Assembly: GCA_033549365.1 (NCBI GenBank) | Contig: JAWSUF010000004.1 | Span: forward strand, 172,058-236,057 | DNA: 64,000 bases | Source: Acidobacteriota bacterium | Lineage (GTDB): Bacteria > Acidobacteriota > Aminicenantia > Aminicenantales > Saccharicenantaceae | Direction of reading: 5' to 3' | In this document: positions 1-64,000 of the stretch, piece by piece | Numbering within the stretch: the first letter of the stretch is position 1 | Layout of the letters: the number at the start of each line of letters is the position of its first letter | The notes under the pieces: model-generated | The model's database searches: none | Told to the model about the DNA's origin: nothing | The model's input: the letters and a program-made list of their open reading frames with translations, nothing else | Program-made: the position numbers and the translations under genes

Positions 1-386
1 TCGGAATGCCGGCGCCCTGGAGAAGGCTGGCCGCCATGTATTTGTAGCGGCTGAGGCCCAATCCCAGCGCGGGGGAGCCGGTGTGCGGGAAGCCGAGCAT
101 CCGGATGAAGGCGGCGACGCGCATCTCATAGAGCGCTCCGTGAACGACGTCGTCATATTGGTTGAAAACGACGTCGGGCCGGATCTTACGGAGTTTCCGC
201 TGGAGATAGGACAAGTCGTCCGAGAGGGGGACGACCGTAACCGTATGACCGAGGCGGCGCATGGCCCGGGCCATGCGCCGGATCATTTGTTGCAGATGCC
301 AGCCGCTGCCCTCATCGCCGGGGGATTCCGGTTGAGAGTCGGTATAGGCATTGTAGATCAAGGCCACGCGAAGTTTCTTTTTCATG
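1..386 (-). CDS. ATP-grasp enzyme of the D-alanine--D-alanine ligase family (5' part only; the gene runs off the window start)
   Basis: Reverse-strand translation from the ATG at 384-386 gives MKKKLRVALIYNAYTDSQPES...VVPLSDDLSYLQRKL...VFNQYDDVVHGALYEMRVAAFIRMLGFPHTGSPALGLGLSRYKYMAASLLQGAGIP. This is the N-terminal and central pattern of Ddl-type ATP-grasp ligases (compare [39 protein letters not shown]). It is absent from the ORF track because no stop codon lies inside the window. Confidence 0.55.
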
Positions 387-446
387 GTTCCTCAAACTCT
401 CGATGATTGCGCGTATCATAGTGCAAGATATCCCGAAGCGCAAGAC

Positions 447-1565
447 TTAAGCCCAGATTCCGGGAATCGGCCGGCCGCAATTCCCGCACGTTCCCTCTTT
501 CATGTTCGTTTCGACGACGGAGAAATGGGTGCGCCGGATGATGATTTCACGGCAGGAGGGACAAAAGGTCGAGTTTCCGGCATGGCCGGGAACATTGCCC
601 ATGTAGACATATTGCAGTCCGGCCCGATTTGCGACCTCGCAGGCGTTTTCAAGCGTGGACAAAGGTGTTGCGGGAAGATGGGGCAGTTTATAGTTCGGAA
701 AGAAGCGTGTGAAATGGATCGGCGTTTCGGGGCCGAGTTTTTCGGCGATCCAGAAACACATCGCCTCGATCTCATCCGGCCGGTCGTTGAGCGAGGGGAC
801 GACGAGGTTGACGATTTCGAGCCAGACGTTTTTCTCTTTCACCGTCTGCAGCGTTTCGAGCACGGGCGCCAGAGTTGCCTGGGATACGTCGTCATAAAAC
901 GCCTCGCTGAATCCCTTGAGGTCGATCTTGACGGCGTCGAGCACCTTGAGAAGCTCGACCAGGGGTTCCCGATTGATATAACCGTTCGACACGATCGATG
1001 TCCGCAGCCCCCGCGCCCGGGCCAGACGGGAGATGTCGAGGACGTACTCGTAGAAAACGGTGGGTTCGGTATAAGTGAAGGAGATCGATGTCATGCCCTC
1101 CCGCACCGCCCGTTCGACGACGGCGGCCGGCGTGTGGGGAAAAACCCTGACATCCTCGATTCGTTTCTGGGACAGATGCCAGTTCTGGCAGTACTTGCAC
1201 CGCAGGTTGCAGCTTGCGCAGGCCAGGCACAGGCGTTCATGGCCCGGAAGAAAGTGGTAGAGCGGCGCTTTTTCGATAGGCCCGATGTCCACGGTCGAAG
1301 GTTTCCCGTAGACGACGGAATAAAGCGTTCCGCCCCGGTTTTCGCGGTTCCGGCAGAATCCCCGCCGGCGATTTTCGATGATGCACTGCCGCGGGCACAA
1401 CCGGCATTGGACGGACCGTCCGTCGGTTTTCCGGTAAAACATCGCCTCCTTGCGCGCGCGGGTGTTTTCCGCCGCCGCGCCGGACTCGGGCGGGAAAAAG
1501 CCCGCCCCCGCGAGGAGCGAGGCCATGGTTTTCAGAAAATGCCGTCTGTCCGTCATCGCCGTCAC
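447..1565 (-). CDS. Radical SAM enzyme, AmmeMemoRadiSam (AmrS)/PflA-activase-like, with an N-terminal twin-arginine (Tat) signal
   Basis: 372 aa. The CxxxCxxC radical SAM motif is present (CASCNLRCKYC). The start is GTG with an upstream GAAGGG ribosome-binding site. The N-terminus MTAMTDRRHFLKTMASLLAGAG is a Tat-type signal. Overall similarity is to the pyruvate-formate-lyase activase-like AmrS family. Confidence 0.7.
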   Translation of the reverse strand: MTAMTDRRHFLKTMASLLAGAGFFPPESGAAAENTRARKEAMFYRKTDGRSVQCRLCPRQCIIENRRRGFCRNRENRGGTLYSVVYGKPSTVDIGPIEKAPLYHFLPGHERLCLACASCNLRCKYCQNWHLSQKRIEDVRVFPHTPAAVVERAVREGMTSISFTYTEPTVFYEYVLDISRLARARGLRTSIVSNGYINREPLVELLKVLDAVKIDLKGFSEAFYDDVSQATLAPVLETLQTVKEKNVWLEIVNLVVPSLNDRPDEIEAMCFWIAEKLGPETPIHFTRFFPNYKLPHLPATPLSTLENACEVANRAGLQYVYMGNVPGHAGNSTFCPSCREIIIRRTHFSVVETNMKEGTCGNCGRPIPGIWA

Positions 1566-1591
1566 GCACCGCCCTTCACAAAAATTCTATG

Positions 1592-3868
1592 TCATTTCCG
1601 CATCTTTGTGAAGACGAGGATGAGCAGCCAACTTCCGATCTTGACCAGGGCCAGAAAAAAACAGGCGGCCTTGAGCCCGAGCACCGGAAGCAGAAGAATC
1701 CCGCCGGCCAGGCCTCCGAGGAATCCTCCCAGAAGATCCGCACCATAGAGAAGTCCGGCCGTTTGTCCGAAAGGCCGCTTTTCGGGAGGAAGTTCCAATT
1801 GGATTCCGGCCGCCAGCGGAAATTGAAATCCGACCAGGAACCCGGAAACGAACGAGATAAGGAAAAAGACGGCATAAGGCAGGCCGCGGCCGGCGCCGGT
1901 TTCGAGAAGGAGGGCGAGGCCGGAAAAGACAAATGGAAGCCCGACCGCCAAGCCGACGAAGCCCGCTTCCAGTTTCAGGAAAAGGCCGGCGCCGTTCCCG
2001 GCCCGGTCCGGGCGGCGCGCGGACTTCCGGCCTCCAAAGGCCGTGCCGGCCAGAAACAGGGTGAGCAAAAGTCCGACCTGATGATAGAGATAACCGAAAA
2101 ACGACTGAAACGTCAGGATGACAGACAACTGGAAAATCATTCCGCACAGGCCCGATGACAAAACGGCGTAGGGGACGGCCCAGGTCGAAAGCCGGGGTTT
2201 GATTTTGAAGGCAAGAAACAGCAAAACGGGAATGAGGAAGCCCGGCCAGAACAGAGATGCGGGTTTGAGCGCGCCCATGGCGGAGAAGACCTTCGTCAAA
2301 CCCGGGGCAAAAAGGGCGTTCCAAGTCGCAAGGCTGTAAAAGACGCCGATCGGCCGGAAGTCGGAATTGAGCCGGGGTTCCGCGCCTTCCATCGATTCCC
2401 GAAACCAGGCCAGCCGCTCCGGCCGCAGCCGGAAGGCCAGGTAATCGTCCGTGAAGATGCCGCTTTCGATCTCTCGTTCGGCCATCCGGGCGGCCAGTTC
2501 GGCCACGGCCGTTTTTTCCGTTTCCGCAGAGTCGGAGGCAATGAAGAGATTGATATCGCCGGGTATCGTCCGCACATGCGGGAAAACACTCCGCAGGGTG
2601 TCCTCGATGCATCGGTTGAGGTCCCGAACCGGGGCGGTGATGTGTGTCGCGGAGCCGGGCAGGGAGAGCGCGAGTAGACCGCCCGGATTCATCTTTCCCC
2701 GGGCCGTCAAAAAGAACTCGCGGGTGAAGAGCCGGTTCGTCTGGAGTTCCTGGGGAGCTGACAGCCCGATCAGAATGATGTCGTAGCGATTGTTCGTGCG
2801 TTTGATATGGAAACGGCCGTCGGAGAAATGGACGTGGACCCGGGGATCGGCGAGTTCCATCCGGGTCGTCGGCGTCTCGAATCGATGAAGGAGCTTCAGC
2901 ACCAGAGGATCGAGTTCCACGTAGTCCACCCGCCGAACGGGATGTTTCAGAATTTCCCGGATGATCCCCCCGGCGCCTCCTCCGAGAACGGCCGCGGATT
3001 CCGGATTCGGGTGATGAAGAAAGGGGAAGTGCACAAAGTCTTCGACCGCTTCAACGTCGGGATCGGGCGCGGTTATCGCGGGCAGGCCGTCGGAGAAAAA
3101 CGTGTATTGCTCGCCCTGTCGGGTTACGGTGATGTTGCCGTAGACGGAATTTTCGCTGTGGACGACATCCATTCCCCGCCATTGAAGTCTCAGGGAAAAG
3201 GCATGGATCCGATCCAAAACAGGCGGCGAAAGCGCCGGGATCATCAAGACGACCATGACGGCGGCGGCGCCGAAGAGGATTTTCCGGACCCGAAGCAAAA
3301 CAATGGAAATCAGGGCATTGGCCAGGGAGATCAGAATGGCGATTGTGAGGGAATCCAGGAGTTGAATCAGAAGATAAGTCAGAAGAATTCCGCCGGCGAT
3401 CGAACCGAGGGTTTCCAGGACATAGACATTCCCGATGGAGGAGGCTTTTTCCGTTTGGTGATCCGCGGCCAGCCGGCAGCCGAAGGGAAAAAGCGCGCCA
3501 TGGGGGAGCGCCACGGGAAGGAGAAGAAGGAACGAGGCCGCGAAGACGGAGACAAGCCCCAGGGCTTCTCCCGGCGTTTCGAAAAACACGGCCTTGAAGA
3601 TCCGGCTGAAAAAGACCGCCGGGGGAAAGGCCGCGGCGAAAATCAATTGGAAGAGAACATAGACCTCCAGTTTTTTGGCCGTCTTTTCCGCGAACCTTCC
3701 GCCCAGGACGGCGCCCGCGGCTTCGAGGAGAAGCCAGTTGGCCAGGATGATGCCGATCGTCAGCTCGTTTCCGTAAAACGAAACGAGCATCTCCCGGAGA
3801 AGAATAACCTGACCGACGATTCCGCTCGCTCCCATGAGGAGGAGGGACGTTTTCAGTGGTTTCCCCAT
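1592..3868 (-). CDS. Membrane-bound polyamine aminopropyltransferase (spermidine synthase-like) with N- and C-terminal polytopic domains
   Basis: 758 aa. A central spermidine-synthase (PABS) fold is present (VLGGGAGGIIREILKHPVRRVDYVELD ... DIILIGLSAPQ). Multiple transmembrane helices flank it on both sides. This is the long membrane-form spermidine synthase family. Confidence 0.75.
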   Translation of the reverse strand: MGKPLKTSLLLMGASGIVGQVILLREMLVSFYGNELTIGIILANWLLLEAAGAVLGGRFAEKTAKKLEVYVLFQLIFAAAFPPAVFFSRIFKAVFFETPGEALGLVSVFAASFLLLLPVALPHGALFPFGCRLAADHQTEKASSIGNVYVLETLGSIAGGILLTYLLIQLLDSLTIAILISLANALISIVLLRVRKILFGAAAVMVVLMIPALSPPVLDRIHAFSLRLQWRGMDVVHSENSVYGNITVTRQGEQYTFFSDGLPAITAPDPDVEAVEDFVHFPFLHHPNPESAAVLGGGAGGIIREILKHPVRRVDYVELDPLVLKLLHRFETPTTRMELADPRVHVHFSDGRFHIKRTNNRYDIILIGLSAPQELQTNRLFTREFFLTARGKMNPGGLLALSLPGSATHITAPVRDLNRCIEDTLRSVFPHVRTIPGDINLFIASDSAETEKTAVAELAARMAEREIESGIFTDDYLAFRLRPERLAWFRESMEGAEPRLNSDFRPIGVFYSLATWNALFAPGLTKVFSAMGALKPASLFWPGFLIPVLLFLAFKIKPRLSTWAVPYAVLSSGLCGMIFQLSVILTFQSFFGYLYHQVGLLLTLFLAGTAFGGRKSARRPDRAGNGAGLFLKLEAGFVGLAVGLPFVFSGLALLLETGAGRGLPYAVFFLISFVSGFLVGFQFPLAAGIQLELPPEKRPFGQTAGLLYGADLLGGFLGGLAGGILLLPVLGLKAACFFLALVKIGSWLLILVFTKMRK

Positions 3869-3937
3869 GGCCTCACCGGGCCAAAGCGTAAATCAGGGAC
3901 ACCGGCGTGTCAAGAAACGGTGACCCGGCCGGAGGGT

Positions 3938-5581
3938 TTAAAGGGCCGCGAGAATGCGGTCAAGGCCGGATTCGATATCGCTTTTGAGGTCGATCCGCAA
4001 CACGCGCCGGTCCGTTTTCCTCAGGGCCAGATAATCCCCGAGAGCCTGGGCCCGGACAATCGTCCCGAAGGAATAATCCGTTTCGGGAACGCTGAGGTCA
4101 GTCCCGGGCTCGTCGACGAGCTGGAGGAAAAGGCCCGTGTTCGGTCCGCCCTTGTGAAGCTGTCCCGTGGAATGGAGAAAGCGTGGCCCGTATCCGAATG
4201 TCGTTGCAAGTTTTATCTTTTCGAGAAGTGCGGCCCTGATATCGCGCAGGCGGCGGTCGATCTCCGGAGCCGGGGGAAGATAGGCCTGGACGGCGATGTA
4301 ATCTCCGGTCCCGGCCTGAGAAACCCAGCCCTCGAGAGCCGTTTTCAGGTGCTCCGGATCGCCGGCGGGAACGGAGTTTTCGTCGCCTTCCGGCCGGCCG
4401 ACCCCGCCGCCTTCCATAAATGATCTGGCCATGGACTTGGCAAGTTCGACATCCGGCTGATTGAAAGGATGAAGGCCCATGATGGACCCCGCGGCGGCGA
4501 CGGCGATTTCCCATCGGAAAATTTCCCACCCGAGAGCGTAAAGATCGTTCAGAGTTGTCCGGATGACCGGATGTCCGAGCCGCTCCAGAGCGTCCAGCCG
4601 GGATTCGAGATCCCGGTCGCCGTCCTGTTCCAGGCTGATTCCGGCAAAGACGCGGTCGGCGCCGTAGTCTTCCGGCCGAAGAAGAGGCTCGTCCGCGACG
4701 GGAACGATGCCCCGGCCGTCTTTTCCCGTGCTTTCGGCGATGAGCTGTTCCAGCCAATCGGGAAAATGCCGAAGAGACTTCGAGGTGAGGAGGGTCAGTT
4801 TGTCTCTTGTCGCGGCGATTTCGCCCAGGGCGGCACCCAGAAGATATCCCGCTGCGACATCCACCGGATTGACCTGAAGGGTCGTTTCCGCCTCTTCCCG
4901 CGCCGCGTCGAGAAGCCGCTGGATGTCCATGCCGATCACGGCGGCCGGGACCAGGCCGAACTCGGTCAGAGCCGAGTATCGCCCTCCGACATTTGGATCC
5001 GCCTCGAAAAGCCCGCGGAAGCGCTTCTCGGCGGCCAGGGCGGCCAACGGCGTTCCTGGATCGGTTATGACGGCGAACCGCCGTCCGGGATCGCCCGTCA
5101 GACGCCCGGCTCTGTCCCAAAAGTATCGATGGAAGGACAGGGTTTCGAGCGTCGTCCCCGATTTGCTGGAGACGATAAACAACGTGCGATCCAGGTCAAC
5201 CGCTTTTTCGGCCGCCGCGACCGCCGCCGGATGAGTGGAGTCCAGAACGAGAAGTTCGGGATATCCGGGCCGATTGCCGAAGGTCTTCTGAAAAAACTCC
5301 GGCGCCAAGCTGGATCCACCCATTCCAAAAAGCAGGACATGCGTGAAGCCTTCGATCCGGATTTCCTCGGCGAAGGATTCGATCTGACCCAGTTTTTCCG
5401 GCATCCGCTTCGGCAGGTCGAGCCATCCCAACCTGTCGGAAATCTCCTCCGGGCGATCCGCCCAGAGCGTATAGTCCTTGGCCCGAAGCCTTCCGGTAAA
5501 ACCCGTCTTTTCCCACTCCTCCAGGCGTTTTTCGACTTTTATCTGAAATTCACCGAGGTGAAAACGGCTGATCACGGTCAT
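3938..5581 (-). CDS. pgi: Glucose-6-phosphate isomerase
   Basis: 547 aa. PGI signatures are present (LLFGMGGSSLAPEFF, sugar isomerase domain) and the length matches the bacterial/cyanobacterial type. Confidence 0.85.
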   Translation of the reverse strand: MTVISRFHLGEFQIKVEKRLEEWEKTGFTGRLRAKDYTLWADRPEEISDRLGWLDLPKRMPEKLGQIESFAEEIRIEGFTHVLLFGMGGSSLAPEFFQKTFGNRPGYPELLVLDSTHPAAVAAAEKAVDLDRTLFIVSSKSGTTLETLSFHRYFWDRAGRLTGDPGRRFAVITDPGTPLAALAAEKRFRGLFEADPNVGGRYSALTEFGLVPAAVIGMDIQRLLDAAREEAETTLQVNPVDVAAGYLLGAALGEIAATRDKLTLLTSKSLRHFPDWLEQLIAESTGKDGRGIVPVADEPLLRPEDYGADRVFAGISLEQDGDRDLESRLDALERLGHPVIRTTLNDLYALGWEIFRWEIAVAAAGSIMGLHPFNQPDVELAKSMARSFMEGGGVGRPEGDENSVPAGDPEHLKTALEGWVSQAGTGDYIAVQAYLPPAPEIDRRLRDIRAALLEKIKLATTFGYGPRFLHSTGQLHKGGPNTGLFLQLVDEPGTDLSVPETDYSFGTIVRAQALGDYLALRKTDRRVLRIDLKSDIESGLDRILAAL

Positions 5582-5692
5582 CGGCTGCCTCCGTTGTAAT
5601 CTTTCTGGATCCGGCTCCTATCTAACCGTTTATTGACAACCGATGTCAACTCTTCGAGGGGCCTCGGGGAATATACGCCAGCCTTTCCGTCT

Positions 5693-6136
5693 TCATTGTT
5701 TTTCATAATCCGCGATCTTTCTGAGGCGATTCCGATGCCGGGGTTTGCCGCTGAAAGGCGTGCGCAACCAGACGGCGATGATCCTCATGGCTCTTTCGGT
5801 CGGGAAATACCGCCCCCGGAGCCCCAGGACATTCGTATCGTTGTCGACACGCGACATTTTTGCGGAATAGGTATCATAGGCCGCCACGGCTCGAATGCCG
5901 TCCACCTTGTTGGCGGCGATCGTCATTCCGGTTCCCGTGCCGCAGATCAGGATCCCCCGCGAGCCTTTATGCTTGGCGACATGTTCGGCGACACGGAAAG
6001 CATAGTCCGGGTAATCCACGGGGTCAAGAGTGGTTGTTCCGAGATCCTCATAGGGGATCTTTCGACGCATCAGATCAGCCTTGATTTTTTCCTTCAGACG
6101 CACCCCGGCGTGATCGGAACCCAGGTAGATTTTCAT
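5693..6136 (-). CDS. rpiB: Ribose-5-phosphate isomerase B
   Basis: The track ORF was trimmed to the internal ATG (MKIYLGSDHAGVRLKEKI...), which is preceded by an AGGAG ribosome-binding site. The RpiB/LacAB pattern is typical (ILICGTGTGMTIAANK). Confidence 0.85.
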   Translation of the reverse strand: MKIYLGSDHAGVRLKEKIKADLMRRKIPYEDLGTTTLDPVDYPDYAFRVAEHVAKHKGSRGILICGTGTGMTIAANKVDGIRAVAAYDTYSAKMSRVDNDTNVLGLRGRYFPTERAMRIIAVWLRTPFSGKPRHRNRLRKIADYEKQ

Positions 6137-6140
6137 GATA

Positions 6141-6890
6141 TCACTCCTGCTCTCGGCTTTCCGTGAACATGCGGCCCACCACATCCATCAACTCGCCGGG
6201 ATCGTCGACGATCCAACGGCCGTTGAGGACCCGCTCCCCTCGATGAAGCCCCTCTCGGGTGAAAGGCGTCGATACGGCGATGCATCTCATCCCGGCCGCC
6301 AGGGCGGACCTGACGCCGTTCGGCGAATCCTCGATGACCAGGCAATCCCGGGCGGCCACTCCAAGTCGCTCGGCCACGAGGCGATAGATCGCCGGGTCCG
6401 GTTTGCCGCGGTCGACGTCCTCACGCGACGCAACGGCGTCGAAGATCCGGGTGATATGCAGGATCCCCAGGATCCTCTCGACCTCCGGGCGATAGGACAT
6501 CGTGGCCAACCCGATCTGGCAACACATCCTCCGGGCCATTTTGAGCAGGGCGATGTTGTGCGGCCATTGATGCCGGCGGACGACCGCAGGGTCGTCGATC
6601 ATCCTCCGGTAGTGACGCTGGCGGAGCTCGACGAGGACCTGTGAAGGGGATGACACGCCGAGCCCATCCATCAGAAGCCGGGCCTTCTCCTCGAGGCCAA
6701 AGCGCTCCACAAGGATGCGGGCGGCCTCCCAGCGATCGAGCCCCACAACGTCCTTGAAGGCCTCGATCACCGAGCTCTCCACCAGCCCGACCGGGAGAAG
6801 CTCGACGGCGGCCCGCGCGTACGAGACCGCCTTGAGCTTCTCCGTCTGGACCAGCGTCCCGTCCAGGTCGAAGATCACGGCCCGGATCAC
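6141..6890 (-). CDS. HAD-superfamily hydrolase (beta-phosphoglucomutase/phosphatase-like)
   Basis: HAD motif I is DLDGTL (IFDLDGTLVQTE), with a C-terminal motif IEDSPNGVRSA. The GTG start overlaps the tkt stop. Confidence 0.75.
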   Translation of the reverse strand: MIRAVIFDLDGTLVQTEKLKAVSYARAAVELLPVGLVESSVIEAFKDVVGLDRWEAARILVERFGLEEKARLLMDGLGVSSPSQVLVELRQRHYRRMIDDPAVVRRHQWPHNIALLKMARRMCCQIGLATMSYRPEVERILGILHITRIFDAVASREDVDRGKPDPAIYRLVAERLGVAARDCLVIEDSPNGVRSALAAGMRCIAVSTPFTREGLHRGERVLNGRWIVDDPGELMDVVGRMFTESREQE

Positions 6891-8953
6891 GGAACGACCT
6901 CCGCCAGAATCTCATGCACCGTTTCGACGATCCTTTCGGCCGTAAACCCGAATCTCCTTTGCAGCGCCTCCAGCGGAGCGGACGCCCCGAAGGTCTCCAT
7001 CCCGATCGAACGACCGGACGGCCCGACATACTTGGCCCACCCGAGCGTCGAGGCCTGTTCGACGGAGACTCGGGTCGTGACGTCCGGGGGAAGGACGCTT
7101 TCCCGATAGGCCCGGCTCTGTTTCTCGAAGAGTTCCCAGGAGGGCATGCTGATCACCCGGGCCACGATCCCTTCCGCCTCGAGCTTCAAGTAAGCGTCAA
7201 GGCAGAGTGCGACCTCGCTTCCGCTGGCCATCAACAGCACCTCGGGTTTGCCGGCCCCCGCGCCGGCGAGGACATAGGCTCCCTGGGCGACTCCCGAGGC
7301 CGCGCCGTATTTCACCCGGTCGAACGTGGGCAGGTTCTGACGGCTGAGCACGAGGGCTACGGGTTCGTGACGAAGCTGGATGATCAATCTCCAGGCTTCG
7401 ACCACTTCGTTGGCGTCGGCGGGCCGAAGGACGATCAATCCGGGGACGGCACGCAGGGACGCCAGATGTTCGACCGGCTGATGAGTCGGGCCGTCCTCCC
7501 CGACGCCGATGGAATCGTGAGTGAAGATATGGATCACGGGAAGCTCCATGAGAGCGCTGAGCCGCAGCGACGGCCGGCCATAGTCGCTGAAGATAAGGAA
7601 GCCCGAGCTGAAAGGCCGGATCTTGGACAATGACAGTCCGTTGAGAACGGCGGCCATGGCATGCTCGCGGATGCCGAAATGAAGATTCCGTCCCGAGTAG
7701 CGGCCCGCTTCGAGGTCCCCGGCCCCGGAGAAGGTCAAGCGCGTCCGTGTCGACGGGGCCAGGTCGGCCGAGCCCCCGATCAGCCAGGGGATGTTCTGTG
7801 CCAGCGTGTTGAGGACGGCTGCCGAGCTCGCCCGGCCGGCCTGGCCTTTCTCGTCGGCCGGGAACACGGGAAGGCCCTTGTCCCATCCGTCCGGCAGCTG
7901 CCGGTGCTGCATCCTGTAGAGGTGATCGGCCCGTTCAGGGTGGGCCTCTCTGTATCGGTCGAACATCGAGAACCAGGTTTCGCGCAGGGCCCGGCCGCGG
8001 GTCCCGATGCCCGAAGCGAAATGATCCCTGACCTCGTCCGGGACCAGGAACTTGGCGTCCTCCGGCCAGCCGTAGGCCCGTTTCGTCTGCCTGATCTCGT
8101 CCTCGCCCAGCGGTTCGCCATGGGCCGAGGCGCGGTCCTGCTTATGAGGAGAGCCGTAGCCGATATGGCTGTCGACGATGATCAACGTCGGCCTGTCGGA
8201 GGGATCCTCGAACGACCGGAACGTCCGGGCTAGAAGCTCCAGATCATTGGCGGAAGTCACCTGGATGACGTCCCACCTGTAAGCCTCGAAGCGACGGCCC
8301 ACGTCTTCGGAGAAGGCCAGGCTCGTCGGCCCTTCGATGGTGATCTTGTTGTTGTCGTAAATCCAGCAGAGGTTCCCCAGCTTCAGGTGTCCGGCGAGCG
8401 ATGCGGCCTCGCTGGAAACGCCTTCCATCATGCATCCGTCGCCGGCCAGGGCGTAAACGTTGTAGTCGAACATCGGGAAGCCGGGGCGGTTGAAATATTC
8501 GGCCATCCACCGACCCGCTATGGCCATGCCGACGCTGGTGGCCAGCCCCTGCCCCAAGGGGCCCGTCGTCGTCTCGACGCCCGAGGTCCAACGGTATTCA
8601 GGATGCCCGGGCGCCTTGCTGTCCAGCTGGCGGAAGCTCTTGATGTCGTCGAGCGTCACTGAGAGCCTGCCGAGGGTTTCGTACTTGGGATTCACGGCTT
8701 TGACGCCCGCCAGGTGAAGCAGGGCGTAGAGAAGCATGGAGGCATGGCCCGCCGAGAGGACGAAACGGTCGCGGTTCGGCCAGAGTGGGCTGGCGGGATC
8801 GAAGCGCAAGAAATCCCGCCACAGGACATAGGCGACGGGGGCCATGGCCATCGGCGTGCCCGGGTGGCCCGAGTTGGCCGCCTGGACGGCGTCCATGGAC
8901 AGGGTCCTGATCGTATTGATGCTTTTTTCGACGAGCGTGTCAAGAGGGGTCAT
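6887..8953 (-). CDS. tkt: Transketolase
   Basis: 688 aa. The N-terminal thiamine-diphosphate binding pattern is SGHPGTPMAMAPVAYVLW, and the central and C-terminal transketolase domains are conserved. ATGA overlaps link it to the upstream and downstream genes. Confidence 0.95.
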   Translation of the reverse strand: MTPLDTLVEKSINTIRTLSMDAVQAANSGHPGTPMAMAPVAYVLWRDFLRFDPASPLWPNRDRFVLSAGHASMLLYALLHLAGVKAVNPKYETLGRLSVTLDDIKSFRQLDSKAPGHPEYRWTSGVETTTGPLGQGLATSVGMAIAGRWMAEYFNRPGFPMFDYNVYALAGDGCMMEGVSSEAASLAGHLKLGNLCWIYDNNKITIEGPTSLAFSEDVGRRFEAYRWDVIQVTSANDLELLARTFRSFEDPSDRPTLIIVDSHIGYGSPHKQDRASAHGEPLGEDEIRQTKRAYGWPEDAKFLVPDEVRDHFASGIGTRGRALRETWFSMFDRYREAHPERADHLYRMQHRQLPDGWDKGLPVFPADEKGQAGRASSAAVLNTLAQNIPWLIGGSADLAPSTRTRLTFSGAGDLEAGRYSGRNLHFGIREHAMAAVLNGLSLSKIRPFSSGFLIFSDYGRPSLRLSALMELPVIHIFTHDSIGVGEDGPTHQPVEHLASLRAVPGLIVLRPADANEVVEAWRLIIQLRHEPVALVLSRQNLPTFDRVKYGAASGVAQGAYVLAGAGAGKPEVLLMASGSEVALCLDAYLKLEAEGIVARVISMPSWELFEKQSRAYRESVLPPDVTTRVSVEQASTLGWAKYVGPSGRSIGMETFGASAPLEALQRRFGFTAERIVETVHEILAEVVP

Positions 8954-10242
8954 GGGTGTCCTCCGCGCCGGTACATTTCCACCAGCTTTTCGGGGGTGAC
9001 ACCCAGAAAATAACCGGCGAAAACGACTTTGTTCGTGATGTTTCTCCGCCAGTATCCGCCGGCATATTTTCGGGATGACGTCAGAACGGGAGGGCGGAGA
9101 ACAACCGTCCGACCGGCGCGATGAAGGCGGCGGGCGAAGTCCACGTCCTCCATCAGGGGGATGTTTTTGTAACCTCCAAGAAGATGGAAGAGCGAAGCGC
9201 GCACGAAAAGGGCCTGGTCTCCGAACGGCAGATGGAAAAGCCGGGTCCTCCAGTTGGCCGTGATCTCGTTGATTTTGAGAAGCGGCGGGCCGGGCTCGAA
9301 TTTCAGGGCAAAAGACCCTCCGGCGACGAGCGGGTCTTCCAGTGCTCCGCGGACGAGAGCGGCGTGGTTGCCGGGAAGAAGCGTATCGGCGTGGAGAAAA
9401 AGCAGGATGGATCCCGAGGCCTCCGCCGCGCCCGCGTTGAGCTGGACGCCGCGGCCCGGCCGGCAGGAGACGATCTTCGCCCCGGCCTTCCGCGCGACGC
9501 TCAATGTCTCATCCCGGCTCCCCCCGTCGGCGACAATGACTTCCGTATCGGGCGTCTGGCCGATGGAGTCCAGGGTTCGCTTCAATCGGGGTCCTTCGTT
9601 CAGAGTCGGGATGACGATGGACAAAAACCGCCGCTTCGTCCGCTCCCAGACGGGAAGGTCACCGGCGACATCCACATCGGGCAGAGCCGGAAAGGACTTG
9701 ACGCATAAGCCCAGATCGGCGGCCCTCGCCAGAGTCCCCTCAAGGACCGTCTCCGTCCCCCACGCAAGCCCCCGGAATAATTCCGGATAAAACCTCCGAA
9801 CACCGATCAGTCCGTACCCGCCGTCGGGAGCGGGAACAAGGACCGTGTCGTTTTCATCCAGGGCTTTCCAGGCGGCGCGGATATGGAAGACCGTGAGTTC
9901 GGGGATGTCGGTTCCGATGAGTACGGTTTTTTTGATGCCGTCCATGAAGCTGTCCCGGAAAGCCCGGCTCATCCGGTCTCCGAGGTCCCCGTCGCCCTGC
10001 GGGATACAGCGGACATTTTCCCCGAGCCAAGCCGCGGTTTCTGGAACCGATCCGCCGTCGAAGCGAATCTCCAGATCGGCCCTGTGTTTGCCGGACAGGC
10101 GGGAAGCCCATTTCAGAGTGTGTTCCGCCATGCTCCGCGAGAGGGATGCGGTCCCGTCTTCGCCGAGTACGGGGATGAGGCGCGTCTTGACTCTCCCGGC
10201 GACGGGATAACGGACAAAAACGATCAGCCGCGTCGCGCGCAC
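8950..10242 (-). CDS. Fusion protein: TIGR04282/DUF2064 nucleotidyl-transferase-like domain plus TIGR04283 family-2 glycosyltransferase
   Basis: 430 aa. The N-terminal half (RLIVFVRYPVAGRVKTRL...) matches the DUF2064 family. The C-terminal half (IVIPTLNEGPRLKRTL...VIVADGGSRDETLSVARKAGAKIV...) is a GT2 domain. The two families are usually encoded as adjacent separate genes. Confidence 0.7.
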   Translation of the reverse strand: MRATRLIVFVRYPVAGRVKTRLIPVLGEDGTASLSRSMAEHTLKWASRLSGKHRADLEIRFDGGSVPETAAWLGENVRCIPQGDGDLGDRMSRAFRDSFMDGIKKTVLIGTDIPELTVFHIRAAWKALDENDTVLVPAPDGGYGLIGVRRFYPELFRGLAWGTETVLEGTLARAADLGLCVKSFPALPDVDVAGDLPVWERTKRRFLSIVIPTLNEGPRLKRTLDSIGQTPDTEVIVADGGSRDETLSVARKAGAKIVSCRPGRGVQLNAGAAEASGSILLFLHADTLLPGNHAALVRGALEDPLVAGGSFALKFEPGPPLLKINEITANWRTRLFHLPFGDQALFVRASLFHLLGGYKNIPLMEDVDFARRLHRAGRTVVLRPPVLTSSRKYAGGYWRRNITNKVVFAGYFLGVTPEKLVEMYRRGGHP

Positions 10243-10251
10243 CGATTTCCC

Positions 10252-11782
10252 TTACCTTTTCCAGGAAAACCACTTTCCAAGGGCTTTTTTCAGGAAAGGT
10301 TTCATCAGGCCGGCGTAATACTGCCCGGAGGCCTGTTTGACGGCATCGGCCTGGGTGGGATAGGGATGGATGACCGAGGCGGCCAGGAGCTTGACCCCCT
10401 TGCCGGCGGCCATGACCGCGGTGATCTCACTGATCATCTCCCCGGCATGGCGGCCGACGATCGTTGCGCCCACAATCCGATCCTTCTCCTTCTTGACGTG
10501 GATTTTGACAAAACCGTTGTCTTCGCCGTCGAGGACGGCCCTGTCAACGTCTTTGAACGGGCGAACGAATGTCCGGACCTTGATCCCCGCGGCCTGGGCT
10601 TCCTTCTCGGACATCCCGACGTGGGCGATCTCGGGGTCGGTGTAGGTGCACCAGGGAATGGTCAGAGATTTCGTCTTCTTGCTTTTCAGGAAAAGGGCGT
10701 TCTGAACGACGATCCGGGCCGTCGCTTCGGCTATGTGGGTGAACTTGAAGGGGAAGGCGACGTCTCCCGCCGCGTAGATGCGCCGATTTGTCGTCTGAAG
10801 ATAACCGTTGACCTTGACGCCGGAGCGCGCATCGAAATCCACGCCGGCCGCTTCGAGATTCAGACCCTCGACGTTCGGAGCCCGGCCGGCACCGACAAGG
10901 ATTTCTTCGGCCTCGATCATCTCCTCGCGGCCGTCGACCGTGAAATGGATGCGTTTTTTTCCGTTCAAGACCGTCACCTGCGTGATCCGAGCATTGAGTT
11001 TGCAGACGATGTCTTCCTCGGCGAAAACGCAGCCCAGGAGCTCCGCTGCATCCCGGTCTTCCCGAGGCAGAAATTGAACGTCCCTCTGGATGATCGTGAC
11101 CTTCGAACCCAGGCGGCGGAAAGCCTGAGCCAGTTCGCAACCAATCGGCCCTCCGCCGATGACGGCCAGCGACTCCGGTCTTCGGGTCAGCGTAAATACC
11201 GTTTCATTGGTCAGAAACCCCGCCTCGGCCAGCCCTGGGATCGGGGGATGAATCGGCTTGGCTCCCGTGGCGATCAGGGCCTTGGCGAATTTCAGGAACT
11301 TTCCGCCGACCTCGATCCTGCGTTTGTCGAAGAAGCGGGCCTCCCCAAGGAACACGTCCACGCCCAGGCCTTTAAACCGTTCGGCCGAATCGTGTCCGCT
11401 GATCTGCGCCCGAAGGCGCCGCATCCGCTCCATGACTTTGGCGAAGTCGATATCGACAGGACCGCCCGCAACAATCCCGAAATCCGCGGCGTTCCGGATT
11501 TCGGCCGCGGTCCGGGAGGAACGGATGACGGCTTTGGAGGGCACACAGCCATAGTTCAGGCAGTCGCCACCCATCAGAGCTTTCTCGATGAGTGCCACCC
11601 TGGCCCCCACCGCGGCGCCCCCGGCCGCCGCGACCAGTCCCGCGGTGCCGGCGCCGATGACCACGAGGTTATAGCTCGAGGCCGGCTCCGGGTTCACCCA
11701 GGATGGGGGATGGGCGTTGGCGATCAGAACGTTATCGTGCGCGTCGCCGGGAACGACATGAAACGGTTTAGATTCGGGCATT
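10252..11782 (-). CDS. Class I pyridine nucleotide-disulfide oxidoreductase (dihydrolipoyl dehydrogenase/mercuric reductase family)
   Basis: Trimmed to MPESKPF..., which is preceded by a GGAGGG ribosome-binding site. Rossmann motifs are VVIGAGTAGLVAAA and GGDCLNYGCVPSK (redox-active CxxxxC). The C-terminal HPYPTQADAV resembles the Lpd HPT motif. Confidence 0.75.
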
Positions 11783-12478
11783 TTGACCCTCCTTCTCTCT
11801 GAGTTTTTTTCGGGCCTCCCGGACAAGAACCGCGAGTAGGGCCGCCACGGCCACGAGGACAAAAACCAGAACCCAGGGAATTCTTCTTTGGGCGACGGCG
11901 GTCGACACGGCATCCGAGCCCACGACGTAGAGGACCGTTCCCGGCAACATGCACAGCCAGGACCAGAAGACATAGGTCCGGAAGCGGACATGGGTCAGCC
12001 CGAAACCGAAATTGAGAAGATTGAACGGAAAGAGCGGCACGAGGCGGGTGATGGCGACGATCGCGGCCCCATGGTCTCTTGTCAGGCGGTCGAGCGATTG
12101 AAACTTGGCGTTCGTTTCGAATCGACGGGCGACGGAGTCTCTGGCGATATGCCGGGCGATCAGGAAGGCCAGGGCGGCGCCGATTGTCGAGCCGGCGCTG
12201 ACGACGGCGATACCGCGGACGGAACCGAAAAGGACGCCGGCCACGACGGTCACGGCCGAACCCGGAACGGCCAGGACCACGGCCGCAATATAGATCAGAA
12301 TATAAACGAAAGGTCCCCAACCGCCGAGAGCCAGAATCCAGGCCCGAAGTTCGCCGACGCGGCCGCCGAGGTCGAAAACGCGGGCCAGGACAATCAAGGC
12401 CAGAAGAACGGCGAAGAGGGCGATGGGTTTGGCGAGGCTCGGCTTTTTCGAGCCTGTTTCAGTTCTTTCCGGCGGCAA
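11768..12478 (-). CDS. DedA/TVP38/TMEM64 family membrane protein
   Basis: Polytopic membrane protein with the DedA-type core (GGWGPFVYILIYIAAVVLAVPGSAVTVVAGVLFG). Its start is uncertain: a TTG at about 12478 with a GGAGG ribosome-binding site would give a short overlap with the upstream gene, whereas the first in-frame ATG at about 12556 would overlap the radical SAM gene by about 100 nt. Confidence 0.6.
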   Translation of the reverse strand: MPPERTETGSKKPSLAKPIALFAVLLALIVLARVFDLGGRVGELRAWILALGGWGPFVYILIYIAAVVLAVPGSAVTVVAGVLFGSVRGIAVVSAGSTIGAALAFLIARHIARDSVARRFETNAKFQSLDRLTRDHGAAIVAITRLVPLFPFNLLNFGFGLTHVRFRTYVFWSWLCMLPGTVLYVVGSDAVSTAVAQRRIPWVLVFVLVAVAALLAVLVREARKKLREKEGQNARI

Positions 12479-13424
12479 GCGCGCCTCCGCAGGAGGATCC
12501 GAATCCGGCCGTGCAGCCGAAACAGTGATCTCCGGTCCGAATTTTTCTTGCGGCATACCTTTCCGGTTCGAAATGTTCGATCTTGCGGGGCAACCCGCCG
12601 CCGATGGGCAGTCCGAGGACCATGTTGAAATCGCAGTCATAAAGGGTTCCATCCCAGCCGATACTGATTTGACGGCGGCACATCAGATTGTCGACTGTCC
12701 GGCAATTGAACCTGTCGTGGAGGAGTTTCATGTACTCTCCATCCTTCATCTCCTGTTTCAGAGTCTCCCAGAATCGCCCGAGGGGCATGTTGGTGATCGT
12801 CAGAAGTTCCGTAAAGGCGATGCCGAATCGGCTGTCGAGTTCCCGGCGGTAGTCCTTTTCGAGTTCGAACTGGTTCGGCGGAAGAAATGGTCCGCCGGGA
12901 TTATAAACGAGTATCAAGGGCAGCTCCGGCGATCGGCCGTAACCGCGAGCATTGAGCCGGGTCAGCATTTCGACGCTCTTCCCGTAGACGCCGCGGCCTC
13001 TCTGTGCGCAGACGTTCTCTTCGAGATAGCAGGGAAGGGAGGCGACGAGACGGACACGGTTTTCTTTCAGGAATTCCGGCAGGTCCTCCAAGCCCGGCTC
13101 TGACAGCACCGTGAGGTTCGTCCGGAGTTGGACTGCATTCCCGCTTTCACGAAGCGCCCGGATGAAATCCCTGATCTGCGGGTGGAGTTCGGGAGCGCCT
13201 CCCGTAATGTCGACCAGTTCCGGCTTCACACGATCGGCCGCCGAAAGCACGGTCCTCATGACGGGCCGGGACATGGACTCCCACCGTTCCGGACCGCATT
13301 CCAGATGGCAGTGACGGCAGCTCAGATTGCACTTGAGCCCGACATTGACTTGGATGATGCCGATCCCGGCGGCGGTGAGATCCGATCGGCATTCGGATTG
13401 AACGCGGGTTGCAAAAGAGCTCAT
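12459..13424 (-). CDS. Radical SAM/Cys-rich domain protein (TIGR04167, ArsS-like)
   Basis: 321 aa. It has an N-terminal CNLSCRHC radical SAM motif and a C-terminal Cys-rich tail (DHCFGCTAGFGSSCGGA). This architecture matches the ArsS family. Confidence 0.65.
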   Translation of the reverse strand: MSSFATRVQSECRSDLTAAGIGIIQVNVGLKCNLSCRHCHLECGPERWESMSRPVMRTVLSAADRVKPELVDITGGAPELHPQIRDFIRALRESGNAVQLRTNLTVLSEPGLEDLPEFLKENRVRLVASLPCYLEENVCAQRGRGVYGKSVEMLTRLNARGYGRSPELPLILVYNPGGPFLPPNQFELEKDYRRELDSRFGIAFTELLTITNMPLGRFWETLKQEMKDGEYMKLLHDRFNCRTVDNLMCRRQISIGWDGTLYDCDFNMVLGLPIGGGLPRKIEHFEPERYAARKIRTGDHCFGCTAGFGSSCGGALAAGKN

Positions 13425-13495
13425 TTCGCTTTTTTCCTGAAGTTTCGATCATGAATTTATCGGAATCCCGATCATATTTGTATATATTAGTCGAT

Positions 13496-14245
13496 TTATC
13501 TCTTCGTGGCAACAAACCATGTCGATCCCGCCCGTGTTCGGACTCGGGCTGCGGGAAATCGCCGCCGGGCTTCATCGGGATTCCGGAGGAGGAGGTCGAC
13601 CACCCCGGCTTTTTCCGGACCCGCGGCAAGAACAAAGGCGTATCGGGAAACGATAATGGGAGGCAGAGTGAGCGTGATCCTCTTCCGCGGGGTCATGGCG
13701 CCGGGCGCCGTTACGCTTCGGACCCACCGTGTTCGCTCTTCGAGGACGGGGTCTTCAGGAAACAGCGAGGCCGTGTGACCGTCCGCCCCGACGCCGAGCA
13801 GAAACACATCAAAAGTCTTCTCCGGGGTGTCCCTGTCGCTTGACTCAAAGAATTTTCTCAGGATCTTCTCGTACGCAAGCGCGACTTCGGCGGGCGGCCC
13901 GATATCGACAGGCATGGGGTGGACATTTACAGCCGGGACGGGAATTCTTGAAATCAGAGTATCATGAGCCATGCGATAGTTGCTTGCCTGATCCGTCTTG
14001 GGAACCCAGCGCTCGTCTCCCCAAAAGAGATGAGTCCGGTCCCAGGGGATCCGCTTTTGATAATGCGCGGCGAGACATTCGTAAAGCCCTCGCGGAGTCG
14101 AACCTCCGGCGAGGGCGAGGGTGAATCGTTCCCGATTCCGGACGGTCTCGACGGCGACTTCGGCGAGGCGTTCGGCCAGGGCCCGATTTGCGTTGTCGAG
14201 CCGGTCGAATCGTAAGACTTCGGCATCCCTCACGTATTCAACCAT
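13496..14245 (-). CDS. pgl: 6-phosphogluconolactonase
   Basis: 249 aa with the DevB/Pgl pattern (FTLALAGGSTPRGLYE ... HLFWGDERWVP ... GADGHTASLFP). Confidence 0.85.
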   Translation of the reverse strand: MVEYVRDAEVLRFDRLDNANRALAERLAEVAVETVRNRERFTLALAGGSTPRGLYECLAAHYQKRIPWDRTHLFWGDERWVPKTDQASNYRMAHDTLISRIPVPAVNVHPMPVDIGPPAEVALAYEKILRKFFESSDRDTPEKTFDVFLLGVGADGHTASLFPEDPVLEERTRWVRSVTAPGAMTPRKRITLTLPPIIVSRYAFVLAAGPEKAGVVDLLLRNPDEARRRFPAARVRTRAGSTWFVATKR

Positions 14246-15681
14246 GACTGTCCGTCCCGGACGATCAGCGCGTCGGCCTCGGCCGGTCCCCAGGAGCCCG
14301 CTTGATAAAAGGACGGGAGAGAGCGTTTTTCAAGCAGAGGCGCATAGAGTCTCCATGACGTTTCCACCTCGTCCGATCTGACAAAGAGGGTTGGGTCGCC
14401 GGTGAGGACATCCCTGAGGAGTGTCTGATAGGCTTCCGGCAATTTCCCGAAGGCCTCGGCATAACGAAAACGCAGGTCTTCGGTCCTCAGTCGCAAGGGC
14501 TCTCCGGGTTCCTTGATATCAAAAAAGAGACGAAACCCCTCATCGGGCTGGACCGAGATCACCAGCCGGTTGGGCTCGATCCGGCAACCGCCGGAAGACT
14601 TGAACATACAGACGGGGGGGCGCCGGAAGTTTACGGCGATCCGGGTCAAGCGGCGGGCCAGGCGTTTTCCGGTCCGGAGGAAAAAGGGAACGCCCTGCCA
14701 CCGCCAGTTGTCGATTCGGACTCGAATGGCCACATAGGTTTCCGTGATGGAATCCGCACGGACACCCGGTTCTTCCCGGTAACTCCTGGCGGCATGTCCG
14801 TCGATCTCCCCGGTGGTGTATTGGCCGAAGACCGCGGATTCCGGCTCCAGGGGCCCGATGGACTGGAGGACCTTGAGTTTCTCGTTCCGGATCGACTCCG
14901 GATCGAAGAGGGCCGGCGGTTCCATCGCGACAAGGGCCAGGAGCTGCGTCAGGTGGTTCTGGATGATGTCGCGCAAGGCTCCCGCGCCGTCATAATAGCG
15001 GGCCCGATCTTCGACGCCGATCGTCTCGGCGGCGGTGATTTCCACGCTGCCGATCCTGTCCCGGTTCCACAGCGATTCGAAGATGGTGTTGGCGAACCGG
15101 AACACGAGAAGGTTTTGGACCGTCTCCTTTCCGAGGTAGTGGTCGATGCGGAAGATCTGAGGTTCATCGAAATACTTGAAGATCAATCTGTTTAAATCCC
15201 CGGCTGTGGCTCCGTCCCGGCCGAACGGTTTTTCAACGACGAGCCGGGTCCAGCCGTGGCTTCTGTTCAGGCCCGAGTCGCCGATGTGCCGGATGGCGTC
15301 GGGGAAAAGGGGTGGGGGGAGTGCGAGATAAAAGGTCCGGTTTCCCGGCAAACGATACGTCTTTTCAAGATCCGCGATGCGCGAAGACAGAACGGCGTTG
15401 CCGGCGGAAGAAAGGTCCACCGGTTGATAGTGAATGCAGGCGGAGCACCAGGCCCCGGCTTCAGCCTTGGAAAAGCCGGCCTGCGTCAGAGCTTCCGTGG
15501 TTTTTTTTCGGAAACCGTCATCGCCGATGTCTTTGGAGCCGACCCCGAGAATTCGACAGGTCTTTTCAAGGTGGGCTTGCCGGATCAATTCGTACAGGGC
15601 CGGGATGAGCTTTTTTTGGGCCAGATCCCCGGTCGCCCCGAAGATCACGAAAACATGAGGATCGATCGTTTTGTCCGCCAC
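14230..15681 (-). CDS. zwf: Glucose-6-phosphate 1-dehydrogenase
   Basis: 483 aa. The N-terminal VIFGATGDLAQKKL motif, the active-site region IDHYLGKE and the C-terminal domain are all present. The start is GTG. Confidence 0.9.
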   Translation of the reverse strand: MADKTIDPHVFVIFGATGDLAQKKLIPALYELIRQAHLEKTCRILGVGSKDIGDDGFRKKTTEALTQAGFSKAEAGAWCSACIHYQPVDLSSAGNAVLSSRIADLEKTYRLPGNRTFYLALPPPLFPDAIRHIGDSGLNRSHGWTRLVVEKPFGRDGATAGDLNRLIFKYFDEPQIFRIDHYLGKETVQNLLVFRFANTIFESLWNRDRIGSVEITAAETIGVEDRARYYDGAGALRDIIQNHLTQLLALVAMEPPALFDPESIRNEKLKVLQSIGPLEPESAVFGQYTTGEIDGHAARSYREEPGVRADSITETYVAIRVRIDNWRWQGVPFFLRTGKRLARRLTRIAVNFRRPPVCMFKSSGGCRIEPNRLVISVQPDEGFRLFFDIKEPGEPLRLRTEDLRFRYAEAFGKLPEAYQTLLRDVLTGDPTLFVRSDEVETSWRLYAPLLEKRSLPSFYQAGSWGPAEADALIVRDGQSWLNT

Positions 15682-15683
15682 GG

Positions 15684-16592
15684 CTATTCCTTCTTTTTAA
15701 TCTCGTGGCCGCCGAACTTTTTCCGAAGGACGGCCAGAACCCTGTCCGCAAAGCCGAAGCTGTCCTGCGAGTGGAAACGCTGCATGAGAGAAAGAGTGAT
15801 GACCGGCGCCGTTTGACCTTGCTCGATCGCCTCCATCACGGTCCAACGTCCCTCTCCGGAATCGGAGACATAAGGCAAAACGGCGTCCAAACCATGATCT
15901 TCAGCAAGGGCTTCCGCCGCGAGGTCGAGGAGCCAGGATCGGACGACGCTCCCGAATCGCCAGATCTCGGAGATTCGGTGGAGATCCAAGTCGAACTCGG
16001 TTTTGCCTTTCATGAGGGCGTAACCCTCCGCATAGGCCTGCATCAGCCCGTATTCGATGCCGTTGTGGATCATTTTGACGAAATGACCGGCCCCGGAAGG
16101 TCCGACATGTCCCCAGCCCTTATCCGGGGCGGGGGCCAGAGTTTCGAAGATGGGACGGAGATGCCGAACGGCATCTTCTTCGCCGCCGATCATCAAACTG
16201 TAGCCTTCCTTGAGGCCCCAGATCCCCCCGCTTGTCCCGCAGTCCACATAATGGATCTTCTTCTCCCGCAGCTCCAAAGCCCTGCGCATCGTGTCCTTGT
16301 AAAAGGAGTTGCCGCCGTCGATGATGACGTCGTCGGGCGCCAGCATCGGGACAAGGGTTTCAAGGGTCTCGTCAATGGGCTTTCCTACGGGGATCATGAT
16401 CCAGATCACCCGCGGCGGAGCCATGTGTGACACGAGATCCTCCAGGGAAGAGGCTCCGACAATGCCTTTTTTCTCGGCGGCTTCGATCGTCTCGGCATGG
16501 CGGGCGTAACCGATGACCCGGTGACCTCCGGCTGCAAGTCGTTCGGCCATGTTGCCGCCCATGCGGCCGAGTCCGATGACGGCAAGTTCCAT
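15684..16592 (-). CDS. gnd: 6-phosphogluconate dehydrogenase (decarboxylating), short GndA/YqeC-like form
   Basis: 302 aa. It has an N-terminal Rossmann fold (MELAVIGLGRMGGNMAERL) and 6PGDH catalytic-domain motifs (DGGNSFYKDT, GTSGGIWGL). Confidence 0.85.
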   Translation of the reverse strand: MELAVIGLGRMGGNMAERLAAGGHRVIGYARHAETIEAAEKKGIVGASSLEDLVSHMAPPRVIWIMIPVGKPIDETLETLVPMLAPDDVIIDGGNSFYKDTMRRALELREKKIHYVDCGTSGGIWGLKEGYSLMIGGEEDAVRHLRPIFETLAPAPDKGWGHVGPSGAGHFVKMIHNGIEYGLMQAYAEGYALMKGKTEFDLDLHRISEIWRFGSVVRSWLLDLAAEALAEDHGLDAVLPYVSDSGEGRWTVMEAIEQGQTAPVITLSLMQRFHSQDSFGFADRVLAVLRKKFGGHEIKKKE

Positions 16593-16604
16593 GATTCTCC
16601 TCCT

Positions 16605-17558
16605 TTATGTTCTCTCCCGGGCCAGGGCGGCCGCTCCGATGGTCCCGGCCTGTGTCCCCAATGCCGCGCGGACGATCATCAGCCCTTCCGACGCCGCTTC
16701 GAGAGCCCGGCTGCGGACGGTCTTCTCAATAATAGAGATCATTTCGGGGAGCCCCTCGATGACACCGCCGCCGAGGACAAGGCGACAGGGGTTGAAAGCA
16801 TTGACGACGCCGACTAGACCTTGGCCGAGGAGGTCCGCCGTTTCCTCGATCAGCCGCCGGGCCAGGGCGTCTTGTGCACCGAACGCCCGGGCAACGGTCT
16901 CCGCCGTGATGTCTTCGACGCTTCCGGCCAGGGAGACCAGGCGTTGTCCCGCGACCGGGTCGGAGCGGACTGAGGCCTGCGCTCGTTCGGCGATGGCCCA
17001 GCCGCCCGCGTAGGCTTCCAGGCAGCCGTGGTTGGGGCAATGGCATTTCCTCCCGTCCCGGACGATGACCATATGACCGAGCTCTCCGGCGGCGTTCCCG
17101 CAGCCTTCGAGGACCCGGCCGCCGCTGACGACCCCCCCGCCAATGCCCGTTCCGACGAAGACGACAACCAGATCGTCGGTGCCCCGTCCGGCGCCATGAC
17201 GCCATTCCCCCCAGAGGGCGGCTCGCACGTCGTTGATGACGGCAACGGGCAACCCGGTTTTGGCTTCGAGAAGCGATTTGAGAGGAACATCGGTCCAGCC
17301 GAGGTTCGGAGAGGCCCGGACGACGCCCTCTTTGTCGACTTGGCCGGCAACGCCGATGCCCAGGGCTGTGGCCCGCCCGGCACCCTTGTCCAGGCACTTA
17401 TCGATGCAGTTGACGATATCGTCGATGATCCTTTTCGGCCCGCGGTCCGGATGAGTCGGCTCTCGATGGGAGGACAGGACCCGGCCCCGTTCATCGATAA
17501 GGGCCGTCTCGACTTTTGTCCCTCCCAGGTCTATGCCGAGAGTTTTTATCTCTTTCAT
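16605..17558 (-). CDS. ROK-family glucokinase
   Basis: Trimmed to the internal ATG MKEIKTLGIDLGGTKVE... The ROK signature and zinc motif are present (CHCPNHGCLE), along with GVGTGIGGGVV. Confidence 0.8.
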   Translation of the reverse strand: MKEIKTLGIDLGGTKVETALIDERGRVLSSHREPTHPDRGPKRIIDDIVNCIDKCLDKGAGRATALGIGVAGQVDKEGVVRASPNLGWTDVPLKSLLEAKTGLPVAVINDVRAALWGEWRHGAGRGTDDLVVVFVGTGIGGGVVSGGRVLEGCGNAAGELGHMVIVRDGRKCHCPNHGCLEAYAGGWAIAERAQASVRSDPVAGQRLVSLAGSVEDITAETVARAFGAQDALARRLIEETADLLGQGLVGVVNAFNPCRLVLGGGVIEGLPEMISIIEKTVRSRALEAASEGLMIVRAALGTQAGTIGAAALARERT

Positions 17559-17665
17559 CGTCCGCCTTTCAAAAATGACGGAAAACTGCAGGTCGTAATT
17601 CGGTTGCATGATTCCCTGGAGAAACAAATCCGACGGCATGATTTTAGGATATTGAATGGGAGCAT

Positions 17666-20320
17666 TCAACCGGTCTCCTTGATGAGGTTGGCGATCAGGG
17701 CCGTCCAGCCTGTTTGATGAGAGGCTCCGATCCCCCTGCATGTGTCTCCATGGAAATGTTCGTAGAAAAGGACCAGATTCCGAAAATAGGGGTCGTCGGC
17801 ATAACGGGTCTCACGGCCGTGGATCGGGCGGCGGCCTTTGTCGTCTTCGAAAAAGATGCTGCAAAGCCGATGGGCCAGCCGGCGGGCGACCTCTCCCAGC
17901 TCGGCTGTCTGCCCCGACCCTGTGGGGCACTCAACCTGAAAAGAATCGCCGAAATAGTGTCCGAATAGCTTGAGAGATTCGATCAGAAGATAGTTGGTCG
18001 GCATCCAGATCGGGCCCCGCCAGTTGGAGTTTCCTCCAAAGAGAGAGCTTGTCGATTCCCCCGGCTCATAGGGGATGCTGAAGCGACCACCGGGCAGGGA
18101 CAGCGAAAAGGGGCGATCCCGATGTTCTTTGGATAGGGACCGAATGCCGCCCGGGGCCAGAAATTCCTTTTCGTCCAGAACCCGTTTGAGGATGCGGGCG
18201 AGGTGATCCCTCTTGAGCAGGGAGAAGAGGATCGTCTCGACGCCGGAGATCTCTTCGACGACGAGGCTCTTGTCCAGGGCCTTGCGGTTCTCGCGGAACC
18301 AGCGCAGCCGCTTCGCGAATCCCGGGAACTTCGTCAAAATGGAGGAATCCATGACGGCCACGGCATACAGAGGGATGATGCCGACGAGAGACCGGATTTT
18401 CAGCTCGATCGAGCGGCCGTCGTCGGAGTGGACGGCGTCGTAGAAGAAACCGTCCTCTTCATTCCAGAGCCGGACCCGGTCTTCGCCGCCCCAGCTGTTG
18501 AAAGCTTCGGCGATGTGAGCGAAGTGTTCGAAGAACTTGGAGGCCACGTCCTCATAGGCCGGATCGGTCGCGGCGATCTCCAGGGCGATGACCATCATAT
18601 TCAATGCGTACATCGCCATCCAACCTGTGGCGTCGGCCTGCTCGAGATGCCCGCCCGTCGGCAAAGGCCGGCTTCGGTCGAAGATTCCGATGTTGTCGAG
18701 GCCCAGGAACCCGCCTTGGAAGATGTTGCGCCCTTCGAGGTCTTTGCGATTGACCCACCATGTGAAGTTGAGCAGGAGTTTGTGGAAGGTCCGTTTCAGG
18801 AATGCGACGTCTCCTCGCCCCGTCATCTCCCTTTCGATTTCGTAGACGCGCAGGCAGGCCCAGGCATGGACGGGAGGATTGACATCTCCGAGGGCCCACT
18901 CGTAGGCCGGGAGCTGGCCGTTCGGATGCATATACCATTCCCTCAGAAACAGAATGAGCTGTCTCTTGGCATCGTGGGGGTCGATCAGGGCGAGAGAGAC
19001 ACAGTGAAAAGCGAGATCCCATGTCGCATACCAGGGGTATTCCCACTTGTCGGGCATGCTGATGACATCGCGATTAAAGAGATAGGGCCAGTCGGCGTTC
19101 CGACCCCGCTTTCTGGATTCCGGCGGCCGGGGCTGCCCGGGGTCGCCCCGGAGCCAGGTTTCGATCTCGTAGTTGTAATATTGTTTCGACCACAGGAGTC
19201 CGGCGAAGGCCTGGCGTTGGACGAGAGCCGCATCGGGACCGGCGCCGGGCGGAACAAAAGGCGCATAAAACGCATCCGCCTCGGACAGCCGGGCTTTGAG
19301 AACGGCTTCGGTATCGTGGAAAGGGTCGTCTTCGGAATTCTGAGCGGCGAATCTCAACCAGATCGTCCGATCCCCGCCGGCCGGAACGGTGAGTCGGTAG
19401 ACAAAGGCGGCCTTTGTCCCTTCTTTAGAGTCCGGCGGGTTCGGCGGTTGGCCGTGGACGATGATAGAGTGGAAGGCGTCTTTCGTCCGAGGACTCGGAT
19501 TATTGACGCCGAAGAGCCGCTCGTAGTTGGTCTCGTTTTCCGTGAACAGGACGTCATCCGCGCTCTGCCCGAAGAGGAACGTGCGGCCCAGCGTCTCGTG
19601 TTCGGCCCGGAGGGCCCGGACGTTCCCGCCGGCAGGGATCTCTCGAATGGAAGGCTTCTTCTTGATCTTGCCGAAGGACCAGGTGTTCCGGAACCAGAGC
19701 GTGGGAAGCACGGTGATCTCTGCCGCCTCGGCTCCGCGATTGAAGACGGCGATCTTGATGAACATGTCATCGAATTCCCGCTTGGCGTACTCCACGAAGA
19801 CGTCGAAATAGGCGTTGTGGTCGAAAAGGCCGGTGTCGAGCAGCTCGTATTCGGGCTCGGTCTTCGACCGCCTACGGTTCTCAGCTCTGAGCTCTTCATA
19901 GGGGAACCGCTCATGGGGATATTTGTAGAGATATTTCATGTAAGAATGGGTCGGCGTGTTGTCCAGATAATAATAGAGCTCTTTGACGTCCTCGCCGTGA
20001 TTGCCCTCGTTGCCGGTCAGGCCGAACAGCCTCTCCTTCAGGATCTCGTCCTGCCCGTTCCAGAGCGCCAGAGCGAAACAGAGGTCCTGGTTGATGTCCG
20101 AAATGCCGGCGATCCCGTCTTCTCCCCAACGGTAGGCTCGGGACCGGGCATGGTCGTGCGGGAAGTCCTCCCAGGCCGTCCCGTTTTCACTGTAGTCTTC
20201 TCGGACCGTGCCCCATTGCCGCTCGCTCAGATAGGGGCCCCATTTCTTCCAAAAAACCCGGTGCTCATTGTTGTCTGCGAGCCGCTTCCTTTCCGCTCCC
20301 CCAGCTTTTCCTTCGGCCAT
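17666..20320 (-). CDS. GH63-like glucosidase (MGH1-like, processing alpha-glucosidase I family)
   Basis: 884 aa. The N-terminal block FWKKWGPYLSERQWGTVREDYS...FPHDHARSRAYRWGEDG is characteristic of bacterial GH63/mannosylglycerate-hydrolase-like enzymes, and a large (alpha/alpha)6 C-terminal domain follows. Confidence 0.7.
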   Translation of the reverse strand: MAEGKAGGAERKRLADNNEHRVFWKKWGPYLSERQWGTVREDYSENGTAWEDFPHDHARSRAYRWGEDGIAGISDINQDLCFALALWNGQDEILKERLFGLTGNEGNHGEDVKELYYYLDNTPTHSYMKYLYKYPHERFPYEELRAENRRRSKTEPEYELLDTGLFDHNAYFDVFVEYAKREFDDMFIKIAVFNRGAEAAEITVLPTLWFRNTWSFGKIKKKPSIREIPAGGNVRALRAEHETLGRTFLFGQSADDVLFTENETNYERLFGVNNPSPRTKDAFHSIIVHGQPPNPPDSKEGTKAAFVYRLTVPAGGDRTIWLRFAAQNSEDDPFHDTEAVLKARLSEADAFYAPFVPPGAGPDAALVQRQAFAGLLWSKQYYNYEIETWLRGDPGQPRPPESRKRGRNADWPYLFNRDVISMPDKWEYPWYATWDLAFHCVSLALIDPHDAKRQLILFLREWYMHPNGQLPAYEWALGDVNPPVHAWACLRVYEIEREMTGRGDVAFLKRTFHKLLLNFTWWVNRKDLEGRNIFQGGFLGLDNIGIFDRSRPLPTGGHLEQADATGWMAMYALNMMVIALEIAATDPAYEDVASKFFEHFAHIAEAFNSWGGEDRVRLWNEEDGFFYDAVHSDDGRSIELKIRSLVGIIPLYAVAVMDSSILTKFPGFAKRLRWFRENRKALDKSLVVEEISGVETILFSLLKRDHLARILKRVLDEKEFLAPGGIRSLSKEHRDRPFSLSLPGGRFSIPYEPGESTSSLFGGNSNWRGPIWMPTNYLLIESLKLFGHYFGDSFQVECPTGSGQTAELGEVARRLAHRLCSIFFEDDKGRRPIHGRETRYADDPYFRNLVLFYEHFHGDTCRGIGASHQTGWTALIANLIKETG

Positions 20321-20354
20321 CGGTCTATCTCCTTCGCTCCGCCGGACGCTCTCC

Positions 20355-21170
20355 TCACCCTCCCGAGGTAAAGCCCGGATAAAGGGTCATGCCGCCGTCG
20401 ACGAAGATCGTCGTTCCGTTGACGTAGTCCGAGTCGTCGCCGGCCAGCCAGACCGCGGCGGCCGCGATGTCGCCCGGTTCTCCGAGCCGCCCGTACGGGA
20501 TCAATTTCATCATCCCCTCGCGCCCCTCCGGCGTCGACCAGGCGGAACGGTTGATCGCGGTCTTGACAGCCCCGGGTGCGATGCTGTTGACGCGGATCTT
20601 GTGAGGGGCGAGCTCCTGGGCCAGCGTCTTCATGAGGAGGAGGACACCGCCCTTGGAAGCGGCGTAGTTGGCGTGGTTGGCCCAGGGAATGATCTCGTGG
20701 ACCGAGCTGATACAGATGATCTTTCCCGCCGCCGAGGAGATCTCCGGCTGAACGCCCCGGCGCAGGAACTCGCGGGCCGCCTCCCGGGCACAGAGGAACT
20801 GCCCGGTGAGGTTGATGTCGATCACTTTCTGCCAATCCGCGAGGCTCATCGAAACGACCGGGGAATCCTTCTGGATGCCCGCGTTGTTGACGAGGATGTG
20901 GACGGTGCCGAAGCGTGCGATCGCGGCTTGGAACATGCGGGCGACCTGGTCCTCCCGGCTGACGTCCGCCTGGAACGTCATGGCCTGGCGGCCCTCTTTC
21001 GTGAGGTCGACGGCCATTTGCTCCGCGGGCTCGCGCCGGGTGCCGTAGTTGATGACCACGTTGGCCCCGGCCCGGGCCAGGGCCATGGCGACGCTTTGGC
21101 CGATCCCCGAGCTCGCTCCGGTGACGACCGCGGTTTGACCCGACAATCTCTCAGACAGGGTGTTTTCCAC
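20355..21170 (-). CDS. gdh: Glucose 1-dehydrogenase (SDR family)
   Basis: Trimmed to a GTG start (VENTLSERLSGQTAVVTGASSGIG) with an AAGGAG ribosome-binding site 6 nt upstream. The sequence is collinear with Bacillus GDH (NNAG, SSVHEIIPWANHANYAASKGG, GDDSDYVNGTTIFVDGGMTLYP). Confidence 0.8.
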   Translation of the reverse strand: MENTLSERLSGQTAVVTGASSGIGQSVAMALARAGANVVINYGTRREPAEQMAVDLTKEGRQAMTFQADVSREDQVARMFQAAIARFGTVHILVNNAGIQKDSPVVSMSLADWQKVIDINLTGQFLCAREAAREFLRRGVQPEISSAAGKIICISSVHEIIPWANHANYAASKGGVLLLMKTLAQELAPHKIRVNSIAPGAVKTAINRSAWSTPEGREGMMKLIPYGRLGEPGDIAAAAVWLAGDDSDYVNGTTIFVDGGMTLYPGFTSGG

Positions 21171-21180
21171 CGTTAGCTCC

Positions 21181-23193
21181 TTAAGATCGCGTTCCCGGCT
21201 CAAATGTGTCCAGCGCCTCGAGAAGGGTCCCCACAGACCAGGCTTGGGCGAAGCAACCGCCGGGCGCGTGCGGCGAATCGCCGTCCACGACCTCCGAGAT
21301 ATGGCCGAGGCCGGCTTCGGACAGATGCCGGAACAGGGGGGCGATCTGATGGCGCAAGACGCGCCCCGTGGGGCGGGGCTTTCCGTAGGCATAGGCATAG
21401 GCCTGAAGATAAGGCCCGATCAACCACGGCCAGGCCGTGCCCTGATGATAAGCGGAATCTCTCTCAACGGGGTCCCCACGATAGCGGGGCCGATAATCCG
21501 GATGGTTTCGGTCAAGAGTCCTCAGCCCCAGAGGCGTCAGGAGGTGCTTTTTGACGGAGGCGAGCATGTGACGCGCCCGCGTCCGGCTCAGCAGAGGAAA
21601 AGGCAGGGCCGCGGCGAAGATCTGGTTGGGCCGGATGGTCGCGTCCTTGTTCGGGCCGTCGACGACATCGTAAAGGCATTTCTCTTCGGGATTCCAGAAC
21701 CGGCGGACGAATTCCCGGCGCGTTTGTCGCGGGTCGAGAGGGAGGGACGGAGCCTTCTTCAGCCGGCTCTTGAACCGCTCGAGAATGAAGAGGACGTTGA
21801 TCCACAGGGCGTTGACCTCGACCGGCTTACCGAAGCGCGGGGTGATCACCTTGTCGCCGACCTTGGCGTCCATCCAGGTCAGCTGTGTTCCCGGCCCGCC
21901 CGCCGCAAGCAGACCGTCCGCGGCGACCCTGATCCCGAATCTCGTCCCTTTGATGTGTTCCGAGGCGATCTCGTCCAGCCGGGGGGATATCTCCTCCAGG
22001 AAGGCTAGATCTCCGGTTTTTTCGAAGTACTTGTGAAGAGCGACGACGAACCACAGGGTCCCATCCGCCGAATTGAATTCCGGTGGTTGCCCTCCGTCCG
22101 GAAAAAGATTGGGGATCATCCCCCGGTCGATGAACGAAGCGAAGGTCCTCAGGACAGCCTTGGCCTCGTCATACCGGCCCGTGGCCAGGGCCAAGCCGGG
22201 CAAGGCGATCATCGTGTCCCTGCCCCAGTCCGTGAACCAGGGGTAGCCGGCGATGACCGTCTCGGACCGGGTGGATTCACGCTTCACGATGTGCTCGTCG
22301 GCGGAGAGGACGAGCCGAGCCCGTTCGGGGGACAGGGCCCCGGCTTGATGGGCCAATAACTCCTCTTTCCTCCTCACGAACGTTACGAGGCTTGCAGGCG
22401 CCTCTCCCCCCAGCTCGAACGGAGGGACCGGCGTGTCCGTCGAAAGCCTCAGGAAAAGCGGAGTGCCGGGCGAAAGGTCCGTCTCAATGAAGCCGGGGCT
22501 GAAAAGGTCCTCCTGGAAATCGAGCCCCCGCTCCCGCTCCAAGGCATATTCCGTGCGGTAGTACCAGTCGCTTTCGGGATGGAACGATCCCTGGGACCAA
22601 GCGACAAAATAGGGAACGGCGTCGGGGGAGGATCGAACGTCCAAATGGAATTCTTCTCGGCGGATCAAGTAACGATCCGGGTCATCCGAAGCTCGCTGCA
22701 TCCCGTGATAATCCCGGTCGTTCAGCATGGGACGAAGGCGTATTCGGAGACTCTCTTTCCCATGCCATGCATATCGGATGAACGTCGTGTTCCTGCCGTG
22801 CTCCATCCAGATGGCTTTCGTCAGGGGGGCTCCACCCACCTCGTAGGAAAAAAGAGGATGGAATTTGAAATCGAAAGAAGTGAGATAGACGTGTCCTTGG
22901 GGATGGATCACGCCGGGATACTGGTGGACGCCGAGCTCGAACGACCTCTCCCCGAGAATGACCGTCTCATCGACGGAACTCACGAGGATGCGTCTCTGGA
23001 CCGGCGGGTGCAGGGAGGCCACGAGGAGGCCATGATAGCGGCGCGTGTTCAGCCCGATCACGGACGAGGAGGCAAAACCCCCGATGCCGTTCGTGACCAG
23101 CCATTCCTTACCATGTGCGGCGCCGATGTCGTGAAGGACGTCCGGTCCGAACCGGAAGGAAAGCGGGCCCGGCGCGGCGCCGCGTTCGCTCAT
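21181..23193 (-). CDS. Glycogen debranching enzyme family protein (GDE N-terminal domain plus amylo-alpha-1,6-glucosidase, archaeal/bacterial type)
   Basis: Trimmed to MSERGAAPGPLSF..., whose ATG overlaps the upstream stop as ATGA. The N-terminal region GKEWLVTNGIGGFASSSVIGLNTRRYHGLLVA and the C-terminal catalytic domain (AGYPWFTDWGRDTMIALPGL...) are typical of this family. Confidence 0.7.
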   Translation of the reverse strand: MSERGAAPGPLSFRFGPDVLHDIGAAHGKEWLVTNGIGGFASSSVIGLNTRRYHGLLVASLHPPVQRRILVSSVDETVILGERSFELGVHQYPGVIHPQGHVYLTSFDFKFHPLFSYEVGGAPLTKAIWMEHGRNTTFIRYAWHGKESLRIRLRPMLNDRDYHGMQRASDDPDRYLIRREEFHLDVRSSPDAVPYFVAWSQGSFHPESDWYYRTEYALERERGLDFQEDLFSPGFIETDLSPGTPLFLRLSTDTPVPPFELGGEAPASLVTFVRRKEELLAHQAGALSPERARLVLSADEHIVKRESTRSETVIAGYPWFTDWGRDTMIALPGLALATGRYDEAKAVLRTFASFIDRGMIPNLFPDGGQPPEFNSADGTLWFVVALHKYFEKTGDLAFLEEISPRLDEIASEHIKGTRFGIRVAADGLLAAGGPGTQLTWMDAKVGDKVITPRFGKPVEVNALWINVLFILERFKSRLKKAPSLPLDPRQTRREFVRRFWNPEEKCLYDVVDGPNKDATIRPNQIFAAALPFPLLSRTRARHMLASVKKHLLTPLGLRTLDRNHPDYRPRYRGDPVERDSAYHQGTAWPWLIGPYLQAYAYAYGKPRPTGRVLRHQIAPLFRHLSEAGLGHISEVVDGDSPHAPGGCFAQAWSVGTLLEALDTFEPGTRS

Positions 23194-23399
23194 GAGGCCT
23201 TGTGCGAAGAGCGGGCCCGGCCTTTCAACCAGAGGCCCGCGCCCACGACCAGGCTGACGACGAAGACGATGAGAGAGATCGTGAAAGCCCGGCTCTCGAG
23301 CTCTTTCCAGGACCCGATGGCGACTTCGGCCCAGAAGGCAAGCCAGAGGAGCCAGAGGCCGCGCGTCAGCCAATGAAGCCAGTTTTTCCGGCGATTCAT
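23190..23399 (-). CDS. Small two-transmembrane-helix membrane protein, candidate reductive dehalogenase anchor (RdhB-like)
   Basis: 69 aa (MNRRKNWLHWLTRGLWLLWLAFWAEVAIGSW...FTISLIVFVVSLVVGAGLWLKGR) with two predicted transmembrane helices. It lies immediately downstream of rdhA, 5 nt after the rdhA stop, in the usual rdhAB arrangement. Its size is comparable to PceB-type anchors. Confidence 0.45.
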   Translation of the reverse strand: MNRRKNWLHWLTRGLWLLWLAFWAEVAIGSWKELESRAFTISLIVFVVSLVVGAGLWLKGRARSSHKAS

Positions 23400-23403
23400 G
23401 ACC

Positions 23404-24747
23404 TTAACCTTTCCTCGGCCGGGTATCGATCCCGTATTCGGGAATATCCAGCGTCCACCATTCGGCCGCATCGCGTTGCCGGCCGTAGCCGAAAGCCTTG
23501 TCCATGGTCGTAAAAAAGCCGCTGAGCGCGGGAATCTTGGCGCCGGCGGTTTTGACGATCTCGTGGATCATGGTCTTGTCCTTTTTGGACCAGGGACAGA
23601 CGCCGACGCAGATGCTGCATCCCGAGACCGATTCCTGCCAGTAGGCGAAGCACTTGGGTTCATCCTCGAACCAGGCCTTATGGCCGGGATTGTTCCATTC
23701 CCCCTTGACTTCAAACGACGGTTCGTCGTCGAAGGACAGGGCTCGGGGGTGGCACGCCTCCGCGCAGCGTTTGCAGATCCTGCAAAATTCAAGCAACCCG
23801 AAATCGATGGGTTTATCGACAGCCAGGGGCAGATCGGTCAGGACCTTGGCCAGACGGACGTTGGGTCCGTATTCGGGAGTGACGAGCCGGTTGGTTCGGC
23901 CCAGCTCGCCGAGGCCGGCATCGACGGCGATGGCCACGCTGGAACCCAAGTCATTGACGCTCGGAATGGCGACATAGCCCAATCCGCGGATGAATTCAGC
24001 GAGGGATGCGACCAGGAATTCCGCCCGGCTGTAGCCGAGCGACGCCCCGGCACTGCCGACGGCGGTGGGGGAGCACTGAATGTTATCGAGAGATTGATGG
24101 ATGCTCACGGCAACGGCGTATCGGCAGGCATCGGGAATGACGAGTTTTTCGGAGGTGTCGTAAGGCTCATCGACGGGCTCGAAGACGATATCCCGGCCCA
24201 TCTCCCGGGAATGGATATGCCGGCGGTCCAGGATCGCGATCCCCGTGGTCGCCGCCCCGAAATAGCGGGCGGCTTGTTTGATAATCCGGGCCGCCTCTTC
24301 CGGGGTTCCTTGGTACCTGTCGAAACCGCGGTCGGCCGGTGAAGGTATGGATCGGCGCGTCCAGGATCGGAGGCCTCGATTCAATCCGCCCGCCCTCGAG
24401 ACCGTCCAAGCGGCGTCGGCCAGAGCATGGTCCTGGAGACGGTAGCCGGGCTTGTTTTCCCGATAGTAAAGCTGCTCCAGCTCCAGACTCCGGACCCTCA
24501 GTTCCTTGGCATTGTCCAGGCCGTAGTACTTGATGAATGACCCAAAGACGTTTTTCGAAGCATCGAATCGGGAATAGACATCGTCCTGGATGGGCAGTTT
24601 CGGGCTGTCGATCTCCTTGACCCACCAGGGGCGTCCGTGGGGTCCGGTGCGCGAGACGAACCCTTCATTCCCCTGAAACGGCCGTCCCGCCCCGAGTGCC
24701 AACCCCGCGCTTCCGATCCCATACTTGAAAAAATCTCTTCTTTGCAT
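23404..24747 (-). CDS. rdhA: Reductive dehalogenase homologue (RdhA; Tat-exported corrinoid/Fe-S protein)
   Basis: Trimmed to MQRRDFFKYGIGSAGLALGAG, a twin-arginine signal, with an AAAGGAG ribosome-binding site. Length is about 447 aa. The two C-terminal ferredoxin-type motifs are CRICKRCAEACHP and CSICVGVCPW (CxxCxxCxxxCP followed by CxxCxxxCP), as in the RdhA family TIGR02486. Confidence 0.8.
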   Translation of the reverse strand: MQRRDFFKYGIGSAGLALGAGRPFQGNEGFVSRTGPHGRPWWVKEIDSPKLPIQDDVYSRFDASKNVFGSFIKYYGLDNAKELRVRSLELEQLYYRENKPGYRLQDHALADAAWTVSRAGGLNRGLRSWTRRSIPSPADRGFDRYQGTPEEAARIIKQAARYFGAATTGIAILDRRHIHSREMGRDIVFEPVDEPYDTSEKLVIPDACRYAVAVSIHQSLDNIQCSPTAVGSAGASLGYSRAEFLVASLAEFIRGLGYVAIPSVNDLGSSVAIAVDAGLGELGRTNRLVTPEYGPNVRLAKVLTDLPLAVDKPIDFGLLEFCRICKRCAEACHPRALSFDDEPSFEVKGEWNNPGHKAWFEDEPKCFAYWQESVSGCSICVGVCPWSKKDKTMIHEIVKTAGAKIPALSGFFTTMDKAFGYGRQRDAAEWWTLDIPEYGIDTRPRKG

Positions 24748-24818
24748 CGCAAACTCCTTTGAGGAGAATTCCCGCGCTCGCTCACAGGAGGGTGCCGGGT
24801 GGACAATCCTAGAAACGC

Positions 24819-24848
24819 GGATAAGGCTTTTATACCGGCATCCGGAAA
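24819..24848 (-). promoter_or_regulatory. Putative sigma70 promoter for rdhAB (TTGACA-18 nt-TATAAA on the minus strand)
   Basis: The minus-strand reading is cgccTTGACAggggtttccggatgccggTATAAAagcc, about 70 nt upstream of the rdhA ATG, inside a lower-GC intergenic region. Confidence 0.4.
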
Positions 24849-24858
24849 CCCCTGTCAA

Positions 24859-24887
24859 GGCGATAAAATTGATTTCTTCTTTGTTTA
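24859..24887 (+). promoter_or_regulatory. Putative sigma70 promoter (TTGATT-17 nt-GATAAT) reading into the ABC ATPase remnant
   Basis: The plus-strand sequence is TTGATTtcttctttgtttattgtGATAAT, about 20 nt upstream of the ATG at 24909. Confidence 0.3.
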
Positions 24888-24908
24888 TTGTGATAATCTC
24901 CTTCCAGG

Positions 24909-25290
24909 ATGTCAGCCGATGAAAATCTCGATATGTTGAGATTGAGAAACGTCAGCAAGTCTTTTGGCGGAGTCCGGGCCGTCCGATCGATCGATCTCGA
25001 GGTCGCGGCGGGCCGGACGACGGTTCTGATCGGTCCGAGCGGATGTGGAAAATCAACCGTTCTGCGTCTTGTCATGGGACTTGTTTTGCCGGATGCCGGC
25101 GTGATCTCATTGCTGGATGAGACGATCTCGCGCGAGACGGTTTTGCAGCTGCGCAGAAAGATGGGCTATGGCATCCGGGCGGTCAAGGTTCCCGCCTGCG
25201 GAAATGTGATTCTCGGGATGGCCCTTTTGGCCCAGCGGCTGTTCGATCTTGTGGAAAGAATCGTGGTGCCGAAGGGCCTGCGCCTGGGAT
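24909..25290 (+). pseudogene. ABC transporter ATP-binding protein remnant (N-terminal ~100 aa only, with Walker A; no signature motif or Walker B)
   Basis: MLRLRNVSKSFGGVRAVRSIDLEVAAGRTTVLIGPSGCGKSTVLRLV... is a clean ABC ATPase N-terminus. After ...LRRKMGY the sequence loses ABC character (no Q-loop or LSGGQ). The remaining part of the 361-aa track ORF only overlaps the convergent flavoprotein gene. Confidence 0.45.
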
Positions 25291-25292
25291 CT

Positions 25293-26696
25293 TTATCTTT
25301 GCCGAGTCTGCGGCGCCGCAAAAAGGTTATTAAACGACTCGGCCAGGGTGGGATGCGCGAAAATCCCGTCCCGGATGGATGGATAAGGCACGCCGCCCAT
25401 CATGGCCATCTGCAGGGCCGCCATGACTTCGCCGCCATCCATGCCCAGAATCGCCGCTCCCAGGATCTGCTCCGTCTCGGGATCCACGATGACCTTCATC
25501 GCTCCCCGCGTCTCGCCGGTTTCGATGGCCCGCGCAACATGCGCCATCGGCATTTCGGCCACGAGATATCGGCGTCCGTTTTCGCGGACTTCCTTCTCGG
25601 TCAGGCCGATCCGTCCCAATTGGGGATCCATGAAAACCGTGTAGGGGACGAACCGGCCGTTCGTGTCGGCCTTGCCTTCCTGCAGCAGGTTGGTCCGGAG
25701 AATGCGGAAATCGTCATAGGAGATGTGTGTAAACGCCGGTCCGCCCTTGACGTCTCCTGCAGCGAAGACGCCTTCCGCCGAAGTCTCCAGCCGCTCGTTC
25801 ACTTTGATGTATCCCCGCCGGTCCAACTCGATGCCCGCAGTCTCAGGATCCAGCATATCGGTGTTGGGGACTCTCCCAGCAGCCGCCAGGAGGTGGCTTC
25901 CGATCAGGCGGCTCTCGCCGGAAGGCGCGCGCAGCGTGAGCTCGATCCGTCCGCGGGAGCCGCGACTCACTCCGAGCGGCTCGGTTTCAGTTAAAACATT
26001 CACGCCGTCTTCCTGCAGGATTTCCAGGATTTTCCGGGCGATGTCCTCGTCTTCACGGGGCAACAGCTGCTTGCCCCGCTGCACGAGGGTGACCCGGCTG
26101 CCAAAGCGCCGGAACATCTGTCCGAATTCCACGCCGATATAGCCGCCGCCGATCACCAACAGGTGTTCCGGGACCGTATCCAGTTCCATGATCGACGTGG
26201 AATCCAGGGCACCCACCCCATCCAGACCGGGCAACGAAGGTATCCGGAGACGGGTCCCCGTATCGATGATGATCGTGTCCGCCGAAAGCGTCCGGGTTCC
26301 GCCGTCGTTCAGGCGAATTGCCACCCTGCCCGGAGCCGTGAAACGGGCCTGCCCCATGATGAGATCCAGTCCCTCTGTTTTTTTGATGCGCTGCCGGGAT
26401 CCCTCGTGAAAGCTCGCGACGATGTCCCGTTTTCGTTTGCGCACGGCTTCCATATCCACTTCAACCCGTCCGGTCTTCACCCCGTAATCTCCGGCTCGGC
26501 GCGCCATATCCGCCGCCCGCGCACTTGCGACCATCGTCTTTGTCGGAGTGCACCCTTCATTGATGCACGTTCCGCCGACGTGGGCGCGTTCGATCAGGGC
26601 CGTCTTCCAGCCGGCTGCGGCCATGGCCATGGAAAGGGGGGTCCCGCCCTGGCCGGATCCGATCACGATGGCTCTGTATTTTTCAATGGGGGTCAT
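25293..26696 (-). CDS. FAD-dependent pyridine nucleotide-disulfide oxidoreductase (MerA/RclA/Lpd-like, lacking an N-terminal metal-binding domain)
   Basis: 467 aa. Motifs are AIVIGSGQGGTPLSMAMAAAG, the redox-active GGTCINEGCTPTK, a second Rossmann motif LLVIGGGYIGVEFGQMF, and a C-terminal HPTLAES. Confidence 0.75.
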   Translation of the reverse strand: MTPIEKYRAIVIGSGQGGTPLSMAMAAAGWKTALIERAHVGGTCINEGCTPTKTMVASARAADMARRAGDYGVKTGRVEVDMEAVRKRKRDIVASFHEGSRQRIKKTEGLDLIMGQARFTAPGRVAIRLNDGGTRTLSADTIIIDTGTRLRIPSLPGLDGVGALDSTSIMELDTVPEHLLVIGGGYIGVEFGQMFRRFGSRVTLVQRGKQLLPREDEDIARKILEILQEDGVNVLTETEPLGVSRGSRGRIELTLRAPSGESRLIGSHLLAAAGRVPNTDMLDPETAGIELDRRGYIKVNERLETSAEGVFAAGDVKGGPAFTHISYDDFRILRTNLLQEGKADTNGRFVPYTVFMDPQLGRIGLTEKEVRENGRRYLVAEMPMAHVARAIETGETRGAMKVIVDPETEQILGAAILGMDGGEVMAALQMAMMGGVPYPSIRDGIFAHPTLAESFNNLFAAPQTRQR

Positions 26697-26986
26697 GCTT
26701 TGCTTTTCCTTTTCATGATGAATTCCTCCCTTCTTTCAATCGCATCACCCAACAGCCTTCGAAGGTCGGGGTCCGTGTCTCACCGGATGTGTCAAGCCGG
26801 GAAGCCGTTGAAACTTACCGAGGCCCCTCCCGGCCCGGCCGTTCAATCCGATGGCTGCCGGGGATTGGGAGATGGCATGATGGCAGATGATAGACCACAA
26901 TGTTTCGGGATGTCAATTTGTTCTTCCATCATGAACGCCGGCGGCGGCGAAGCGGAAGTCCCTGCGCCTGGGGCGCGATCCGGTTT

Positions 26987-28312
26987 TTAAACGCCCGCGA
27001 CGACGACCTTGTCGACGACCAGGCTGGGCATCCTCATGGACGAGTAAATCCAGGGGTCGTCGGCAACTTCGATCAGCCGCTCCCAGAACTTCAGGTGGTT
27101 GTCGGCGATGTTCATTTCGGCGACGGATTGAACGGGAACGCCGTCCTCGAACAGCCGCCCGGAAATCCCGATCGAGGTGTCGCCGGTCGTGGGATTGGAA
27201 TTGCCGCCGATGAAGCCGGTGAGGAGGATGCCCCGGCCGAGGTCCTTCATGATGTCCGAAACGGAGCGGCTTCCGGGAGGAATGATCAAATTGGATGGCG
27301 ATCCCGTCGTCGGTTCCCAGCCCAGTTTGCGGCTGTAATACCAGTCGATATAGTAATTGCGGAGAACGCCGTTTTCGACCAGAACCATCTTTTTGGCGGT
27401 CAGCCCGTCTCCGTCGAAAGTCCGGCTTCCCAACCCGCCCTGGATGAAGGGATCGTCGATCAAGGTGAAATGGCGTGAACCGACCGTCTTTCCCAATTTA
27501 TCCAGAAGGAAGGATTGCTTTTGGTCGATGTTGCGGCCGTAGAGGGGCTGCAGGAATCCGTTCAGCATCCAGCCGGCCATGCGGTTGACGATGATGACAG
27601 GGAGGGTTTCGGTCTTGAGTTTCTTCGCTCCGAGCAGCAGGCGTGTGTTTTTCGCCGCTTCCCGTCCGATTGTCTTGGGGGAGGGCAGGCTTTTCCGGTC
27701 GGCCGTCACCGCATAGGCCCAGCCGTTGGGCCGGCGATCGCCCGCATCCTGCAGGGTCATCGAAGCCATCAGGGAATAGGATGTGCTTTTCCGCGCGCCT
27801 TGGAATCCGTTGCTCGAGATCATCACGGATTCCGCGGCACTGTCCCGGCTTTGGGCGGAGACCGAGATCACATCCTTTCCGCCTTCGGCCAGGGCCGCCG
27901 CTTCGGCCGCCTTGACCAGGGCATGCCGGTCTTCCGGCCGGAAAGCGCCGTGCCCGGGATCGAACAAACCGAGATCCCGGTCCTCCCGTCCTTCGTAGAA
28001 TTTCGCGTCGGGAAGCGTCCTGAACGGGTCTTCCGCCAGAAGCTTGGTCGAGGCCACGGCATTTGCGATGAACGCCCTCATGGCGTTCCTGCGGAGGTCG
28101 GAGGTCGTCTGGCTGGAGTAACGGCCTCCGGCGAAAATTTCAACGCCGAGATTGCGGGTCGAGGCCTCCTTGATGGTTTCCGGTTTGCGTTCGCGGTAGC
28201 CGACCTCGACCGCGCGGTTTGAGGAAATGCGGACGCGGGCCTGATCGGCTCCCGCGCCGCGGGCTTCCTTGATTGTCCAGGCCGCAAGATCCATAAGTTC
28301 GTTCGACATCAT
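26987..28312 (-). CDS. pmbA: PmbA/TldE-family metalloprotease (no signal peptide)
   Basis: 441 aa with the TldD/PmbA fold. The pattern is typical of the TldE partner (GFIGGNSNPTTGDTSIGISGRLFEDG). Confidence 0.8.
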   Translation of the reverse strand: MMSNELMDLAAWTIKEARGAGADQARVRISSNRAVEVGYRERKPETIKEASTRNLGVEIFAGGRYSSQTTSDLRRNAMRAFIANAVASTKLLAEDPFRTLPDAKFYEGREDRDLGLFDPGHGAFRPEDRHALVKAAEAAALAEGGKDVISVSAQSRDSAAESVMISSNGFQGARKSTSYSLMASMTLQDAGDRRPNGWAYAVTADRKSLPSPKTIGREAAKNTRLLLGAKKLKTETLPVIIVNRMAGWMLNGFLQPLYGRNIDQKQSFLLDKLGKTVGSRHFTLIDDPFIQGGLGSRTFDGDGLTAKKMVLVENGVLRNYYIDWYYSRKLGWEPTTGSPSNLIIPPGSRSVSDIMKDLGRGILLTGFIGGNSNPTTGDTSIGISGRLFEDGVPVQSVAEMNIADNHLKFWERLIEVADDPWIYSSMRMPSLVVDKVVVAGV

Positions 28313-28324
28313 CTCTCTCCTTCC

Positions 28325-29860
28325 TCAGCTCTTCACTCCGCCGACGGTCAGCGACTTGACGAGACAGGTCGGCTGTCCGAAACCGCAGGGCACGGCTTGC
28401 CCGGATTTGCCGCAGGCTCCCATGCCGCCCCGGCTCATTTCGAAGTCGTTGCCGACCAGAATGATGTTCCGGAGCATGCGGGGTCCGTTGCCCATGATGT
28501 TGACGTCCTTGATCGGCGCGCCGAGTTTGCCGTTTTCGATCATCCGGCCCTGGGAAACATAGAACGCGAAATCGCCTTCGCCGATATGGACTTCGCCGTT
28601 GCTGACGTCCTGGACGTAGATGCCGTTTCCGGCCCTGCGGATGACGTCCTCGACTCCGGCGGGCCCCGCTTCCATATACGTGTTTCTCATTCGGGGCACC
28701 GGGTAGTGCTGGTAGCTTTGGCGTCGGCCGTTGCCCGTGGGTTCGAGTCCGTAATGGCGGGCCGAGATCCGGTCGTGCATGTAACTCCGGAGAATGCCGT
28801 TTTCGACGAGAACCGTCCGCTGTCCCGGGATGCCCTCGTCGTCGATGTTGATCGAGCCCAGCATGTGGGGCAGCGTCCCGTCATCCACAATGGTGACGAA
28901 GGGTTCGGCGACCTTTTTCCCGATCATGGTCGCATATGTGGAGACGTTTTTGCGGTTGAAATCGGCTTCCATGCCGTGACCGATGGCCTCGTGGAGAAGA
29001 ACGCCGGTCACACCCGGGCCGAGAACGACCGGAATCTCTCCGGCCGGCGGCTGCACGGCGTCGAAGAGGATGACGGCGTCGTCGACGGCCTTGCGGGCGA
29101 TTTCTTCGACGTCGGCCGATGTGTAAAAATCAAACCCGCGGCGGCCGCCCAGGTTTGCGTAGAACTGTTCGCGGCGTCCGTTTTTCTCGGCCACGACGAA
29201 GGCCGCAAGATAGGAGCGGGGCTGAAGGTCTTCGGCACGCCGGCCGTCGCTCGAGACGACCAGAATCCGCCTCTCCTGATCGTGAAATTGGGCCGTGACC
29301 TTGACGACGAGCGGCGAGCGGTCGAAACACTTTTCGTTGACGTCCAGGACAAGGGGCAGTTTGGATTCAAGAGGAACCGAGGACAGCCGCTTTTCGAGGG
29401 GATAGGAATCAAGATTTTTGACGGCGATGCTTCTCGCAACGGCCTTTCCGGCCGTTCCGGAGGCGATCGTAGCCGCCGTTCCCGCCGCCGTGATCATGGC
29501 GCTTTCGGTCAGTTCCTGGGTGAATCCGTAACCGACCTGGTCGCCCTTCACGGTGCGGATACCTGCGCCCAGGGCGATGTCGCTCACGGCCCGGTTGACC
29601 TTTCCGTCCTCGAGGACGATCCAGTTTGAGACCGTGTGTTCGAAGAAGACATCGGCGAAATCGCCGCCCCGGGACAGAGCTTCGCCGAGGATCTTGCGGC
29701 AGAGGGCGTCCGATATGCCGAATTCCCGCTCGAAATAGCCGGCTTCGACGGCCGCGGAGGGCAGGACGGACCATCCGTGGGCCAAAACCGGCGCGGCGAG
29801 GCCCGCTGCAGCCGCCTTGGCCGTTGCCTCCAGGAAACGTCGCCTGGTGATTTGACGCAT
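28325..29860 (-). CDS. tldD: TldD-family metalloprotease with an N-terminal Tat signal
   Basis: 511 aa. The N-terminus MRQITRRRFLEATAKAAAAGLAAPVLAHG is a Tat signal. The TldD core carries the HExxxH-type motif (VLLHEAIGHGMEAD) and the C-terminal GxC motifs. Confidence 0.8.
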   Translation of the reverse strand: MRQITRRRFLEATAKAAAAGLAAPVLAHGWSVLPSAAVEAGYFEREFGISDALCRKILGEALSRGGDFADVFFEHTVSNWIVLEDGKVNRAVSDIALGAGIRTVKGDQVGYGFTQELTESAMITAAGTAATIASGTAGKAVARSIAVKNLDSYPLEKRLSSVPLESKLPLVLDVNEKCFDRSPLVVKVTAQFHDQERRILVVSSDGRRAEDLQPRSYLAAFVVAEKNGRREQFYANLGGRRGFDFYTSADVEEIARKAVDDAVILFDAVQPPAGEIPVVLGPGVTGVLLHEAIGHGMEADFNRKNVSTYATMIGKKVAEPFVTIVDDGTLPHMLGSINIDDEGIPGQRTVLVENGILRSYMHDRISARHYGLEPTGNGRRQSYQHYPVPRMRNTYMEAGPAGVEDVIRRAGNGIYVQDVSNGEVHIGEGDFAFYVSQGRMIENGKLGAPIKDVNIMGNGPRMLRNIILVGNDFEMSRGGMGACGKSGQAVPCGFGQPTCLVKSLTVGGVKS

Positions 29861-29963
29861 GAAAGACCTCCTTGAATAAATAGGAAAATAACGTTGATAA
29901 AGACGTGATCAGGCAGGGAAAGGTTGCCCGATCCCAAAAAAACAGCAGTAATGTCTGATATAT

Positions 29964-29992
29964 CTTGACAGGGGCAGAGGAGTTCTTTACGT
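29964..29992 (+). promoter_or_regulatory. Putative sigma70 promoter (TTGACA-17 nt-TACGTT) for the S10 carboxypeptidase gene
   Basis: The plus-strand sequence is TTGACAggggcagaggagttcttTACGTT, followed by a strong AAGGAGG ribosome-binding site and the GTG/ATG start. It sits in the divergent intergenic region shared with tldD. Confidence 0.35.
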
Positions 29993-30007
29993 TAAGGAGG
30001 TTAGGAG

Positions 30008-31561
30008 GTGGCGATGCGAAGAAGATCCATTATTACGGCTCTTATCCTGGCAACGGTATTGACGGTGTCGTGGTCGATTGCGCAACAGCGTCCCGGAGCC
30101 CCCCCGGACTCCCAGCGAACCGGGCCGCGGCAGGCGGCGGAACGCGAATACGCGGGCCCCAACGAGGAAAAGGTCTCGCAGACCCAGCACGTCATGCGCC
30201 TCGGCGGGAAGGAGATCCGGTATACGGCCACGGCGGGCACGGTTCCGATCCGTCTGGACGACGGGAACGTTGCCGCCCGAATGTTTTTCGCGGCCTACAC
30301 GAAGGACGGCGAGGACGTCAAGACGCGTCCCATCGCCTTTCTCTTCAACGGCGGCCCCGGATCCGCAACCATCTGGCTGCACATGGGGTCGTTCGGCCCG
30401 AAGGTCGCCAAGATGGCCGATGAGGGCTTCCAGCCGGCGCCTCCCTACGAACTCGTCGACAATCCTTACTCGCTCCTGGACGTGTCGGACGTCGTCTTCA
30501 TTGATGCGATCGACACCGGCTACAGCCGCGTGACGCCGGGAACGGACAACAGCCGGTTCCACGGCCAGGACGGGGATATCCGCGCCTTCGGCGAATTCAT
30601 CGCCGAATATCTGCGGACTTACAACCGTCACCCGTCCCCGAAGTTCCTGATCGGTGAAAGTTACGGCTCGATCCGCAGCGCCGGCCTGGCGCTGGAGCTG
30701 CAGTCGCGCCACGGCATCGAATTGAACGGCATCGGGCTTCTCTCGGCGCTTTTGACCTACCAGACGCTCCGGATGGCGCCGAACAACGATATCGCCTGGG
30801 CCGTTCAGATTCCAACCTACACCGCGACGGCGTGGTACCACGAGAAACTCCCGCCCGACCTGCAGAAGATGACGATCGCCGAGGTTGTCGACGAGGCGCG
30901 CACGTTCGCCTTCGGCGATTACGTGTTGGCCCTGACACGGGGCAATACGCTGAGCGATGCCGAGTGGACCGCCGCGGCGGAAAAACTGGCGCGATACACG
31001 GGCCTGTCAACGCGGTTCATCCTCCAGGCAAACCTGCGCGTCGACCCTGGCCGCTTCCGCAAGGAATTGCTGCGCGACCGGCGTCTTGTCGTCGGACGCC
31101 TTGACAGCCGGTTCACGGCCCTCGATGCCGATGCGGCGGGCGAATACCAGGAGTTCGATCCGTCGAATACGGCGCTCACCGGGCCTTACGTCGCGGGATT
31201 CACTCACCACGTGAAGAACACCCTGAAATGGGAAACGGATCTCCGTTATCAGACACGGGGCAATGTGAGACCCTGGACCTACGTGCAGAACAACTTCATG
31301 GACATGACGGAGGCCCTGCGCTCCACGATGGCCCGAAATCCCTTCCTCAAGGTGTTTGTGATTTGCGGCTACTATGACATGGCCACGTCGGTGGGCGGCA
31401 TCGAGTTCAACATGTCACATCTGGCCTATGACAGGCAGATCACCGACCGGGTGTCCTTCGGGTACTACGAGGCCGGGCACATGATGTACATCCGCCCCTC
31501 GGCGCATGCCGCGCTCACCAAGGACCTGGCGGCCTTCATCCGGTCGGCCGCCGGCCGCTGA
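30008..31561 (+). CDS. Secreted serine carboxypeptidase, peptidase family S10
   Basis: 517 aa. It has an N-terminal signal peptide (MAMRRRSIITALILATVLTVSWSIAQ). S10 motifs are FLFNGGPGSA and the catalytic-serine block FLIGESYGS. Confidence 0.75.
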   Translation: MAMRRRSIITALILATVLTVSWSIAQQRPGAPPDSQRTGPRQAAEREYAGPNEEKVSQTQHVMRLGGKEIRYTATAGTVPIRLDDGNVAARMFFAAYTKDGEDVKTRPIAFLFNGGPGSATIWLHMGSFGPKVAKMADEGFQPAPPYELVDNPYSLLDVSDVVFIDAIDTGYSRVTPGTDNSRFHGQDGDIRAFGEFIAEYLRTYNRHPSPKFLIGESYGSIRSAGLALELQSRHGIELNGIGLLSALLTYQTLRMAPNNDIAWAVQIPTYTATAWYHEKLPPDLQKMTIAEVVDEARTFAFGDYVLALTRGNTLSDAEWTAAAEKLARYTGLSTRFILQANLRVDPGRFRKELLRDRRLVVGRLDSRFTALDADAAGEYQEFDPSNTALTGPYVAGFTHHVKNTLKWETDLRYQTRGNVRPWTYVQNNFMDMTEALRSTMARNPFLKVFVICGYYDMATSVGGIEFNMSHLAYDRQITDRVSFGYYEAGHMMYIRPSAHAALTKDLAAFIRSAAGR

Positions 31562-31571
31562 CGAGCCCGCA

Positions 31572-31600
31572 GCCGGCGAGGTCCCTTGAGCCGCCGGCTT
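31572..31600 (+). terminator. Possible stem-loop downstream of the S10 gene (8-bp GC-rich stem, weak U tract)
   Basis: AGCCGGCG-aggtcccttgag-CGCCGGCT is followed by tatgatg. This is only a weak intrinsic-terminator candidate. Confidence 0.2.
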
Positions 31601-31730
31601 ATGATGCCTGCCCAAGGATCGGCTGGCACGGTCTTCAAAACGGAGAAGCCGGGCCGGAATCCGGGCTCGCCGGATAGACTGCGCTTTACAAGGCCGGGGG
31701 GATCGGATAGGCTGATCTCGAGGACCGACC

Positions 31731-32129
31731 ATGAGACGAAGAGATCCCCAGGCCGTCTACCGCCTCGGAATCGTCGTCATTGCCGTCGTCATGTTTTTCG
31801 CCGCTCTCGGAACCTTGACGTTCCGGATCGGCAACCATGTCTTTGGTGTCTTTGAACGGACCCTGCCCGTCGATCCTCTCGTGTCCGACGCCTTCCTTTT
31901 CCCCGATGTGCTGCTGTCTCTGCTCTTGATCATTGGGGCGGTCCTCCTGATCCAACTGAAGAAGTCGGGCCTGTTCGTCGCGCTCATCGCCCTGGGAATG
32001 TGGCTTTTCGACATTCTCGTCGTCCTCGGCCTGGCCGGGCGCGGGAACATCGGATTTCTCGGGGCCACGCTGATCTTTGTTGCCTTTTCCCTGTATTACC
32101 TATGGAACCGCCGGGACATCTTCGATTGA
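31731..32129 (+). CDS. Hypothetical small membrane protein (4 predicted transmembrane helices)
   Basis: 132 aa, hydrophobic throughout (VYRLGIVVIAVVMFFAAL..., LLLIIGAVLLIQL..., LFVALIALGMWLFDILVVLGL..., LIFVAFSLYYLW). I recognise no domain. Confidence 0.4.
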   Translation: MRRRDPQAVYRLGIVVIAVVMFFAALGTLTFRIGNHVFGVFERTLPVDPLVSDAFLFPDVLLSLLLIIGAVLLIQLKKSGLFVALIALGMWLFDILVVLGLAGRGNIGFLGATLIFVAFSLYYLWNRRDIFD

Positions 32130-32240
32130 CGCCTTCGATTGCCCTGCCCACGGGCTTCCCGGATTGACTTGGTCGAATGAGACCCGGTTCTTGACGGCGC
32201 CGCGCAAAAAAGGGATCATGTCGTCGTGATTGGCGCGTCC

Positions 32241-32326
32241 GCCGGGGTGGCGGAAATGGCAGACGCAAGGGACTTAAAATCCCTCGCCCCGTAAGGGGCA
32301 TACGGGTTCGATTCCCGTCCCCGGCA
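32241..32326 (+). tRNA. tRNA-Leu (anticodon UAA), class II with a long variable arm
   Basis: GCCGGGGTGGCGGAAATGGCAGACGCAAGGGACTTAAAATCCCTCGCCCCGTAAGGGGCATACGGGTTCGATTCCCGTCCCCGGCA. The 7-bp acceptor stem is GCCGGGG/CCCCGGC. The anticodon loop is CUUAAAA with anticodon UAA, followed by a long variable arm and a T-arm GGTTCGATTCC. No CCA is encoded. Confidence 0.8.
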
Positions 32327-32346
32327 TTCCCCCAGGTTTTCCGGCG

Positions 32347-32375
32347 TTGACAGTCCCGCCGGCGATGTTTACACT
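32347..32375 (+). promoter_or_regulatory. Putative sigma70 promoter (TTGACA-17 nt-TACACT) upstream of abgT
   Basis: cggcgTTGACAgtcccgccggcgatgttTACACTaagc lies about 60 nt upstream of the abgT ATG, and a GGGAGGG ribosome-binding site is present. Confidence 0.4.
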
Positions 32376-32434
32376 AAGCGGCGAAGGAAAGCCGGGTTTT
32401 CCCGGACTTTCCCAACCCCGTTTCGGGAGGGCCG

Positions 32435-33973
32435 ATGAAAAAATTCGCCGCCGCACTGAAAAGAGGAACATCGCGCGCGTTCTCCAAATCTCTGGACATC
32501 ATCGAAACCGTTGGCAACAAGCTGCCTCATCCGGCCACGCTGTTCGCCCTGCTGGCGATCACGGTCATGATCGTCTCCTGGGTGGCCACACAGCTTTCTT
32601 ATCAGGCCATCCATCCCGTGAGCGGAGACCCGATCACGGTGAAAAGCCTGATCAGCGCGGAGGGCATCCGCTGGATCTACACCAGTGTCATCCGCAACTT
32701 CGTCAACTTTCCCCCCTTGGGCTATGTTCTCGTGGTTATGGTCGGCATCGGCGTCGCCGAAGGATCGGGCCTTTTCACCGTCATGATCCGGGCCCTCGTC
32801 CTGGGTGCTCCGAAGAAAGCCGTCACGGGGGCCATCGTCGCGGCGGGACTCCTTTCCCACCTGGCATCCGAGGCCGGTTATGTGATCCTGATTCCTCTCG
32901 GGGCCATGATTTTTCATGCTCTGGGGCGCCATCCCATGGCCGGATTGGCGGCCGCGTTCTGCGGAGTGAGCGGCGGGTTCGGCGCAAACTTCCTGGTCGG
33001 ATCCGTGGATCCCATCCTGGCCGGGTTGTCCACATCGGCGGCCCGGATCATCGATCCCGCCATGACCGTCAATCCCGTCGTCAATTTCTATTTCATGTTC
33101 GTCTCGGCCTTTCTCATTGTTGTTCTGGGAACCTGGGTGACCGAGAAGATCGTCGAGCCCCGGCTGGGGCCTTACGATGGTCCCGCCGAAAAGGTCCCGG
33201 TCGAGCAACTGACGCCCATCGAAAAGAAGGGGCTGAAAGGGGCCGGCTGGGGCGTTCTGGCGACCGTCATCGTTCTGGCCCTGACCGTCGTTCCCCGATG
33301 GGGAGTCTTTCGAAATCCCGTGGACGGCACGGTTCTGAACTCACCCTTCTTCGACGGCATCATCATTGCCATCCTGATCTTCTTTTTCATTCCCGGTCTG
33401 ATCTACGGTTTTATCGTCAAGTCCATCAAAAGCGACAAAGACGTCGTCAAGCACATCACGAAATCCATGAGCGGCATGGCCGGCTACATTGTTCTCGTCT
33501 TTTTCGCCGCCCAGTTCGTCTATTTCTTCAGCTACAGCAACCTGGGTCTCGTCGTGGCCATCAAGGGTGCCGAGGGCCTCCGGAACATCGGCTTGACGGG
33601 CGTCACGCTCATCATCGCCTTCGTTTTTCTGTCGGCCCTCATCAACATGTTCATGGGTAGCGCCTCGGCCAAATGGGCCATCATGGCGCCGGTTTTCGTT
33701 CCCATGTTCATGCTCCTGGGTTACCATCCGGGTCTGACCCAGGCGGCCTTCCGGATCGGCGATTCCGTGACCAACCTCATCACGCCCATGATGAGCTACT
33801 TCGCCCTGATCGTCACCTTCTCCCAGAAATACAACGAACGCTACGGCATCGGCACGATCATCTCGACGATGCTGCCCTACACCCTGATCTTTACCCTCGG
33901 CTGGACGATTCTCCTGGTGATCTGGTTCTTCCTCGGTCTGCCGCTCGGCCCGGACGGACCCCTCCACCTTTGA
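32435..33973 (+). CDS. abgT: AbgT-family transporter (p-aminobenzoyl-glutamate/MtrF family)
   Basis: 512 aa. The N-terminal MKKFAAALKRG...LDIIETVGNKLPHPATLFALLAITVMIVSW and the overall polytopic pattern are characteristic of AbgT/MtrF. Confidence 0.85.
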   Translation: MKKFAAALKRGTSRAFSKSLDIIETVGNKLPHPATLFALLAITVMIVSWVATQLSYQAIHPVSGDPITVKSLISAEGIRWIYTSVIRNFVNFPPLGYVLVVMVGIGVAEGSGLFTVMIRALVLGAPKKAVTGAIVAAGLLSHLASEAGYVILIPLGAMIFHALGRHPMAGLAAAFCGVSGGFGANFLVGSVDPILAGLSTSAARIIDPAMTVNPVVNFYFMFVSAFLIVVLGTWVTEKIVEPRLGPYDGPAEKVPVEQLTPIEKKGLKGAGWGVLATVIVLALTVVPRWGVFRNPVDGTVLNSPFFDGIIIAILIFFFIPGLIYGFIVKSIKSDKDVVKHITKSMSGMAGYIVLVFFAAQFVYFFSYSNLGLVVAIKGAEGLRNIGLTGVTLIIAFVFLSALINMFMGSASAKWAIMAPVFVPMFMLLGYHPGLTQAAFRIGDSVTNLITPMMSYFALIVTFSQKYNERYGIGTIISTMLPYTLIFTLGWTILLVIWFFLGLPLGPDGPLHL

Positions 33974-34353
33974 TGTGGGCTTTTTTAGATAAGTTCTTTT
34001 TTGTTTTTCATTCGGCCGTCATCGTCTTCGTTCTGACCGGCTGGATTTGGAGAAAGACACGGAAGGCCCACCTCCTTCTCGTCCTGGCCGTGGCCTTTTC
34101 CTGGTTCATCCTCGGCCTCTGGTACGGCTACGGCTACTGTCCCTGCACCGATTGGCATTGGATGGTCCGGTCCGAACTCGGCATCCATGACATGCCGTCG
34201 TCCTACACCAAATTTCTCATCGACGCGTTCACGGGCTGGGATGCCGATCCCCGCGCGGTGGACATCCTGACGCTCGTTCTTCTTATCGCCGCATTCATCG
34301 CTTCACTGGCGACAAACCTTGCGGATCGGCAAAGGAAACGCCGTAAGTTTTAG
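33973..34353 (+). CDS. DUF2784-like small membrane protein
   Basis: 126 aa, starting at the ATG that overlaps the abgT stop (TGATG): MWAFLDKFFFVFHSAVIVFVLTGWIWRK...YGYCPCTDWHWMVRSELG. The 226-aa track ORF carries an N-terminal extension antisense-like to abgT, which I trimmed. Confidence 0.5.
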   Translation: MWAFLDKFFFVFHSAVIVFVLTGWIWRKTRKAHLLLVLAVAFSWFILGLWYGYGYCPCTDWHWMVRSELGIHDMPSSYTKFLIDAFTGWDADPRAVDILTLVLLIAAFIASLATNLADRQRKRRKF

Positions 34354-34476
34354 GCGCAATCCCATCATCCGGGTGTCATAAACCCTCCGAAAGAGAAGAA
34401 ATGAAGAGCTTGTGAAAAGAAAAAATTAGTCCGGCCATGAAAAAGAGAGGTGATTCAGGGCCGGAACGGAAGTCGG

Positions 34477-35226
34477 TCAGCCGATGAGCATCTTCAGCGC
34501 CCCGGCCGCCAGGATCGCGGCCAGGATGATTCTCAGGGTTCGTTCGGGAAGGATTCCGGCTCCGGCATAAGCGCCCGCCGTTCCTCCGGCGATGACGGCC
34601 GCACTGAGAACGAGAACGGTCCGAAGATCGAAATTTCCGCGAAGAATGTGTCCGGTGAGCCCGCTCACGGAATTGACGGCGATGAAGGCACTGGAGAGCG
34701 CAGCCGCTTTCTTCGCGTCGCCCCAGCCCGCAAGCAGAATGAGAGGAGCCAGAAAGACACCCCCGCCGATGCCGACCATTCCCGATAGGAATCCCAGAAG
34801 GAATCCCGCCGGGGCTCCATAAGACCAGAGCGTTTTTTGTGGGACGGGTTCAGATTCGCGCGCCTCGGCCCGGCCGCGCAAAGTCATGGCGGCTGCGGCA
34901 AGGAGCGAGAATCCCAGGAGCCATGTGAAAACAGAGGAAGCGAGAGGGATCAGGCCGCCAAGAAATGCCGCAGGAATGGAGGTGACGGCGAAGGGGATGA
35001 ACATCCGGGCGGAAAAGTGACCGCCTTTTCTGAAAGCCAGGAAACTCAACGAGGCCACGATGATGTTCAGGGCCAGAGCCACGGGAGGAACGGCCGGCGA
35101 GGCGATGCCGAAGAGCGCGAAAAGAGCCAGGTAACCCGAAGCTCCGCCCTGACCGGCGCTGGCGTACAGGGCCGCAATGAGGAAAAAAAACGGGAAGATC
35201 GTCCAGGGCAGTTCAATCCCCGTCAT
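34477..35226 (-). CDS. Sulfite exporter TauE/SafE family membrane protein
   Basis: Trimmed to MTGIELPWTIFPFFFLIAALYASAGQGGASGYLALF... The repeated GxGGG-type TauE motifs are present (GMVGIGGGVFLAPLILLAGW). Confidence 0.75.
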   Translation of the reverse strand: MTGIELPWTIFPFFFLIAALYASAGQGGASGYLALFALFGIASPAVPPVALALNIIVASLSFLAFRKGGHFSARMFIPFAVTSIPAAFLGGLIPLASSVFTWLLGFSLLAAAAMTLRGRAEARESEPVPQKTLWSYGAPAGFLLGFLSGMVGIGGGVFLAPLILLAGWGDAKKAAALSSAFIAVNSVSGLTGHILRGNFDLRTVLVLSAAVIAGGTAGAYAGAGILPERTLRIILAAILAAGALKMLIG

Positions 35227-35376
35227 GTCAGGAAGCCCTTGCCGGATCCCACCGATATCTGGAGATATGTCCCTTGTCGGCATGGGGGGCTGGTTGCAGA
35301 TCGGATTCACCTATCGAATTGAGCATTGGGATACATGCGACTCTGCAGGATGTTGGGTTTAAAGTCGTCAGGTGCG

Positions 35377-37179
35377 TCATGGGTGAATGGGCGTAAACGG
35401 CCAAACCAGCGGAATAACGATCATGGCCGCGATGAAGATGAGGATGTTCAGGGGAGCTCCGACCCGAGTGAAATCAAGGAAGCGATACCCCCCGACGCCG
35501 TAGACGAGAACGTTGGCCTGGTGCCCGACGGGAGTCAGGAACGTCGTCGAACCCCCGATGGCAATGGCCATCAGAAAGGGATGGGGTTGGAGATTCATGC
35601 CGATGGCGATGGAGATCCCGATCGGGGCCAGGAGGACGGCGGCCGCGGCGTTGGACATGACTTCGGTAATCAGGGTCGTGAAAAGAAACAGGCAGGCCAA
35701 AAGCAATAGCGGTCCGGCTCCGCCGGCGAGGTCGACGATGTGCCCCGCCAGCCAGGCGGCGGTTCCGGTGTGGCGCTCGTCCATGGCGATGCCGAGCGGC
35801 ATCATGCCGGCGATGAGAAAGATGACCCGCCATTCGACGCGCTTGTACATGTCCTCGACCTTCACGCAGCCCGTGACGACCATCAGGACAACTCCCAGGA
35901 ATCCGGCGACCGAAATGTGAAGAAGACCGGTCGCAGCCGCGGCGATGATCAGAAGCATGATGCCGCCGGCCAACGGGGCTTTTTCCACCTGGCGCGGTTC
36001 GTGGTCGAGCCGGTTGACGACAAGAAAATCGCGGCTTTCAGCCAGCTTGGTGATGGCCTCCGGAGGGCCCTGGACGAGCATCAAGTCGCCGAGTTGAAGA
36101 GGGACATGTGCGTACCGTGCCGGGATGGCCCGCTCGCGCCGCCTGAGAGCCAGGACAAGAACGCCGAAGCGCTTCCGGATGTCGGCGCCCTTGATGGTCT
36201 GGCCGAGGATGGAGGCGTTGGGCGCGACGGCCACTTCCGCCAACTGCACGCCGCCTCCGGTCAGTCCGGCGTCGGTGAATTTCTTTTCGATATGAATCTC
36301 GAGCTGTTTCGACTCCCGAAGTTCCATGAGGCGGGTGATGTCGCCTTCGACGACGAGCCTGTCTTCGGCCTCCAGAGTCGTGTCGGGTCGGGGGAGAATC
36401 GTCTTCATGACTCCGTCCGTCCGTCGGCTGATGCGCAGGACGGTGAGTCCCATGTCTTTCTGCAGTCTGGACTCAAGAATCGATTTTCCGGCAAGCGACG
36501 ACTTGTCGGAAACCACAACTTCGGTGATGTAATCCTGGAGCTGGTACTGGCGGGTGAAATTGGCGTCTCCCTCGCGGACCGGAATCAGATGGCGTCCGGC
36601 AAGGGCCATGTAGACGACGCCGATACCCAGGACGGCCAGCCCGGTCGGAAGGAAATCGAACATTTTGAACCCTTCGAACCCGGATTCTTCAAGGGCCTGG
36701 GAAACAAGGATGTTGGGCGGTGTGCCGATCAATGTCGTCAGGCCGCCGAGAAGGGATCCGAACGAGAGGGGGATCAGCAGCTTGGAGGCCGGGTACTCGG
36801 CCCGGCGGGAGACGGCGAAAACGGCCGTGAGCAGGATGGCGGTTGCGCCGATATTGTTCATAAAGGCCGACATTGTGCCGACGGTGAACATGACGAGGAC
36901 GGTCAGGACGATGGGATTGCGCCCGCCGATGCGGACGAGGAATTCGACGACGTGGTCGGTGAGCCCGGTCCGGACGATTCCCGAGCTCAGGATGAACATG
37001 GCGATCACGGTGATGACGGCGGGATTGCTGAAGCCCGAGAAGCCTTCCTGGATGGTGACGGTTTTGGTCAGGAGCAGGATGAGCGCGACGCCGATGGCCA
37101 CGATGTCGGGACGGACGACTTCGAGGGCGAACAGGGCAAGCGCCCCCGCGATCAGCGCAAGAATGAAATAATGTTCCAT
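35377..37179 (-). CDS. SLC13/DASS-family anion permease with two central TrkA-C (RCK_C) domains
   Basis: Trimmed to MEHYFILALIAGALALFALEV... (600 aa); the track ORF carries a 195-aa spurious extension. The N- and C-terminal CitT/SLC13 transmembrane halves flank two TrkA-C modules (VVSDKSSLAGKSILESRL..., ADIRKRFGVLVLALRRRE...). Confidence 0.8.
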   Translation of the reverse strand: MEHYFILALIAGALALFALEVVRPDIVAIGVALILLLTKTVTIQEGFSGFSNPAVITVIAMFILSSGIVRTGLTDHVVEFLVRIGGRNPIVLTVLVMFTVGTMSAFMNNIGATAILLTAVFAVSRRAEYPASKLLIPLSFGSLLGGLTTLIGTPPNILVSQALEESGFEGFKMFDFLPTGLAVLGIGVVYMALAGRHLIPVREGDANFTRQYQLQDYITEVVVSDKSSLAGKSILESRLQKDMGLTVLRISRRTDGVMKTILPRPDTTLEAEDRLVVEGDITRLMELRESKQLEIHIEKKFTDAGLTGGGVQLAEVAVAPNASILGQTIKGADIRKRFGVLVLALRRRERAIPARYAHVPLQLGDLMLVQGPPEAITKLAESRDFLVVNRLDHEPRQVEKAPLAGGIMLLIIAAAATGLLHISVAGFLGVVLMVVTGCVKVEDMYKRVEWRVIFLIAGMMPLGIAMDERHTGTAAWLAGHIVDLAGGAGPLLLLACLFLFTTLITEVMSNAAAAVLLAPIGISIAIGMNLQPHPFLMAIAIGGSTTFLTPVGHQANVLVYGVGGYRFLDFTRVGAPLNILIFIAAMIVIPLVWPFTPIHP

Positions 37180-37231
37180 GTCCTTTTCCGGCCCAATATA
37201 TGCGATTTGGATCGAAAAGAAAAGATGGGCC

Positions 37232-39679
37232 TCAGTTCCGGGGATCCGGCCGCCAGAGGATTTTGACGTCTTGGGATGCCCTGTCTCCGCGGGCCAAGAG
37301 GTTTTTGTTCCGCCCGGCTTTTTCCAGATAAAAGTCCGTCCGACCCTCATCCTCGAAAAACCTGAATGCGGACGGGAGGCCCGGCCAGATTTCCAGAACA
37401 AGGGGATCGACCGGACATCGTGGTGCGTTGCCCCGGATCTGCGCCACAGGCAGGATTGCACCCGAGCGGACGAATAAAGGGATCCGGTCGAGAGGCGCTC
37501 GGACGTCGATGACCCGGCCCGGCGGATATTTTTTCCCAGTTCGGAAGTCCATCCAGAATCCCTCTCCGTCCTCCGGATCGTCATGGGTCCCAATCGGAGC
37601 CGATCCCAGCTTCCGGAAGTTCGCTGTGTTCCCTCCGAAAAGGCGGGGGCCTTCGGATCGCCTGAGTTCGGGAAGATAGACGCGCCGTTTGCCGCCGGGT
37701 TCGACCAATGGAGCGACGAGGAGCCATGGACCGAGCATGAACTCGTCCTCCCAGCCATGAACATTGGGGTCGTCGGGAAAGGCCAGCGGCAGAGACCGGA
37801 TCACGGGAAGTCCCGTCCGGGACGCTTCATGGGCCAGGCTCCGGATATAGGGAAGAAGCCGGAGACGCAACCGCACGGCCTTGCGGACGGCTTCCAGAGC
37901 CCGGCCGCCGAAAATCCAGGGTTCCCGCGGTCCGTCGCCGTGCATCCGGCTGTGCGAACAGAGAAGACCGAACTGAGCCCAGCGGACATAGAGTTCGGCG
38001 GACGGCATCCCCCGAAATCCGCCGATGTCATGGCTCCAGAAGGCCAATCCCGACATCCCCGCGCTCAGACCGCCGCGGATTGTCGCAGCCAGACTGTCCC
38101 AATCCGCCGCCGGATCCCCCGACCAGGCCACCGGATAGCGCTGGCTGCCGGCCGTGCCGGCCCGGCTCCAGACAAGCGCATATCCACGCTCGTCTTTCGT
38201 GACTTCGGCAACGGTCTGATTGTAGAGAAGGGGATAAAGGTTGTGCATGACCGCCCCCGTTCGCCCGTCATGAAAGACGGCGTCTTCCGGGATGTCCTCT
38301 CCGAAATCCGTTTTGAAGACGTCGACGCCCTGTCTCAGAAGCGGCCGGTGAAGATCCTTGAACCAGGCCAGGGCTCCGGGATGGGTCAGGTCAACCGCGG
38401 CGACCGGAGCGTTCCAGGATTCCCGACGTTCGGACAGACGCACGTTCCCGTCCGGTCGGGGAGCCAGCGACAGACCGTAGTCGAAGACATAGGGCCGGCC
38501 GTCGGGCCGGCGAACGAAAAATCCGCGCTTCCGGCCGAAGGCGAAGAGATCGCTCTCGACCGAGATGTAAGGATGTTCCCAAAGACAGAGACGCATTCCG
38601 AGGCCGTGGATGCGACGGATCAGACCTTCGGGATCGGGGAATGTCTCGGGATCCCAACGGAAGTCGCAGTATGTCCTCCAGCGCATCCACCAGGGATCGA
38701 TGTGGACGACTGAAGCGGGGACGCGGCGACGCTTGAAGCCTTCGATCAGGGCTTCGACTTCGGCCTGAGTCCGGTAGGTTCCCCCCGAAGATATCCAGAG
38801 CCCGAAGCTCCAGGGGGGCGTCACGGGCGGCCGTCCGGTGAGTTCGGTGTAGCCGTGAAGAAGATCGACCGGTGTCCGGCCGTGGATCACAAAGAGATCG
38901 AGACGGTCATCCTCGACGGCGATATTCAGGCTGCGAATGGATGAGCTTCCGACATCCCAAGTGATCCGGGCGCCGGAGTCGACGAAAAGCCCGTATCCCC
39001 GGGTACTCCACAGGTACGGGATGTTTTTATGGGAACTTTCCGTCGTCGAACCGAGGGCGTCCCGGGTCCAGGAGACGATGACTTGTCCCGACTTGTCCAG
39101 GCGCGTGAATTTCTCTCCCAGGCCGAAGAAGCGTTCCCCCGGCCGGATATGAAATGAGGCCGTGAAGACCCGCCCTCGCCCGCCTGCGATGCCGTCGGCG
39201 ATCCCGAAAGGAAAAGCCAGAGGCCGTCCGAGACCGTCAATGTCTTCCGTGCCGTCCTCAAGGATCATGCGGCCGCGGCCGTCCGTGATAGTCAGGCGAA
39301 AGGGGTTTTTACGGATGACAAGCCCGGTCCGGGGGCCGGAAATATGAATTCTATCCTTCGTTTCACGGACCGAAAGCGGATGCGGAGAGCCTGCGGATGG
39401 AATCATCATTCCGGTCGGAAGACTCGGCCTCGCGCCGGCCGGGCGCATGGATATTTTCATGACCGAGGGGCGGAGGGTCTCAACTTCGAAAACAGCGGTT
39501 TTCCCGGTTTCCGCCAAGAGGTCGAGCCGGACCCGCGTCTTTCCGTCTCCGGCGAAAGACCATCGTTTCCATGAGCGGAAGGCGTCGAGTCCGGGCGGAG
39601 CTCCGGGGGCGGCGGAGCCGTAATCCGGGATCGATTTTTTACGGTTCGAGGATCGGTTCACAGACCGTCGTCGACTCAT
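37232..39679 (-). CDS. Glycoside hydrolase family 31 (alpha-glucosidase/alpha-xylosidase, YicI-like)
   Basis: 815 aa. It has an N-terminal beta-sandwich followed by the GH31 catalytic region (GVDVFKTDFGEDIP, WSGDPAADWDSL, HDIGGF). Confidence 0.85.
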   Translation of the reverse strand: MSRRRSVNRSSNRKKSIPDYGSAAPGAPPGLDAFRSWKRWSFAGDGKTRVRLDLLAETGKTAVFEVETLRPSVMKISMRPAGARPSLPTGMMIPSAGSPHPLSVRETKDRIHISGPRTGLVIRKNPFRLTITDGRGRMILEDGTEDIDGLGRPLAFPFGIADGIAGGRGRVFTASFHIRPGERFFGLGEKFTRLDKSGQVIVSWTRDALGSTTESSHKNIPYLWSTRGYGLFVDSGARITWDVGSSSIRSLNIAVEDDRLDLFVIHGRTPVDLLHGYTELTGRPPVTPPWSFGLWISSGGTYRTQAEVEALIEGFKRRRVPASVVHIDPWWMRWRTYCDFRWDPETFPDPEGLIRRIHGLGMRLCLWEHPYISVESDLFAFGRKRGFFVRRPDGRPYVFDYGLSLAPRPDGNVRLSERRESWNAPVAAVDLTHPGALAWFKDLHRPLLRQGVDVFKTDFGEDIPEDAVFHDGRTGAVMHNLYPLLYNQTVAEVTKDERGYALVWSRAGTAGSQRYPVAWSGDPAADWDSLAATIRGGLSAGMSGLAFWSHDIGGFRGMPSAELYVRWAQFGLLCSHSRMHGDGPREPWIFGGRALEAVRKAVRLRLRLLPYIRSLAHEASRTGLPVIRSLPLAFPDDPNVHGWEDEFMLGPWLLVAPLVEPGGKRRVYLPELRRSEGPRLFGGNTANFRKLGSAPIGTHDDPEDGEGFWMDFRTGKKYPPGRVIDVRAPLDRIPLFVRSGAILPVAQIRGNAPRCPVDPLVLEIWPGLPSAFRFFEDEGRTDFYLEKAGRNKNLLARGDRASQDVKILWRPDPRN

Positions 39680-40824
39680 CCCAGGAGCTCCGCGAGGGCT
39701 TCGATGTCGGTCTCGGGCCAGTCGTCGCCGATCAGGCCGTTCGTTGCGTCGACATGAATGAAAAGTCCGCGGTTTGTTGTCCTGGCCGCAAGAATCCGCG
39801 AGACGAAATCGAACATTCCTTTGAAAACGAAATCGCGGTTGAGTCCGACCCGGCAGGCCAGGACGACGCGTCCGCCGAACCGATCGGAGACCGCCCCGAA
39901 ATCCGTTTCGGAGGCTCCGAATTCAAGACCGCGCAGCCCCGCGAACTTTTCGAGGCTCGGAAAAAGATGAGCCCAGTTTCCGCAGGAATGGAGATAGACG
40001 CCGCCGAAAGTCTCCGCGATTTTTTCGAGATAGGGCAGGCTGAATTCATCGTGAAGCGCGGGGGACAGCATCACCCCGGAGTCGTTGGAAATCGAGAGGG
40101 CCGTTCCATCGGGAAGCCAGGGCTGGAATCCGCCGGGCACGAACTCCGCGCCCATTTCCACGACCAGGCGGCGCTGTGCCCGGGCGAAATCGATCAGAAG
40201 GTCCGTGGTCAGGCCCAGAAGGTGATGCATCTCCCGGGGATGGGTCAGAAGAGCCTCGAAGAACCGGGTATGACCAACGATAAGCGCGGCGTTGTCCACG
40301 GGACCCTGGAGATCGGCCAACCGGATGGGGAAGCGACCCGACGTCCGCTCGATAAAGACCCGCGAGGTATCCAGGATGCGGCCAAGGACACCGGCCTGCA
40401 ACCCCGGTGGCTCGATGTCCATGATCCGGCTCAGGTCGTCGAGGGGCAGGGGACGAACCGACGGAAAATCGGTCTCGTGCCAGACCACGTCGCAGCCGAA
40501 AGCCGAGGGCAGGGCGACGACGCCGAGCGTTGGACAGAGGGCGGGGACAAGGTCGCCGGGGAAGGCCGACTGCCCTTCGATCTCCTCGATCTGGGCGGCC
40601 AGGAACTTTTCGGGATCGGTCAGCCGGTTGAGGACGGTGTCCCGCCCCTCCGTCGAAAAGAGGGCGCTTCGCACGGGCCGGCCCTTTTTCAATCTCTCTC
40701 CGGTGTATCCGATGAGGAAGCCCGGACGTTCCTCGTTTTCGAGGCGCCACAGCCGCTCCAGGAAGCGGCGGGTCTCACCGATGCCGGAACCCGATGACCC
40801 GGCCTGCTCAGTCGTATCGTCCAT
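39676..40824 (-). CDS. URO-D/MtaA-like TIM-barrel protein (methylcobamide methyltransferase family, HxCG motif), paralogue 1
   Basis: 382 aa with a His-x-Cys-Gly motif (VYLHSCGNWAHLF), as in the zinc-binding corrinoid methyltransferases of the uroporphyrinogen-decarboxylase fold. It has no HemE N-terminal PVWxMRQAGR motif, so it is not a true uroporphyrinogen decarboxylase. Confidence 0.55.
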   Translation of the reverse strand: MDDTTEQAGSSGSGIGETRRFLERLWRLENEERPGFLIGYTGERLKKGRPVRSALFSTEGRDTVLNRLTDPEKFLAAQIEEIEGQSAFPGDLVPALCPTLGVVALPSAFGCDVVWHETDFPSVRPLPLDDLSRIMDIEPPGLQAGVLGRILDTSRVFIERTSGRFPIRLADLQGPVDNAALIVGHTRFFEALLTHPREMHHLLGLTTDLLIDFARAQRRLVVEMGAEFVPGGFQPWLPDGTALSISNDSGVMLSPALHDEFSLPYLEKIAETFGGVYLHSCGNWAHLFPSLEKFAGLRGLEFGASETDFGAVSDRFGGRVVLACRVGLNRDFVFKGMFDFVSRILAARTTNRGLFIHVDATNGLIGDDWPETDIEALAELLG

Positions 40825-41962
40825 AGCTTTCGGCCGCTTTCATCATCGCATTGATATTCTCGATCGGCGAGCCGGGCGCAACGTTGTTGCCGTCCTGGAG
40901 GACGAACCCGCCGCCCGGAGCCAGTTTTTCGATGACCTTGCGGGACGCCTCCATCACTTCCGCGGGCGTTCCCGAGAGGATGATCCGGGGATCGACATTG
41001 CCGTAGAGAACGATCCGTCCGCTCATGACCTCGCGGATCCTGTCCAGGTCGACGGCCCAGCCGAATCCCTGGAACTCGTGGATGTCCAAACTGTCGCGGA
41101 AGATCTCCAGGAGATGGTCGGACTTGCCGCACATGTGAAAGAGGGCGTTCCCGCGGAAATGAGAACGGATGCGGCAATCCGCGGGAAGGACCAGATCCTT
41201 GAACATGCCCGCCGACAGCGAGACGGCAAGATCGTCCGACCAGGCGATATCTCGGGGTTCGGGAAGACCCTCGAGGTCGCAGGCGAAGTCGAGCCAGGCG
41301 AGCATCTTGTCGATGATGATCCGCAGGAGTTCGCGGACGAAATCCGGGCGCTCGGCGCAGGCCAGGAAGAGTTCGGTTGCGCCCATGAGGTCACCGGCGA
41401 TGCCGAACGGGCCGTCCGATGTCCGGGTCAGGGACGGGCGTGCCCCGGGATAAAACACGAGACCGCCGAGAAAGCGAACGGGATATTTTTCAGCAACCCG
41501 AATCATCCCGTCCCGGAATTCCACCTGGCGGGCATTGAGACCGGAGCCGATGAAGTCCATGGCTTCCAGCCGAGTGAGGTCGGTGTCGTCCTGAACCCAG
41601 TGCGAAGCCACCCAGGGGATGTCGTTTTCTGGGAATTCGATCCGGCAGCCCAGGCTTCCCGCCTCGAACGAGTTCTGAAAGTCGGACCAGGCTCCGACCC
41701 AGGGACCGGTAATAACATGGGCGTCCGTCCGAATATTTTCCAAATGCCATTTCTGGGCCCGGATTTGGGTCCGGAGCATGGTTTCGGGATCGGCGTAGTA
41801 ATCCCGAAAGGACGTTCCGGTCTTGGGGATGAGGAAGCGATGGGCCAGAGCGGGAATGACGGGAACCCGGTCGGGCCGGCCGAATCGCCGGGCTTCCGCA
41901 ACGCGGGCGCGCCGGGCTTCGATCTCCTCGACAGGGATCCCGATTTCGATGATGTCGCTCAT
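40808..41962 (-). CDS. URO-D/MtaA-like TIM-barrel protein, paralogue 2
   Basis: 384 aa in the same family (ALFHMCGKSDHLLEIF HxCG motif; GGGFVLQDGNNVAPGSP C-terminal region). It overlaps paralogue 1 by 17 nt. Confidence 0.55.
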   Translation of the reverse strand: MSDIIEIGIPVEEIEARRARVAEARRFGRPDRVPVIPALAHRFLIPKTGTSFRDYYADPETMLRTQIRAQKWHLENIRTDAHVITGPWVGAWSDFQNSFEAGSLGCRIEFPENDIPWVASHWVQDDTDLTRLEAMDFIGSGLNARQVEFRDGMIRVAEKYPVRFLGGLVFYPGARPSLTRTSDGPFGIAGDLMGATELFLACAERPDFVRELLRIIIDKMLAWLDFACDLEGLPEPRDIAWSDDLAVSLSAGMFKDLVLPADCRIRSHFRGNALFHMCGKSDHLLEIFRDSLDIHEFQGFGWAVDLDRIREVMSGRIVLYGNVDPRIILSGTPAEVMEASRKVIEKLAPGGGFVLQDGNNVAPGSPIENINAMMKAAESYGRYD

Positions 41963-42002
41963 GGTGTTCTATGACCGGAGCACCGGGCCTGACGGTCCCC
42001 CG

Positions 42003-43070
42003 TCAGGTCTTGAGAGGCAGCGCGACGAAGAATTCGGCGTATCGACCGGGCTCGGATTCGGCCCAGATCCGGCCGCCGTGCTTCTCGACGATCTGGCGGC
42101 AGATGTAGAGACCGAGGCCCGATCCCTTGACGCCTTCCGTCCCCGGCTGCCGCAACCGCTCGAAGCGCTTGAAGAGCCGGTCGCGGATGTCTTCGGCCGA
42201 TATGCCGACCCCCTCGTTGTGGACCGAAAAGATCATCTCGCCGCCCTCCCGGCGCATTCGCAGCCTGACCGGCGTTCCTTCCCGGCCGTACTTGACGGCG
42301 TTGACGACCAGGTTCCGGACGACGATCTCGAGCAGGCGGGGATCTCCGTGAACGACGATGTCCTTGGTCCACTCCGTTTGGATGTCCATGGCTTTGGTGT
42401 TGTCCTTGACGCCGGGCGTATCCAGGGCCTCGTTGACGACCGCCGCGGCGAAGGGAACCTCTTCCTTGAAGGCCCCCAGCTTGTCGAGTTCCATCCGCGA
42501 CAGGTCGATGTAACTCCGGATGATGTCTTCGAGATATTCGCAGTTGCGGAGAATGGACTCCACGATTCTCTGCTGGCCGGGTTCAAGGCGGCCGAAATAA
42601 CCCCGGTGAAGCGTCGAGGCCGTCGTGTGGACGGCGGAGACGGGGCTTTTAAGCTCATGAGACACGATGGCCATGAGATCGAGCATCTTCGCCGGAGCGA
42701 TGTCCTTTTTGGACTGGACGGCGTTTCGGACGACGCTCCGGATCTCTTCGGGCGTAAAAGGCTTGGGAATGTAGTCGAAGGCGCCGTTTTTGAGCGCCTC
42801 CCGGGCCGTTTCGACGTTGGCGTATCCCGTGAAAATCACGACGATGATGTCGGGTTTTTCCTGACGGAGAGTCTTGAGGACGTCCATGCCGCCGAGTCCC
42901 GGCATCTTGAGGTCGGTGACGACGACGTCGTAGTCTTTGGCCCGGGCCATTTCGAGACCCTCCTCGCCGGAGAGCGCCGTCTCGACCTCCCATTCGTCAC
43001 CGGTGAAGATCCGCCGGCAGCTCCGGAGGACGATGTCCTCGTCATCGATGAAGAGAAGCTTGGCGCTCAT
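42003..43070 (-). CDS. Hybrid response regulator/histidine kinase (REC-HisKA-HATPase_c, with no sensor or output domain)
   Basis: Trimmed to [17 protein letters not shown]... (AGGAGG ribosome-binding site), whose ATG overlaps the HK stop as ATGA. The REC domain is DVVVTDLKMPGLGG, the H-box is MAIVSHELKSPVSAV, and the ATPase G-boxes are GSGLGLYICRQIVEKHGG. Confidence 0.8.
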   Translation of the reverse strand: MSAKLLFIDDEDIVLRSCRRIFTGDEWEVETALSGEEGLEMARAKDYDVVVTDLKMPGLGGMDVLKTLRQEKPDIIVVIFTGYANVETAREALKNGAFDYIPKPFTPEEIRSVVRNAVQSKKDIAPAKMLDLMAIVSHELKSPVSAVHTTASTLHRGYFGRLEPGQQRIVESILRNCEYLEDIIRSYIDLSRMELDKLGAFKEEVPFAAAVVNEALDTPGVKDNTKAMDIQTEWTKDIVVHGDPRLLEIVVRNLVVNAVKYGREGTPVRLRMRREGGEMIFSVHNEGVGISAEDIRDRLFKRFERLRQPGTEGVKGSGLGLYICRQIVEKHGGRIWAESEPGRYAEFFVALPLKT

Positions 43071-45037
43071 GATTCCTCCTTGGCGCTCTCCCAGGGGTTC
43101 GGATCGGGACCGGCTTCCCTGCGGGGAAGCCGGATGGTGAATTCCGTACCCTCGCCGACCTTGCTGCGAACGGAGATCGACCCGTTGTGGCGCTGGATGA
43201 CGCCGTAGGTCACGGCCAGTCCGAGCCCCGTCCCCTTGCCCTTGTCCTTGGTGGTGAAAAACGGCTCGAAGAGTTTTTTCATGTTCTCTTCGCTGATGCC
43301 GACGCCCGTATCGGCGAACTTGATGACGATCTCGTCTCCCGAGGGATCCCTGTGGGTGGTAATCATCAGGCGGCCGCCGTCGGGCATGGCATCGGCGGCG
43401 TTCACGGCCAAATTGTTGATGACCGACCGGATCTGCCCGGTGTCGACGCTGATCAGGGGCAGCGACCGGTCGTAGTCCCTGACGATGGTGATATTCTGAA
43501 AGCTGACGTTTTTTTCGATAATGCGCAGGGAGGCGTCGATCAGGGCGTTGATGTCGACGTCGATTTTTTCCGGCCGGCTGTCCCTGGCGAAATCCAGAAG
43601 GCCGCGGACGATGGTCCGGCAGCGCAGCGTCTCGTCCTGAATGACCTTGAGGTCGTCCTCGTGAGGCGTGCCTCTGAGCTCTTCGAGGAGAAGGCAGCTG
43701 TAAGTCAAGACTCCCGTCAGGGGATTGTTGATCTCGTGGGCGATCCCCGATGCCAGGCGGCCGATGGAGGCCAGCTTCTCGGACTTGAGGATCGATGTTT
43801 CCGCCAGATTCTTGAGCCAACGGTCGCGTTCCTCGATGGCCTCGGTCATCTTGTTGAAGGCCGTGCCGATGTTCCGGATGTCCTGGTCGTCTCCGGGCCG
43901 GATCTCGATTTTTGCGTAATTGCCCCGGGCGATCTCGGCCGAGGCGGTGATGATGCGTTTGACCGGGCGCGTGGCGGCGCCGATGAGATAGACGGCCACG
44001 GCCAGAGCCAGGATCGTCGTCAGGGCGATGACCTGAAGAAACGAGACGGTTGTTTCGCGGAGGATGGCGTTGAATTTATCCTCGAGAATTCCGGCGTAGA
44101 GGATTCCGATTCTCCGGTCGTGAATGTCGTAGATGGGGGTGTATCCCGAAAGATACCAGGCATCGACGACGAAGGCTTTCCCGACGAACGTCCGCCCTTC
44201 CTCGAAGACTTCCCGAAAGACCTCCTCCGAGACCTGGGTGCCGATGGCTCTCCGGCCGTCGCGGTCCTTGACGTTCGTGGCCACGCGGACGTCGCCCAGA
44301 AAAATCGTCGTCGTCCCGACTTCTTTGTCGTTGAATTCCTCGTCCCGGAAGACGAGGTTTTTGAACCGGTCGATGAACGTCTCGTTGTTGTTGAGAACGA
44401 TCGCCGCGTAGAGGATGCCGATCATCCTGCGGCCGGACATGACGGGCGCGACCAGCTTGATGACCAGGGCCCGGTCCTCGACCAGGACGTCCCGCGGCTG
44501 CGCATGGGGTGTCGGGATCACAGGGATCAGGGTTCGGGCGGCCAGCATCGGACCTTCCCGCCGGATGTCCTCGTTTTCGAGGACACCCGTTCCGAAAACC
44601 GGTTCCCGGTTTTCGAGCACCCACTTGACGTAGCTGTAATGGGCGATGCTGTCGCCGTATTCCTCGAAGTTATTGGCCCGGACAAGCACCTGGCCCCCGG
44701 CGTCGACGAGGTTGACGATGTCGAATTCGAATTCCTTCTTGATCTGTTCGAGTTTGGTGAAGAGGAATTCGCGGTCCCCCCTCGCCACCGCCTGGACGAT
44801 TTCAGAAGTCTTGGACAGATAGTTCACGATGCGGGCGCGCTTGGCGATTTCCTCCCGGTAAAGGAATTCCGTCGCGGCCAGGCTGCTTTCAACCGAATCC
44901 TGGGCCTCGCGGATGACGTTCCGATCGATGATCCGGACGCCGACGAGAATGGACAGGGCGCCCGTCAGAAGAACGATGGACAGAAGCCCGACGATCAGCT
45001 TGAGGCGGATGTCGGACCGGTTGAGAAACTTGATCAA
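43067..45037 (-). CDS. Sensor histidine kinase with a ~270-aa extracytoplasmic dCache-like domain between two transmembrane helices, plus HAMP, HisKA and HATPase_c
   Basis: 656 aa. TM1 is residues about 11-33 and TM2 about 305-327. The H-box is [16 protein letters not shown] and the ATPase motifs are [18 protein letters not shown]. Confidence 0.85.
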
Positions 45038-45444
45038 TTCAGGGCGGCCTCGATTTTTGCCAGAAGATCGTCGATATCCACCGGCTTCGTCAGAAAATCG
45101 TCGATGCCGGGAAGGAAGTTTTTGGAGTCGTCGAGCGAGAAGCGGTTGTTCGTGACCTGGTTAATGGCCGTCAGCAGAATAATCGGAATGTTACGGAATT
45201 CCCGATAGCGCGAGCTTTCCCTGTCGCTCCGGATCTGGGCGGCCGCTTCGAAGCCGGCCGTGTCGGTTTCCATCATGACGTCCAGGATGAGGAGGTCGGG
45301 TTTTTCCGCGAGAAGCGTTTTCAGGCCGGCTGAGCCGCTGAGCGCCGTCACGACCTCGTAGCCGTTCGCTTTCAGGGCCTGGCCGAGGCTTTCGACGAGG
45401 TCTTTGTCGTCGTCGATGAGAAGAATTTTCTTGGCCATGAGCAT
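45034..45444 (-). CDS. Single-domain response regulator (REC only)
   Basis: 136 aa with a CheY-like fold: KILLIDDD, the phospho-acceptor in DLLILDVMMETDTAGFEA, LLTAI, and K in TKP. The start may be the third codon (MAKKILL). It lies 15 nt downstream of the hydrogenase small-subunit gene. Confidence 0.8.
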   Translation of the reverse strand: MLMAKKILLIDDDKDLVESLGQALKANGYEVVTALSGSAGLKTLLAEKPDLLILDVMMETDTAGFEAAAQIRSDRESSRYREFRNIPIILLTAINQVTNNRFSLDDSKNFLPGIDDFLTKPVDIDDLLAKIEAALN

Positions 45445-45459
45445 TCCTCCGGTGGATCC

Positions 45460-45990
45460 TTAGTCCTTGAGAAGCTGGTAAATGACGTTCCGGTCCTCCC
45501 AGGCCTTGCTGCGCTCGTAGGCGTCGATGGGGAATTCGACCTGCTTGAGTTCGACGGGCGCCGCCTTCTTGTCGACCAGGCCGAGCGCCAGGGCCACGCC
45601 GTAAATGATGGCCTCAGGCCGGGGAGGGCAACCGGGGACATAGAAGTCGACGGGCACGGCCTGGGCCCCGCCGCCGGTGACATTGTACGTGTCGAACCAG
45701 CAACCGCCTCCGACCGCGCAGGAGCCGATGCCGAAGACGATTTTCGGGGCGGGGATGGCCGCATGAGCCCTGCGGACCAGGGGCAGCGTCGGACGCGTGA
45801 CCGAACCGGACAGCAGCATGACGTCGGCGTGCCGCGGCGAGCCGACGAGCCGGATCCCGAAGCGCTCGACGTCGTAGTAGGGCGTCAGGACATTCAGGAT
45901 TTCAATGTCGCAGCCGTTGCAGGCGCCGCTGTTGCAGTGATAGACCCAGAGGGATTTGGGAAAGAATTTTTTCGATAACTTGGCCAGCAT
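45460..45990 (-). CDS. Group 4 [NiFe] hydrogenase small subunit (HycG/NuoB family)
   Basis: 176 aa. The proximal-cluster Cys motifs are HCNSGACNGCD, GIGSCAVGGGCW and VPGCPPRPE. Confidence 0.85.
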   Translation of the reverse strand: MLAKLSKKFFPKSLWVYHCNSGACNGCDIEILNVLTPYYDVERFGIRLVGSPRHADVMLLSGSVTRPTLPLVRRAHAAIPAPKIVFGIGSCAVGGGCWFDTYNVTGGGAQAVPVDFYVPGCPPRPEAIIYGVALALGLVDKKAAPVELKQVEFPIDAYERSKAWEDRNVIYQLLKD

Positions 45991-45991
45991 G

Positions 45992-46537
45992 TCATTCTCC
46001 GAGCTTATGGGGACGTTGGAAGGATTCGGTCTCGCGAAGGATCCGGGGCTCGAACTGTTCCGATGTCCGGCGCAGGACGGTCCGGGCCTGGAGGCTGTCG
46101 TAGCGGAATCCCTTGAGGTCGAGCCGGTCGATGAGATTCGTGATCTCCATATCGTAACACCGGCCGCATCTCCGGCAGGTCAGCATGAAGAGTTCGAGGT
46201 TCTGGGTGATGTCCTCCCGGTCATTCGTGGCCAGCTCGAATTGTTCGGTCATGGCGATGGCGTCTTCGGGACAGACATCGGCGCAGCGCCCGCAGTACAT
46301 GCAGCGCGATCCGTCATAGAGGAGAACGCGGATGTCCTGACAGATGTCGCGGACCATGATCGTTCGGGCCGGGCAGTGGTCGGCGCAGCCGCCGCAGCCG
46401 ACACATTTCGTATGGTCCCAGGCCGGGGCACCCCGGAAGTCCTCCGGGGCGGGACGGGGTTCGAAGGGATATTTCAAGGTAACGACGCCCGGCTTGAGAA
46501 CCAGGAGGACCTGTTTGATCTTGCTCATAAGCCACAT
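45992..46537 (-). CDS. 2x[4Fe-4S] ferredoxin-like hydrogenase subunit (HycF/NuoI family)
   Basis: Two CxxCxxCxxxCP motifs are present (CVGCGGCADHCP, CMYCGRCADVCP), and the protein is about 180 aa. Confidence 0.8.
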   Translation of the reverse strand: MWLMSKIKQVLLVLKPGVVTLKYPFEPRPAPEDFRGAPAWDHTKCVGCGGCADHCPARTIMVRDICQDIRVLLYDGSRCMYCGRCADVCPEDAIAMTEQFELATNDREDITQNLELFMLTCRRCGRCYDMEITNLIDRLDLKGFRYDSLQARTVLRRTSEQFEPRILRETESFQRPHKLGE

Positions 46538-46557
46538 GATCTTCTCCTTTGCCTCGG

Positions 46558-47466
46558 CTAGAAGCCCTTGACGGCCAGACCGGCGGCGACGAGGGCGACG
46601 GCGATCAATCCGGCGTAAAATTTTACCGCCTGGTCGATGCGGAATCTGGGGTTCGTCGCGCCGATGATTGCGATCAGGACAAAGACGACGAGGATTCCCA
46701 GGAGCTGAATGAGAATGTCGGCCGGCCCGAAACCCGTCGCGGGAAGCGGCACGAAGACGCTCACGAAAAGGAAGGCGTAAAACATCTGCTTCATCATCAT
46801 GGCGTACTTGAACAGACCGTAGAAAGCCCCGCTGTACTCGATGAAGGGTCCTTCCAGAATTTCCACCTCCGCCTCGGCGATGTCGAAGGGCTGGCGGCCC
46901 ACGAAGGCCTGGAGAGCCAGGAGGTAGACGGACAGCATGAGAACGGCGGAGATCCCGTAGCCGGCGCTTCCCAGCGGGGCCATGGCGGCGCTCAGCTTGA
47001 GGCCTCCGGATTTGACCGCCCCCAGAATGAGCGTCATGGCCAGCACCGGTTCGATCATGATCATAGTCGCCATCTCCCGGCTGGCCCCGATCAGAGCGAA
47101 GGTGTTGCGGCTGGCCAGGGCGCCGAGCAGAACACAGACCCCGCCCAGGACGAGCATGTAGATGAGCGAGATAATGTCGGTGCGCTGCGTCAGGAAGTTG
47201 GCCTTGCCTCCGAGGGGGATCATGGCGGCGACGGTCAGAACGGCCGCGAAGGCGCCCAGAGGAGCCAGCGAAAAAGCCCAGTTCCGGGCTGAGTTCATGC
47301 GCTCCTTGCCGAGAAGCTTGATGAGGTCGAAATAGGGCTGCAGGAGCGGAGGGCCCTGCCGCGACTGGATTTTGGCCGTGATTTTCCGGGTCACTCCCTG
47401 AAACAGCGGCGCGAACAGGAGGAACACGGCGACATTGACGAAGACATAGACGATGTCCATGATCAT
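46558..47466 (-). CDS. Hydrogenase membrane subunit (HycD/NuoH family)
   Basis: 302 aa polytopic protein with NuoH-like conserved regions (LFAPLFQGVTRKITAKIQSRQGPP; EGPFIEYSG). Confidence 0.85.
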   Translation of the reverse strand: MIMDIVYVFVNVAVFLLFAPLFQGVTRKITAKIQSRQGPPLLQPYFDLIKLLGKERMNSARNWAFSLAPLGAFAAVLTVAAMIPLGGKANFLTQRTDIISLIYMLVLGGVCVLLGALASRNTFALIGASREMATMIMIEPVLAMTLILGAVKSGGLKLSAAMAPLGSAGYGISAVLMLSVYLLALQAFVGRQPFDIAEAEVEILEGPFIEYSGAFYGLFKYAMMMKQMFYAFLFVSVFVPLPATGFGPADILIQLLGILVVFVLIAIIGATNPRFRIDQAVKFYAGLIAVALVAAGLAVKGF

Positions 47467-49148
47467 CTCCTCCGGCTCCGCGGCCGTCTCGCGAGTTTTT
47501 CGAGGCCGCTTGGGTCCAGAATTGTCCGGGACTTCTTCTTCATGTCGATGACGACGACGCGATCGGTGCAGGAAAAACAGGGATCGATGCTGCCCAGGAT
47601 AATGGGAAAATCGGCGAACTGGTTGTTGAGCAGCATGTCGGGGACGCCCTGAAGATTGGCGTAGGTCGGCGCCCGGACCTTCCAGCGCTCGGGCCGGTTC
47701 TCCTCGCCCGTGATAACGTAGTGGACGGATTCGCCGCGGGGCGCCTCGACGGTCGACATGCCGTGCCGAAGAGGAGGGAGGATTTCGGAGAATTCGGTGA
47801 GCAGAGGGCCGTCGTTCGGCATGGTGTCCAGGGCCTGCCGGATGATCTTCACGGATTCGAAGACTTCGAGGATCCGGACGACGACCGTGCCCCAGACATC
47901 GCCGCTGTCCATGACGGGAACAGCGAATTCGACCGCGTCATAAGCCGCGTAGGGATGGTCGCGGCGGGCGTCGATGTCCACGCCGCGGGCCCGGGCGACC
48001 GGCCCGATCAGACTCCAGCGGCGGGTCTGCTCTTCCGTAAGAAACCCGACGCCCTTGGTTCTCTTGTGAATGGACGTGTCTTTCAGAACCGCCGCCTTGA
48101 CTTCGAGGACCTCCTTTTCGACGGTTTCGAGGGTTTCGCGGAGTTCTCTTCCGATCTCCGGGGTGATATCCCGGCGGACGCCGCCGATCACGATCATGCC
48201 GTAGGTTTTGCGGTTGCCGGTGATGCGCTCCGAAAGCCACATGATGCGCTCCCGGATCCGCCAGGCCTGCATGAACAGCGTGTCGAAACCGATGAGATGG
48301 CCGGCGACGCCGAGCCAGAGGAGGTGGGAATGCAGCCGCTCGATCTCCAGCAGGATGGTCCGGATGAATTCGGCCCGCCGGGAAATCTTGAGTCCGGCGG
48401 CTTCCTCGACGGCCTGGGCGTAGGCCGCGGCATGGACGGAACCGCAAATGCCGCAGATGCGTTCGGCCACAAAGGGAATTTCGTTGTAACTGACCTGCGT
48501 CTGGCAGAGTTTTTCGATGCCGCGGTGAGTCATGAATCCGCGATAGTCGCAGCCCTTGATGGTTTCGCCGTCGACGTAAACCGCAAAATGGGCCGGTTCA
48601 TGAAGACTCGCGTGAAAGGGCCCCACGGGAACGACCGTCGTTCCGGGTGGAGCTTCGTCCAGTTGGTAGGCGACGTCCTCGGCTGCGGGCGGGACCAGAT
48701 TGTGGGGCACGTCCTTGCGCAGCGGATAAATGCCCTCCGGCCAGTCGTCGGCCAGGATCAGGCGTTTCGGTTTCGGATGGCCTTTGAAAGTCATGCCGAG
48801 AAGGTCGGCGCATTCCCGCTCCGTCCAGCCCGCATTGGGGATGTCCGGGGTGATGGAGTCGAACACGGGATCGTTCGCGGGGGCCGATGTCCGGAGGGCC
48901 GCCAGGATTCCGTCCCGGTCGAAAGCGAAAGTGTGGATCAGGGGGAGCGTACCGTCGCGTTCGATGCTGTCCGCGCCGAACCCGACCATGTATCTTGCTC
49001 CAAGTCCGATGAGCCGCGCCGCGGCGGCCCGGAGGTGCTCTCTCGGGATGTCGAGATAGACGCGGTGGGGAAGAGGAATGTCGACGGTCAGTCCGGACGT
49101 GCCGAACTCCGTCTCCAGCGTTTTTTTCAAGGTGTCCGGCGTCAGCAT
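47463..49148 (-). CDS. Group 4 [NiFe] hydrogenase large subunit fused to a NuoC-like N-terminal domain (HycE-like)
   Basis: 561 aa. The N-terminal Ni-Fe ligand motif is RICGICGSVH and the C-terminal one is DPCFSCTDR. The roughly 170-aa N-terminal domain is NuoC-like, as in HycE. Confidence 0.9.
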   Translation of the reverse strand: MLTPDTLKKTLETEFGTSGLTVDIPLPHRVYLDIPREHLRAAAARLIGLGARYMVGFGADSIERDGTLPLIHTFAFDRDGILAALRTSAPANDPVFDSITPDIPNAGWTERECADLLGMTFKGHPKPKRLILADDWPEGIYPLRKDVPHNLVPPAAEDVAYQLDEAPPGTTVVPVGPFHASLHEPAHFAVYVDGETIKGCDYRGFMTHRGIEKLCQTQVSYNEIPFVAERICGICGSVHAAAYAQAVEEAAGLKISRRAEFIRTILLEIERLHSHLLWLGVAGHLIGFDTLFMQAWRIRERIMWLSERITGNRKTYGMIVIGGVRRDITPEIGRELRETLETVEKEVLEVKAAVLKDTSIHKRTKGVGFLTEEQTRRWSLIGPVARARGVDIDARRDHPYAAYDAVEFAVPVMDSGDVWGTVVVRILEVFESVKIIRQALDTMPNDGPLLTEFSEILPPLRHGMSTVEAPRGESVHYVITGEENRPERWKVRAPTYANLQGVPDMLLNNQFADFPIILGSIDPCFSCTDRVVVIDMKKKSRTILDPSGLEKLARRPRSRRR

Positions 49149-51061
49149 GATGGTTCTCCTCGATGGTCGACCGGAAGAGTTTCATGATCCTGCGGTTCGC
49201 CTCCGGTCCAGCGGAACAGCTTCTTGAAGGCTGCGAACATGCTCTTGTCCACGTAGCGATTGATGTTTTCAGGTTCCTTGTAGCCGCAGAGCCATGTCTG
49301 AGCCGGAACATCCTTGGCTCCCCCCGCACGTTTCAGGAGGAAGGCCAGAATCAGGGCACCAAGAAAGACGGCGAAGAGAATGAGAGGGCTCAGAGCGGCC
49401 GCGATTTCCCCAGGGGGCAGGGAGGGCGGATATCTCAACCGGATGCCCGAGAGAGAAAGACGGAGAATGCCGTCCCCGGCCATGACGGATAAGGAGTTTT
49501 CGGCGATGAATCCCTTGGATGCGGCGAAGACCCGGCCGAACAGGCCGTAAAAGAGAAGAGGAAACAGTCCCTGAATCACGCAGATGGCGGCGAGCAGGAT
49601 TTTGGGAATCAGCATGGCCGCCGGGACCTCCCGGACCGTCTTTTTGACCGTCCATTCCGTCCCCGAGGATGTGAAGGCCATGCCGAAGAATTTGACATAA
49701 CAGGCCAGGGTCACCGCACTCGTAAAGAGGGCGACAATCCCGAAAAACAGCAGAGCCGCGTCGCTCCGGCCGGCCAGAAGGGAACTTGAGATGATCGACC
49801 ATTTGCTGGCGAAACCGCTTGTGGGCGGCATGCCCGAGATTGAGAGGGAGGCGATCCCGGCCAGGACGGCGGTGAGAGGCATGAGCGTGATCAGACCGCC
49901 GAGCCGGTTGAGATCTTTCGTTCCCGTGGCATAAAGGAGGCTTCCGCCCGTCATGAACAGAAGGCCCTTGAACACGGCGTGATTGACGATGTGATACATC
50001 GCGCCGACCGCGACGATGACGGCCAAATATTGTGCCGCCGCGTCGGTCGAAGGAGCAAGAACAAGCACGAGGCCCGAGGCCAGGACGATGTAGCCGATCT
50101 GGCCGATGGAGCTGAAGGCCAGCAGCCTCTTGGCGTCGCTCTGTTTGACGGATTGGACGGTGCCGATGAAAAGGGTGATCGTGCCGAGGGCGGCGATGCC
50201 GATTCCCCAGGCGCGGATGTCGAAATTCTCTTCCGCCTTCGGGGCCATGAAAAGAAACGTCCGCATCAGGCCATAGACGCCCGTCTTCAGCATCACGCCG
50301 CTCAGGAGCGCGCTCACCGGAGACGGAGCCACGGAATGGGCCCCGGGAAGCCAGAGCCGGCCAAGGGGCCAAACGCCCGCTTTGATGCCGAAGCCGACAA
50401 GCAGAAAGGCGGCGAAGGCGGCCAGCGATCCCGGAGACGTCCCGCCCATTTTGGCCATGATGGCGTGAGTGTCCTCCCCGAACCGGTAGCCGTTGACGAA
50501 CCAGGCCCCGGCGACGACGAGAAGCCAGGAGATTTCCATGAGGACGAGGTAAGTCACGGCGATCTTGACGTTTTCTTTTTTTCGGTGTTCGTAGCGGATC
50601 AGGAAGAAAGAGGCCAGGGTCATGATCTGCCAGGCGATCGTGAACCCCGTGGAGAGATCGTCCACCGTCACCAGGGCGGCCATGCCCAGAATAAAGAGCG
50701 GAAAGGCGGCATAATAGCCGCCCGCCCCGTAGTCTTCGTAGTGTTCCATGTAGCGGATCGAATAGAGGGCGCTCAGGGCCGCCATGACACCGATGACGAT
50801 CAGGAAGAGTCCGGAAAAGCCGTCGATGAGGAAGGGCAGCGCCAGCGGTCCGAGACGGACGGTTTCGATACCGGCCGAGGCTCCGCCGACGGCTTTCAAC
50901 CCCGCCGTCACGATCAGGCCGCCGGAGGCGGCCGCGGCCAGGAAATTCACGATTCCGGCCAGGCGTTTGTTTTTTGCGAGAAACGGAGCGATCCCGGCCG
51001 AAACGGCCAGGATGCCGAAGGCGGCGAAGAGATAGGGCGTGAGGGTTGCATTCGGGCTCAT
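49142..51061 (-). CDS. NuoL/MnhA-type antiporter-like membrane subunit (HyfB/HycC-like)
   Basis: Trimmed to MSPNATLTPYLFAAFGILAV... (639 aa); the track ORF has a 227-aa Arg/Pro-rich spurious extension. The sequence shows proton-pumping antiporter-subunit topology and motifs. Confidence 0.8.
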   Translation of the reverse strand: MSPNATLTPYLFAAFGILAVSAGIAPFLAKNKRLAGIVNFLAAAASGGLIVTAGLKAVGGASAGIETVRLGPLALPFLIDGFSGLFLIVIGVMAALSALYSIRYMEHYEDYGAGGYYAAFPLFILGMAALVTVDDLSTGFTIAWQIMTLASFFLIRYEHRKKENVKIAVTYLVLMEISWLLVVAGAWFVNGYRFGEDTHAIMAKMGGTSPGSLAAFAAFLLVGFGIKAGVWPLGRLWLPGAHSVAPSPVSALLSGVMLKTGVYGLMRTFLFMAPKAEENFDIRAWGIGIAALGTITLFIGTVQSVKQSDAKRLLAFSSIGQIGYIVLASGLVLVLAPSTDAAAQYLAVIVAVGAMYHIVNHAVFKGLLFMTGGSLLYATGTKDLNRLGGLITLMPLTAVLAGIASLSISGMPPTSGFASKWSIISSSLLAGRSDAALLFFGIVALFTSAVTLACYVKFFGMAFTSSGTEWTVKKTVREVPAAMLIPKILLAAICVIQGLFPLLFYGLFGRVFAASKGFIAENSLSVMAGDGILRLSLSGIRLRYPPSLPPGEIAAALSPLILFAVFLGALILAFLLKRAGGAKDVPAQTWLCGYKEPENINRYVDKSMFAAFKKLFRWTGGEPQDHETLPVDHRGEPSC

Positions 51062-51900
51062 ATCTGTTCCCCCAGCGTTTTGATCTGTTTGTAGGTGTAA
51101 ACCGGGCCGTCCGTGCAGACCAGGGTTCGGCCGATGGCGCAGTGCTGGCATTTGCCGATGCCGCACTTCATGTGACGTTCGAGCGTCGAGATGATGTGCG
51201 CATCTTTCAGTCCCCGTTTCAGAAGATCCCGGATCACGGCATTGAACATGACCGGGGGGCCGCAGACAAAGGCGACGGTGTCCTTGACGGGAATGCCGGC
51301 TCTCTCGACGAGGGTGTTGACGAAGCCGACGTGCTTGGTCCAGCCGGGCTCGGGATTGTCGATGGCGATGTGAGTTTCGAATCCGTCCGTCTTCAGCCAT
51401 TTGTCGATCATATAGGTATACATCAGGTCTTTTGACGTTCGGGCGCCGTAAAGGAGAAGGATCCGGCCGAACTCGTCCCGGTGCTGCAGAACGTGGACGA
51501 TGGAGGAGCGAAGGGGGATGAGGCCGATGCCGCCGGCGACGTAGATGATGTTTTTTCCTTTGATCTCCTCGAACGGGAAGCCGTTGCCGAAGGGACCGCG
51601 GATTCCGATCTTGTCGCCGGGTTTGAGATCGTGGAGGGCGCGGGTGACCTTGCCGACGCTTCGGACCGAGAGGTGGAGGCGGTCGTTTTCGGGGCTGAAA
51701 GGCAGGGATACGGCGAACTCCCCGGCTCCGAACACGGTGCACATGATGAACTGGCCGGACCGGATGCGGAAGTTCCGGCCGGCGGCCTCGTCGACGAACC
51801 GGAAATAGAAGGTCTTGACCTCGTCGATCTCGTCCTTGATTTCATCGACGACGGCGATTTCTGGGACGGTGACGATGGCGGTTTCTGTTTTGGCATTCAT
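51058..51900 (-). CDS. FAD/NAD(P)-binding oxidoreductase subunit with a C-terminal [2Fe-2S] (sulfhydrogenase gamma HydG/AsrB/PyrK-like)
   Basis: 280 aa. It has a ferredoxin-reductase-type FAD and NAD(P) fold (RSGQFIMCTVFGAGEFAVS, IYVAGGIGLIP) and a C-terminal CGIGKCQHCAIGRTLVCTDGPV 2Fe-2S motif. Confidence 0.75.
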   Translation of the reverse strand: MNAKTETAIVTVPEIAVVDEIKDEIDEVKTFYFRFVDEAAGRNFRIRSGQFIMCTVFGAGEFAVSLPFSPENDRLHLSVRSVGKVTRALHDLKPGDKIGIRGPFGNGFPFEEIKGKNIIYVAGGIGLIPLRSSIVHVLQHRDEFGRILLLYGARTSKDLMYTYMIDKWLKTDGFETHIAIDNPEPGWTKHVGFVNTLVERAGIPVKDTVAFVCGPPVMFNAVIRDLLKRGLKDAHIISTLERHMKCGIGKCQHCAIGRTLVCTDGPVYTYKQIKTLGEQI

Positions 51901-51906
51901 GGGCGT

Positions 51907-52962
51907 TTACTCCGTGATCTCCCGCCGGATGGCCGTCACGACCGTGGGCAGGCCGATGTCGCCGGGACAGACGCGGACGCACCGCCCGCAGCCGACACAG
52001 CCGGGGCGGAGGTATTTCCGGGACTGGGAATAGGACAGCTTGCAGAAGAAACGCTTGTTGCGGCGGTCCTCGACCGGGCGGCGGGGGTTGTGATCGCCGG
52101 CCATTTTCGTATATCCCTCGAAGGAGCAGGAATCCCAGGTCCGGCAGCGGTCCGTCGTCCCGTCAGGCCCGTTGAGATCCTCGATGTTGAAACAGGAACA
52201 GGATGGACAGGTGAACGCGCAGGCGCCGCACTCGAAGCACTGTTTTCCGATGTATTCCCAGACCTCGTTTCGGATGAAGCCCGTCGTCAGACGGTTGGTC
52301 GCCCGGGAGATCCAGGCTTTGTTTTCCCGGGAAACCTCGTCGAAGAGGGCGATGGATCCGTCGACGATTTTATCTTTGAGGGCCGTCTGGGCCTCATCCG
52401 CGGCCGGAAGTTCGAGCTTCCGGACAAGAGCCTCGCCCTTTTCGCTGCCGGCTTCCACGAGATAGACATCTCCGGCTTCCGTGAGGTTGATGTCGAAGCC
52501 CTCCCGGGCCGAGGGGCCGCTGTCCGTGCAGACGCAGAAGCACTGGGGAAAGGGCCGGACACAGGTGTTGGCGACGATGAAGGTTTTGCGGCGGTGGTCC
52601 CTGAAGACGTCATCGACGAACTCCTGTCCGAGAAAGAACCGGTCGAGACAGAGAAGCCCGGTCAAATCGCAGGAACGGATGCCGACCAGGGCTTTGGGCC
52701 GGACAAGATCGGCCGGCGCGATCCGCACATCTCCGGTCGAGCGATCATAGGTATAGCCGAGGATCGATTCGCGCTGGGGGAAAAAGGGGATCTTGGCCGG
52801 GTTGTAAGGAATGGGGGCCTGGAGGGCGATGTCCCCGGGGTCGGCCGCCCTGTCGAAGAGGACGTCTTTCGAATCGGGATGAACGATCGGACCGTATAGG
52901 TCATAGTCCGCGGCCAGCGCCGCCATGAATTCGGGAACCTTTTTTTTCTCGAGGATGTTCAT
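51907..52962 (-). CDS. 4Fe-4S cluster protein, sulfhydrogenase beta/AsrA-like (HydB-like)
   Basis: Trimmed to MNILEKKKVPEF... The ferredoxin motifs are CFECGACAFTCPSCSC and CVGCGRCVRVCPGD, and the architecture resembles AsrA/HydB. Confidence 0.7.
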   Translation of the reverse strand: MNILEKKKVPEFMAALAADYDLYGPIVHPDSKDVLFDRAADPGDIALQAPIPYNPAKIPFFPQRESILGYTYDRSTGDVRIAPADLVRPKALVGIRSCDLTGLLCLDRFFLGQEFVDDVFRDHRRKTFIVANTCVRPFPQCFCVCTDSGPSAREGFDINLTEAGDVYLVEAGSEKGEALVRKLELPAADEAQTALKDKIVDGSIALFDEVSRENKAWISRATNRLTTGFIRNEVWEYIGKQCFECGACAFTCPSCSCFNIEDLNGPDGTTDRCRTWDSCSFEGYTKMAGDHNPRRPVEDRRNKRFFCKLSYSQSRKYLRPGCVGCGRCVRVCPGDIGLPTVVTAIRREITE

Positions 52963-52964
52963 GG

Positions 52965-54929
52965 TCACACCTTTTCGATCCGGATCGGAACGGCGGCGTC
53001 CTCTCCCCGGGAGGACGATCCCCATGCGGAGGGCAGAAGCCGGGCGATCGTCTCATGGAGAAAATAGGGGACGTAAGCCGCTCCCGGTTTCAGGGCTTTG
53101 GAGATTCGGGTGAACGAGGTCAGAGCGCCTTCGGCGGATGTCAGGGAGACCGGGGTTCTTTCCCGGAGCCCGAGGCGTTTGGCGTCCTCTTCGGCGATTT
53201 CAACGAACCCGTTGGGATAAAGAAGAAGGAGGGCGTTGTACTCTCGCATGGGAATCTGGGTTCTGCGCATGATGGTGTTCCGATGCCAGAAGTGATTGGC
53301 CTCACCCGTCAGAAGAAGGAAGGGATACTCCTCGCTTGTTTCCGGGACTTGAAAAGCACCGGAAATCGGGGCGAAAGCCGGAGTCCCGGCTCCGGCGCCT
53401 TGCCACTGAATCCCGAAATCTTTTTCGAGTTTCGCATAGGTGACTCCGGAATAGGCCGGGACGACTTTGGCAATCTCCCGCATCACATTCTCCGGCGACC
53501 GGAAGCCCCAGTCCTGTTTTCGCCGGGCCGCGATTTCGCTGAAGATCCGCCAGGCCGGCAGCGCGTCCGGCGGAGCCTCGGCTTTGGCCCGGCTGAGCTG
53601 GATTCTCCGTTCAGTGTTGGTGAAGGTGCCGTCTGTTTCGACATAAGAGGCTGCGGGAAGGACGACATGGGCCGATTCCAGGAACGGATTGGCGTAGGCT
53701 CCTGTATAGACGACGAAATCGAGGCTGCGGATCCGTTCGGCGAAACGGCCGGTGTCTTCATCGTGATCCATGACCACGAGGGCTTTCAGCTTTTTTTCGG
53801 GATCGGCCAGTAAGGCGTTGACTTCGAATCCGGCGGTCGTTGTCGGCGCTTTCTCCCAGACGGTTTTCAGGCGCTCCGCGGCCGCGGCATCCCCGACCGG
53901 GGCATAACCCGGCCAGAGGTCGTGAACGGCGCCCATATCGTAGCCGCCGACGATATTGCAGATGCCCGTGATGGGATTGATGCCGCAGCCTTCCCGGCCG
54001 GCATGTCCGGAGAGAAGAAACAGGTTGTGGAGCACGGCGATCGTGTCGCGGTCGAGGCCGGAAATCCCCGAAGAGAAGAAAGCCATGGCCCGCTTCGCTC
54101 CGGCCAGCCGGAGGGCGACGCCGCGAATGTCATCGGAACTCAATCCGGTCAGACGTTCGATATCGGGCATGTTCAGGCCCCGGAGCGATTCGGCGAAGGC
54201 CTCGAAACCCGAATTGCGGTTGTCGGCGAACTCCCGGGCGGCCCGGCCGTCCTCGATGAGCGTCTTGGCCATGGCAGCCAGAACGAGGGCGATTGTACCG
54301 GGTTTGTTCTGTATGTGGGTGCGGCTGAGTTCCGCAATTTGGGTCCGCCTGGCCCCGATCGTCACGAGGTCCGCGCCCTGAAGTGCGGCCAGATGAAGAT
54401 CGCTCCCGACAATCGGGTTCTGGCGTGTGATGTCCGCGCCTGCGACAAGGAGAAAGTCGGCCTTGGCGATGTCGGCCAGCGAGCCCGGCATTGCTGGGAT
54501 TCCGCAGCTTCCACCCAGAACGTCGACCGCCTCGCGGTGGCCGTCGTCCGAAAGGAGGGAGATGTTGTTCGAGCCGAGGACGGAACGGGCCAGCTTGACC
54601 AGGGAATAGATGTCCTCGTTCGAAGCGCGGGGAGACGCCCAGAAGGCCGCTTCGGATCCGGCGAAGCCGCCCAGGCGGTCGGCGACCAGATCCAGGGCTT
54701 CGGAGAGCGGGACCTTCTCGAAATGTCCGTTTCTCCGGACAAGAGGATGGAGAATGCGCTCCTTTGTCCCCAGAAGTTCATGGATATGCCAGCCTCGGAC
54801 ACACAGCCGGCCCTTGCCGACGGGATGCCCGGGGGAGGCGAAAACCCCCGTGATGGACCCGTTTTCAACTCTGAGGTTGTGTCCGCAGCCCGTGCCGCAG
54901 AAGTTGCATACGCCCGGTTTGTAGGTCAT
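52965..54929 (-). CDS. FdhF-like molybdopterin (Mo/W-bisPGD) oxidoreductase subunit with Gly in place of the Sec/Cys Mo ligand
   Basis: Trimmed to MTYKPGVCNFCGTGCGHNL... (GAGGAG ribosome-binding site). The N-terminal 4Fe-4S motif is CxxCxxxC...C. Its collinearity with E. coli FdhF (to the extent I recall that sequence correctly) includes the segment ARSVLGSNNISLLSDDGHREAV, corresponding to ARAVIGTNNVDCCARVUHGPSV. The position equivalent to Sec140 is Gly, preceded by Asp-Asp. Confidence 0.8.
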   Translation of the reverse strand: MTYKPGVCNFCGTGCGHNLRVENGSITGVFASPGHPVGKGRLCVRGWHIHELLGTKERILHPLVRRNGHFEKVPLSEALDLVADRLGGFAGSEAAFWASPRASNEDIYSLVKLARSVLGSNNISLLSDDGHREAVDVLGGSCGIPAMPGSLADIAKADFLLVAGADITRQNPIVGSDLHLAALQGADLVTIGARRTQIAELSRTHIQNKPGTIALVLAAMAKTLIEDGRAAREFADNRNSGFEAFAESLRGLNMPDIERLTGLSSDDIRGVALRLAGAKRAMAFFSSGISGLDRDTIAVLHNLFLLSGHAGREGCGINPITGICNIVGGYDMGAVHDLWPGYAPVGDAAAAERLKTVWEKAPTTTAGFEVNALLADPEKKLKALVVMDHDEDTGRFAERIRSLDFVVYTGAYANPFLESAHVVLPAASYVETDGTFTNTERRIQLSRAKAEAPPDALPAWRIFSEIAARRKQDWGFRSPENVMREIAKVVPAYSGVTYAKLEKDFGIQWQGAGAGTPAFAPISGAFQVPETSEEYPFLLLTGEANHFWHRNTIMRRTQIPMREYNALLLLYPNGFVEIAEEDAKRLGLRERTPVSLTSAEGALTSFTRISKALKPGAAYVPYFLHETIARLLPSAWGSSSRGEDAAVPIRIEKV

Positions 54930-55412
54930 GCCGCATGCTCCTCTGTGATTTCGTCCGGTGGGAAGTTTGAAACTGTTACAAATAATGGCTTTCCGGCACT
55001 CATCCCGGACGCTCATGCCGAAATCCGGAGTGTTCTCCGCCGAAAAGGGAGAACGGGATTATCGGCTTGAGAGGTATTTTAAACATAGAAAGGAGGATTT
55101 GTAAAGCAAAACCGGGTTTTTCACGCCGTTTACTCACCGTTCCGGGAGGCGCCTGCGGAACTCGCACATTTGAGCGTGAGTCTTCAGGATATCTAACACA
55201 TCAGACCGCTTATCCGATGGCCGGTTCAAGCTCAGACATCCTCGGCGCCCAAAACCAGGGTTCCCTCCCGAAACGCCTCGTAAAGGCCATCATGATCTAT
55301 TCACGATTTGAGGCGGCTGCAGATGCAAGGCGCGGAGGGTGAAGCTGTACTCTTCAGTACTGCGAACCCTTCGCAACGAGGCAGATGTGGCCGAATCGGA
55401 TCGCCTGAAGGG

Positions 55413-55454
55413 TTAAAATGCCGGCTTTAAATAGGAAGCTCTGCGGCATTTTAA
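55413..55454 (-). terminator. Putative intrinsic terminator hairpin downstream of the 55520-56023 gene
   Basis: A perfect 9-bp inverted repeat AAAATGCCG...CGGCATTTT with a 20-nt loop lies about 70 nt after the stop. A- and U-tracts flank it, so it could act as a bidirectional hairpin. Confidence 0.35.
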
Positions 55455-55519
55455 TGAAGAGATCAGGATGAACCCGAACATGGTCGCTGCAGATGCCTCG
55501 GGCTGCCCCTGATTAAATA

Positions 55520-56023
55520 TCATGAGGAGAGGGTGAGTTTGGCGAGGTGGAAGCGCACGAGGTACAGGATATTATAGAGGGCGCTGATGCCGCCCATGAA
55601 CCGCTCCTTGATCATGCCCTTCGGAATCTCCTCGACGGACGCTTTGATGCTGTCGAGTTCGGAGGCCAGTTTGGCGGCATCGCGCTCCGCTTCCCGGAGG
55701 CCGGAGCGGGCGGCGATTTCGGCGATGGCGGCGGGAATTCGGGCGATTTCCTGAAAAGCCGCACGGAGCAGATCCCGCTTTTCCGCCGGGAAACTCCGGA
55801 CCATCTTTTCAATGACACAGATTCGGACCAGAGCATATCCGATATGGACGGCGGCCATGTCTCTGTCGTGGAAGCGTTCGGGGTAACGCTTGAGATAAGC
55901 TTCGCCCAGCCGGATCATGTCCTCGGTTTCAAAGGGAAAATCGCCGTTGAATGAAACGAGCGTTTTCCGGAAGGCCTCAAGGTCCGGGTTCCGGACAAAA
56001 ACCTCGGCGGGACTTGGATTCAT
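55520..56023 (-). CDS. Hypothetical protein
   Basis: 167 aa ORF, the only long ORF here. It has a plausible ribosome-binding site context and I recognise no family. Confidence 0.4.
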   Translation of the reverse strand: MNPSPAEVFVRNPDLEAFRKTLVSFNGDFPFETEDMIRLGEAYLKRYPERFHDRDMAAVHIGYALVRICVIEKMVRSFPAEKRDLLRAAFQEIARIPAAIAEIAARSGLREAERDAAKLASELDSIKASVEEIPKGMIKERFMGGISALYNILYLVRFHLAKLTLSS

Positions 56024-56041
56024 GAAGTCCGGCGCCGGAAT

Positions 56042-56419
56042 TCAGGATTTCGGGAGCGCCTTGGCCAGGACCGAGAGAAGGACGTCGAAGTTGACGGGCT
56101 TCTGAAAAACGCCGTTGAATCCGAGATCGGCCGGATTGATGTTTCGGGCCGTGGCATCTCCGATCGTGCTCAGGAGGTAGACCGGGACATCCGGACGCTC
56201 GTCCTTGAGGACCTTGGCCACCTTGGCTCCGGCATCCACGTCCTCCATCATCATGTCGCAGAGGACAATGTCCGGCTTCATGACCCGGAATTTTTCCAGA
56301 CCTTCCTTGCCGCTGATTGCGGTTTCCGTCGTGTAGCCGTTTCCGTCCAGAATGGCCTTTACGGATTCATTGATGGCGGGGTCGTCGTCGATGACGAGAA
56401 CTTTCCTTTTTTCAGTCAT
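56042..56419 (-). CDS. Single-domain response regulator (REC only), paralogue of the 45034-45444 gene
   Basis: 125 aa: KVLVIDDDPAI, phospho-acceptor DIVLCDMMMEDVDAGAKVA, LLSTI, QKP. It shares the unusual D-x-MME-x-D-AG segment with the other REC protein. Confidence 0.8.
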   Translation of the reverse strand: MTEKRKVLVIDDDPAINESVKAILDGNGYTTETAISGKEGLEKFRVMKPDIVLCDMMMEDVDAGAKVAKVLKDERPDVPVYLLSTIGDATARNINPADLGFNGVFQKPVNFDVLLSVLAKALPKS

Positions 56420-56458
56420 GTCAACCTCCGGGGGAAATCCTTTCCTTTTATATCACAG

Positions 56459-57847
56459 TCAGGGGCTTGATGAAAGATCCTTTCGGGAACGGGATTTACG
56501 GAAAAACAGATAAACCGGGACGCCCAACAGGACCGTCAGAACGGCCAGCGAGGATTCGAAGGGCCTTTCGAAATAGGACAGAATGAGAACGGCGGCACCG
56601 GCGGTCAGATAGATGACGGGAGCCAGGGGAAACAGGGGGAATTTCAACAGGCGGTGGCCCTTCCTTCTCAACTTGAAGACACCCCACACCGCAAGAAGGG
56701 GAAAGAGGCCGAGCGAGAAACCCATGTAGGTTAAAAGCTGATCGAAGGTTCCCAGAAGGACCATGATCGAGGCGATCGCTCCCTGAAGAAGGATGGCCCG
56801 GGCCGGGACGCCGAACTTGGGATGAACGACGGCCAGAGACTTGAAGAAGTGGCCGTCCCGGGCCATGGCGTAATAGACCCGGGGTCCGAGAATGATGAAG
56901 GCGCTCAGCGACGAGAACAAAGCGAAGGAGACAAAGACGGCGATCACGGTTTCAACCGCCGGACCGAAAAGACTTCCCGCGGCCAGCGCCGCGATGGAGA
57001 TGACGCCTTCCATCTCACCGGGCGGCACGGCATAAACATAAAAGAGATTGAGCGAGAGATAGAGAAGCGTCACAAGCCCCGTTCCCAGCAGAAGCGAGCG
57101 GGGGAGGTTGCGGGCGGGATTTTTGGCTTCGGATCCGAGGTAGGCCGAGGCGTTCCAGCCGGAATAGGCGAAGAGGATCCACATCAGGGACAGCCCGGCC
57201 GTCTTCCAGGCGGCAAAGCCCGTGCCCGGCCCCGGTCCTGTGGTCAAATGCGTCAGACTTCCCTTACCAAGAGCGAATCCGCCGGCGACCAGACCGACGA
57301 CCAGAGCGACTTTGAGAATGGTCAGGAAGTTCTGGACGCGCGTGCCGAGTTCCAATCCCCGGGTGTGGAGGAGCGTGAAGGCGAGAATGACGGCGATGGC
57401 CAGGGCTTTTTTCCCAACCAAAGAGACCGTCCCTTCGGGCAGCAGCCCGGGAAAGGCCCGGACGAGGTATTCCGTGAATCCGATGGCCGAGGCGGCGATG
57501 GGAGCCGAAAAGCCGACGAAGAAGGAAACCCAGCCGCTCAGAAATCCGGGGAGCGGATGATAGATTCTCGATAGAAAGGCATATTCGCCGCCGGCGTGGG
57601 GGAGAGCCGCGCCGAGTTCGCCGTAGCTCAAAGCGCCGCAGAGGGCGATCAGTCCGCCGACGGCCCAGAGAAGAAGCATCAAGCCGGGATCCCGGAGATC
57701 CCTCATCAGGAGTCCGGAAGTCGTGAAGATCCCGGCGCCGATCATGTTGGCCACGACGATATTGGTCAGAGGGAAAAGGCCCAGCGTTCGCCGCAGGCCG
57801 TTTGCGGTTTCGGGAGAGGCGGCCGAAGCCGGGGATGTCGTTTTCAT
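56459..57847 (-). CDS. APC-superfamily amino acid permease
   Basis: Trimmed to MKTTSPASAASPETANGLRRTLGLFPLTNIVVANMIGAGIFTTSG... It has 12 transmembrane helices and the amino-acid permease signature. Confidence 0.8.
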   Translation of the reverse strand: MKTTSPASAASPETANGLRRTLGLFPLTNIVVANMIGAGIFTTSGLLMRDLRDPGLMLLLWAVGGLIALCGALSYGELGAALPHAGGEYAFLSRIYHPLPGFLSGWVSFFVGFSAPIAASAIGFTEYLVRAFPGLLPEGTVSLVGKKALAIAVILAFTLLHTRGLELGTRVQNFLTILKVALVVGLVAGGFALGKGSLTHLTTGPGPGTGFAAWKTAGLSLMWILFAYSGWNASAYLGSEAKNPARNLPRSLLLGTGLVTLLYLSLNLFYVYAVPPGEMEGVISIAALAAGSLFGPAVETVIAVFVSFALFSSLSAFIILGPRVYYAMARDGHFFKSLAVVHPKFGVPARAILLQGAIASIMVLLGTFDQLLTYMGFSLGLFPLLAVWGVFKLRRKGHRLLKFPLFPLAPVIYLTAGAAVLILSYFERPFESSLAVLTVLLGVPVYLFFRKSRSRKDLSSSP

Positions 57848-57997
57848 GGCGTCACGTCCCGCTGGAAATATCAGAAACGCCATCATACAGAAAAAATTCG
57901 TTTCTGACAAAAGAATTCGAACTTGGCGGGCACTTTACATGTCCCGTCCGAACGGCTAAAATACCGTCAACGCAAATGATTCATGCAGGAGGTATTC

Positions 57998-58465
57998 ATG
58001 AAAGGCGATAAGAAGCTCATCGAGGTTTTGAACTCTCTTCTTGCGGACGAGCTGACGGCCATCAATCAGTACATGGTCCATTCAGAAATGTGTGAAGGAT
58101 GGGGTTACGGCAAGCTTCACAAGGTCATCGAAAAACGGGCCATCGACGAGATGAAGCATGCCGAAAAGCTCATCGGCCGCATCCTATTCCTCGAAGGCAT
58201 TCCGATCGTCAGCGAACTCAAAAAGCTCCATATCGGGTCCGATATCGAGAAGATGTTCGCCAGCGACCGGGCCTCCGAGTTCGACGCCATCAAAGCTTAC
58301 AACAAGGCCATCAAGCTGGCCGGAGACGTCGGGGATTTTGCCACGCGCGGCATCCTGGAAGACATCCTCAAGGATGAGGACCAGCATGTCGACGAGATTG
58401 AAGAGGTCCAGGATCAGATCGGCCACATGACCCTTCCCATCTTCCTGACTACCCAGGTCGGTTGA
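57998..58465 (+). CDS. bfr: Bacterioferritin
   Basis: MKGDKKLIEVLNSLLADELTAINQYMVHSEMCEGWGY... (GGAGG ribosome-binding site). The haem-binding Met and the ferroxidase glutamates and histidines lie in a ferritin-like four-helix bundle, about 155 aa. Confidence 0.9.
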   Translation: MKGDKKLIEVLNSLLADELTAINQYMVHSEMCEGWGYGKLHKVIEKRAIDEMKHAEKLIGRILFLEGIPIVSELKKLHIGSDIEKMFASDRASEFDAIKAYNKAIKLAGDVGDFATRGILEDILKDEDQHVDEIEEVQDQIGHMTLPIFLTTQVG

Positions 58466-58542
58466 GCCTTCGGGAAGACGGCTGCATTTTTTCGGTTCGG
58501 CGGTGATGAACCACCCGGGATCGGAAAGCCTGCGGAAAAGGG

Positions 58543-59190
58543 ATGATCATGAAAGATGAACATCCGGAACGGAATGCGTTGATCTGGCCCGCTCTTTTCT
58601 GGGGCGGTGCCTGGGGTCTTTTCGAGGCGACCTTCGGTCATGTCCTGCATATGGCCCGCATCCCGGGACTGCCCGCTCTCATCATGTTTCCGATCGGCGC
58701 GGCCCTCATGATGCGGGCCTGGCGTGAGACCGGCCGCCTGCAGGCGATTCTGATCTGCGGGGCGGCGGCCGCCTCCGTGAAGCTCGGCGGCCTGCTGATT
58801 CCCGCCGTCGATGTCTTTGCGGTCGTCAACCCGGCCCGGGCCATCCTCCTCCAATCCCTGGCTTTCGCCGGTATCACCGCGGTGGCCGGGAATCGTCGCT
58901 TTTCCCTGCCGTTTTCCGCTTTCGTTGCGGTGTCCCTTTCCTGGCGGTTGTTTTATGCCGGGCTGGCCCTGGCCGAGGGCCGGTGGTGGGGATTCGCCAA
59001 CATTTCCGATTCGACTCTTTCAATCCCGGTTTTTGTTCTTGCCGCAGGGATTGCGGGCGCCGTTCCGGCTTTTGCGGCATGCGAAATCCTTTCTCCGGGC
59101 AAACAGGCTTTTCGTCCGGCCGTCCGCAAAAGCCCGGCGGTCGCCCTCGCTCTGGTAGCGGCCGCGCTGGCCGCGGAATTTTTGATTTGA
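58543..59190 (+). CDS. Hypothetical polytopic membrane protein
   Basis: 215 aa, hydrophobic, and I recognise no family. It ends 23 nt before dmsA. Confidence 0.4.
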   Translation: MIMKDEHPERNALIWPALFWGGAWGLFEATFGHVLHMARIPGLPALIMFPIGAALMMRAWRETGRLQAILICGAAAASVKLGGLLIPAVDVFAVVNPARAILLQSLAFAGITAVAGNRRFSLPFSAFVAVSLSWRLFYAGLALAEGRWWGFANISDSTLSIPVFVLAAGIAGAVPAFAACEILSPGKQAFRPAVRKSPAVALALVAAALAAEFLI

Positions 59191-59213
59191 AGCGTCACAT
59201 TGATTTTGCCCCC

Positions 59214-61595
59214 ATGAGCCGGCGGAGTTTCCTCCGCTGGAGCGCCCTTGTCGGTTCCTCCGCGGTCGCCGTGAAAGGCGCCTCGGCTTCGAAGAGATTG
59301 TTTGTTCCCGCTTCCGCCGAGATCCCGGTCGGCGGGTCCTCGACCGAACGCATGATCCGGGTCGGCTGTCCCTCCCACAACTGCGGCGGGCGCTGTCTTC
59401 TCCGGGTCACCGTGAAAGACGGCGTCATTGTCCGAATCGATGGTGACGACAGGCCATACGACGGGGTTGACGATCCCCAACTCAGACCCTGCATCCGGGG
59501 CCGGGCCTACCGGCGCCGCCAATATCATCCGGACCGGCTTAAATACCCCCTGCGCCGCATCGGCAAACGCGGCGAGGGGAAATTCGAACGGGTGTCCTGG
59601 GACGAGACGCTGGACCTTATGGCCTCCGAACTCCGGCGAATCCGGGACGCTTATGGGAACGAAGCCCTTTATGTGCCCTACGGGACGGGAAGCTACAACC
59701 AGACGAACGGCCGCCAGACGGCCCAGCGGCTCCTCAATCTTTTCGGCGGCTGCCTGGGGTTTTACAACAGTTACTCCTGGGCCTGCATCTCCGCCGCGAC
59801 GCCCTATGTTTACGGAACGTCCGTCACCGGCAACCAGCGCCAGGACTGGCTGAACTCGCGCTACATCCTGATGTGGGGCTGGAACCCCGCCGAGATGCGC
59901 GACGGAACGAACACGGAGTACATTCTCAGGAAAGCGCGCGAAAAGGGAGCCCGGACGGTCTGCATCGATCCGCGCATGACCCTGAGCGCCGTCTCCCTGG
60001 CCGACGAATGGATCCCGATCCGCCCGGGAACGGATGCGGCCATGATGTCGGCCATGGCCCATGTCATGATCGAGGAAAATCTGGTCGACGCGGCGTTCAT
60101 CAAAACCCACTGCGTCGGCTTCGATGCCGAAACCCTGCCTGAAGGCGCGGAGGGCGCCGAAAGTTACAAGGACTACATCCTGGGGACGCGCGACGGCGTT
60201 CCCAAGACGCCCGACTGGGCGGAGCCGCTGACGGGGATACCTCGGGCGACCATCGCCCGCATCGCCCGTGAATACGCCACGATCAAGCCGGGCGTTCTCT
60301 ACCAGGGCTATGGGATGCAGCGGCGAGCCTACGGCGAGCAGGTCGTCCGGGCCGGTTGTGTTCTGGCCGCGATCACGGGGAACGTCGGCATCTCCGGCGG
60401 ATGGGCGAGCGGCATCGCGCTTCAGGCCCCCGACGGCGGCCCGTTCTGGCTGGTTTTTCCGACCGGGCGCAACCCCGTTCGGGCCATGATCCCGTCCTAC
60501 CTCTGGACCGAAGCGGTTTTGCGCGGCAAAGGCATGGGCCCCGAGGACGGTCTTCGCGGCGCCGAGCGTCTGGAGACCGACATCAAGCTCATTTATGCCG
60601 TGGCCTCGAACGCCATCGTCAACCAGCACGGCAACGTCAACCGGACGGCCGAGATCCTGAAGGACGAAAGCCGCGTGGAATTCCTGGCCGTCCAGGACAA
60701 TTTTCTGACTCCGACGGCCCGTTTCGCCGACCTCGTCCTTCCGGTTTGCACCCAATTCGAAACCTGGGGGCTTGAGGACGGTTGGAAATACGGCGACGAG
60801 GTCATTCTGATGCCCCGGATCGTCGATCCGCCCTTCGAGACGAAAAGCGACTATGCCATCTGCGCCGGGATCGCCGAGCGCCTGGGTTTTGGTGAAGCCT
60901 ACACCGAGGGCCGGACGGAAAAAGACTGGATCCGCTGGTCTTTGGACTATTACCGGAAAACGCGGTTTCCGGGCCTGCCGAGCCTGGAAGAGTTCGAGGA
61001 GAAAAATCTCGGCGTTTACTCCGTCCCCGTCACCAAGCCCGCCGTCGCTTTCGAGGCTTTCCGGAAGGACCCCGTCAAGCATCCCCTGCCGACGCCGTCC
61101 GGGAAAATCGAGATCTTCTCGAAACGCCTTCACGACATGAATCAACCGGACGAAATCCCGGCCGTTCCCAAGTATATTCAGGAATGGGAAAGTCCCTTCG
61201 GTCCCGAAGCGGAAAAATATCCGTTGTCGGCCGTCGGCCACCACTATCTCTCGCGCGTCCATTCCACCATGGAGAACTTGGACTGGCTGGAGGAGGCCTT
61301 CCCCCAGCGCCTGTTCATCAATCCTCTGGATGCGGCCCCGCGCAAGATTTCGAACGGAGATCCGGTCCGGGTCTATAACGATCGGGGAGCCGTCGTGCTG
61401 CCCTGCCGAATCACCCCCCGGATCATGCCCGGCGTCGTGGCCATTCCCCAGGGCGCCTGGTGGACGCCCGGACCGGACGGCGTCGACCGTCGCGGATCCG
61501 TCAACGTTCTGAGTTCAGAGCGCTGGACACCCCTGGCTTTCGGAAACGCCCAGCACACGATCATGGTCCAGGTCGAAAAGGCGGAAAAGACATGA
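59214..61595 (+). CDS. dmsA: Anaerobic DMSO-reductase-family catalytic subunit A with a Tat signal
   Basis: Trimmed to MSRRSFLRWSALVGSSAVAV (Tat signal). It is collinear with E. coli DmsA: RQYHPDRLKYPLRRIGKRGEGKFERVSWDE, IDPRMT, VAIPQGAWWTPG, and the C-terminal MVQVEKAEK. The N-terminal Fe-S motif is CPSHNCGGRC. Confidence 0.9.
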   Translation: MSRRSFLRWSALVGSSAVAVKGASASKRLFVPASAEIPVGGSSTERMIRVGCPSHNCGGRCLLRVTVKDGVIVRIDGDDRPYDGVDDPQLRPCIRGRAYRRRQYHPDRLKYPLRRIGKRGEGKFERVSWDETLDLMASELRRIRDAYGNEALYVPYGTGSYNQTNGRQTAQRLLNLFGGCLGFYNSYSWACISAATPYVYGTSVTGNQRQDWLNSRYILMWGWNPAEMRDGTNTEYILRKAREKGARTVCIDPRMTLSAVSLADEWIPIRPGTDAAMMSAMAHVMIEENLVDAAFIKTHCVGFDAETLPEGAEGAESYKDYILGTRDGVPKTPDWAEPLTGIPRATIARIAREYATIKPGVLYQGYGMQRRAYGEQVVRAGCVLAAITGNVGISGGWASGIALQAPDGGPFWLVFPTGRNPVRAMIPSYLWTEAVLRGKGMGPEDGLRGAERLETDIKLIYAVASNAIVNQHGNVNRTAEILKDESRVEFLAVQDNFLTPTARFADLVLPVCTQFETWGLEDGWKYGDEVILMPRIVDPPFETKSDYAICAGIAERLGFGEAYTEGRTEKDWIRWSLDYYRKTRFPGLPSLEEFEEKNLGVYSVPVTKPAVAFEAFRKDPVKHPLPTPSGKIEIFSKRLHDMNQPDEIPAVPKYIQEWESPFGPEAEKYPLSAVGHHYLSRVHSTMENLDWLEEAFPQRLFINPLDAAPRKISNGDPVRVYNDRGAVVLPCRITPRIMPGVVAIPQGAWWTPGPDGVDRRGSVNVLSSERWTPLAFGNAQHTIMVQVEKAEKT

Positions 61596-62215
61596 CGGCC
61601 GTCAAGCAATGGGGATTCTTTTTCGACGCCGCGGCCTGCAGCGGCTGCAAGGCCTGTCAGGTCGCCTGCAAGGACCGTCACGATCTCAAGGCCGGAATCC
61701 ATTGGCGGCGTGTCTACGAGGTCGGCGGCGGCGTCTGGACCCCGAAGGGAAAGGCCTGGGAACACGGGGTTTTGGCTTACAACATCTCGATGGCCTGCAA
61801 CCACTGCCGGAATCCTCTCTGTGCCGATTCCTGCCCGACCAAGGCCATCACAAAGAGACCGGACGGCCTTGTCCTCCTCGACACGACGCTCTGTATCGGC
61901 TGCCGGTATTGCGAATGGGCTTGTCCTTACGGGGCCACGCGATTCGACGCCGCCACGGGTCTTGTGACGAAGTGCACTTTCTGTGTCGACGCCGTCGATG
62001 CGGGAGAGCCGCCGGCCTGCGTCGCGGCCTGTCCCGGCCGCGCCCTTGACTTCGGCGATTTCGACGACCTCAAAAAAAAGTACGGCGGGACGGGCCGCAT
62101 TTTCCCTCTTCCCGAAGAAGATCAGACCGAACCCGCCCTGGTCATTCGTCCCCATCGCGACTGCGCCCGGGCCGAAGGTGCGGCGGTCGATGTCATCAAC
62201 TGGGAGGAAGTCTGA
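61592..62215 (+). CDS. dmsB: DMSO reductase Fe-S subunit B (4x[4Fe-4S])
   Basis: MTAVKQWGFFFDAAACSGCKACQVACKD... is collinear with E. coli DmsB. Four ferredoxin Cys clusters are present. It overlaps dmsA as ATGA. Confidence 0.9.
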   Translation: MTAVKQWGFFFDAAACSGCKACQVACKDRHDLKAGIHWRRVYEVGGGVWTPKGKAWEHGVLAYNISMACNHCRNPLCADSCPTKAITKRPDGLVLLDTTLCIGCRYCEWACPYGATRFDAATGLVTKCTFCVDAVDAGEPPACVAACPGRALDFGDFDDLKKKYGGTGRIFPLPEEDQTEPALVIRPHRDCARAEGAAVDVINWEEV

Positions 62216-63049
62216 GTGCTTCTCCGGGAATGGCCGCTTGCCGTTTTCACCGTTCTCGGCCAGACGGCCGCGGGCGTTTTTCTCGTCGCCGTTCTGCCGC
62301 TCTATCTTTTTCCCGGTCGCTCGGGCGAAACCGCAACGCGGAACACGCGCCTTTTGCTGCTGATAGTCGTCGCGGCCGTTTTGGCCGCGGCCGCCGCCGT
62401 TTCGTTTTTCCATCTCGGCCGGCCCTTTCGAGCCGTCAATGCCCTGAATAACATCCGGTCGTCCTGGCTCAGCCGGGAAATCTTGAGCGAGCTTGTTTTT
62501 TTGGGCGGGCTGGGGATTTTGGCCGGTCTCGAACTTCGGGGTTACGGCGGGGCTCCGGCGGCCCGCGCCGTCGCCGGTTTCGCCGCCGTCGCCGGAACTC
62601 TGTTTCTTTTCTCAATGATCCGGCTTTATATGCTGCCCACGGTTCCGGCCTGGAACAGTCCCTATACGCCGCTTTCCTTTGTCCTGACGGCGGCCCTGAC
62701 GGGAACTCTGGCCGCGCATTTTATTCGGCCCGATCCCCGATGGCTTGCGGCCGCTCTCGTTTTTTTTGCGGCCGCCGCCGCAACCGCCGTCCTGTACGCG
62801 CCTGGAGCCGGCCTTCTCGGATGGCGTGAGACACCTTCTCTCAGACCACCTTCACCCGCATTTCAACCGGTGTTTTTTTTACGGATCGCTCTACTGGGGC
62901 TGGGAGGCCTGGCCGTCTCGCTGTCCTTATTATTTCAAAAAATTCCTTGGTCCGGCCGGTTGATCCCGGCCGCTCTGGCTTTGGCGATCATGGCCGAGAC
63001 GATGGGCCGTCTTCTGTTCTATTCCGCGGTCGGACCCTACAGCCGATGA
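62216..63049 (+). CDS. dmsC: DMSO reductase membrane anchor subunit C
   Basis: 277 aa with about 8 transmembrane helices. The GTG start directly follows the dmsB stop. Confidence 0.75.
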   Translation: MLLREWPLAVFTVLGQTAAGVFLVAVLPLYLFPGRSGETATRNTRLLLLIVVAAVLAAAAAVSFFHLGRPFRAVNALNNIRSSWLSREILSELVFLGGLGILAGLELRGYGGAPAARAVAGFAAVAGTLFLFSMIRLYMLPTVPAWNSPYTPLSFVLTAALTGTLAAHFIRPDPRWLAAALVFFAAAAATAVLYAPGAGLLGWRETPSLRPPSPAFQPVFFLRIALLGLGGLAVSLSLLFQKIPWSGRLIPAALALAIMAETMGRLLFYSAVGPYSR

Positions 63050-63687
63050 CCGGCACTCCGGATTCAGACCGCGAACCGTCTTATGCCGAACTTGCCGCCT
63101 CCTTCGAGACGGCTTTTCTTTTTCTCTCACGGGTTTTTCTGGAACCGCCGGACCAAGAATTCCTGGAAAGGACGGCTTCGGAAGAACTTCTCGATGACTG
63201 GCCCCTTCCCGCGAATTGTGATGCGGCGGTCGGACTGGCCATGATGAAAAACGGGCTGACGGCGGCCGCCTCGGGCGGCTGGAAGGACCTCGCCGCGGAT
63301 TACGTCGATCTCTTTGCGGGCGGACGCCTTCTTGCCCCGCCTTTCGAGTCCGTCTATCGGGGAAAGGACCGCTTGATGTTCGAGGATACGACGTTCGAAG
63401 TCCGGGAGATCTACCGCGGCCACGGTCTCGAAGTTCCGGACAAGAACACCGTTCCGGACGATCACATCGGCTTTGAACTTCTCTTCCTGGCCTGGCTCTG
63501 CGGCCGGGCGGCCGGGGGCGCGGCCGATTTTCTTTCTCAACATCTCCTCCTGTGGGCGGGTCGGTTCGCGAAGGCCGTTATCGATCATGCCTCGACATCC
63601 TTCTATCGTGGTGCGGCCCATCTCATGAACGGGACGATCCGCCTCCTGGCCCGCTCGCTCGGTCTTCACGATCCCCACAAAACTTGA
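63046..63687 (+). CDS. dmsD: TorD/DmsD-family redox enzyme maturation chaperone
   Basis: Trimmed to MTGTPDSDREPSYAEL... The TorD family pattern DHIGFELLFLAWL is present. It overlaps dmsC as ATGA. Confidence 0.75.
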   Translation: MTGTPDSDREPSYAELAASFETAFLFLSRVFLEPPDQEFLERTASEELLDDWPLPANCDAAVGLAMMKNGLTAAASGGWKDLAADYVDLFAGGRLLAPPFESVYRGKDRLMFEDTTFEVREIYRGHGLEVPDKNTVPDDHIGFELLFLAWLCGRAAGGAADFLSQHLLLWAGRFAKAVIDHASTSFYRGAAHLMNGTIRLLARSLGLHDPHKT

Positions 63688-63750
63688 GGGAGTTGACTTC
63701 CTCTTCCGGTTGTTTCATGATCAACTTTTGATCATTGGACCAAAGGAATA

Positions 63751-64000
63751 ATGAACATGAAAACCTTCTGTACGGCCGTCAATTGCATGGATGGCCGCGT
63801 TCAGGTGCCGGTTTTGACCTATCTCCTTCGGCGTTTTCAAACGGATTGCGTCGACTCCATCACGGAGCCGGGTCCGAATCGCATCCTGGCCGAACGGGAC
63901 GATCCCGTCGCGGTTCAATCCATTCTCAATCGCCTGAAAATCTCGGTGGAAAACCATGCCTCCGTCGGAATTGCCCTGGCCGGACACCACGACTGTTGCG
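63751..64000 (+). CDS. Hypothetical protein, 5' part (runs off the window end); motifs resemble beta-class carbonic anhydrase
   Basis: MNMKTFCTAVNCMDGRVQ...ENHASVGIALAGHHDCC (AAGGA ribosome-binding site). C-x-D-x-R and H-x-x-C motifs sit at beta-CA-like spacing. The minus-strand ORF 63721..63990 was rejected in favour of this reading. Confidence 0.3.
   Translation, partial: MNMKTFCTAVNCMDGRVQVPVLTYLLRRFQTDCVDSITEPGPNRILAERDDPVAVQSILNRLKISVENHASVGIALAGHHDCC

Follow-up and report, generated by a model that had tools for sequence, protein, structure and literature searches.

A stretch of 64,000 nucleotides (the window) from an uncultured Aminicenantes-like bacterium carries on its minus strand two adjacent genes that, judged by sequence, are a normal respiratory-type rdhAB pair, and the locus quite likely represents a minimal respiratory-type reductive dehalogenase, composed of the catalytic subunit RdhA and the small membrane partner RdhB and operating by the full mechanism proposed below. 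The homologues found carry Aminicenantes names. The occurrence of rdhA in MAGs of Aminicenantes and marine Acidobacteriota has already been published (PMC6472368, PMC12219181, PMC8528874); they report 31 rdhA genes from 22 MAGs, with Aminicenantes and Bathyarchaeota predominating (PMC6472368), and 56 Acidobacteriota MAGs with rdhA-like genes (PMC12219181). The same gene family and host group are concerned here, whereas the two-helix partner family and the glycogen/pentose-phosphate operon context are not described in the accessible portions of these surveys. The assignment as RdhB of the "hypothetical protein" family to which the 69-residue partner belongs, and the lineage-specific operon context, are the additions of the present analysis.

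The rdhA gene (23404..24747, minus strand; NCBI MDW7760611.1) lies within an open reading frame extending over 23404..24858. Translation really starts at the ATG at 24747, which has AAAGGAG in front of it, and yields a protein of 447 amino acids that NCBI already annotates as "reductive dehalogenase". An earlier note on this DNA had proposed the same identity, and family HMMs, sequence motifs, the fold, and synteny all support it. The two HMMs suggested there as a check both score above their cut-offs, with 274.7 bits against TIGR02486 (cut-off 160) and 65.4 bits against PF13486 (cut-off 24.3), while QueG, which the note had raised as a competing best homologue, scores 48.6 bits, far under its cut-off of 200. 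Among solved structures, the best sequence match is the PceA of Sulfurospirillum multivorans (SmPceA, 219.6 bits), followed by the PceA of Desulfitobacterium hafniense (DhPceA, 177.9), NpRdhA (100), and QueG (35). The AF2 model (pLDDT 85.9, with low values over residues 1-35) gives the same order in Foldseek, with query-normalised TM-scores of 0.75 for SmPceA (4UR3), 0.69 for DhPceA, 0.64 for NpRdhA, and 0.33 for QueG, and target-normalised values of 0.42 for NpRdhA and 0.39 for QueG. Core identity amounts to 43% with SmPceA, 41% with DhPceA (over 208 residues), and 30-35% with Dehalogenimonas enzymes, and the dN/dS of rdhA is 0.076 relative to the related locus L001. On this evidence, the protein is an RdhA and belongs with the exported PceA enzymes that dock on RdhB rather than with the catabolic NpRdhA.

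The catalytic Tyr, Asn, and Arg of PceA are retained. In an alignment of 107 RdhA relatives, Tyr239 and Asn265 are invariant and Arg298 is kept in 91, these three aligning with Tyr246, Asn272, and Arg305 of S. multivorans PceA, and all eight cluster cysteines are invariant. The first Fe-S motif, C322-R-I-C-K-R-C-A-E-A-C332-H-P (23746..23784, minus strand), has its four cysteines in 107/107 sequences, and the second, C366-x10-C377-S-I-C380-V-G-V-C384-P (23593..23652, minus strand), has its four cysteines and proline invariant. The second is as the earlier note described it, whereas the first reads C-x2-C-x2-C-x3-C-H-P, with His333 at the position occupied by proline in 105 of the 107 relatives. 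The twin-arginine signal region, approximately residues 1-30 (24658..24747, minus strand), consists of RRDFFK and, after it, a G/A/L-rich h-region with G-A-G at its end. Its motif, R3-R4-D-F-F-K8, fits the RRxFxK consensus and is present from the true start; across the same alignment, RR is retained in 97-100 of 107 relatives and RR-D-F-F/L-K is conserved, in agreement with the predicted Tat signal.

The small gene (23190..23399, minus strand; NCBI MDW7760610.1, "hypothetical protein") encodes a two-helix membrane protein of 69 amino acids and begins directly after rdhA, as previously noted, with a gap between the rdhA stop and its ATG of 4 nt (GGTC) rather than 5, its Shine-Dalgarno sequence sitting inside the rdhA 3' end. 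A homologue lies directly 3' of rdhA in all 20 related loci that reach past rdhA, separated in most of them by 3-4 nt and by up to 37 nt. The expected membrane helices are seen in the hydropathy profile, which has two hydrophobic segments, and in the AF2 model, which has helices at residues 5-32 and 36-67; the dN/dS relative to L001 is 0.32. The three-residue turn of the model is E33-L-E35 (23295..23303, minus strand), an ExE whose two glutamates are invariant in both a 14-sequence and a 50-sequence set and which is found in distant family members too; on the outer (P) face of the membrane, ExE is the feature that RdhB proteins conserve (PMC10624902, PMC6797604). The family is separate and small, comprising 89 clusters at 50% identity, and bears the signature FWAEVAIGSxKExExRAF. 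In favour of RdhB, a precomputed PF27193 (VcrB) match is listed for the exact 69-residue sequence (P0233), and hhalign of the family against a 72-residue Dehalogenimonas RdhB covers both helices with E = 2.9e-4. Sequence homology to canonical RdhB is weak: the hhalign probability is only 40% at an identity of 27%, an NCBIfam search of the small protein gave no match, and its profile search of the PDB did not find PceB.

On the RdhA side, a C-terminal helix pair, residues 386-422 (23482..23592, minus strand), aligns with alpha17/alpha18 of PceA, which dock on PceB, and is modelled as helices 393-404 and 406-419. W386, K388, H395, K399, D416, and Y421 align with W487, K489, H495, R499, D515, and Y520 of DhPceA and are invariant or nearly so in the family; the same residues are present in Dehalogenimonas RdhAs, whereas three are lost in the cytoplasmic NpRdhA. 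Since those Dehalogenimonas enzymes are quinone-independent, the interface residues are evidence of docking on RdhB rather than of quinol use.

In the proposed mechanism, based on known family biology and on analogy with the PceA2B2 cryo-EM structure, RdhA would receive a corrinoid and two [4Fe-4S] clusters while still in the cytoplasm and then be exported in folded form via the Tat pathway. The 69-residue partner would insert as a helical hairpin, with its basic ends (MNRRK..., ...KGRARSSHK) toward the cytoplasm and the E-L-E turn outside, as predicted by the positive-inside rule. This hairpin would correspond to TMH2, the ExE loop, and TMH3 of the three-helix PceB and would pack on the two C-terminal helices of RdhA, holding the enzyme at the outer membrane face. 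Electrons would enter at the interface between RdhA and the anchor and travel via the two clusters to reach the corrinoid, where an organohalide would be reduced with Tyr239 as the putative proton donor, assisted by Arg298 and Asn265. Menaquinol is the most likely electron donor, and this step is the least certain. PceA2B2 is described as the minimal module able to draw electrons from menaquinol (PMC10624902), the RdhA core is nearer to the PceAs of quinone-using bacteria than to Dehalogenimonas enzymes, and the same window encodes a DmsABC-type reductase whose quinol anchor is DmsC, all of which count for quinol; against it counts the report of quinone-independent-type rdhA-like genes in Aminicenantaceae (PMC12219181).

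Several known systems share parts of this arrangement. The PceA2B2 complex of D. hafniense TCE1 (PDB 8Q4H; PMC10624902) likewise combines a Tat-exported RdhA carrying a corrinoid and two [4Fe-4S] clusters with a small cofactor-less membrane subunit encoded directly downstream, an ExE in the outward-facing loop, and W, K, H, K/R, D, and Y in the C-terminal helices at the interface. It differs in that its anchor has three helices instead of two, the equivalent of TMH1, which makes the PceB-PceB contact, being missing here, and in that the window locus is without pceC and pceT and is not on a transposon. S. multivorans PceA (4UQU/4UR3) is the best match in both sequence and structure, with its catalytic Tyr/Asn/Arg aligned, yet the Foldseek alignment as a whole shows only ~28-30% identity. 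The Sulfurospirillum pceA gene is presumably part of a large region devoted to organohalide respiration, corrinoid biosynthesis genes included, whereas the window rdhA has sugar-metabolism neighbours. A Dehalogenimonas locus (L018) has a 72-residue ORF (9465-9683) with two hydrophobic helices directly after rdhA, and it exemplifies short Dehalococcoidia RdhBs of ~70 residues with acidic residues between the helices, but a signature of its own sets the Aminicenantes-type family apart and the partner RdhAs are only 30-35% identical. RdhB is described as typically having two or three helices (PMC12219181), so that the emphasis formerly placed on a mini anchor is toned down. The catabolic NpRdhA (PDB 4RAS/6ZXU) has the corrinoid/Fe-S core fold in common with the window RdhA, and hybrid RdhAs with N-terminal TM helices occur in Aminicenantes too (PMC6797604); the window RdhA differs in carrying a Tat signal, in being fused to neither a reductase module nor membrane helices, and in having its anchor encoded by a separate gene.

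The position of the pair within its operon is specific to its lineage. Downstream, the glycogen debranching enzyme gene (amylo-alpha-1,6-glucosidase; 21181..23193, minus strand; MDW7760609.1), with GDE_N and GDE_C matches and 452 bits against TIGR01561, has its ATG (23193-23191) overlapping the TGA of the small gene (23192-23190) as ATGA, as had been pointed out. It is followed by a co-directional array (13496..21170, minus strand) identified by Pfam and NCBIfam matches, comprising an SDR glucose-1-dehydrogenase-like gene (20355-21170), a GH63/MGH1-like hydrolase gene (17666-20320), and genes for a ROK kinase, a 6PGD-like protein, G6PD, and 6-phosphogluconolactonase. No terminator-like site was found between rdhA and the next genes, and on spacing alone rdhAB is probably co-transcribed with the sugar array. 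A promoter-like TTGACA-N18-TATAAA (24829..24858, minus strand) lies 111 nt 5' of the rdhA ATG. TTGACA-N16-19-TATAA occurs once in the 64 kb against 0.01 expected, and elements at the same place in the two closest lineages (TTGACA-N18-TATAAG in L001, TTGACA-N18-TATAAA in L102), whose upstream genes differ, agree with the suggestion of a near-consensus promoter belonging to rdhAB itself. A stricter sigma-70 consensus scan omits the element, since the most conserved base of the -10 hexamer, the final T at position 6, is missing from TATAAA. The 5' leader (24748..24828, minus strand; Shine-Dalgarno AAAGGAG at 24754-24760) has no riboswitch match in Rfam even at E<=1, and its predicted fold is not unusual (z = -1.2).

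The array order after rdhAB is kept in loci L102-L104 and, to the end of its contig, in L001. Close relatives, with RdhA 87-92% identical, are the only ones to share this linkage. It is missing from 15 loci whose RdhA identity is 50-71% and whose neighbours differ each time, and 80 loci with more distantly related debranching-enzyme genes likewise lack a link to rdhA, so that the linkage does not characterise the enzyme family as such. The coupling to carbohydrate genes put forward earlier thus holds for the position at the head of the array and is limited to the nearest relatives, while the 15 unrelated neighbourhoods favour the suggestion of a lineage in which rdhA homologues do without dedicated respiratory operons. 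Among the larger ORFs of the window, no rdhC/K/T or cobamide genes were found, nor was a B12 riboswitch in the window, as the earlier note had it. GC, GC3, and codon usage of rdhAB match those of the neighbouring genes, and the pair is not recently imported. It would be a two-gene cassette, ancestral in the Aminicenantes group, that requires no dedicated accessory genes nearby; in the genus-level clade of the window it would have gained a sigma-70-type promoter, and there it sits ahead of a glycogen-debranching, glucose-oxidation, and pentose-phosphate array.

This context also bears on an unlikely alternative in which the same enzyme, at the same location, would serve as a non-energy-conserving electron sink or in detoxification instead of true organohalide respiration, reduced carriers being re-oxidised while the cell burns glycogen or glucose. 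Such a role would explain the promoter shared with sugar genes in this lineage, since rdhAB heads an array with GDE, glucose dehydrogenase, G6PD, and 6PGD in the window, L001, and L102-L104; it is also favoured by a formate-hydrogenlyase-like hydrogenase in the window, typical of fermenters, by the failure to find rdhC, rdhK, and rdhT there, and by the electroneutral nature of the PceA2B2 step itself (PMC10624902). The absence of the sugar linkage from the 15 and 80 loci speaks against it.

It is very unlikely that the protein is an RdhA-family corrinoid/Fe-S reductase with a natural substrate other than an organohalide. Members of the family are unusually alike (59-92% identity) in lineages with upstream intergenic DNA that varies from visibly AT-rich to G+C-rich, and a locus usually holds a single copy without a substrate-sensing regulator, in contrast with the diversified, multi-copy rdhA of specialist dehalogenators (three copies in L018); yet the catalytic Tyr, Asn, and Arg of dehalogenases are conserved, the TIGR02486 score is well over its cut-off, the closest fold match found is PceA, and exported RdhA/RdhB pairs have no known alternative chemistry. 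A catabolic cytoplasmic dehalogenase (NpRdhA/BhbA type), an option mentioned earlier, or an epoxyqueuosine reductase (QueG) is refuted, for while NpRdhA and QueG are detectable relatives and one JGI record names a homologue "epoxyqueuosine reductase", the Tat signal is present and conserved, an RdhB partner gene adjoins rdhA, the docking residues are kept, a domain search found no NAD(P)H or ferredoxin-reductase module in the 447 residues, and both the NpRdhA bit score, less than half that of PceA (100 vs 220), and the target-normalised TM-scores and QueG HMM score given above are low.

Upstream of the respiratory-type pair, the spacer at 24748-24908 has a GC content of 49% compared with 61% for the window, consistent with the lower-GC spacer reported before. 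Beyond it lies a truncated ABC-transporter ATPase gene, of which a 5' fragment remains (24909..~25290, plus strand), divergent from rdhA, in which Walker A (GPSGCGKS) is kept; its residues 26-87 match only positions 2-63 of the 137 in the Pfam ABC_tran model, with no continuation in other frames, in line with the decayed remnant recognised earlier, and a FAD-oxidoreductase gene on the strand opposite the fragment starts at 25293.

The catalytic gene lies on the minus strand at 23404-24747, within an open reading frame spanning 24858 to 23404 whose plausible start is ATG 24747, seven bases past AAAGGAG, giving a protein of 447 aa in which Pfam recognizes the Dehalogenase and 4Fe-4S dicluster domains only. 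The reductive dehalogenase (RdhA) identity proposed in the earlier note was confirmed by two profile models, TIGR02486 (NCBIfam, reductive dehalogenase; 274.7 bits, cut-off 160.35) and PF13486 (65.4 bits, cut-off 24.3). Among all solved structures, the highest score was obtained with PceA of Sulfurospirillum multivorans (SmPceA, 219.6 bits), followed by PceA of Desulfitobacterium hafniense (DhPceA, 177.9 bits), the catabolic cytoplasmic NpRdhA (100 bits), and QueG (35 bits), and the same ranking emerged from Foldseek as query-normalised TM-scores of the AlphaFold model (0.75, 0.69, 0.64, and 0.33, respectively). This model, predicted with 55 relatives as input, has a mean pLDDT of 85.9 with disorder confined to the signal peptide, and its fold, as modelled, is the PceA-like corrinoid-binding one (TM 0.75 and E = 8e-32 against the SmPceA entry 4UR3). 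Over a 208-residue core, RdhA is 43% and 41% identical to the two PceAs, 30-35% to three Dehalogenimonas RdhAs, and 32% to NpRdhA, and a neighbour-joining tree of this core, which is rough, lacks bootstrap values, and includes few references, places the RdhA family beside SmPceA and DhPceA and sets the other two groups apart.

All eight cluster cysteines are present in RdhA and invariant among 107 relatives in the family alignment. The second Fe-S motif is CxxCxxxCP, as had been claimed, whereas the first is CxxCxxCxxxC-H-P and does not end in CP. This histidine, at residues 333-334 (window 23746-23751, minus strand), replaces the usual proline after the last cysteine; C-P is found in 105 of the 107 relatives, and among those examined histidine is otherwise shown only in one relative, P0001. 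The residues Tyr246, Asn272, and Arg305 of SmPceA align with Tyr239, Asn265, and Arg298, and the catalytic Y337 and R396 of DhPceA are the counterparts of Y239 and R298. Tyr239 and Asn265 are invariant in the 107-sequence alignment, and Arg298 is found in 91 sequences, with Gln in the other 16. Profile matches, motifs, and fold together support the prediction that the protein is the catalytic subunit of a dehalogenase, and between the window and L001, a relative's locus with an 87% identical RdhA, the gene evolves with a dN/dS of 0.076.

The N-terminus of RdhA, MQRRDFFKYGIGSAGLALGAG, carries R3-R4-D-F-F-K8 and then a stretch rich in G/A/L; the motif matches the Tat consensus RRxFxK (PMC6797604) exactly, and the arginine pair is kept in 97-100 of the 107 relatives. 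The twin-arginine signal described earlier is retained when the plausible start at ATG 24747 is used. The predicted Tat signal and the adjacent rdhB-like gene support, at the level of sequence, the placement of RdhA in the respiratory, exported, and membrane-anchored class. The alternative of a catabolic, non-respiratory dehalogenase of the NpRdhA/BhbA type, which the earlier note had left standing, was rejected, as the Tat motif is present and the NAD(P)H-dependent reductase module is absent, the protein consisting of Dehalogenase and Fer4 domains only. Epoxyqueuosine reductase QueG was also dismissed as the best homologue, since its model TIGR00276 gave 48.6 bits over 68 residues only (cut-off 200), the TM-score was 0.33, and the PceA matches ranked ahead.

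Downstream of rdhA, GGTC separates its TAA from ATG 23399 of a 69-aa open reading frame that ends at 23190 on the minus strand. The rdhAB layout and the two helices of the small protein thus stand as first described, and the gap is corrected from 5 to 4 nt. Its hydropathy profile contains two hydrophobic stretches, and the AlphaFold model (pLDDT 75.6) consists of helices 5-32 and 36-67 joined by a three-residue link, E33-L-E35. An ExE motif is known from the loop of RdhB that faces RdhA (PMC6797604, PMC10624902); here it occupies the hairpin turn, and neither glutamate varies across alignments of 14 and 50 sequences, and both are also found in distant members from an exhaustive profile search, which at E <= 1e-3 over 1.84 billion representatives returned 89 clusters only, all of them two-helix proteins. 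A homologous frame follows directly 3' of rdhA in all 20 related loci that reach past rdhA (13 from the first two sets, L099-L101, L016, and L102-L104, the last three with a 92% identical RdhA), including L016 (RdhA identity 50%), in which the frame has the sequence ...SEYESRA.... Within the first 13 loci, the two genes are separated by 3 nt in eleven, by 6 nt in one, and, by the gene call, by 4 nt in L006; the gap is 3 nt in L101-L104 and reaches 37 nt in L099. The Shine-Dalgarno sequence of the small gene lies inside the 3' end of rdhA, and the dN/dS of 0.32 between the window and L001 indicates that the frame evolves as a protein. A longer, 93-aa version starting at 23471 was rejected, because 66 nt of it would lie within rdhA and in the relatives the start is found 3-37 nt past the rdhA stop.

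Sequence comparison of this small family with known RdhBs gave mixed results. Precomputed matches to PF27193 (VcrB) were found for about 14 of 120 small-protein relatives, including P0233 (MDW7760610.1), which is identical to the window's protein, and PF27193 matches at neighbour genes are graded weak or faint. Aligned by hhalign with a 72-aa two-helix RdhB of Dehalogenimonas (locus L018), the family gave E = 2.9e-4 with a probability of 40%, and no significant alignment was obtained with a three-helix Dehalogenimonas RdhB of 93 aa (E = 0.08). When a profile built from 14 of the small proteins was searched against all PDB sequences, PceB was not returned, and the only match, to SdhC, was at chance level (E = 2.7). 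The NCBIfam scan of the small protein gave no match, the Pfam scan, run on a copy that apparently does not include the PF27193 model, gave no PF27193 match at E <= 10, and Foldseek with the hairpin model returned generic helical hairpins, none at E <= 0.001. Since PceB escaped detection in the PDB and the hhalign signal is weak, the assignment of the 69-aa protein as a two-helix RdhB is based on gene position, on architecture, and on the ExE motif, to which sequence comparison adds borderline support. The family is labelled hypothetical in all sources, and in L099 the corresponding frame (8382-8555) was missed by the gene finder, so the family is under-annotated.

The cryo-EM structure of PceA2B2 provides a framework for how such a hairpin could function. 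In that complex, TMH2 and TMH3 of PceB form with alpha17 and alpha18 of PceA a four-helix bundle enclosing menaquinone, the TMH2-TMH3 loop with E61 and E63 lies on the outer side, and the PceB-PceB contact is made by TMH1 (PMC10624902). The window's anchor differs from PceB in having two helices rather than three and, by analogy, would correspond to TMH2-ExE-TMH3 lacking TMH1. Since both of its ends are basic and the ExE motif lies at the turn, the positive-inside rule would place the turn outside, where a Tat-exported RdhA would sit. On the RdhA side, W386, K388, H395, K399, D416, and Y421 are found at the positions of W487, K489, H495, R499, D515, and Y520 of DhPceA, residues tied to RdhB docking (PMC10624902), and the model places two helices bearing these interface residues in the C-terminus. 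The same six occur in the Dehalogenimonas RdhAs, whereas in NpRdhA three of the positions are occupied by Gly, Ala, and Asn. These predicted interface residues support docking of RdhA on RdhB; as proof of quinol use they were rejected, given their occurrence in the Dehalogenimonas enzymes.

Whether quinol is the electron donor of RdhA is a near toss-up. Indirectly in its favour, the 208-residue core is closer to enzymes of quinone-using hosts, and a DmsABC-type reductase with a DmsC anchor is located 34 kb away in the window; against it, quinone-independent-type genes are reported for Aminicenantaceae (PMC12219181). The DmsABC-type system (58983-63049, plus strand), of the DMSO/selenate reductase family, adds to the window another periplasmic reductase with predicted quinol dependence, its subunits matching TIGR02166 (DmsA, 908 bits), TIGR02951 (DmsB, 227 bits), and a Pfam model (DmsC anchor).

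Among the annotated ORFs of the window, no RdhC-like (FMN_bind/Fer4_5), CRP/FNR-type, trigger-factor-like, or cobamide genes were found, and Rfam over the window returned only a tRNA-Leu (32241-32326, plus strand, anticodon TAA), the sole RNA gene detected, in agreement with the earlier statement that rdhC/K/T, corrinoid genes, and a B12 riboswitch are lacking. Most relatives also have no rdhC, rdhT, or rdhK beside rdhA, and the proximity of these genes was treated as a variable, non-obligatory criterion for the respiratory class. As rdhAB alone has been described as the minimal respiratory module (PMC10624902), the absence of accessory genes is compatible with function. The GC content, GC3, and codon usage of rdhA and rdhB equal those of their neighbours, giving no sign of recent import, and recent horizontal acquisition was therefore dropped. 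Other arrangements were observed among the relatives. On a 608-kb JGI contig, the locus of a 59% identical relative (P0060; 9757-12847) continues with a second rdhA (502 aa), a 99-aa VcrB-family RdhB, and an RdhC-like FMN_bind/Fer4_5 gene, so a more canonical rdh cluster is present as well in some genomes of the wider group. In L101 (1610-10024), a tandem rdhA-rdhA-rdhB directly follows MtrA, MtrH, methionine-synthase-like, and MTHFR genes, a corrinoid methyl-transfer set.

The putative promoter described for rdhA, TTGACA-N18-TATAAA at 24858-24829, lies within a 161-bp spacer with a GC content of 49% (window, 61%). A single match to TTGACA-N16-19-TATAA is present in the 64 kb, compared with 0.01 expected from shuffles; the built-in promoter scan did not list the element because its -10 hexamer ends in A, not T. 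TTGACA-N18-TATAA(A/G) is conserved, lying 111-125 nt from the start in both the window and L001 and similarly placed in L102, which makes the claimed promoter of its own plausible. The genes upstream differ, being an ABC remnant in the window, a DsrE-like gene in L001, and a CoA-transferase gene in L102. The remnant (24909-25290, plus strand), divergent from rdhA, is a truncated 5' fragment of an ABC ATPase comprising the first ~90 residues, with Walker A intact but only positions 2-63 of the 137 in the Pfam profile covered, as expected of the decayed gene noted previously, and its frame continues into the 3' end of an FAD-oxidoreductase gene on the opposite strand. On the evidence of this fragment and of the differing neighbours in L001 and L102, a rearrangement breakpoint is located just upstream of the rdhA promoter. 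The rdhA leader gave no Rfam match even at E <= 1 and its predicted fold is unremarkable, so a riboswitch or structured leader was dropped as a candidate.

On its 3' side, the small gene is joined to a sugar array by the overlap of its stop with the ATG (23193-23191) of the glycogen debranching enzyme gene (GDE; 21181-23193, minus strand), which reads ATGA as previously reported. According to Pfam and NCBIfam, this first gene past rdhB is followed on the same strand, with small gaps or overlaps, by a glucose 1-dehydrogenase-like SDR (GTG start 21170, 10 nt past the GDE stop), a GH63/MGH1-like hydrolase, an ROK kinase, a 6-phosphogluconate-dehydrogenase-like protein, and G6PD with 6-phosphogluconolactonase, and further downstream by transketolase, RpiB, and a PGI-like gene; no terminator-like site was found between rdhA and the sugar genes. 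The array order is kept to the contig end in L001 and through the lactonase in L102-L104. In the latter three, a BioB-like radical-SAM gene of 335 aa, below all cut-offs, stands between rdhB and GDE (2020-3027 in L102), and the SDR has shrunk to a 46-aa remnant (5044-5184 in L102). With this shared order and the kept promoter element downstream of differing upstream genes, a real promoter and a shared transcription unit are plausible for the clade of the window, L001, and L102. Between the window and L001, dS is 1.11 for rdhA and 0.62 for GDE, with RdhA still the more conserved protein (87% versus 78% identity), a disparity that may be saturation noise.

The unusual carbohydrate coupling is thus present but lineage-restricted, being found in the window, L001, and L102-L104. 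In 15 loci at 50-71% RdhA identity, rdhAB lies among unrelated genes, such as uvrBC, feoAB, alanine racemase, murB, beta-lactamase-like, and mtrAH. As a negative control, a metagenome scan with GDE, which returned no close relatives, yielded distant homologues (39-47% identity) with rdhA or rdhB in none of 80 loci, the GH63-like neighbour being kept in 28. As the sugar link is gone beyond the clade, the conserved unit is the two-gene cassette and the sugar linkage a local arrangement. It can be imagined, although we consider it improbable, that promoter-proximal rdhAB shares a single transcription unit with the genes for glycogen debranching, for glucose oxidation, and for the oxidative pentose-phosphate branch. 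Organohalide reduction would then serve as a dedicated outlet for reducing power from mobilised glycogen, and this uncultured, fermentative lineage would carry out a facultative organohalide respiration fuelled by storage, in which the minimal anchor, lacking the dimerising helix of PceB, might form a quinol site as a monomer.

Current views are not overturned by these results. The occurrence of rdhA in Aminicenantes and marine Acidobacteriota is repeatedly reported (PMC6472368, PMC12219181, PMC8528874), and two-helix RdhBs are acknowledged in PMC12219181; one is also present in Dehalogenimonas (L018). At NCBI, the three adjoining products of this Acidobacteriota MAG are entered as "reductive dehalogenase" (MDW7760611.1), "hypothetical protein" (MDW7760610.1), and "amylo-alpha-1,6-glucosidase" (MDW7760609.1), and the closest homologues are named Candidatus Aminicenantes. 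The interpretation first offered is supported overall, and what is added is a name, minimal RdhB, for a hypothetical-protein family and the documentation of a clade-specific promoter and operon context. If this naming is correct, ~90 "hypothetical" clusters could be named as two-helix RdhB, which would help to class many Aminicenantes rdhA as membrane-anchored and respiratory-type, not cytoplasmic. The hairpin would then be a natural minimal anchor that keeps the counterparts of the two quinone-enclosing helices and the ExE loop and drops the third helix, a useful comparison for which parts of RdhB are essential. In the Aminicenantes group, rdhAB is found without regulators or accessory genes, with one clade wired to glycogen and glucose catabolism, and such a uniform, mostly single-copy rdhAB would suggest that abundant sediment fermenters routinely use natural organohalides.

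Several further features were observed in the window. The pentose-phosphate array is broken up by an arsenosugar-type cassette (8950-13424, minus strand), assigned by HMM, with an ArsS radical-SAM protein (TIGR04167, 403 bits, cut-off 300), a fused TIGR04282+TIGR04283 glycosyltransferase, an FAD oxidoreductase (NF004991, 768 bits), and a VTT/DedA membrane protein. Two adjacent URO-D-family genes beside a GH31 glycosidase (39676-41962, minus strand) match best, though below cut-off, the methylcobamide:CoM methyltransferases MtaA/CmuA; no other genes with a possible link to corrinoids were seen in the window. Finally, a formate-hydrogenlyase-like cluster (45460-55016, minus strand) comprises a formate-dehydrogenase-like molybdoenzyme, an Fe-S protein, a proton-antiporter-like subunit, a fused 30/49-kDa NiFe large subunit, a HycD-like subunit, a ferredoxin, and a 20-kDa small subunit.

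Follow-up and report, generated by a model that had tools for sequence, protein, structure and literature searches.

A conserved tandem of URO-D-superfamily proteins beside a GH31 glycosidase: a candidate methyl-sugar:corrinoid methyltransferase system

Two proteins of the uroporphyrinogen decarboxylase (URO-D) superfamily, U1 and U2, are encoded upstream of a GH31 glycosidase in the 64 kb stretch of DNA analyzed here (the window), and the same U1-U2-GH31 arrangement is kept in Aminicenantes, Chloroflexota, Calditrichota and Ignavibacteria/Bacteroidota. Because it recurs across several phyla of anaerobic bacteria, the arrangement is not due to chance. We propose that U1 and U2 would be the core methyltransferases of a conserved pathway in the cytoplasm that handles an O-methylated sugar in alpha linkage, and we give about even odds (a probability of roughly 0.5) to the cluster pairing a methyl-sugar:corrinoid methyltransferase system with an alpha-glycosidase. 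If this is true, the cluster may encode a hitherto undescribed way of taking methyl groups off sugars without oxygen, an anaerobic counterpart of the cytochrome P450 sugar demethylases; no published description of such a system was found in the literature searched.

Layout of the locus

All genes discussed are read on the minus strand, and coordinates are positions in the window:

43067-45037, minus strand: Cache-domain histidine kinase (Pfam sCache_3_3/HAMP/HisKA/HATPase_c)
about 43100-42003, minus strand: receiver-histidine-kinase hybrid (Pfam Response_reg/HisKA/HATPase_c)
40808-41962, minus strand: U1, URO-D superfamily, 384 aa (Pfam PF01208, E 6e-29), candidate methyl-substrate:corrinoid methyltransferase
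39676-40824, minus strand: U2, URO-D superfamily, 382 aa (Pfam PF01208, E 7.5e-20), candidate U1 partner or second methyltransferase
37232-39679, minus strand: GH31 glycosidase, YicI (alpha-xylosidase)-like, 815 aa (Pfam GH31 N, TIM and C domains)
35377-37179, minus strand: SLC13/DASS-type (CitMHS) permease (Pfam CitMHS 305.8 bits, TrkA_C twice, Na_sulph_symp)
34477-35310, minus strand: TauE/SafE-family anion exporter (Pfam PF01925, E 5e-33), last co-directional gene

Transcription runs from U1 through U2, GH31 and the SLC13 permease to the TauE/SafE gene. The first four are co-directional and lie where the initial annotation had placed them, although it had described the URO-D genes as downstream of the GH31 and permease genes, whereas in the direction of transcription they are upstream (5') of both. 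The short gaps that it reported are real: the reading frames of U1 and U2 overlap by 17 bp, the GH31 start codon overlaps the U2 stop by 4 bp (ATGA), and the permease, with its likely start at 37179 and the two TrkA-C domains already annotated, follows GH31 after 52 bp. The permease is possibly co-transcribed with the GH31 and URO-D genes. It is doubtful that the TauE/SafE gene, 66 bp further on, belongs to the cluster, and no such gene was found in any of the 83 related loci compared. Both kinase genes lie directly 5' of U1, with 40 bp separating the hybrid from it, and are possible regulators of the cluster; the pair is not conserved, relatives mostly carrying GntR-LacI regulators or none.

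The two URO-D-superfamily proteins

U1 and U2 share 21% identity and align with an hhalign probability of 97.8%, and judged by this alignment they are real but distant paralogs, as had been annotated. The URO-D/MtaA fold proposed for both was recovered by Pfam and by Foldseek. The AF2 model of U1 (pLDDT 74.5) matched MtaA best (4ay8/4ay7) and then HemE, and MtaA was also the best match in a PDB-profile search with U1. The model of U2 (pLDDT 88.6, pTM 0.89) matched HemE best (6w2o), followed by MtaA (4ay7/8) and MetE, the last being among the Foldseek matches of both proteins. The HemE signature was correctly said to be lacking, with TIGR01464 giving 31.5 bits against a cut-off of 303 for U1 and no match for U2.

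The His-x-Cys-Gly motif, a hallmark of MtaA/MtbA, reads HMCG at 276-279 of U1 and HSCG at 279-282 of U2, and in some 30 orthologs per protein its H, C and G never vary; U1 orthologs share 61-73% identity across phyla. U1 also carries QDGNN at 356-360, and C324 and D359 of U2 are invariant in its orthologs. As in MtaA/MtbA/CmuA (MtaABC being the methanol:CoM system), the motif lies where the corresponding strand ends, and the corrinoid protein encoded in orthologous clusters is of the cognate type. Motif and fold thus agree with the corrinoid methyltransferase type (MtaA/MtbA/CmuA) that had been suggested, but the scores do not: MtaA/CmuA family models gave 63 bits for U1 and 45 bits for U2 against a cut-off of 235, and NCBIfam MtaA-type models gave 63-73 bits for U1, far under their cut-offs, which across these families reach 400. 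Similarly, of the predicted zinc ligands (His, Cys and a third Cys/Glu), His and Cys are kept, but the third Cys of MtaA is replaced in both proteins, U1 reading G-N-N and U2 D-A-T-N. The low scores and the missing ligand count against our preferred reading. U1 and U2 also differ from MtaA/MtbA/CmuA in their sugar-catabolic surroundings, with up to four distinct URO-D paralogs per locus, and, unlike for MtaABC, coenzyme M biology is not expected in these bacteria.

In a profile search, the nearest multidomain relatives of U1 were fusions of URO-D with B12-binding_2 and B12-binding domains, of which one (P0433, 150 bits) aligns with U1 over its full length at 29% identity. Another URO-D-corrinoid fusion (P0466) is preceded by an N-terminal stretch that to our eye looked like part of a pterin-binding domain, although Pfam did not report such a domain there.

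Conservation and corrinoid genes in related clusters

Synteny was surveyed in 83 non-redundant loci from at least five phyla, fetched with 10 kb flanks. Of these, 42 contain U2, 32 contain GH31 and 23 contain lyxose isomerase, while the further URO-D paralogs Ua and U338 occur in 34 and 24, respectively. U2 directly follows U1 in 40 of the 76 loci with enough downstream sequence (10/11 in Aminicenantes). The pairing with GH31, on whose conservation the initial annotation had staked its proposal, recurs in 8/9 Aminicenantes loci and 4/4 'Eubacteriales'-labelled MAGs, as well as in Calditrichota, Ignavibacteria and some Chloroflexota. The usual company of the cluster is a D-lyxose/mannose isomerase, sugar kinases (PfkB/FGGY), sugar transporters (ABC/SSF) and an additional URO-D paralog or two, with RbsD, mutarotase and GH31/GH38/GH2 enzymes also recurring (GH38 in Chloroflexota loci). 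The isomerase, a cupin that adjoins in 12/13 Aminicenantes loci, is genuinely related to D-lyxose/mannose isomerase (PDB 7nzo, 254 bits). No aromatic-catabolism genes were seen in the neighborhoods of related loci, and none of the cluster genes was identified as an esterase.

The GH31 enzyme has E. coli YicI as its best PDB match (434 bits over the catalytic domain) and shares with it the nucleophile motif KTDFGE and the acid/base motif WxGD (here WSGD), and no obvious signal peptide was seen by eye. Its score against the NCBIfam alpha-xylosidase model PRK10658, 556.8 bits, is slightly under the equivalog cut-off of 606, and YicI C307-F308, which shape the xylose-specific pocket, are replaced by P/T-W, DCFWM becoming DPWWM here and D[PT]WWM in 25/25 U1-linked orthologs with a readable motif. 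The permease (151.8 bits against TIGR00785, cut-off 198.6; both TrkA-C domains central) did not hold up as a cluster member: an SLC13 permease occurs in 2/83 loci, a homolog adjoins the URO-D genes in only one (L060, 36% identity), and relatives carry ABC or SSF transporters in its place. The SLC13/TauE link to the cluster is not conserved.

As first annotated, no corrinoid protein or methyltransferase partner is nearby; neither a corrinoid protein nor RACo nor an MT partner came up in tblastn across the whole window or in a Pfam scan of its 44 ORFs. Searches for a cobalamin riboswitch in the window and in 7 loci were negative, and a pterin-binding MT2 protein was not found in these clusters. 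Within the 10 kb flanks, a corrinoid protein is present in 8/83 loci (about 12 with partial matches at locus ends and less direct cases), and the 17 Aminicenantes-type loci show no corrinoid protein, activator or MT2 there. The lack of corrinoid protein, activator, MT2 and riboswitch in the window and the small number of corrinoid-bearing loci weigh against our preferred reading.

The fullest operons carry, after the sugar kinases and before the URO-D genes, a corrinoid protein of the methyltransferase type and a MetH-type activation domain. One of these (L077) encodes, in order, a ribokinase-like protein, a XylB-like xylulokinase (355 bits), the corrinoid protein, a Met_synt_B12 activation domain, lyxose isomerase, Ua, U1, U2 and GH31. 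Its corrinoid protein passes Pfam B12-binding and B12-binding_2 and has the DxHxxG motif, although its MtgC-type (187 bits) and pyl_corrinoid (166 bits) scores are below the curated cut-offs of 370 and 215. Four further loci (L065, L074, L080, L084) also have a corrinoid protein and activation domain 5' of the URO-D genes. In two Aggregatilineales clusters only (L086 and L088), an MtaB (PF12176) gene lies beside the corrinoid protein.

In Chloroflexota, a module of corrinoid protein, RACo, S-methyl_trans (Hcy-methyltransferase) and DUF1638 closes the U1-U2 cluster, adjoining U2 in L005 and elsewhere lying about 9-10 kb downstream at the same cluster's end. The distal module was seen directly in three cases, one without RACo, and less directly in two more (some partial matches). 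A similar set, with RamA/RACo and a homocysteine-binding module, occurs in MtgBCD(E)/split methionine synthase, where sharing of one corrinoid protein between substrate demethylation and methionine synthesis has precedent, but where the substrate methyltransferase is of the MttB family (glycine betaine) rather than URO-D and there is no glycosidase context (PMC12478193, PMC5764234). The Chloroflexota module could be a split methionine synthase nearby by chance, which counts against our preferred reading.

A possible demethylation route and its alternatives

The idea of methyl transfer is supported by the corrinoid proteins and activators observed within orthologous clusters or at their ends and by the URO-D-corrinoid fusion relatives of U1. 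In the route that we infer, the glycoside would be imported, here maybe via the SLC13 permease and in relatives via ABC or SSF transporters, and its alpha-glycosidic bond would be cut by GH31, as homology to YicI suggests. U1, possibly with U2 as heteromeric partner or second specificity, would bind the methyl sugar, and the putative metal of the His-x-Cys(-Asp) site would polarize the ether oxygen. The methyl group would pass to Co(I) of a predicted partner, a corrinoid protein that in this genome would necessarily be encoded outside the window, and from CH3-Co(III) to tetrahydrofolate or homocysteine. In relatives, D-lyxose/mannose isomerase would isomerize the freed sugar, and a kinase resembling xylulokinase or ribokinase would phosphorylate it. 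The substrate may be an O-methyl-xylose, -lyxose or -mannose glycoside, for example the 2-O-methyl-xylose-alpha-1,3-fucose unit of rhamnogalacturonan-II. The hints as to the sugar disagree (GH31 xylosidase-like, isomerase lyxose/mannose, GH38 in Chloroflexota), which speaks against the route, as does chemistry: aliphatic-alcohol methyl ethers give up their methyl group far less readily than aryl ethers do, and we know of no enzyme for corrinoid demethylation of aliphatic methyl ethers.

The role proposed here, removal of a blocking methyl ether from a sugar for catabolism, is that of the cytochrome P450 carbohydrate O-demethylase acting on 6-O-methyl-D-galactose, which however is oxygen-dependent and haem-based, releases formaldehyde, and belongs to an unrelated family in aerobic marine bacteria (PMC6292453). 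The UroD superfamily does include known MTI enzymes, some containing or requiring zinc, in the multi-component systems MtvABC, Odm, Vdm, MtoB and CdmBCA, which share a corrinoid protein and a reductive activator (PMC13222342). Rather than carbohydrates, they are known to use aryl methyl ethers or methyl halides, their MT2 is a pterin-binding protein of a kind not found in the U1/U2 clusters, and CdmB matches U1 with only 32 bits.

It is unlikely that U1 and U2 instead have an MT2-type role, in which, like MtaA, they would demethylate a methyl-corrinoid protein and pass the methyl group on to a thiol or folate acceptor. Another enzyme, such as MtaB acting on methanol, would then load the corrinoid, and the sugar link would be indirect, through methanol freed from methylated or methyl-esterified glycans. 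The hallmark motif, the MtaA matches of U1 and the MtaB genes of two clusters fit such a role. However, MtaB is confined to that one sublineage, the clusters have no identified esterase, and the closest fused relatives of U1 resemble MT1-corrinoid fusions, one apparently with a pterin-binding stretch. Moreover, the Calditrichota/Ignavibacteria corrinoid operons hold no other candidate MT1, so that loading of the corrinoid must fall to one or more of the URO-D paralogs.

The corrinoid-free surroundings of the Aminicenantes-type loci would suit a U1/U2 pair that acts on a sugar independently of corrinoid, which we also consider improbable. Such a pair could form a double barrel like MetE, itself a tandem of two URO-D-like barrels, and pass the methyl directly to a zinc-bound thiol; the MetE matches and the tight U1-U2 coupling, which would suit a heteromer, are consistent with this. 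Alternatively, it could catalyze another reaction, e.g., one that decarboxylates a uronic acid to give a pentose (mannuronate/guluronate to D-lyxose), given the adjoining D-lyxose isomerase, the rarity of D-lyxose unless produced in situ, and the anion-type permease at the window locus. However, either version leaves the embedded corrinoid and activation genes and the URO-D-corrinoid fusions unexplained, His-x-Cys-Gly is kept in both barrels, unlike in the degenerate N-terminal barrel of MetE, and uronic acid decarboxylation without a cofactor has no electron sink, as is established chemistry.

There is only a slim chance that U1 and U2 are a conventional aryl O-demethylase for a methoxylated aromatic aglycone from which GH31 only strips the sugar, since alpha-xylosides of phenolics are uncommon and the neighbors are sugar isomerase, kinases, mutarotase, glycosidases and sugar transporters rather than aromatic-catabolism genes, even though all characterized ether-cleaving UroD-superfamily MTI enzymes use aryl methyl ethers (PMC13222342). 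Finally, the Pfam family name and the source annotations say 'uroporphyrinogen decarboxylase', but that these are HemE-like housekeeping genes of haem biosynthesis, or chance neighbors of GH31, is very hard to credit, given their HemE-model results, the absence of haem genes near U1/U2 in the Pfam scan of window ORFs, and the recurrence of the arrangement across phyla with overlapping or near-abutting frames.

Family membership and putative metal site of the URO-D pair

Two overlapping genes of the window, U1 (384 aa) and U2 (382 aa), encode distant paralogs of the URO-D fold that are candidate methyltransferases. They lie within the following set of genes:

45037-43067, minus strand: histidine kinase with a Cache domain
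about 43100-42003, minus strand: receiver-kinase hybrid
41962-40808, minus strand: U1, URO-D superfamily
40824-39676, minus strand: U2, URO-D superfamily
39679-37232, minus strand: GH31 glycosidase
about 37179-35377, minus strand: SLC13/CitMHS permease with two TrkA-C domains
35310-34477, minus strand: TauE/SafE exporter

From the hybrid kinase to the TauE/SafE gene, the intergenic gaps are, in order, 40, -17, -4, 52 and 66 bp, in a window of about 60% G+C. The middle three values, together with the shared minus strand, bear out the initial annotation of U1, U2, GH31 and the permease as co-directional and closely spaced. On one point that annotation had the order reversed: the URO-D genes lie upstream of GH31, not downstream, and are transcribed in the order U1, U2, GH31. 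A promoter and terminator scan yielded no operon boundaries of usable quality, and in Rfam scans of the window and seven related loci no cobalamin riboswitch was found, a single tRNA being the only match.

Both proteins pass the gathering score of PF01208 (cut-off 23.9), U1 with 101.6 bits (E-value 6e-29) and U2 with 71.7 bits (7.5e-20), and they share 21% identity with an hhalign probability of 97.8%. The AF2 model of U2 is good (pLDDT 88.6) and that of U1 moderate (pLDDT 74.5). With both models, Foldseek retrieved MtaA and HemE first (E 1e-11 to 1e-14, TM 0.60-0.69) and then MetE, so the (beta/alpha)8 barrel of UROD/MtaA type that had been proposed is supported by profile and by structure. 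Identity with HemE itself is excluded: the HemE signature is lacking, as noted at the outset, with U1 scoring 31.5 bits on equivalog TIGR01464 against a cut-off of 302.95 and U2 giving no match, and the surroundings are not those of haem biosynthesis but consist of kinases, GH31 and permeases in the window and of sugar-catabolic genes in relatives.

The HMCG of U1 and the HSCG of U2 align with the HiCG of MtaA (4ay7), that is, with its His and Cys zinc ligands, and no ortholog in either set departs from His-x-Cys-Gly. The third ligand differs. The MtaA segment apGCGiaP, which carries the third Cys in a G-C-G near the C-terminus, aligns with QDGNNvaP in U1, with xDGxN as the predominant reading across the wider U1 clade. 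In U2 we take DATNG to be the equivalent position, judging from strand topology rather than from an alignment to MtaA; by the same topology, the invariant C324 and D359 of U2, found where the two strands after HSCG end, would lie where further ligands of MetE and MtaA sit. The initially proposed zinc motif of MtaA type thus stands for its His-x-Cys half, whereas the third Cys is replaced. Likewise, the proposed affiliation with MtaA, MtbA and CmuA is upheld by the motif but not by the family models: U1 and U2 score 63.3 and 45.1 bits on TIGR01463 (cut-off 235), 73.2 and 62.3 bits on PRK06252 (cut-off 244), and 45-73 bits over all models of MtaA/CmuA type, against cut-offs of 235-400. Because all four URO-D paralog families, including the third (Ua) and fourth (U338) found in related loci, score alike, NCBIfam models gave no division of roles between MT1 (substrate:corrinoid) and MT2 (methyl-corrinoid to acceptor) methyltransferases.

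A whole-library profile search placed 1226 cluster representatives in the U1 clade at E <= 1e-10, mostly with the pattern H-[ML]-C-G ... D-G-x-N. The most conserved stretch of U1, residues 84-117 (window 41612-41713; ITGxWVGAWTDFQNxFEAGSLG...DDIPW), is nearly invariant across phyla and is also the sole long segment with pLDDT <50 in the AF2 model; it may be a lid or interface that becomes ordered only with a partner or ligand.

Conservation of the neighbourhood in related loci

A one-genome-per-species scan gave 80 loci with U1 orthologs (61-71% identity) in Aminicenantes, Chloroflexota, Calditrichota, Ignavibacteria/Bacteroidota, Planctomycetota and Verrucomicrobiota. Together with five loci from an exact-protein look-up and the window, these made 83 non-redundant loci, which were annotated by tblastn and ORF clustering, with Pfam run on cluster representatives.

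Table. Genes found in the 83 non-redundant loci bearing U1 or an ortholog
U2: 42/83
Ua (third URO-D paralog): 34/83
GH31: 32/83
ABC permease components: 32/83
U338 (fourth URO-D paralog): 24/83
GH38: 24/83
D-lyxose/mannose isomerase: 23/83
Sugar ABC solute-binding protein: 23/83
GntR-LacI regulator: 23/83
PfkB kinase: 13/83
SSF transporter: 8/83
FGGY kinase: 4/83

The order U1-U2 is kept in 10 of 11 Aminicenantes loci, and GH31 follows in 8 of 9. The pairing of GH31 with URO-D genes, for which a survey of relatives had been proposed, is thus kept, and chance adjacency can be rejected. An isomerase precedes U1 in 12 of 13 Aminicenantes loci, the window being the sole exception; this isomerase cupin of the relatives scores 254 bits against 7nzo, a D-lyxose isomerase structure from Thermofilum. 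Some ORF clusters near the Aminicenantes loci proved spurious or uninformative.

Against E. coli YicI, the GH31 protein of the window scores 434 bits; it retains both KTDFGE (nucleophile) and WSGD (acid/base) and reaches 556.8 bits on the alpha-xylosidase model PRK10658 (cut-off 606). It reads DPWWM where YicI reads DCFWM and so lacks the C307/F308 specificity pair of YicI; D[PT]WWM is found in all 25 U1-linked GH31 orthologs with a readable motif. The permease, first described as a DASS/SLC13 protein with two TrkA-C domains, passes the Pfam cut-offs for CitMHS and Na_sulph_symp and scores 151.8 bits on TIGR00785, below the cut-off of 198.6. TauE was found in none of the related loci and an SLC13 permease in only one, L060, from an unrelated MAG, where a permease 36% identical to that of the window (6955-8619) lies directly upstream of Ua-U1-U2; the link to an anion-type permease may therefore not be pure coincidence.

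Several further families recur in the Chloroflexota. A DUF455 (ferritin-like) gene, sometimes in two copies, lies beside the URO-D genes and an ABC transporter in 23 loci (for example L045 12858-14114 and L086 1413-2654), a NosD-like beta-helix protein is encoded in 17 loci, and 15 have a DUF6259 GH-like protein. A PDB sequence search with the beta-helix protein gave no match, and a likeness to the GH141 fucosidase, which releases 2-O-Me-Xyl-Fuc, is unsupported.

Corrinoid genes and the candidate reaction

In the best-supported reading, the locus belongs to a methyl-sugar:corrinoid methyltransferase system that acts together with an alpha-glycosidase and in relatives would also feed a pentose/hexose isomerase-kinase route. 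In its specific form, to which we give a probability of roughly one in three, the URO-D pair would be an oxygen-independent carbohydrate O-demethylase, the first of its kind, using a variant metal site of His-Cys-Asp type to pass the methyl group of a sugar methyl ether to a corrinoid. What the data show directly are the folds, motifs and synteny, the corrinoid genes of orthologous clusters and the fusion relatives of U1; methyl transfer, its direction, the substrate and the metal are inferred from these.

Orthologous clusters in Chloroflexota, Calditrichota and Ignavibacteria/Bacteroidota contain or end with a corrinoid protein gene. A reductive activator accompanies it in several, as RACo in L005, L086 and L046 and as a Met_synt_B12-like domain in L065, L074, L077, L080 and L084. 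L077 begins with two kinase genes, one ribokinase-like and the next xylulokinase-like (XylB, 355 bits); corrinoid protein and Met_synt_B12 activation domain follow, and after the lyxose isomerase come Ua, U1, U2 and GH31. The L077 corrinoid protein carries the motif GDLHDIGKN and reaches the cut-offs of the B12-binding models of Pfam; on the MtgC-type model its 187 bits fall below the cut-off of 370. Corrinoid protein and activation domain also lie just upstream of the URO-D genes in L065, L074, L080 and L084. In L005 (Anaerolineae), sugar ABC genes are followed by Ua, U1, U2, corrinoid protein, RACo, S-methyl_trans and DUF1638. With this corrinoid protein as query, orthologs were found on five further, apparently U1-bearing contigs, and in the three of these that were examined its gene forms the far end of the sugar cluster, some 9-10 kb downstream of U1. 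The set of corrinoid protein, RACo, S-methyl_trans and DUF1638 is a known split methionine synthase and reactivation module (PMC5764234), and genetic work has shown that one corrinoid protein can serve both a synthase of this kind and a substrate demethylase (PMC12478193). The S-methyl_trans gene is confined to the Chloroflexota modules, and no pterin-binding gene was found among the Pfam-labelled called genes and scanned representatives of these non-exhaustively annotated loci. One URO-D paralog may act as MT2 in place of a separate enzyme.

Three alternatives, which together fall somewhat short of even odds, can be weighed against this reading. First, U1 and U2 could be MtaA-like MT2 enzymes with methanol as the donor. 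An MtaB-like gene (PF12176) for a methanol:corrinoid methyltransferase follows the corrinoid protein in two Aggregatilineales clusters, complete in L086 (10661-12055), where it lies between corrinoid protein and RACo and is followed by S-methyl_trans and DUF1638, and cut at the contig end in L088 (10661-11167). It is absent from L005 and L046, and in locus L087 no MtaB-like, RACo, S-methyl_trans or DUF1638 gene follows the corrinoid protein. Against an MT2 role, the U1 profile retrieves fusions of URO-D with B12-binding_2 and B12-binding domains, which argue that the U1 clade contains MT1 enzymes. One of these library proteins, P0433 (615 aa), aligns with U1 at 29% identity along its entire length, U2, Ua and U338 being far more distant; another, P0466 (750 aa), has the fusion behind an N-terminal stretch in which Pfam reports no domain and which, by eye, reads like part of a pterin-binding domain. 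Both have YHNDS in place of His-x-Cys-Gly.

Second, the reaction could be independent of corrinoids, either MetE-like or a decarboxylation, which does not account for the corrinoid genes of the orthologous clusters. For the window itself, the reported lack of a corrinoid protein or methyltransferase partner was confirmed: tblastn with 29 reference proteins and Pfam on 44 ORFs detected no corrinoid protein, activator or MT2 in the 64 kb, and none of the Aminicenantes loci has a corrinoid protein within +/-10 kb. Under the methyl-sugar:corrinoid reading, this protein would be encoded elsewhere in the genome. Finally, the enzymes could carry out aryl O-demethylation of glycoside aglycones, against which the sugar isomerases and kinases of the relatives speak.

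Substrate, significance and further genes of the window

Hints to the sugar conflict: GH31 is xylosidase-like, lyxose or mannose would fit the isomerase, the kinases are xylulokinase- and ribokinase-like, and GH38 occurs in Chloroflexota. An attractive candidate is 2-O-methyl-xylose. The one RG-II linkage that Bacteroides thetaiotaomicron leaves uncleaved is reportedly the 2-O-Me-Xyl-alpha-1,3-Fuc disaccharide bond. Two sources (PMC10154630; bioRxiv 10.64898/2026.03.13.711244) describe this species as cleaving all RG-II linkages but one and as releasing 2-O-methyl-xylose only as that disaccharide.

Methyl ethers block sugar catabolism, and methylated sugars occur in pectin, in algal and microbial glycans and in marine dissolved organic matter. 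In the literature searched, carbohydrate demethylation is carried out only by oxygen-dependent P450 monooxygenases (PMC6292453). Searches for URO-D with GH31, methylated sugars with corrinoid enzymes, O-demethylases with polysaccharide utilisation, and 2-O-methyl-xylose found no such system, in line with the earlier view that the gene combination is not a described pathway. Precedents exist for the superfamily to which the enzymes belong and for a system of several components; what goes beyond them is the setting among carbohydrate genes, the presence of four paralogs and the variant metal motif. A cobalamin-dependent route would bring alkyl methyl ethers, besides aryl ones, within reach of corrinoid methyltransferases, tie glycan degradation to one-carbon and methionine metabolism, and give a function to the large unannotated 'uroporphyrinogen decarboxylase family' clade, with the cluster offering concrete genes and operons for testing. 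If the O-demethylase reading is true, the enzyme would occur widely among fermentative Aminicenantes, Anaerolineae, Calditrichia and Ignavibacteria and, with its dedicated alpha-glycosidase, could explain the fate of methylated sugars such as RG-II 2-O-methyl-xylose in anoxic habitats.

Other genes of the window, all on the minus strand, touch on its metabolism:

45460-51742, minus strand: membrane-bound, complex-I-like module of [NiFe] hydrogenase type, directly upstream of the kinases (Oxidored_q6, 2x4Fe-4S protein, NADHdh, fused 30kDa/49kDa/NiFeSe subunit, Proton_antipo_M subunit)
23404-24858, minus strand: protein of 484 aa combining a double 4Fe-4S domain with a reductive dehalogenase subunit domain (PF13486, 65 bits)
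3938-23373, minus strand: carbohydrate genes (PGI-like, HAD, transketolase, G6PD, 6PGD-like, ROK kinase, 884-aa GH63/MGH1-like hydrolase, SDR, glycogen debranching enzyme)
12459-13424, minus strand: radical SAM and DUF3641 protein, adjoining a VTT-domain membrane protein

The reductive dehalogenase (RdhA-like) family is corrinoid-dependent, and its member here suggests that the organism uses cobamides. The carbohydrate genes encode, nearby, the pentose-phosphate route that would be the sink of the proposed pathway. The radical SAM and DUF3641 architecture presumably resembles that of arsenosugar-type radical SAM enzymes.

Follow-up and report, generated by a model that had tools for sequence, protein, structure and literature searches.

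The operon and its hydrogenase core

The window, a stretch of 64 kb, carries eight tightly coupled genes on the minus strand between positions 45460 and 54929, in the order mop-hydB-hydG-hyfB-hycE-hycD-hycF-hycG, beginning with an FdhF-like MopB protein and ending with HycG. Pfam and NCBIfam models agreed with all eight identities proposed in an earlier sequence-only reading. The co-directional arrangement and the overlaps of 7 and 4 nt described there were borne out by the coordinates, the intergenic gaps along the operon being +2, +6, -4, -7, -4, +20 and +1 nt. Junctions of 2, 6 and -4 nt span the boundary between the first three genes, the input module, and those of the hydrogenase.

The core had been described as FHL-like and of group 4, and this was upheld by the large subunit. 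HycE (47463..49148, 561 aa; Pfam) is a NuoC-NuoD fusion whose best PDB match was E. coli HycE (7Z0S_E, 425 bits, 41% identity). Its Ni-Fe motifs RICGICGSVH and DPCFSCTDR, reported as intact, do retain both CxxC pairs, and are conserved in 65/67 and 63/63 relatives, respectively. The NuoB-like small subunit HycG (45460..45990, 176 aa; PF01058), with one [4Fe-4S] site, is 50% identical to E. coli HycG; 63 relatives share its Cys motifs, and with a median identity of 81% it is the most conserved subunit. HycF (45992..46537, 181 aa), a NuoI-like 2x[4Fe-4S] protein, matched the FHL iron-sulfur subunit model NF009053 with 118 bits, and the NuoH-like membrane subunit HycD (46558..47466, 302 aa) matched PF00146 with 196 bits; they are 34% and 32% identical to their E. 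coli counterparts. The HyfB/HycC/NuoL-like antiporter-type membrane subunit (49142..51061, 639 aa; Proton_antipo_M/N) scored 367 bits against NF005086, hydrogenase 4 subunit B. It retains the equivalents of NuoL K229, H334, H338, K342 and K399, but since the TM5 Glu (E144) is replaced by Gln, ion pumping is uncertain. HycE carries a C-terminal extension beyond DPCFSCTDR, which would need a HycI-type protease. No homologue of hycI, hycH, hycB or hypA-F was found in the window by tblastn, in line with the earlier statement that hyp and hycI maturation genes are absent; the only HycB-like gene elsewhere in the window is a DmsB-like gene belonging to another operon.

A single-domain response regulator gene (45034..45444, minus strand; PF00072) starts 15 nt after hycG. 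It occupies the same position in 61 related loci, with a median identity of 66%, and is probably co-transcribed with the operon. A promoter-like site, TTTACA-18-TAAAAT (55076..55105, minus strand), lies some 150 nt ahead of the start codon of mop; it is a consensus match only (10/12 in a consensus scan). Further upstream, on the same strand, are genes for a 167-aa all-alpha protein (55520-56023) and a second response regulator (56042-56419), a pair conserved by synteny upstream of mop in about 40 Aminicenantes-type loci. The 167-aa protein had no Pfam or NCBIfam hit; it formed a helical bundle in a single-sequence AF2 model, with which no significant PDB match was obtained. The pair may be regulatory, and its membership in the system is uncertain. 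The window also contains a DMSO-reductase-family gene (58983-61595). In 8 Aminicenantes loci, all of one clade, genes for a glycyl-radical enzyme and its activase lie directly upstream; these are absent from the window.

The input module

MopB (52965..54929, minus strand, 654 aa, cytoplasmic) comprises Molybdop_Fe4S4, Molybdopterin and Molydop_binding domains without an N-terminal extension, and scored 386 bits against TIGR01591, under the cut-off of 666 bits. Its AF2 model (pTM 0.84) retains the four-domain FDH fold, with FdhH as the best match (TM 0.85, Foldseek superposition on 1FDI/1AA6), and the FS0 [4Fe-4S] cysteines C8/C11/C15/C43 are present. The sequence-only reading had placed Gly, within SDDGH, at the Sec/Cys position. 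In three pairwise HMMER alignments with FDHs of solved structure, Gly130 indeed falls on the Sec/Cys, and it stands opposite FdhF Sec140 when MopB is aligned by MAFFT with the genuine E. coli proteins FdhF, NapA and NuoG, in agreement with the structural superposition; there is thus no Cys or Sec at the Mo-ligand position, and the ORF contains no internal stop. His141 is retained, whereas K44 is R45, R333 is T321 and Q335 is I323.

These substitutions recur in an alignment of 121 family sequences, all of which have lost Lys44, Arg333 and Gln335. Arg replaces Lys44 in 121/121, as it does in E. coli NuoG; Thr or Ala stands for Arg333, and Ile, Val or Leu for Gln335. At the ligand position, 111 sequences have Gly, 9 have Trp and 1 has Phe, and a sister family, also without the cysteine, has Tyr, His or Phe there, a variability which argues against a metal ligand at this site. 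His141 is present in 106/121 sequences; many members of the two families have Tyr, Gln, Cys or Arg instead. When the 101 positions with a conservation of at least 85% among 56 genuine Cys-FDHs were taken as a reference, MopB retained 58 of them, NuoG 42 and NapA 68. The losses (N176, H181, D202, P203, G402, T435, D478, R581, H655, N662 and K679) are mostly polar, are spread over all cofactor-binding segments and are commonly replaced by hydrophobic residues; we take them to be pterin contacts, from conservation statistics and the general features of the FdhH structure rather than from coordinates. Mop is also the least conserved subunit, with a median identity of 47% as against 64-81% for the cofactor-bearing subunits.

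Judged by these alignments, MopB has lost its catalytic site; most likely it binds no Mo/W-bisPGD and serves as a structural subunit. An Asp-Asp ligand and a cofactor-less scaffold had been offered as alternatives. The first Asp is indeed conserved as D/E, giving the family motif S-[DE]-x-G-H, but the second is variable, and with a variable ligand position this favours the scaffold. Some features count against it: His141 and the ExDGTxTNxERRxQ segment persist in the family, the residue at -2 to the ligand position is invariably acidic, and FS0 in FHL faces HycB. Moreover, arsenite oxidase binds Mo-bisPGD though Ala occupies the ligand position, so a missing protein ligand alone does not prove a missing cofactor. 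The complex could accordingly still be a hydrogenlyase for formate or another small substrate, in which MopB holds Mo/W-bisPGD either without a protein ligand or through the conserved Asp/Glu128, and HydB and HydG supply a branch to NAD(P)+ or stand in for HycB as a wire. The conserved motif with its His, the complete fold and the derivation of the module from a genuine FDH are compatible with this; the organism makes Mo-bisPGD enzymes, as the gene at 58983-61595 indicates, and a glycyl-radical enzyme adjoins some loci. We nevertheless regard it as rather unlikely, given the loss of Lys44, Arg333, Gln335 and at least 11 conserved polar positions, a ligand position tolerating five different residues, the replacement of His141 in many members and the rapid evolution of Mop. 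The glycyl-radical enzyme, for its part, is confined to one clade and missing here, and a non-exhaustive survey of annotated or screened flanks turned up no FdhD-like or FocA-like gene.

The other two proteins of the module have intact cofactor motifs. HydB (51907..52962, minus strand, 351 aa; Fer4_22), an AsrA-like iron-sulfur subunit, reached roughly 140 bits with the ShyB/HydB/AsrA models, short of their equivalog cut-offs, and its sole PDB match was the beta subunit of P. furiosus sulfhydrogenase I (9NEZ_B). HydG (51058..51900, minus strand, 280 aa), an AsrB/PyrK-like flavoprotein with FAD_binding_6, NAD_binding_1 and DHODB_Fe-S_bind domains, matched NF006220 with 238 bits and, as its best PDB hit, the gamma subunit of the same enzyme (9NEZ_C, 182 bits). 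Besides the FAD domain, it has a domain for NAD(P) binding (GGIGLIPLRS) and, at its C-terminus, the [2Fe-2S] site CGIGKCQHC...C. The Cys motifs of HydB are conserved in 79-80 relatives and the motifs of HydG are invariant in 75-77, with a median identity of 72%, so that Fe-S, FAD and NAD(P) sites are retained in essentially all. On motif evidence, no recognisable substrate site remains in the module except the FAD/NAD(P)H site of HydG, and HydB is presumed to be the wire from HydG to the Fe-S chain of the hydrogenase, in place of the missing HycB.

Distribution and origin

At least 80 species-level MAGs carry the cluster, all of uncultured bacteria (Aminicenantes/Acidobacteriota, Spirochaetota). 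A survey for co-occurrence of the Gly-variant gene with group 4 hydrogenase and HydBG-like genes found all eight in 61/80 species-representative loci, and since 59 of these 61 are colinear the arrangement is not due to chance. At least seven phyla share the gene order. In 69/82 related loci searched, hycI lies between hydG and hyfB, and two Thermodesulfobacteriota/'delta' MAGs have the mop-hydB-hydG set between hyfB-hycD and hycE-hycF-hycG. Named members of the sister family come from Armatimonadota, Omnitrophica, Verrucomicrobia and Methylomirabilis MAGs; the two loci examined, L169 and L170, share the same nine-gene order, hycI included. A related Saganbacteria module, termed "enigmatic", was the sole published mention found.

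Soluble three-gene loci also occur, in which a canonical FdhA, with Cys (L088, L089, L096, L104) or an in-frame stop at the Sec position (L091, L105, L106), adjoins a HydB-like and a HydG-like gene; none of these seven has a hydrogenase gene within 8 kb. A crude NJ tree placed the Cys-less clade beside the genuine FdhA of these loci, and the mop-hydB-hydG set of the window looks like a degenerate descendant of such a soluble formate dehydrogenase. The existence of hydrogenase-free loci, together with the use of HydB/HydG homologues by AsrABC and group 3b hydrogenases, would also suit a separate soluble enzyme, for instance an NAD(P)H-dependent reductase of sulfur/polysulfide or another substrate that resembles sulfhydrogenase beta-gamma or AsrAB, merely co-transcribed with an independent hydrogenase. 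We consider this highly improbable: AsrC and group 3 large or small subunits are absent as catalytic partners, the trio would have no acceptor site because that of MopB is degenerate, the hydrogenase would be left without a donor module, and the conserved order, the position of hycI and the interleaved variants all tie the genes together. A sulfite reductase in particular was ruled out by the interleaving with hyc genes in some genomes and by the lack of an AsrC-like gene.

A candidate NAD(P)H-linked hydrogenase complex

Gene content, conservation and the contrast of intact and degenerate motifs are read directly from these loci. From them we infer one membrane-bound complex: an NAD(P)H:H+ oxidoreductase that would work reversibly, may be coupled to ion movement and would be built on an FHL-type core, with MopB as a NuoG-like scaffold. 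We give this proposal about an even chance. The loss of the catalytic site from the FdhF-like subunit and the attachment of an NAD(P)H-binding flavoprotein mean that the complex probably links NAD(P)H to H2. The operon has no alternative input module, a HycB homologue being absent, and essentially every relative preserves the cofactor motifs of HycE, HycG, HydG and HydB. Electrons would pass from NAD(P)H through FAD and [2Fe-2S] in HydG to the [4Fe-4S] clusters of HydB, and on through HycF and HycG to the [NiFe] site of HycE, HycE and HycG forming the catalytic pair and HycD with the HyfB-like subunit the membrane arm. Against this, NAD(P)H-driven H2 formation is endergonic under standard conditions. 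The reaction is near equilibrium (E0' -320 vs -414 mV) and so is probably reversible and coupled to ion movement via HycD/HyfB: at high H2 an ion gradient would drive H2 evolution, and at low H2, or in the H2-uptake direction, ions would be pumped.

The weakness of NAD(P)H alone as an H2 donor could instead mean that ferredoxin is the main donor at HycF, as in the related group 4 enzymes Ech and Mbh, which accept it directly at their NuoI-like subunit. Mop-HydB-HydG would then be an accessory NAD(P)H module, either confurcating/bifurcating (ferredoxin plus NAD(P)H to H2) or a redox-balancing side branch for ferredoxin:NAD(P)+ transhydrogenation. The carriers are predicted fermenters that would generate reduced ferredoxin, and PyrK/AsrB-type flavoproteins are known from bifurcating enzymes, e.g. 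NfnA. Such a role appears decidedly unlikely to us, as the core is of Hyc type and not of Ech or Mbh type, the corresponding HycF surface is taken by HycB in FHL, a bifurcating flavin site is not evident, and mop-hydB-hydG is strictly co-conserved and interleaved with hyc genes, which suggests an obligatory input module.

In the proposed NAD(P)H-linked complex, HydB and HydG resemble a module known to use NADPH, their closest matches being the beta and gamma subunits of P. furiosus sulfhydrogenase I. Its core would be that of the group 4a-like formate hydrogenlyase, but whereas the input of E. coli FHL consists of HycB and FdhF, here it would be three proteins whose ancestor was a soluble formate dehydrogenase of the FdhA-HydB-HydG kind. 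Among them, the FdhA-like one would be a structural subunit comparable to the NuoG C-terminal domain of complex I, possibly with an off-pathway FS0 cluster.

Gene content and surroundings of the operon

The ORF listing and profile searches of the window identified a run of eight genes, all co-directional on the minus strand. In transcription order they encode an FdhF-like MopB protein of 654 aa, here called Mop (52965-54929; Molybdop_Fe4S4, Molybdopterin and Molydop_binding domains), a HydB/AsrA-like protein (51907-52962; Fer4_22), a HydG/AsrB/PyrK-like protein (51058-51900; FAD_binding_6, NAD_binding_1 and DHODB_Fe-S_bind), a HyfB-like antiporter subunit (49142-51061), a NuoC-NuoD-fused large subunit of the HycE type (47463-49148), HycD (46558-47466), HycF (45992-46537) and HycG (45460-45990). 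The successive junctions measure +2, +6, -4, -7, -4, +20 and +1 nt, and the first gene is preceded by a promoter-like site about 150 nt upstream. The listing, the searches and the junction lengths agree with the sequence-only reading, which had described eight coupled genes of these identities. The database names of the proteins (MDW7760627-634) are generic: 'molybdopterin-dependent oxidoreductase', 'NuoC', 'FAD/NAD(P)-binding protein' and 'NuoB'.

The set of hydrogenase core subunits is complete, with fused NuoC-NuoD large, NuoB-like small, NuoI-like 2x[4Fe-4S], NuoH-like and antiporter-like subunits. They are 28-50% identical to E. coli HycC/D/E/F/G, and the Pfam and NCBIfam assignments agree. 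The large subunit shares 41% identity with E. coli HycE, has 7Z0S_E as its top PDB match and carries both Ni-Fe motifs, RICGICGSVH and DPCFSCTDR, so that the FHL-like core proposed earlier was upheld. Among the relatives, the N-terminal motif is kept in 65 of 67 sequences and the C-terminal motif in all 63. The core is predicted to be a Hyc-type group 4 hydrogenase, and we call it '4a-like' since E. coli HycE is its nearest characterised relative. A group 4f (Ehf/Ehr) label was considered and discarded, the Ni-Fe ligands being intact in the window enzyme; Ehf and Ehr are devoid of these ligands and are paired with NuoE/F-like genes (Matheus Carnevali et al. 2019, PMC6349859).

HycE also has a C-terminal extension, which implies that a HycI-type protease is needed. 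A tblastn search of the 64-kb window, using the E. coli proteins and the HycI of a relative as queries, returned no hycI, hycH, hycB or hypA-F, as had been noted before for hyp and hycI, and hycA and fhlA were not found either. In most related loci (69 of 82 searched) hycI lies between hydG and hyfB; the window follows the minority pattern and has none. In E. coli, HycB is the connector between FdhF and HycF. No 4x[4Fe-4S] connector of this kind is encoded in the operon, the only tblastn match being a DmsB-like gene of another operon (61625-62077). The HyfB-like subunit retains the equivalents of NuoL K229, H334, H338, K342 and K399, with Gln at the E144 position, and ion pumping through this subunit is plausible.

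The top PDB matches of HydB and HydG, for one of them the sole match, were the beta and gamma subunits of P. furiosus sulfhydrogenase I (9NEZ). HydB is a Fer4_22 poly-cluster protein, and HydG combines FAD and NAD(P) domains with a C-terminal [2Fe-2S] site. Both proteins score far below the equivalog cut-offs (140 vs 690-750 bits for HydB, 188-238 vs 395-650 bits for HydG), and neither a group 3 hydrogenase gene nor an AsrC gene is present in the operon.

A gene for a single-domain response regulator (45034-45444, minus strand) begins 15 nt after hycG, a position shared by 61 related loci with a median identity of 66%, and the next gene in the window encodes a Cache/HAMP histidine kinase (43067-45037, minus strand). 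The retention of the regulator after hycG, together with the kinase that follows it, suggests dedicated two-component control of the hydrogenase. Upstream of mop, and also on the minus strand, are genes for another response regulator (56042-56419) and for an all-alpha 167-aa protein of no known family (55520-56023), both kept in Aminicenantes-type loci. The 167-aa protein could be assigned neither to a Pfam or NCBIfam family nor, at significance, to a known structure; AF2 modelling from the single sequence gave a helical bundle, with a weak, non-significant likeness to an Hpt phosphotransfer domain. In an Rfam scan, the sole match in the window was a tRNA (32241-32326, plus strand), and neither a riboswitch nor any other known RNA came up near the operon. 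The window also holds a bacterioferritin-like gene (57983-58465) and, on the plus strand, a gene for a DMSO-reductase-family molybdoenzyme with a Tat-like signal (58983-61595), adjoined by one for a DmsB/HydN-like 4Fe-4S protein (61460-62215). The presence of the molybdoenzyme gene indicates that the organism does make Mo-bisPGD enzymes.

The molybdenum site of the FdhF-like subunit

The position of the molybdenum ligand in Mop was located in two kinds of alignment. HMMER alignments to the F420-dependent FDH 9T1S, the HDCR FdhF 7QV7 and the Methanospirillum FdhA 7BKB each set Gly130 of the motif 'SDDGH' opposite Sec or Cys, and the genuine E. coli fdhF, nuoG and napA products were aligned with 120 homologues of Mop. 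Both confirmed the Gly first noticed from the sequence alone. A Cys, a Sec or an in-frame UGA at this position was looked for and not found; the codon is one for Gly, and since the open reading frame contains no internal stop, Sec read-through is excluded.

In the family (n=121, E. coli FdhF numbering) the Sec140 position is Gly in 111 sequences, Trp in nine and Phe in one. The four cysteines of the FS0 [4Fe-4S] cluster are retained. Lys44 is replaced by Arg in 121/121 (Arg45 in the window protein), as it is in E. coli NuoG. At the Arg333 position Thr (89) and Ala (22) prevail, Thr, Ala, Pro and Val together accounting for 119/121 with Arg not among the recorded residues, and at Gln335 there is Ile, Val or Leu. 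At the His141 position there is His in 106, Tyr in 11 and Gln in three. The family motif at the ligand site is S-[DE]-x-G-H. Two explanations had been offered for the missing ligand, a NarG-like 'Asp-Asp' ligand and a scaffold free of cofactor. Only the first Asp is conserved, the second being variable, so the Asp-Asp ligand is disfavoured and the scaffold is favoured.

On Mop the FDH model TIGR01591 scored 386 bits, below its 666-bit cut-off. An AlphaFold model built from a 23-sequence alignment (pTM 0.84) superposed best on E. coli FdhH (TM 0.85), indicating that the four-domain fold is retained; against mycobacterial NuoG the TM was 0.67-0.68. An exhaustive profile search supplied the 150 nearest cluster representatives, of which 56 are genuine FDHs with Lys44, Cys140 and Arg333, and the 101 positions at least 85% conserved across those 56 served as a reference set. 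The Mop family retains 58 of these positions, compared with 68 in NapA and 42 in NuoG. Those retained are mainly Gly, Pro, FS0 ligands and core residues. The positions lost (K44, R138, C140, N176, H181, D202, P203, R333, Q335, V338, G402, T435, D478, R581, H655, N662 and K679) are polar, affect every cofactor-binding segment and in many cases are now Ile, Phe or Tyr. The lost polar positions are presumed, from their conservation in FDHs, to be pterin or guanosine contacts as in the FdhH structure.

These residues bear on the possibility that MopB may still bind the cofactor, either with no ligand from the protein, in the manner of arsenite oxidase, or via Asp/Glu128. Retention of His141 and of an ExDGTxTNxERRxQ segment would fit such binding, but Lys44, Arg333, Gln335 and other polar positions are lost, and Trp, Phe and Tyr are tolerated at the ligand position. 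The scaffold reading is in keeping with the conservation of the cluster as a whole. Median identity to the window protein is lowest for Mop (47%), compared with 64% for HydB, 72% for HydG, 68% for HycE and 81% for HycG. In the relatives the HydG motifs GGIGLIPLRS, RGPFGNGF and CGIGKCQHC...C and the cluster cysteines of HycG and HydB are essentially invariant. Since these motifs and those of HycE are nearly invariant while the Mo site is degenerate, selection is judged to maintain all cofactor sites but the molybdenum site. The presence of this Cys-less FdhF-like family should not be read as a sign of formate metabolism.

Among the 150 nearest FdhF-like representatives, about half are without the Cys ligand (e.g. 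P0130-P0132, P0137, P0143, P0156 and P0166). Several of these still have DPR, GxDP and VVQDxF motifs, and many have NuoG-like N-terminal extensions. Cys-less 'formate dehydrogenases' thus seem to be common and heterogeneous.

Distribution and origin of the cluster

A scan of GTDB species representatives gave 192 confirmed relatives. The best 80 of these are 43-55% identical and all come from MAGs, of Aminicenantes/Saccharicenans, Acidobacteriota, Spirochaetota and a few Thermodesulfobacteriota/'delta' genomes; no cultured representative was found among the matches. The Gly-variant mop gene co-occurs with hydB-hydG and hyc genes, as a survey proposed earlier was meant to establish, and the order is colinear in 59 of the 61 loci long enough for all eight genes. 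The two exceptions, L059 and L064 (7000-17500), belong to MAGs that carry the labels 'delta proteobacterium' and Thermodesulfobacteriota; their genes run hyfB-hycD-mop-hydB-hydG-(hycI)-hycE-hycF-hycG, an order in which the input-module genes (mop, hydB and hydG) are interleaved with those of the hydrogenase. It had been recognised from the start that HydB and HydG might belong to another enzyme. A separate soluble Mop-HydB-HydG enzyme is unlikely given the interleaved gene orders and the want of a catalytic partner.

In three Aminicenantes loci (L001, L010 and L082) the cluster ends after a partial or aberrant HyfB and the hydrogenase core genes are missing; the aberrant HyfB of L001 (14362-17043) is an 893-aa product with a Ribosomal_L28 match. 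Decay, rearrangement or mis-assembly could account for this truncation. In L001 (5558-8838), genes for a glycyl-radical enzyme (787 aa, RVAGYS motif) and for its activase lie directly upstream of the response regulator gene, the gene of no known family and mop, and the same pair occurs in L015, L020, L023, L033, L050 and L065. A link with pyruvate formate-lyase was rejected, as the pair adjoins the cluster in one Aminicenantes clade only and is absent from the window.

The closest outgroup of Mop, the family of P0129, is 33-36% identical and comes from Armatimonadota, Omnitrophica, Verrucomicrobia and Methylomirabilis MAGs. Two of its loci, L169 and L170 (10001-20300), have the order Mop-HydB-HydG-HycI-HyfB-HycEDFG with hypA, hypB and hypC nearby. 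The site is degenerate in the same manner: Lys44 is Arg in 120/120, the ligand position holds Tyr, His or Phe, and Arg333 is replaced by Thr or Ala. Since the same cluster and a degenerate site recur in the outgroup family, the architecture is judged to be old, spanning at least seven phyla. L170 has an Mrp-Mbh-type hydrogenase immediately upstream of the cluster, and in L169 a further HydB/HydG pair follows it downstream.

When metagenomes were scanned with the outgroup alignment, the matches were mostly ordinary FDHs, and among them were seven loci with a canonical FdhA beside HydB-like and HydG-like genes. The FdhA proteins of these loci have Lys44, CARL[C/U]H, an HP motif, NPLRGQNNVQG and VVQDIF; the ligand is Cys in L088, L089, L096 and L104, and a stop falls exactly at the Sec position in the other three of the seven (L091, L105 and L106). 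The HydB-like proteins are 27-35% and the HydG-like proteins 37-45% identical to those of the window. No hydrogenase gene was found within 8 kb of any of the seven, and the L088 trio (6617-10463) is flanked by unrelated genes. These loci look like an apparently uncharacterised FDH type, presumably NAD(P)+-linked. A crude NJ tree without support values placed the Cys-less, hydrogenase-linked clade beside the FdhA proteins of the soluble loci. The simplest history would be that a soluble three-subunit FDH, presumably NAD(P)+-dependent, joined an FHL-type core and that its Mo site then decayed.

Proposed function and comparison with known systems

With the Mo site gone, the sole substrate site of the input module would be the FAD/NAD(P)H site of HydG, and electrons would pass from NAD(P)H to FAD, [2Fe-2S], the HydB clusters, HycF, HycG and finally [NiFe]. 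Mop would serve as a scaffold, its FS0 cluster possibly off the pathway like N7 in NuoG. We infer an NAD(P)H-linked function from the intact NAD_binding_1 and FAD_binding_6 domains and from the lack of any other substrate site. To our knowledge no characterised group 4 [NiFe]-hydrogenase uses NAD(P)H, and F420-type relatives exist in this group. In the HydDB scheme the donors of group 4 are formate, CO or ferredoxin; were ferredoxin the true donor here, the module would contribute NAD(P)H to a confurcating reaction or to redox balancing. For the NAD(P)H-linked reading, the E0' values of the two couples are -320 vs -414 mV, and the H+/H2 couple was calculated to rise to about -296 mV when H2 is near 10 Pa. 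The NAD(P)H/H2 couple would then be near equilibrium, so the enzyme is probably reversible and ion-coupled.

The earlier interpretation is supported at the level of sequence, from which we infer function. Tentatively, and with slightly more doubt than confidence, we take these clusters to be a widespread, previously unrecognised class of NAD(P)H:proton oxidoreductase that is membrane-bound and ion-coupled, in effect an energy-converting hydrogenase dependent on NAD(P)H, derived from a soluble FdhA-HydB-HydG enzyme docked on an FHL-type core, with the Mo site decayed to a scaffold. If this is true, Aminicenantes, Spirochaetota and other such fermenters, which abound in sediments, aquifers and digesters, could shed nicotinamide reducing equivalents as H2 while using or generating an ion gradient, or alternatively make NAD(P)H from H2. 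Either option would change metagenome-based predictions of H2 flux, in which such genes are currently labelled 'formate dehydrogenase', 'NuoB/C' or 'FHL'. In complex I the fossil domain of NuoG works with an NADH flavoprotein. The cluster would be an independent replay, with other parts, of the presumed step from a hydrogenlyase-like ancestor to complex I, and a living example of an FDH subunit decaying to a scaffold beside a flavoprotein on a hydrogenase/complex-I-type chassis, so that the proposed FHL-to-complex-I transition would be open to experiment.

E. coli FHL-1 (FdhF-HycBCDEFG; 7Z0S/7Z0T) has the same Hyc-type core, Ni-Fe motifs and HycE C-terminal extension, and likewise HycG, HycF, HycD, one antiporter-like subunit and an FdhF-sized MopB with FS0. 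Unlike FHL-1, the window operon is without HycB, its MopB is without Sec/Cys, Lys44 and Arg333, and it adds HydB and HydG, that is, a FAD/NAD(P)H site. Its antiporter subunit is nearer to HyfB than to HycC, and hycA, hycH and fhlA are absent. The added pair shares domains and cofactor motifs with the beta and gamma subunits of the NADPH-dependent sulfhydrogenase I of P. furiosus (9NEZ) and with AsrA/AsrB, which are also the best NCBIfam families; in the window, however, the place of the usual partner, a group 3b hydrogenase or the sirohaem protein AsrC, is taken by a MopB protein and a membrane-bound enzyme of group 4. The soluble FdhA loci have the same three adjacent protein types, but with a canonical FdhA and no hydrogenase.

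The C-terminal domain of NuoG/Nqo3 shares with Mop the MopB fold, an FS0-type cluster (N7), the absence of a Mo ligand and Arg at Lys44, and it stands, as proposed for Mop, within a complex related to group 4 hydrogenases in which a nicotinamide cofactor is oxidised. NuoG, however, has N-terminal [2Fe-2S]/[4Fe-4S] domains and an FMN partner, NuoF/NuoE, whereas Mop starts at FS0 (residue 8) and no NuoE/F gene is present in the operon. TIGR01973 scored only 119 bits on Mop, below its 470-bit cut-off, and the family is nearer to FDHs than to NuoG in sequence. The window enzyme would join a stand-alone FdhF-like chain to an FNR/PyrK-type flavoprotein, with H+ at [NiFe] as acceptor where complex I has quinone.

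The only comparable module in the searchable literature was that of Matheus Carnevali et al. 2019 (PMC6349859). In Saganbacteria RX5A they described a MopB gene, FdhH-like but unclassifiable and with a single 4Fe-4S domain, beside asrA/asrB-like genes (Supplementary Note 5), adjoining a membrane-bound [NiFe] hydrogenase; they called it 'enigmatic' and proposed an 'oxidoreductase module', leaving its function undetermined. By its description that hydrogenase is of the Mrp-Mbh type with a CooF-like protein, whereas the one in the window is of the Hyc/FHL type, has just one antiporter-like subunit and lacks CooF. Neither the Hyc-type version and its breadth, nor the loss of the catalytic triad that its members share, nor the soluble FdhA-HydB-HydG relatives were found in the searchable literature. 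What is new is the input module of a predicted group 4 hydrogenase.
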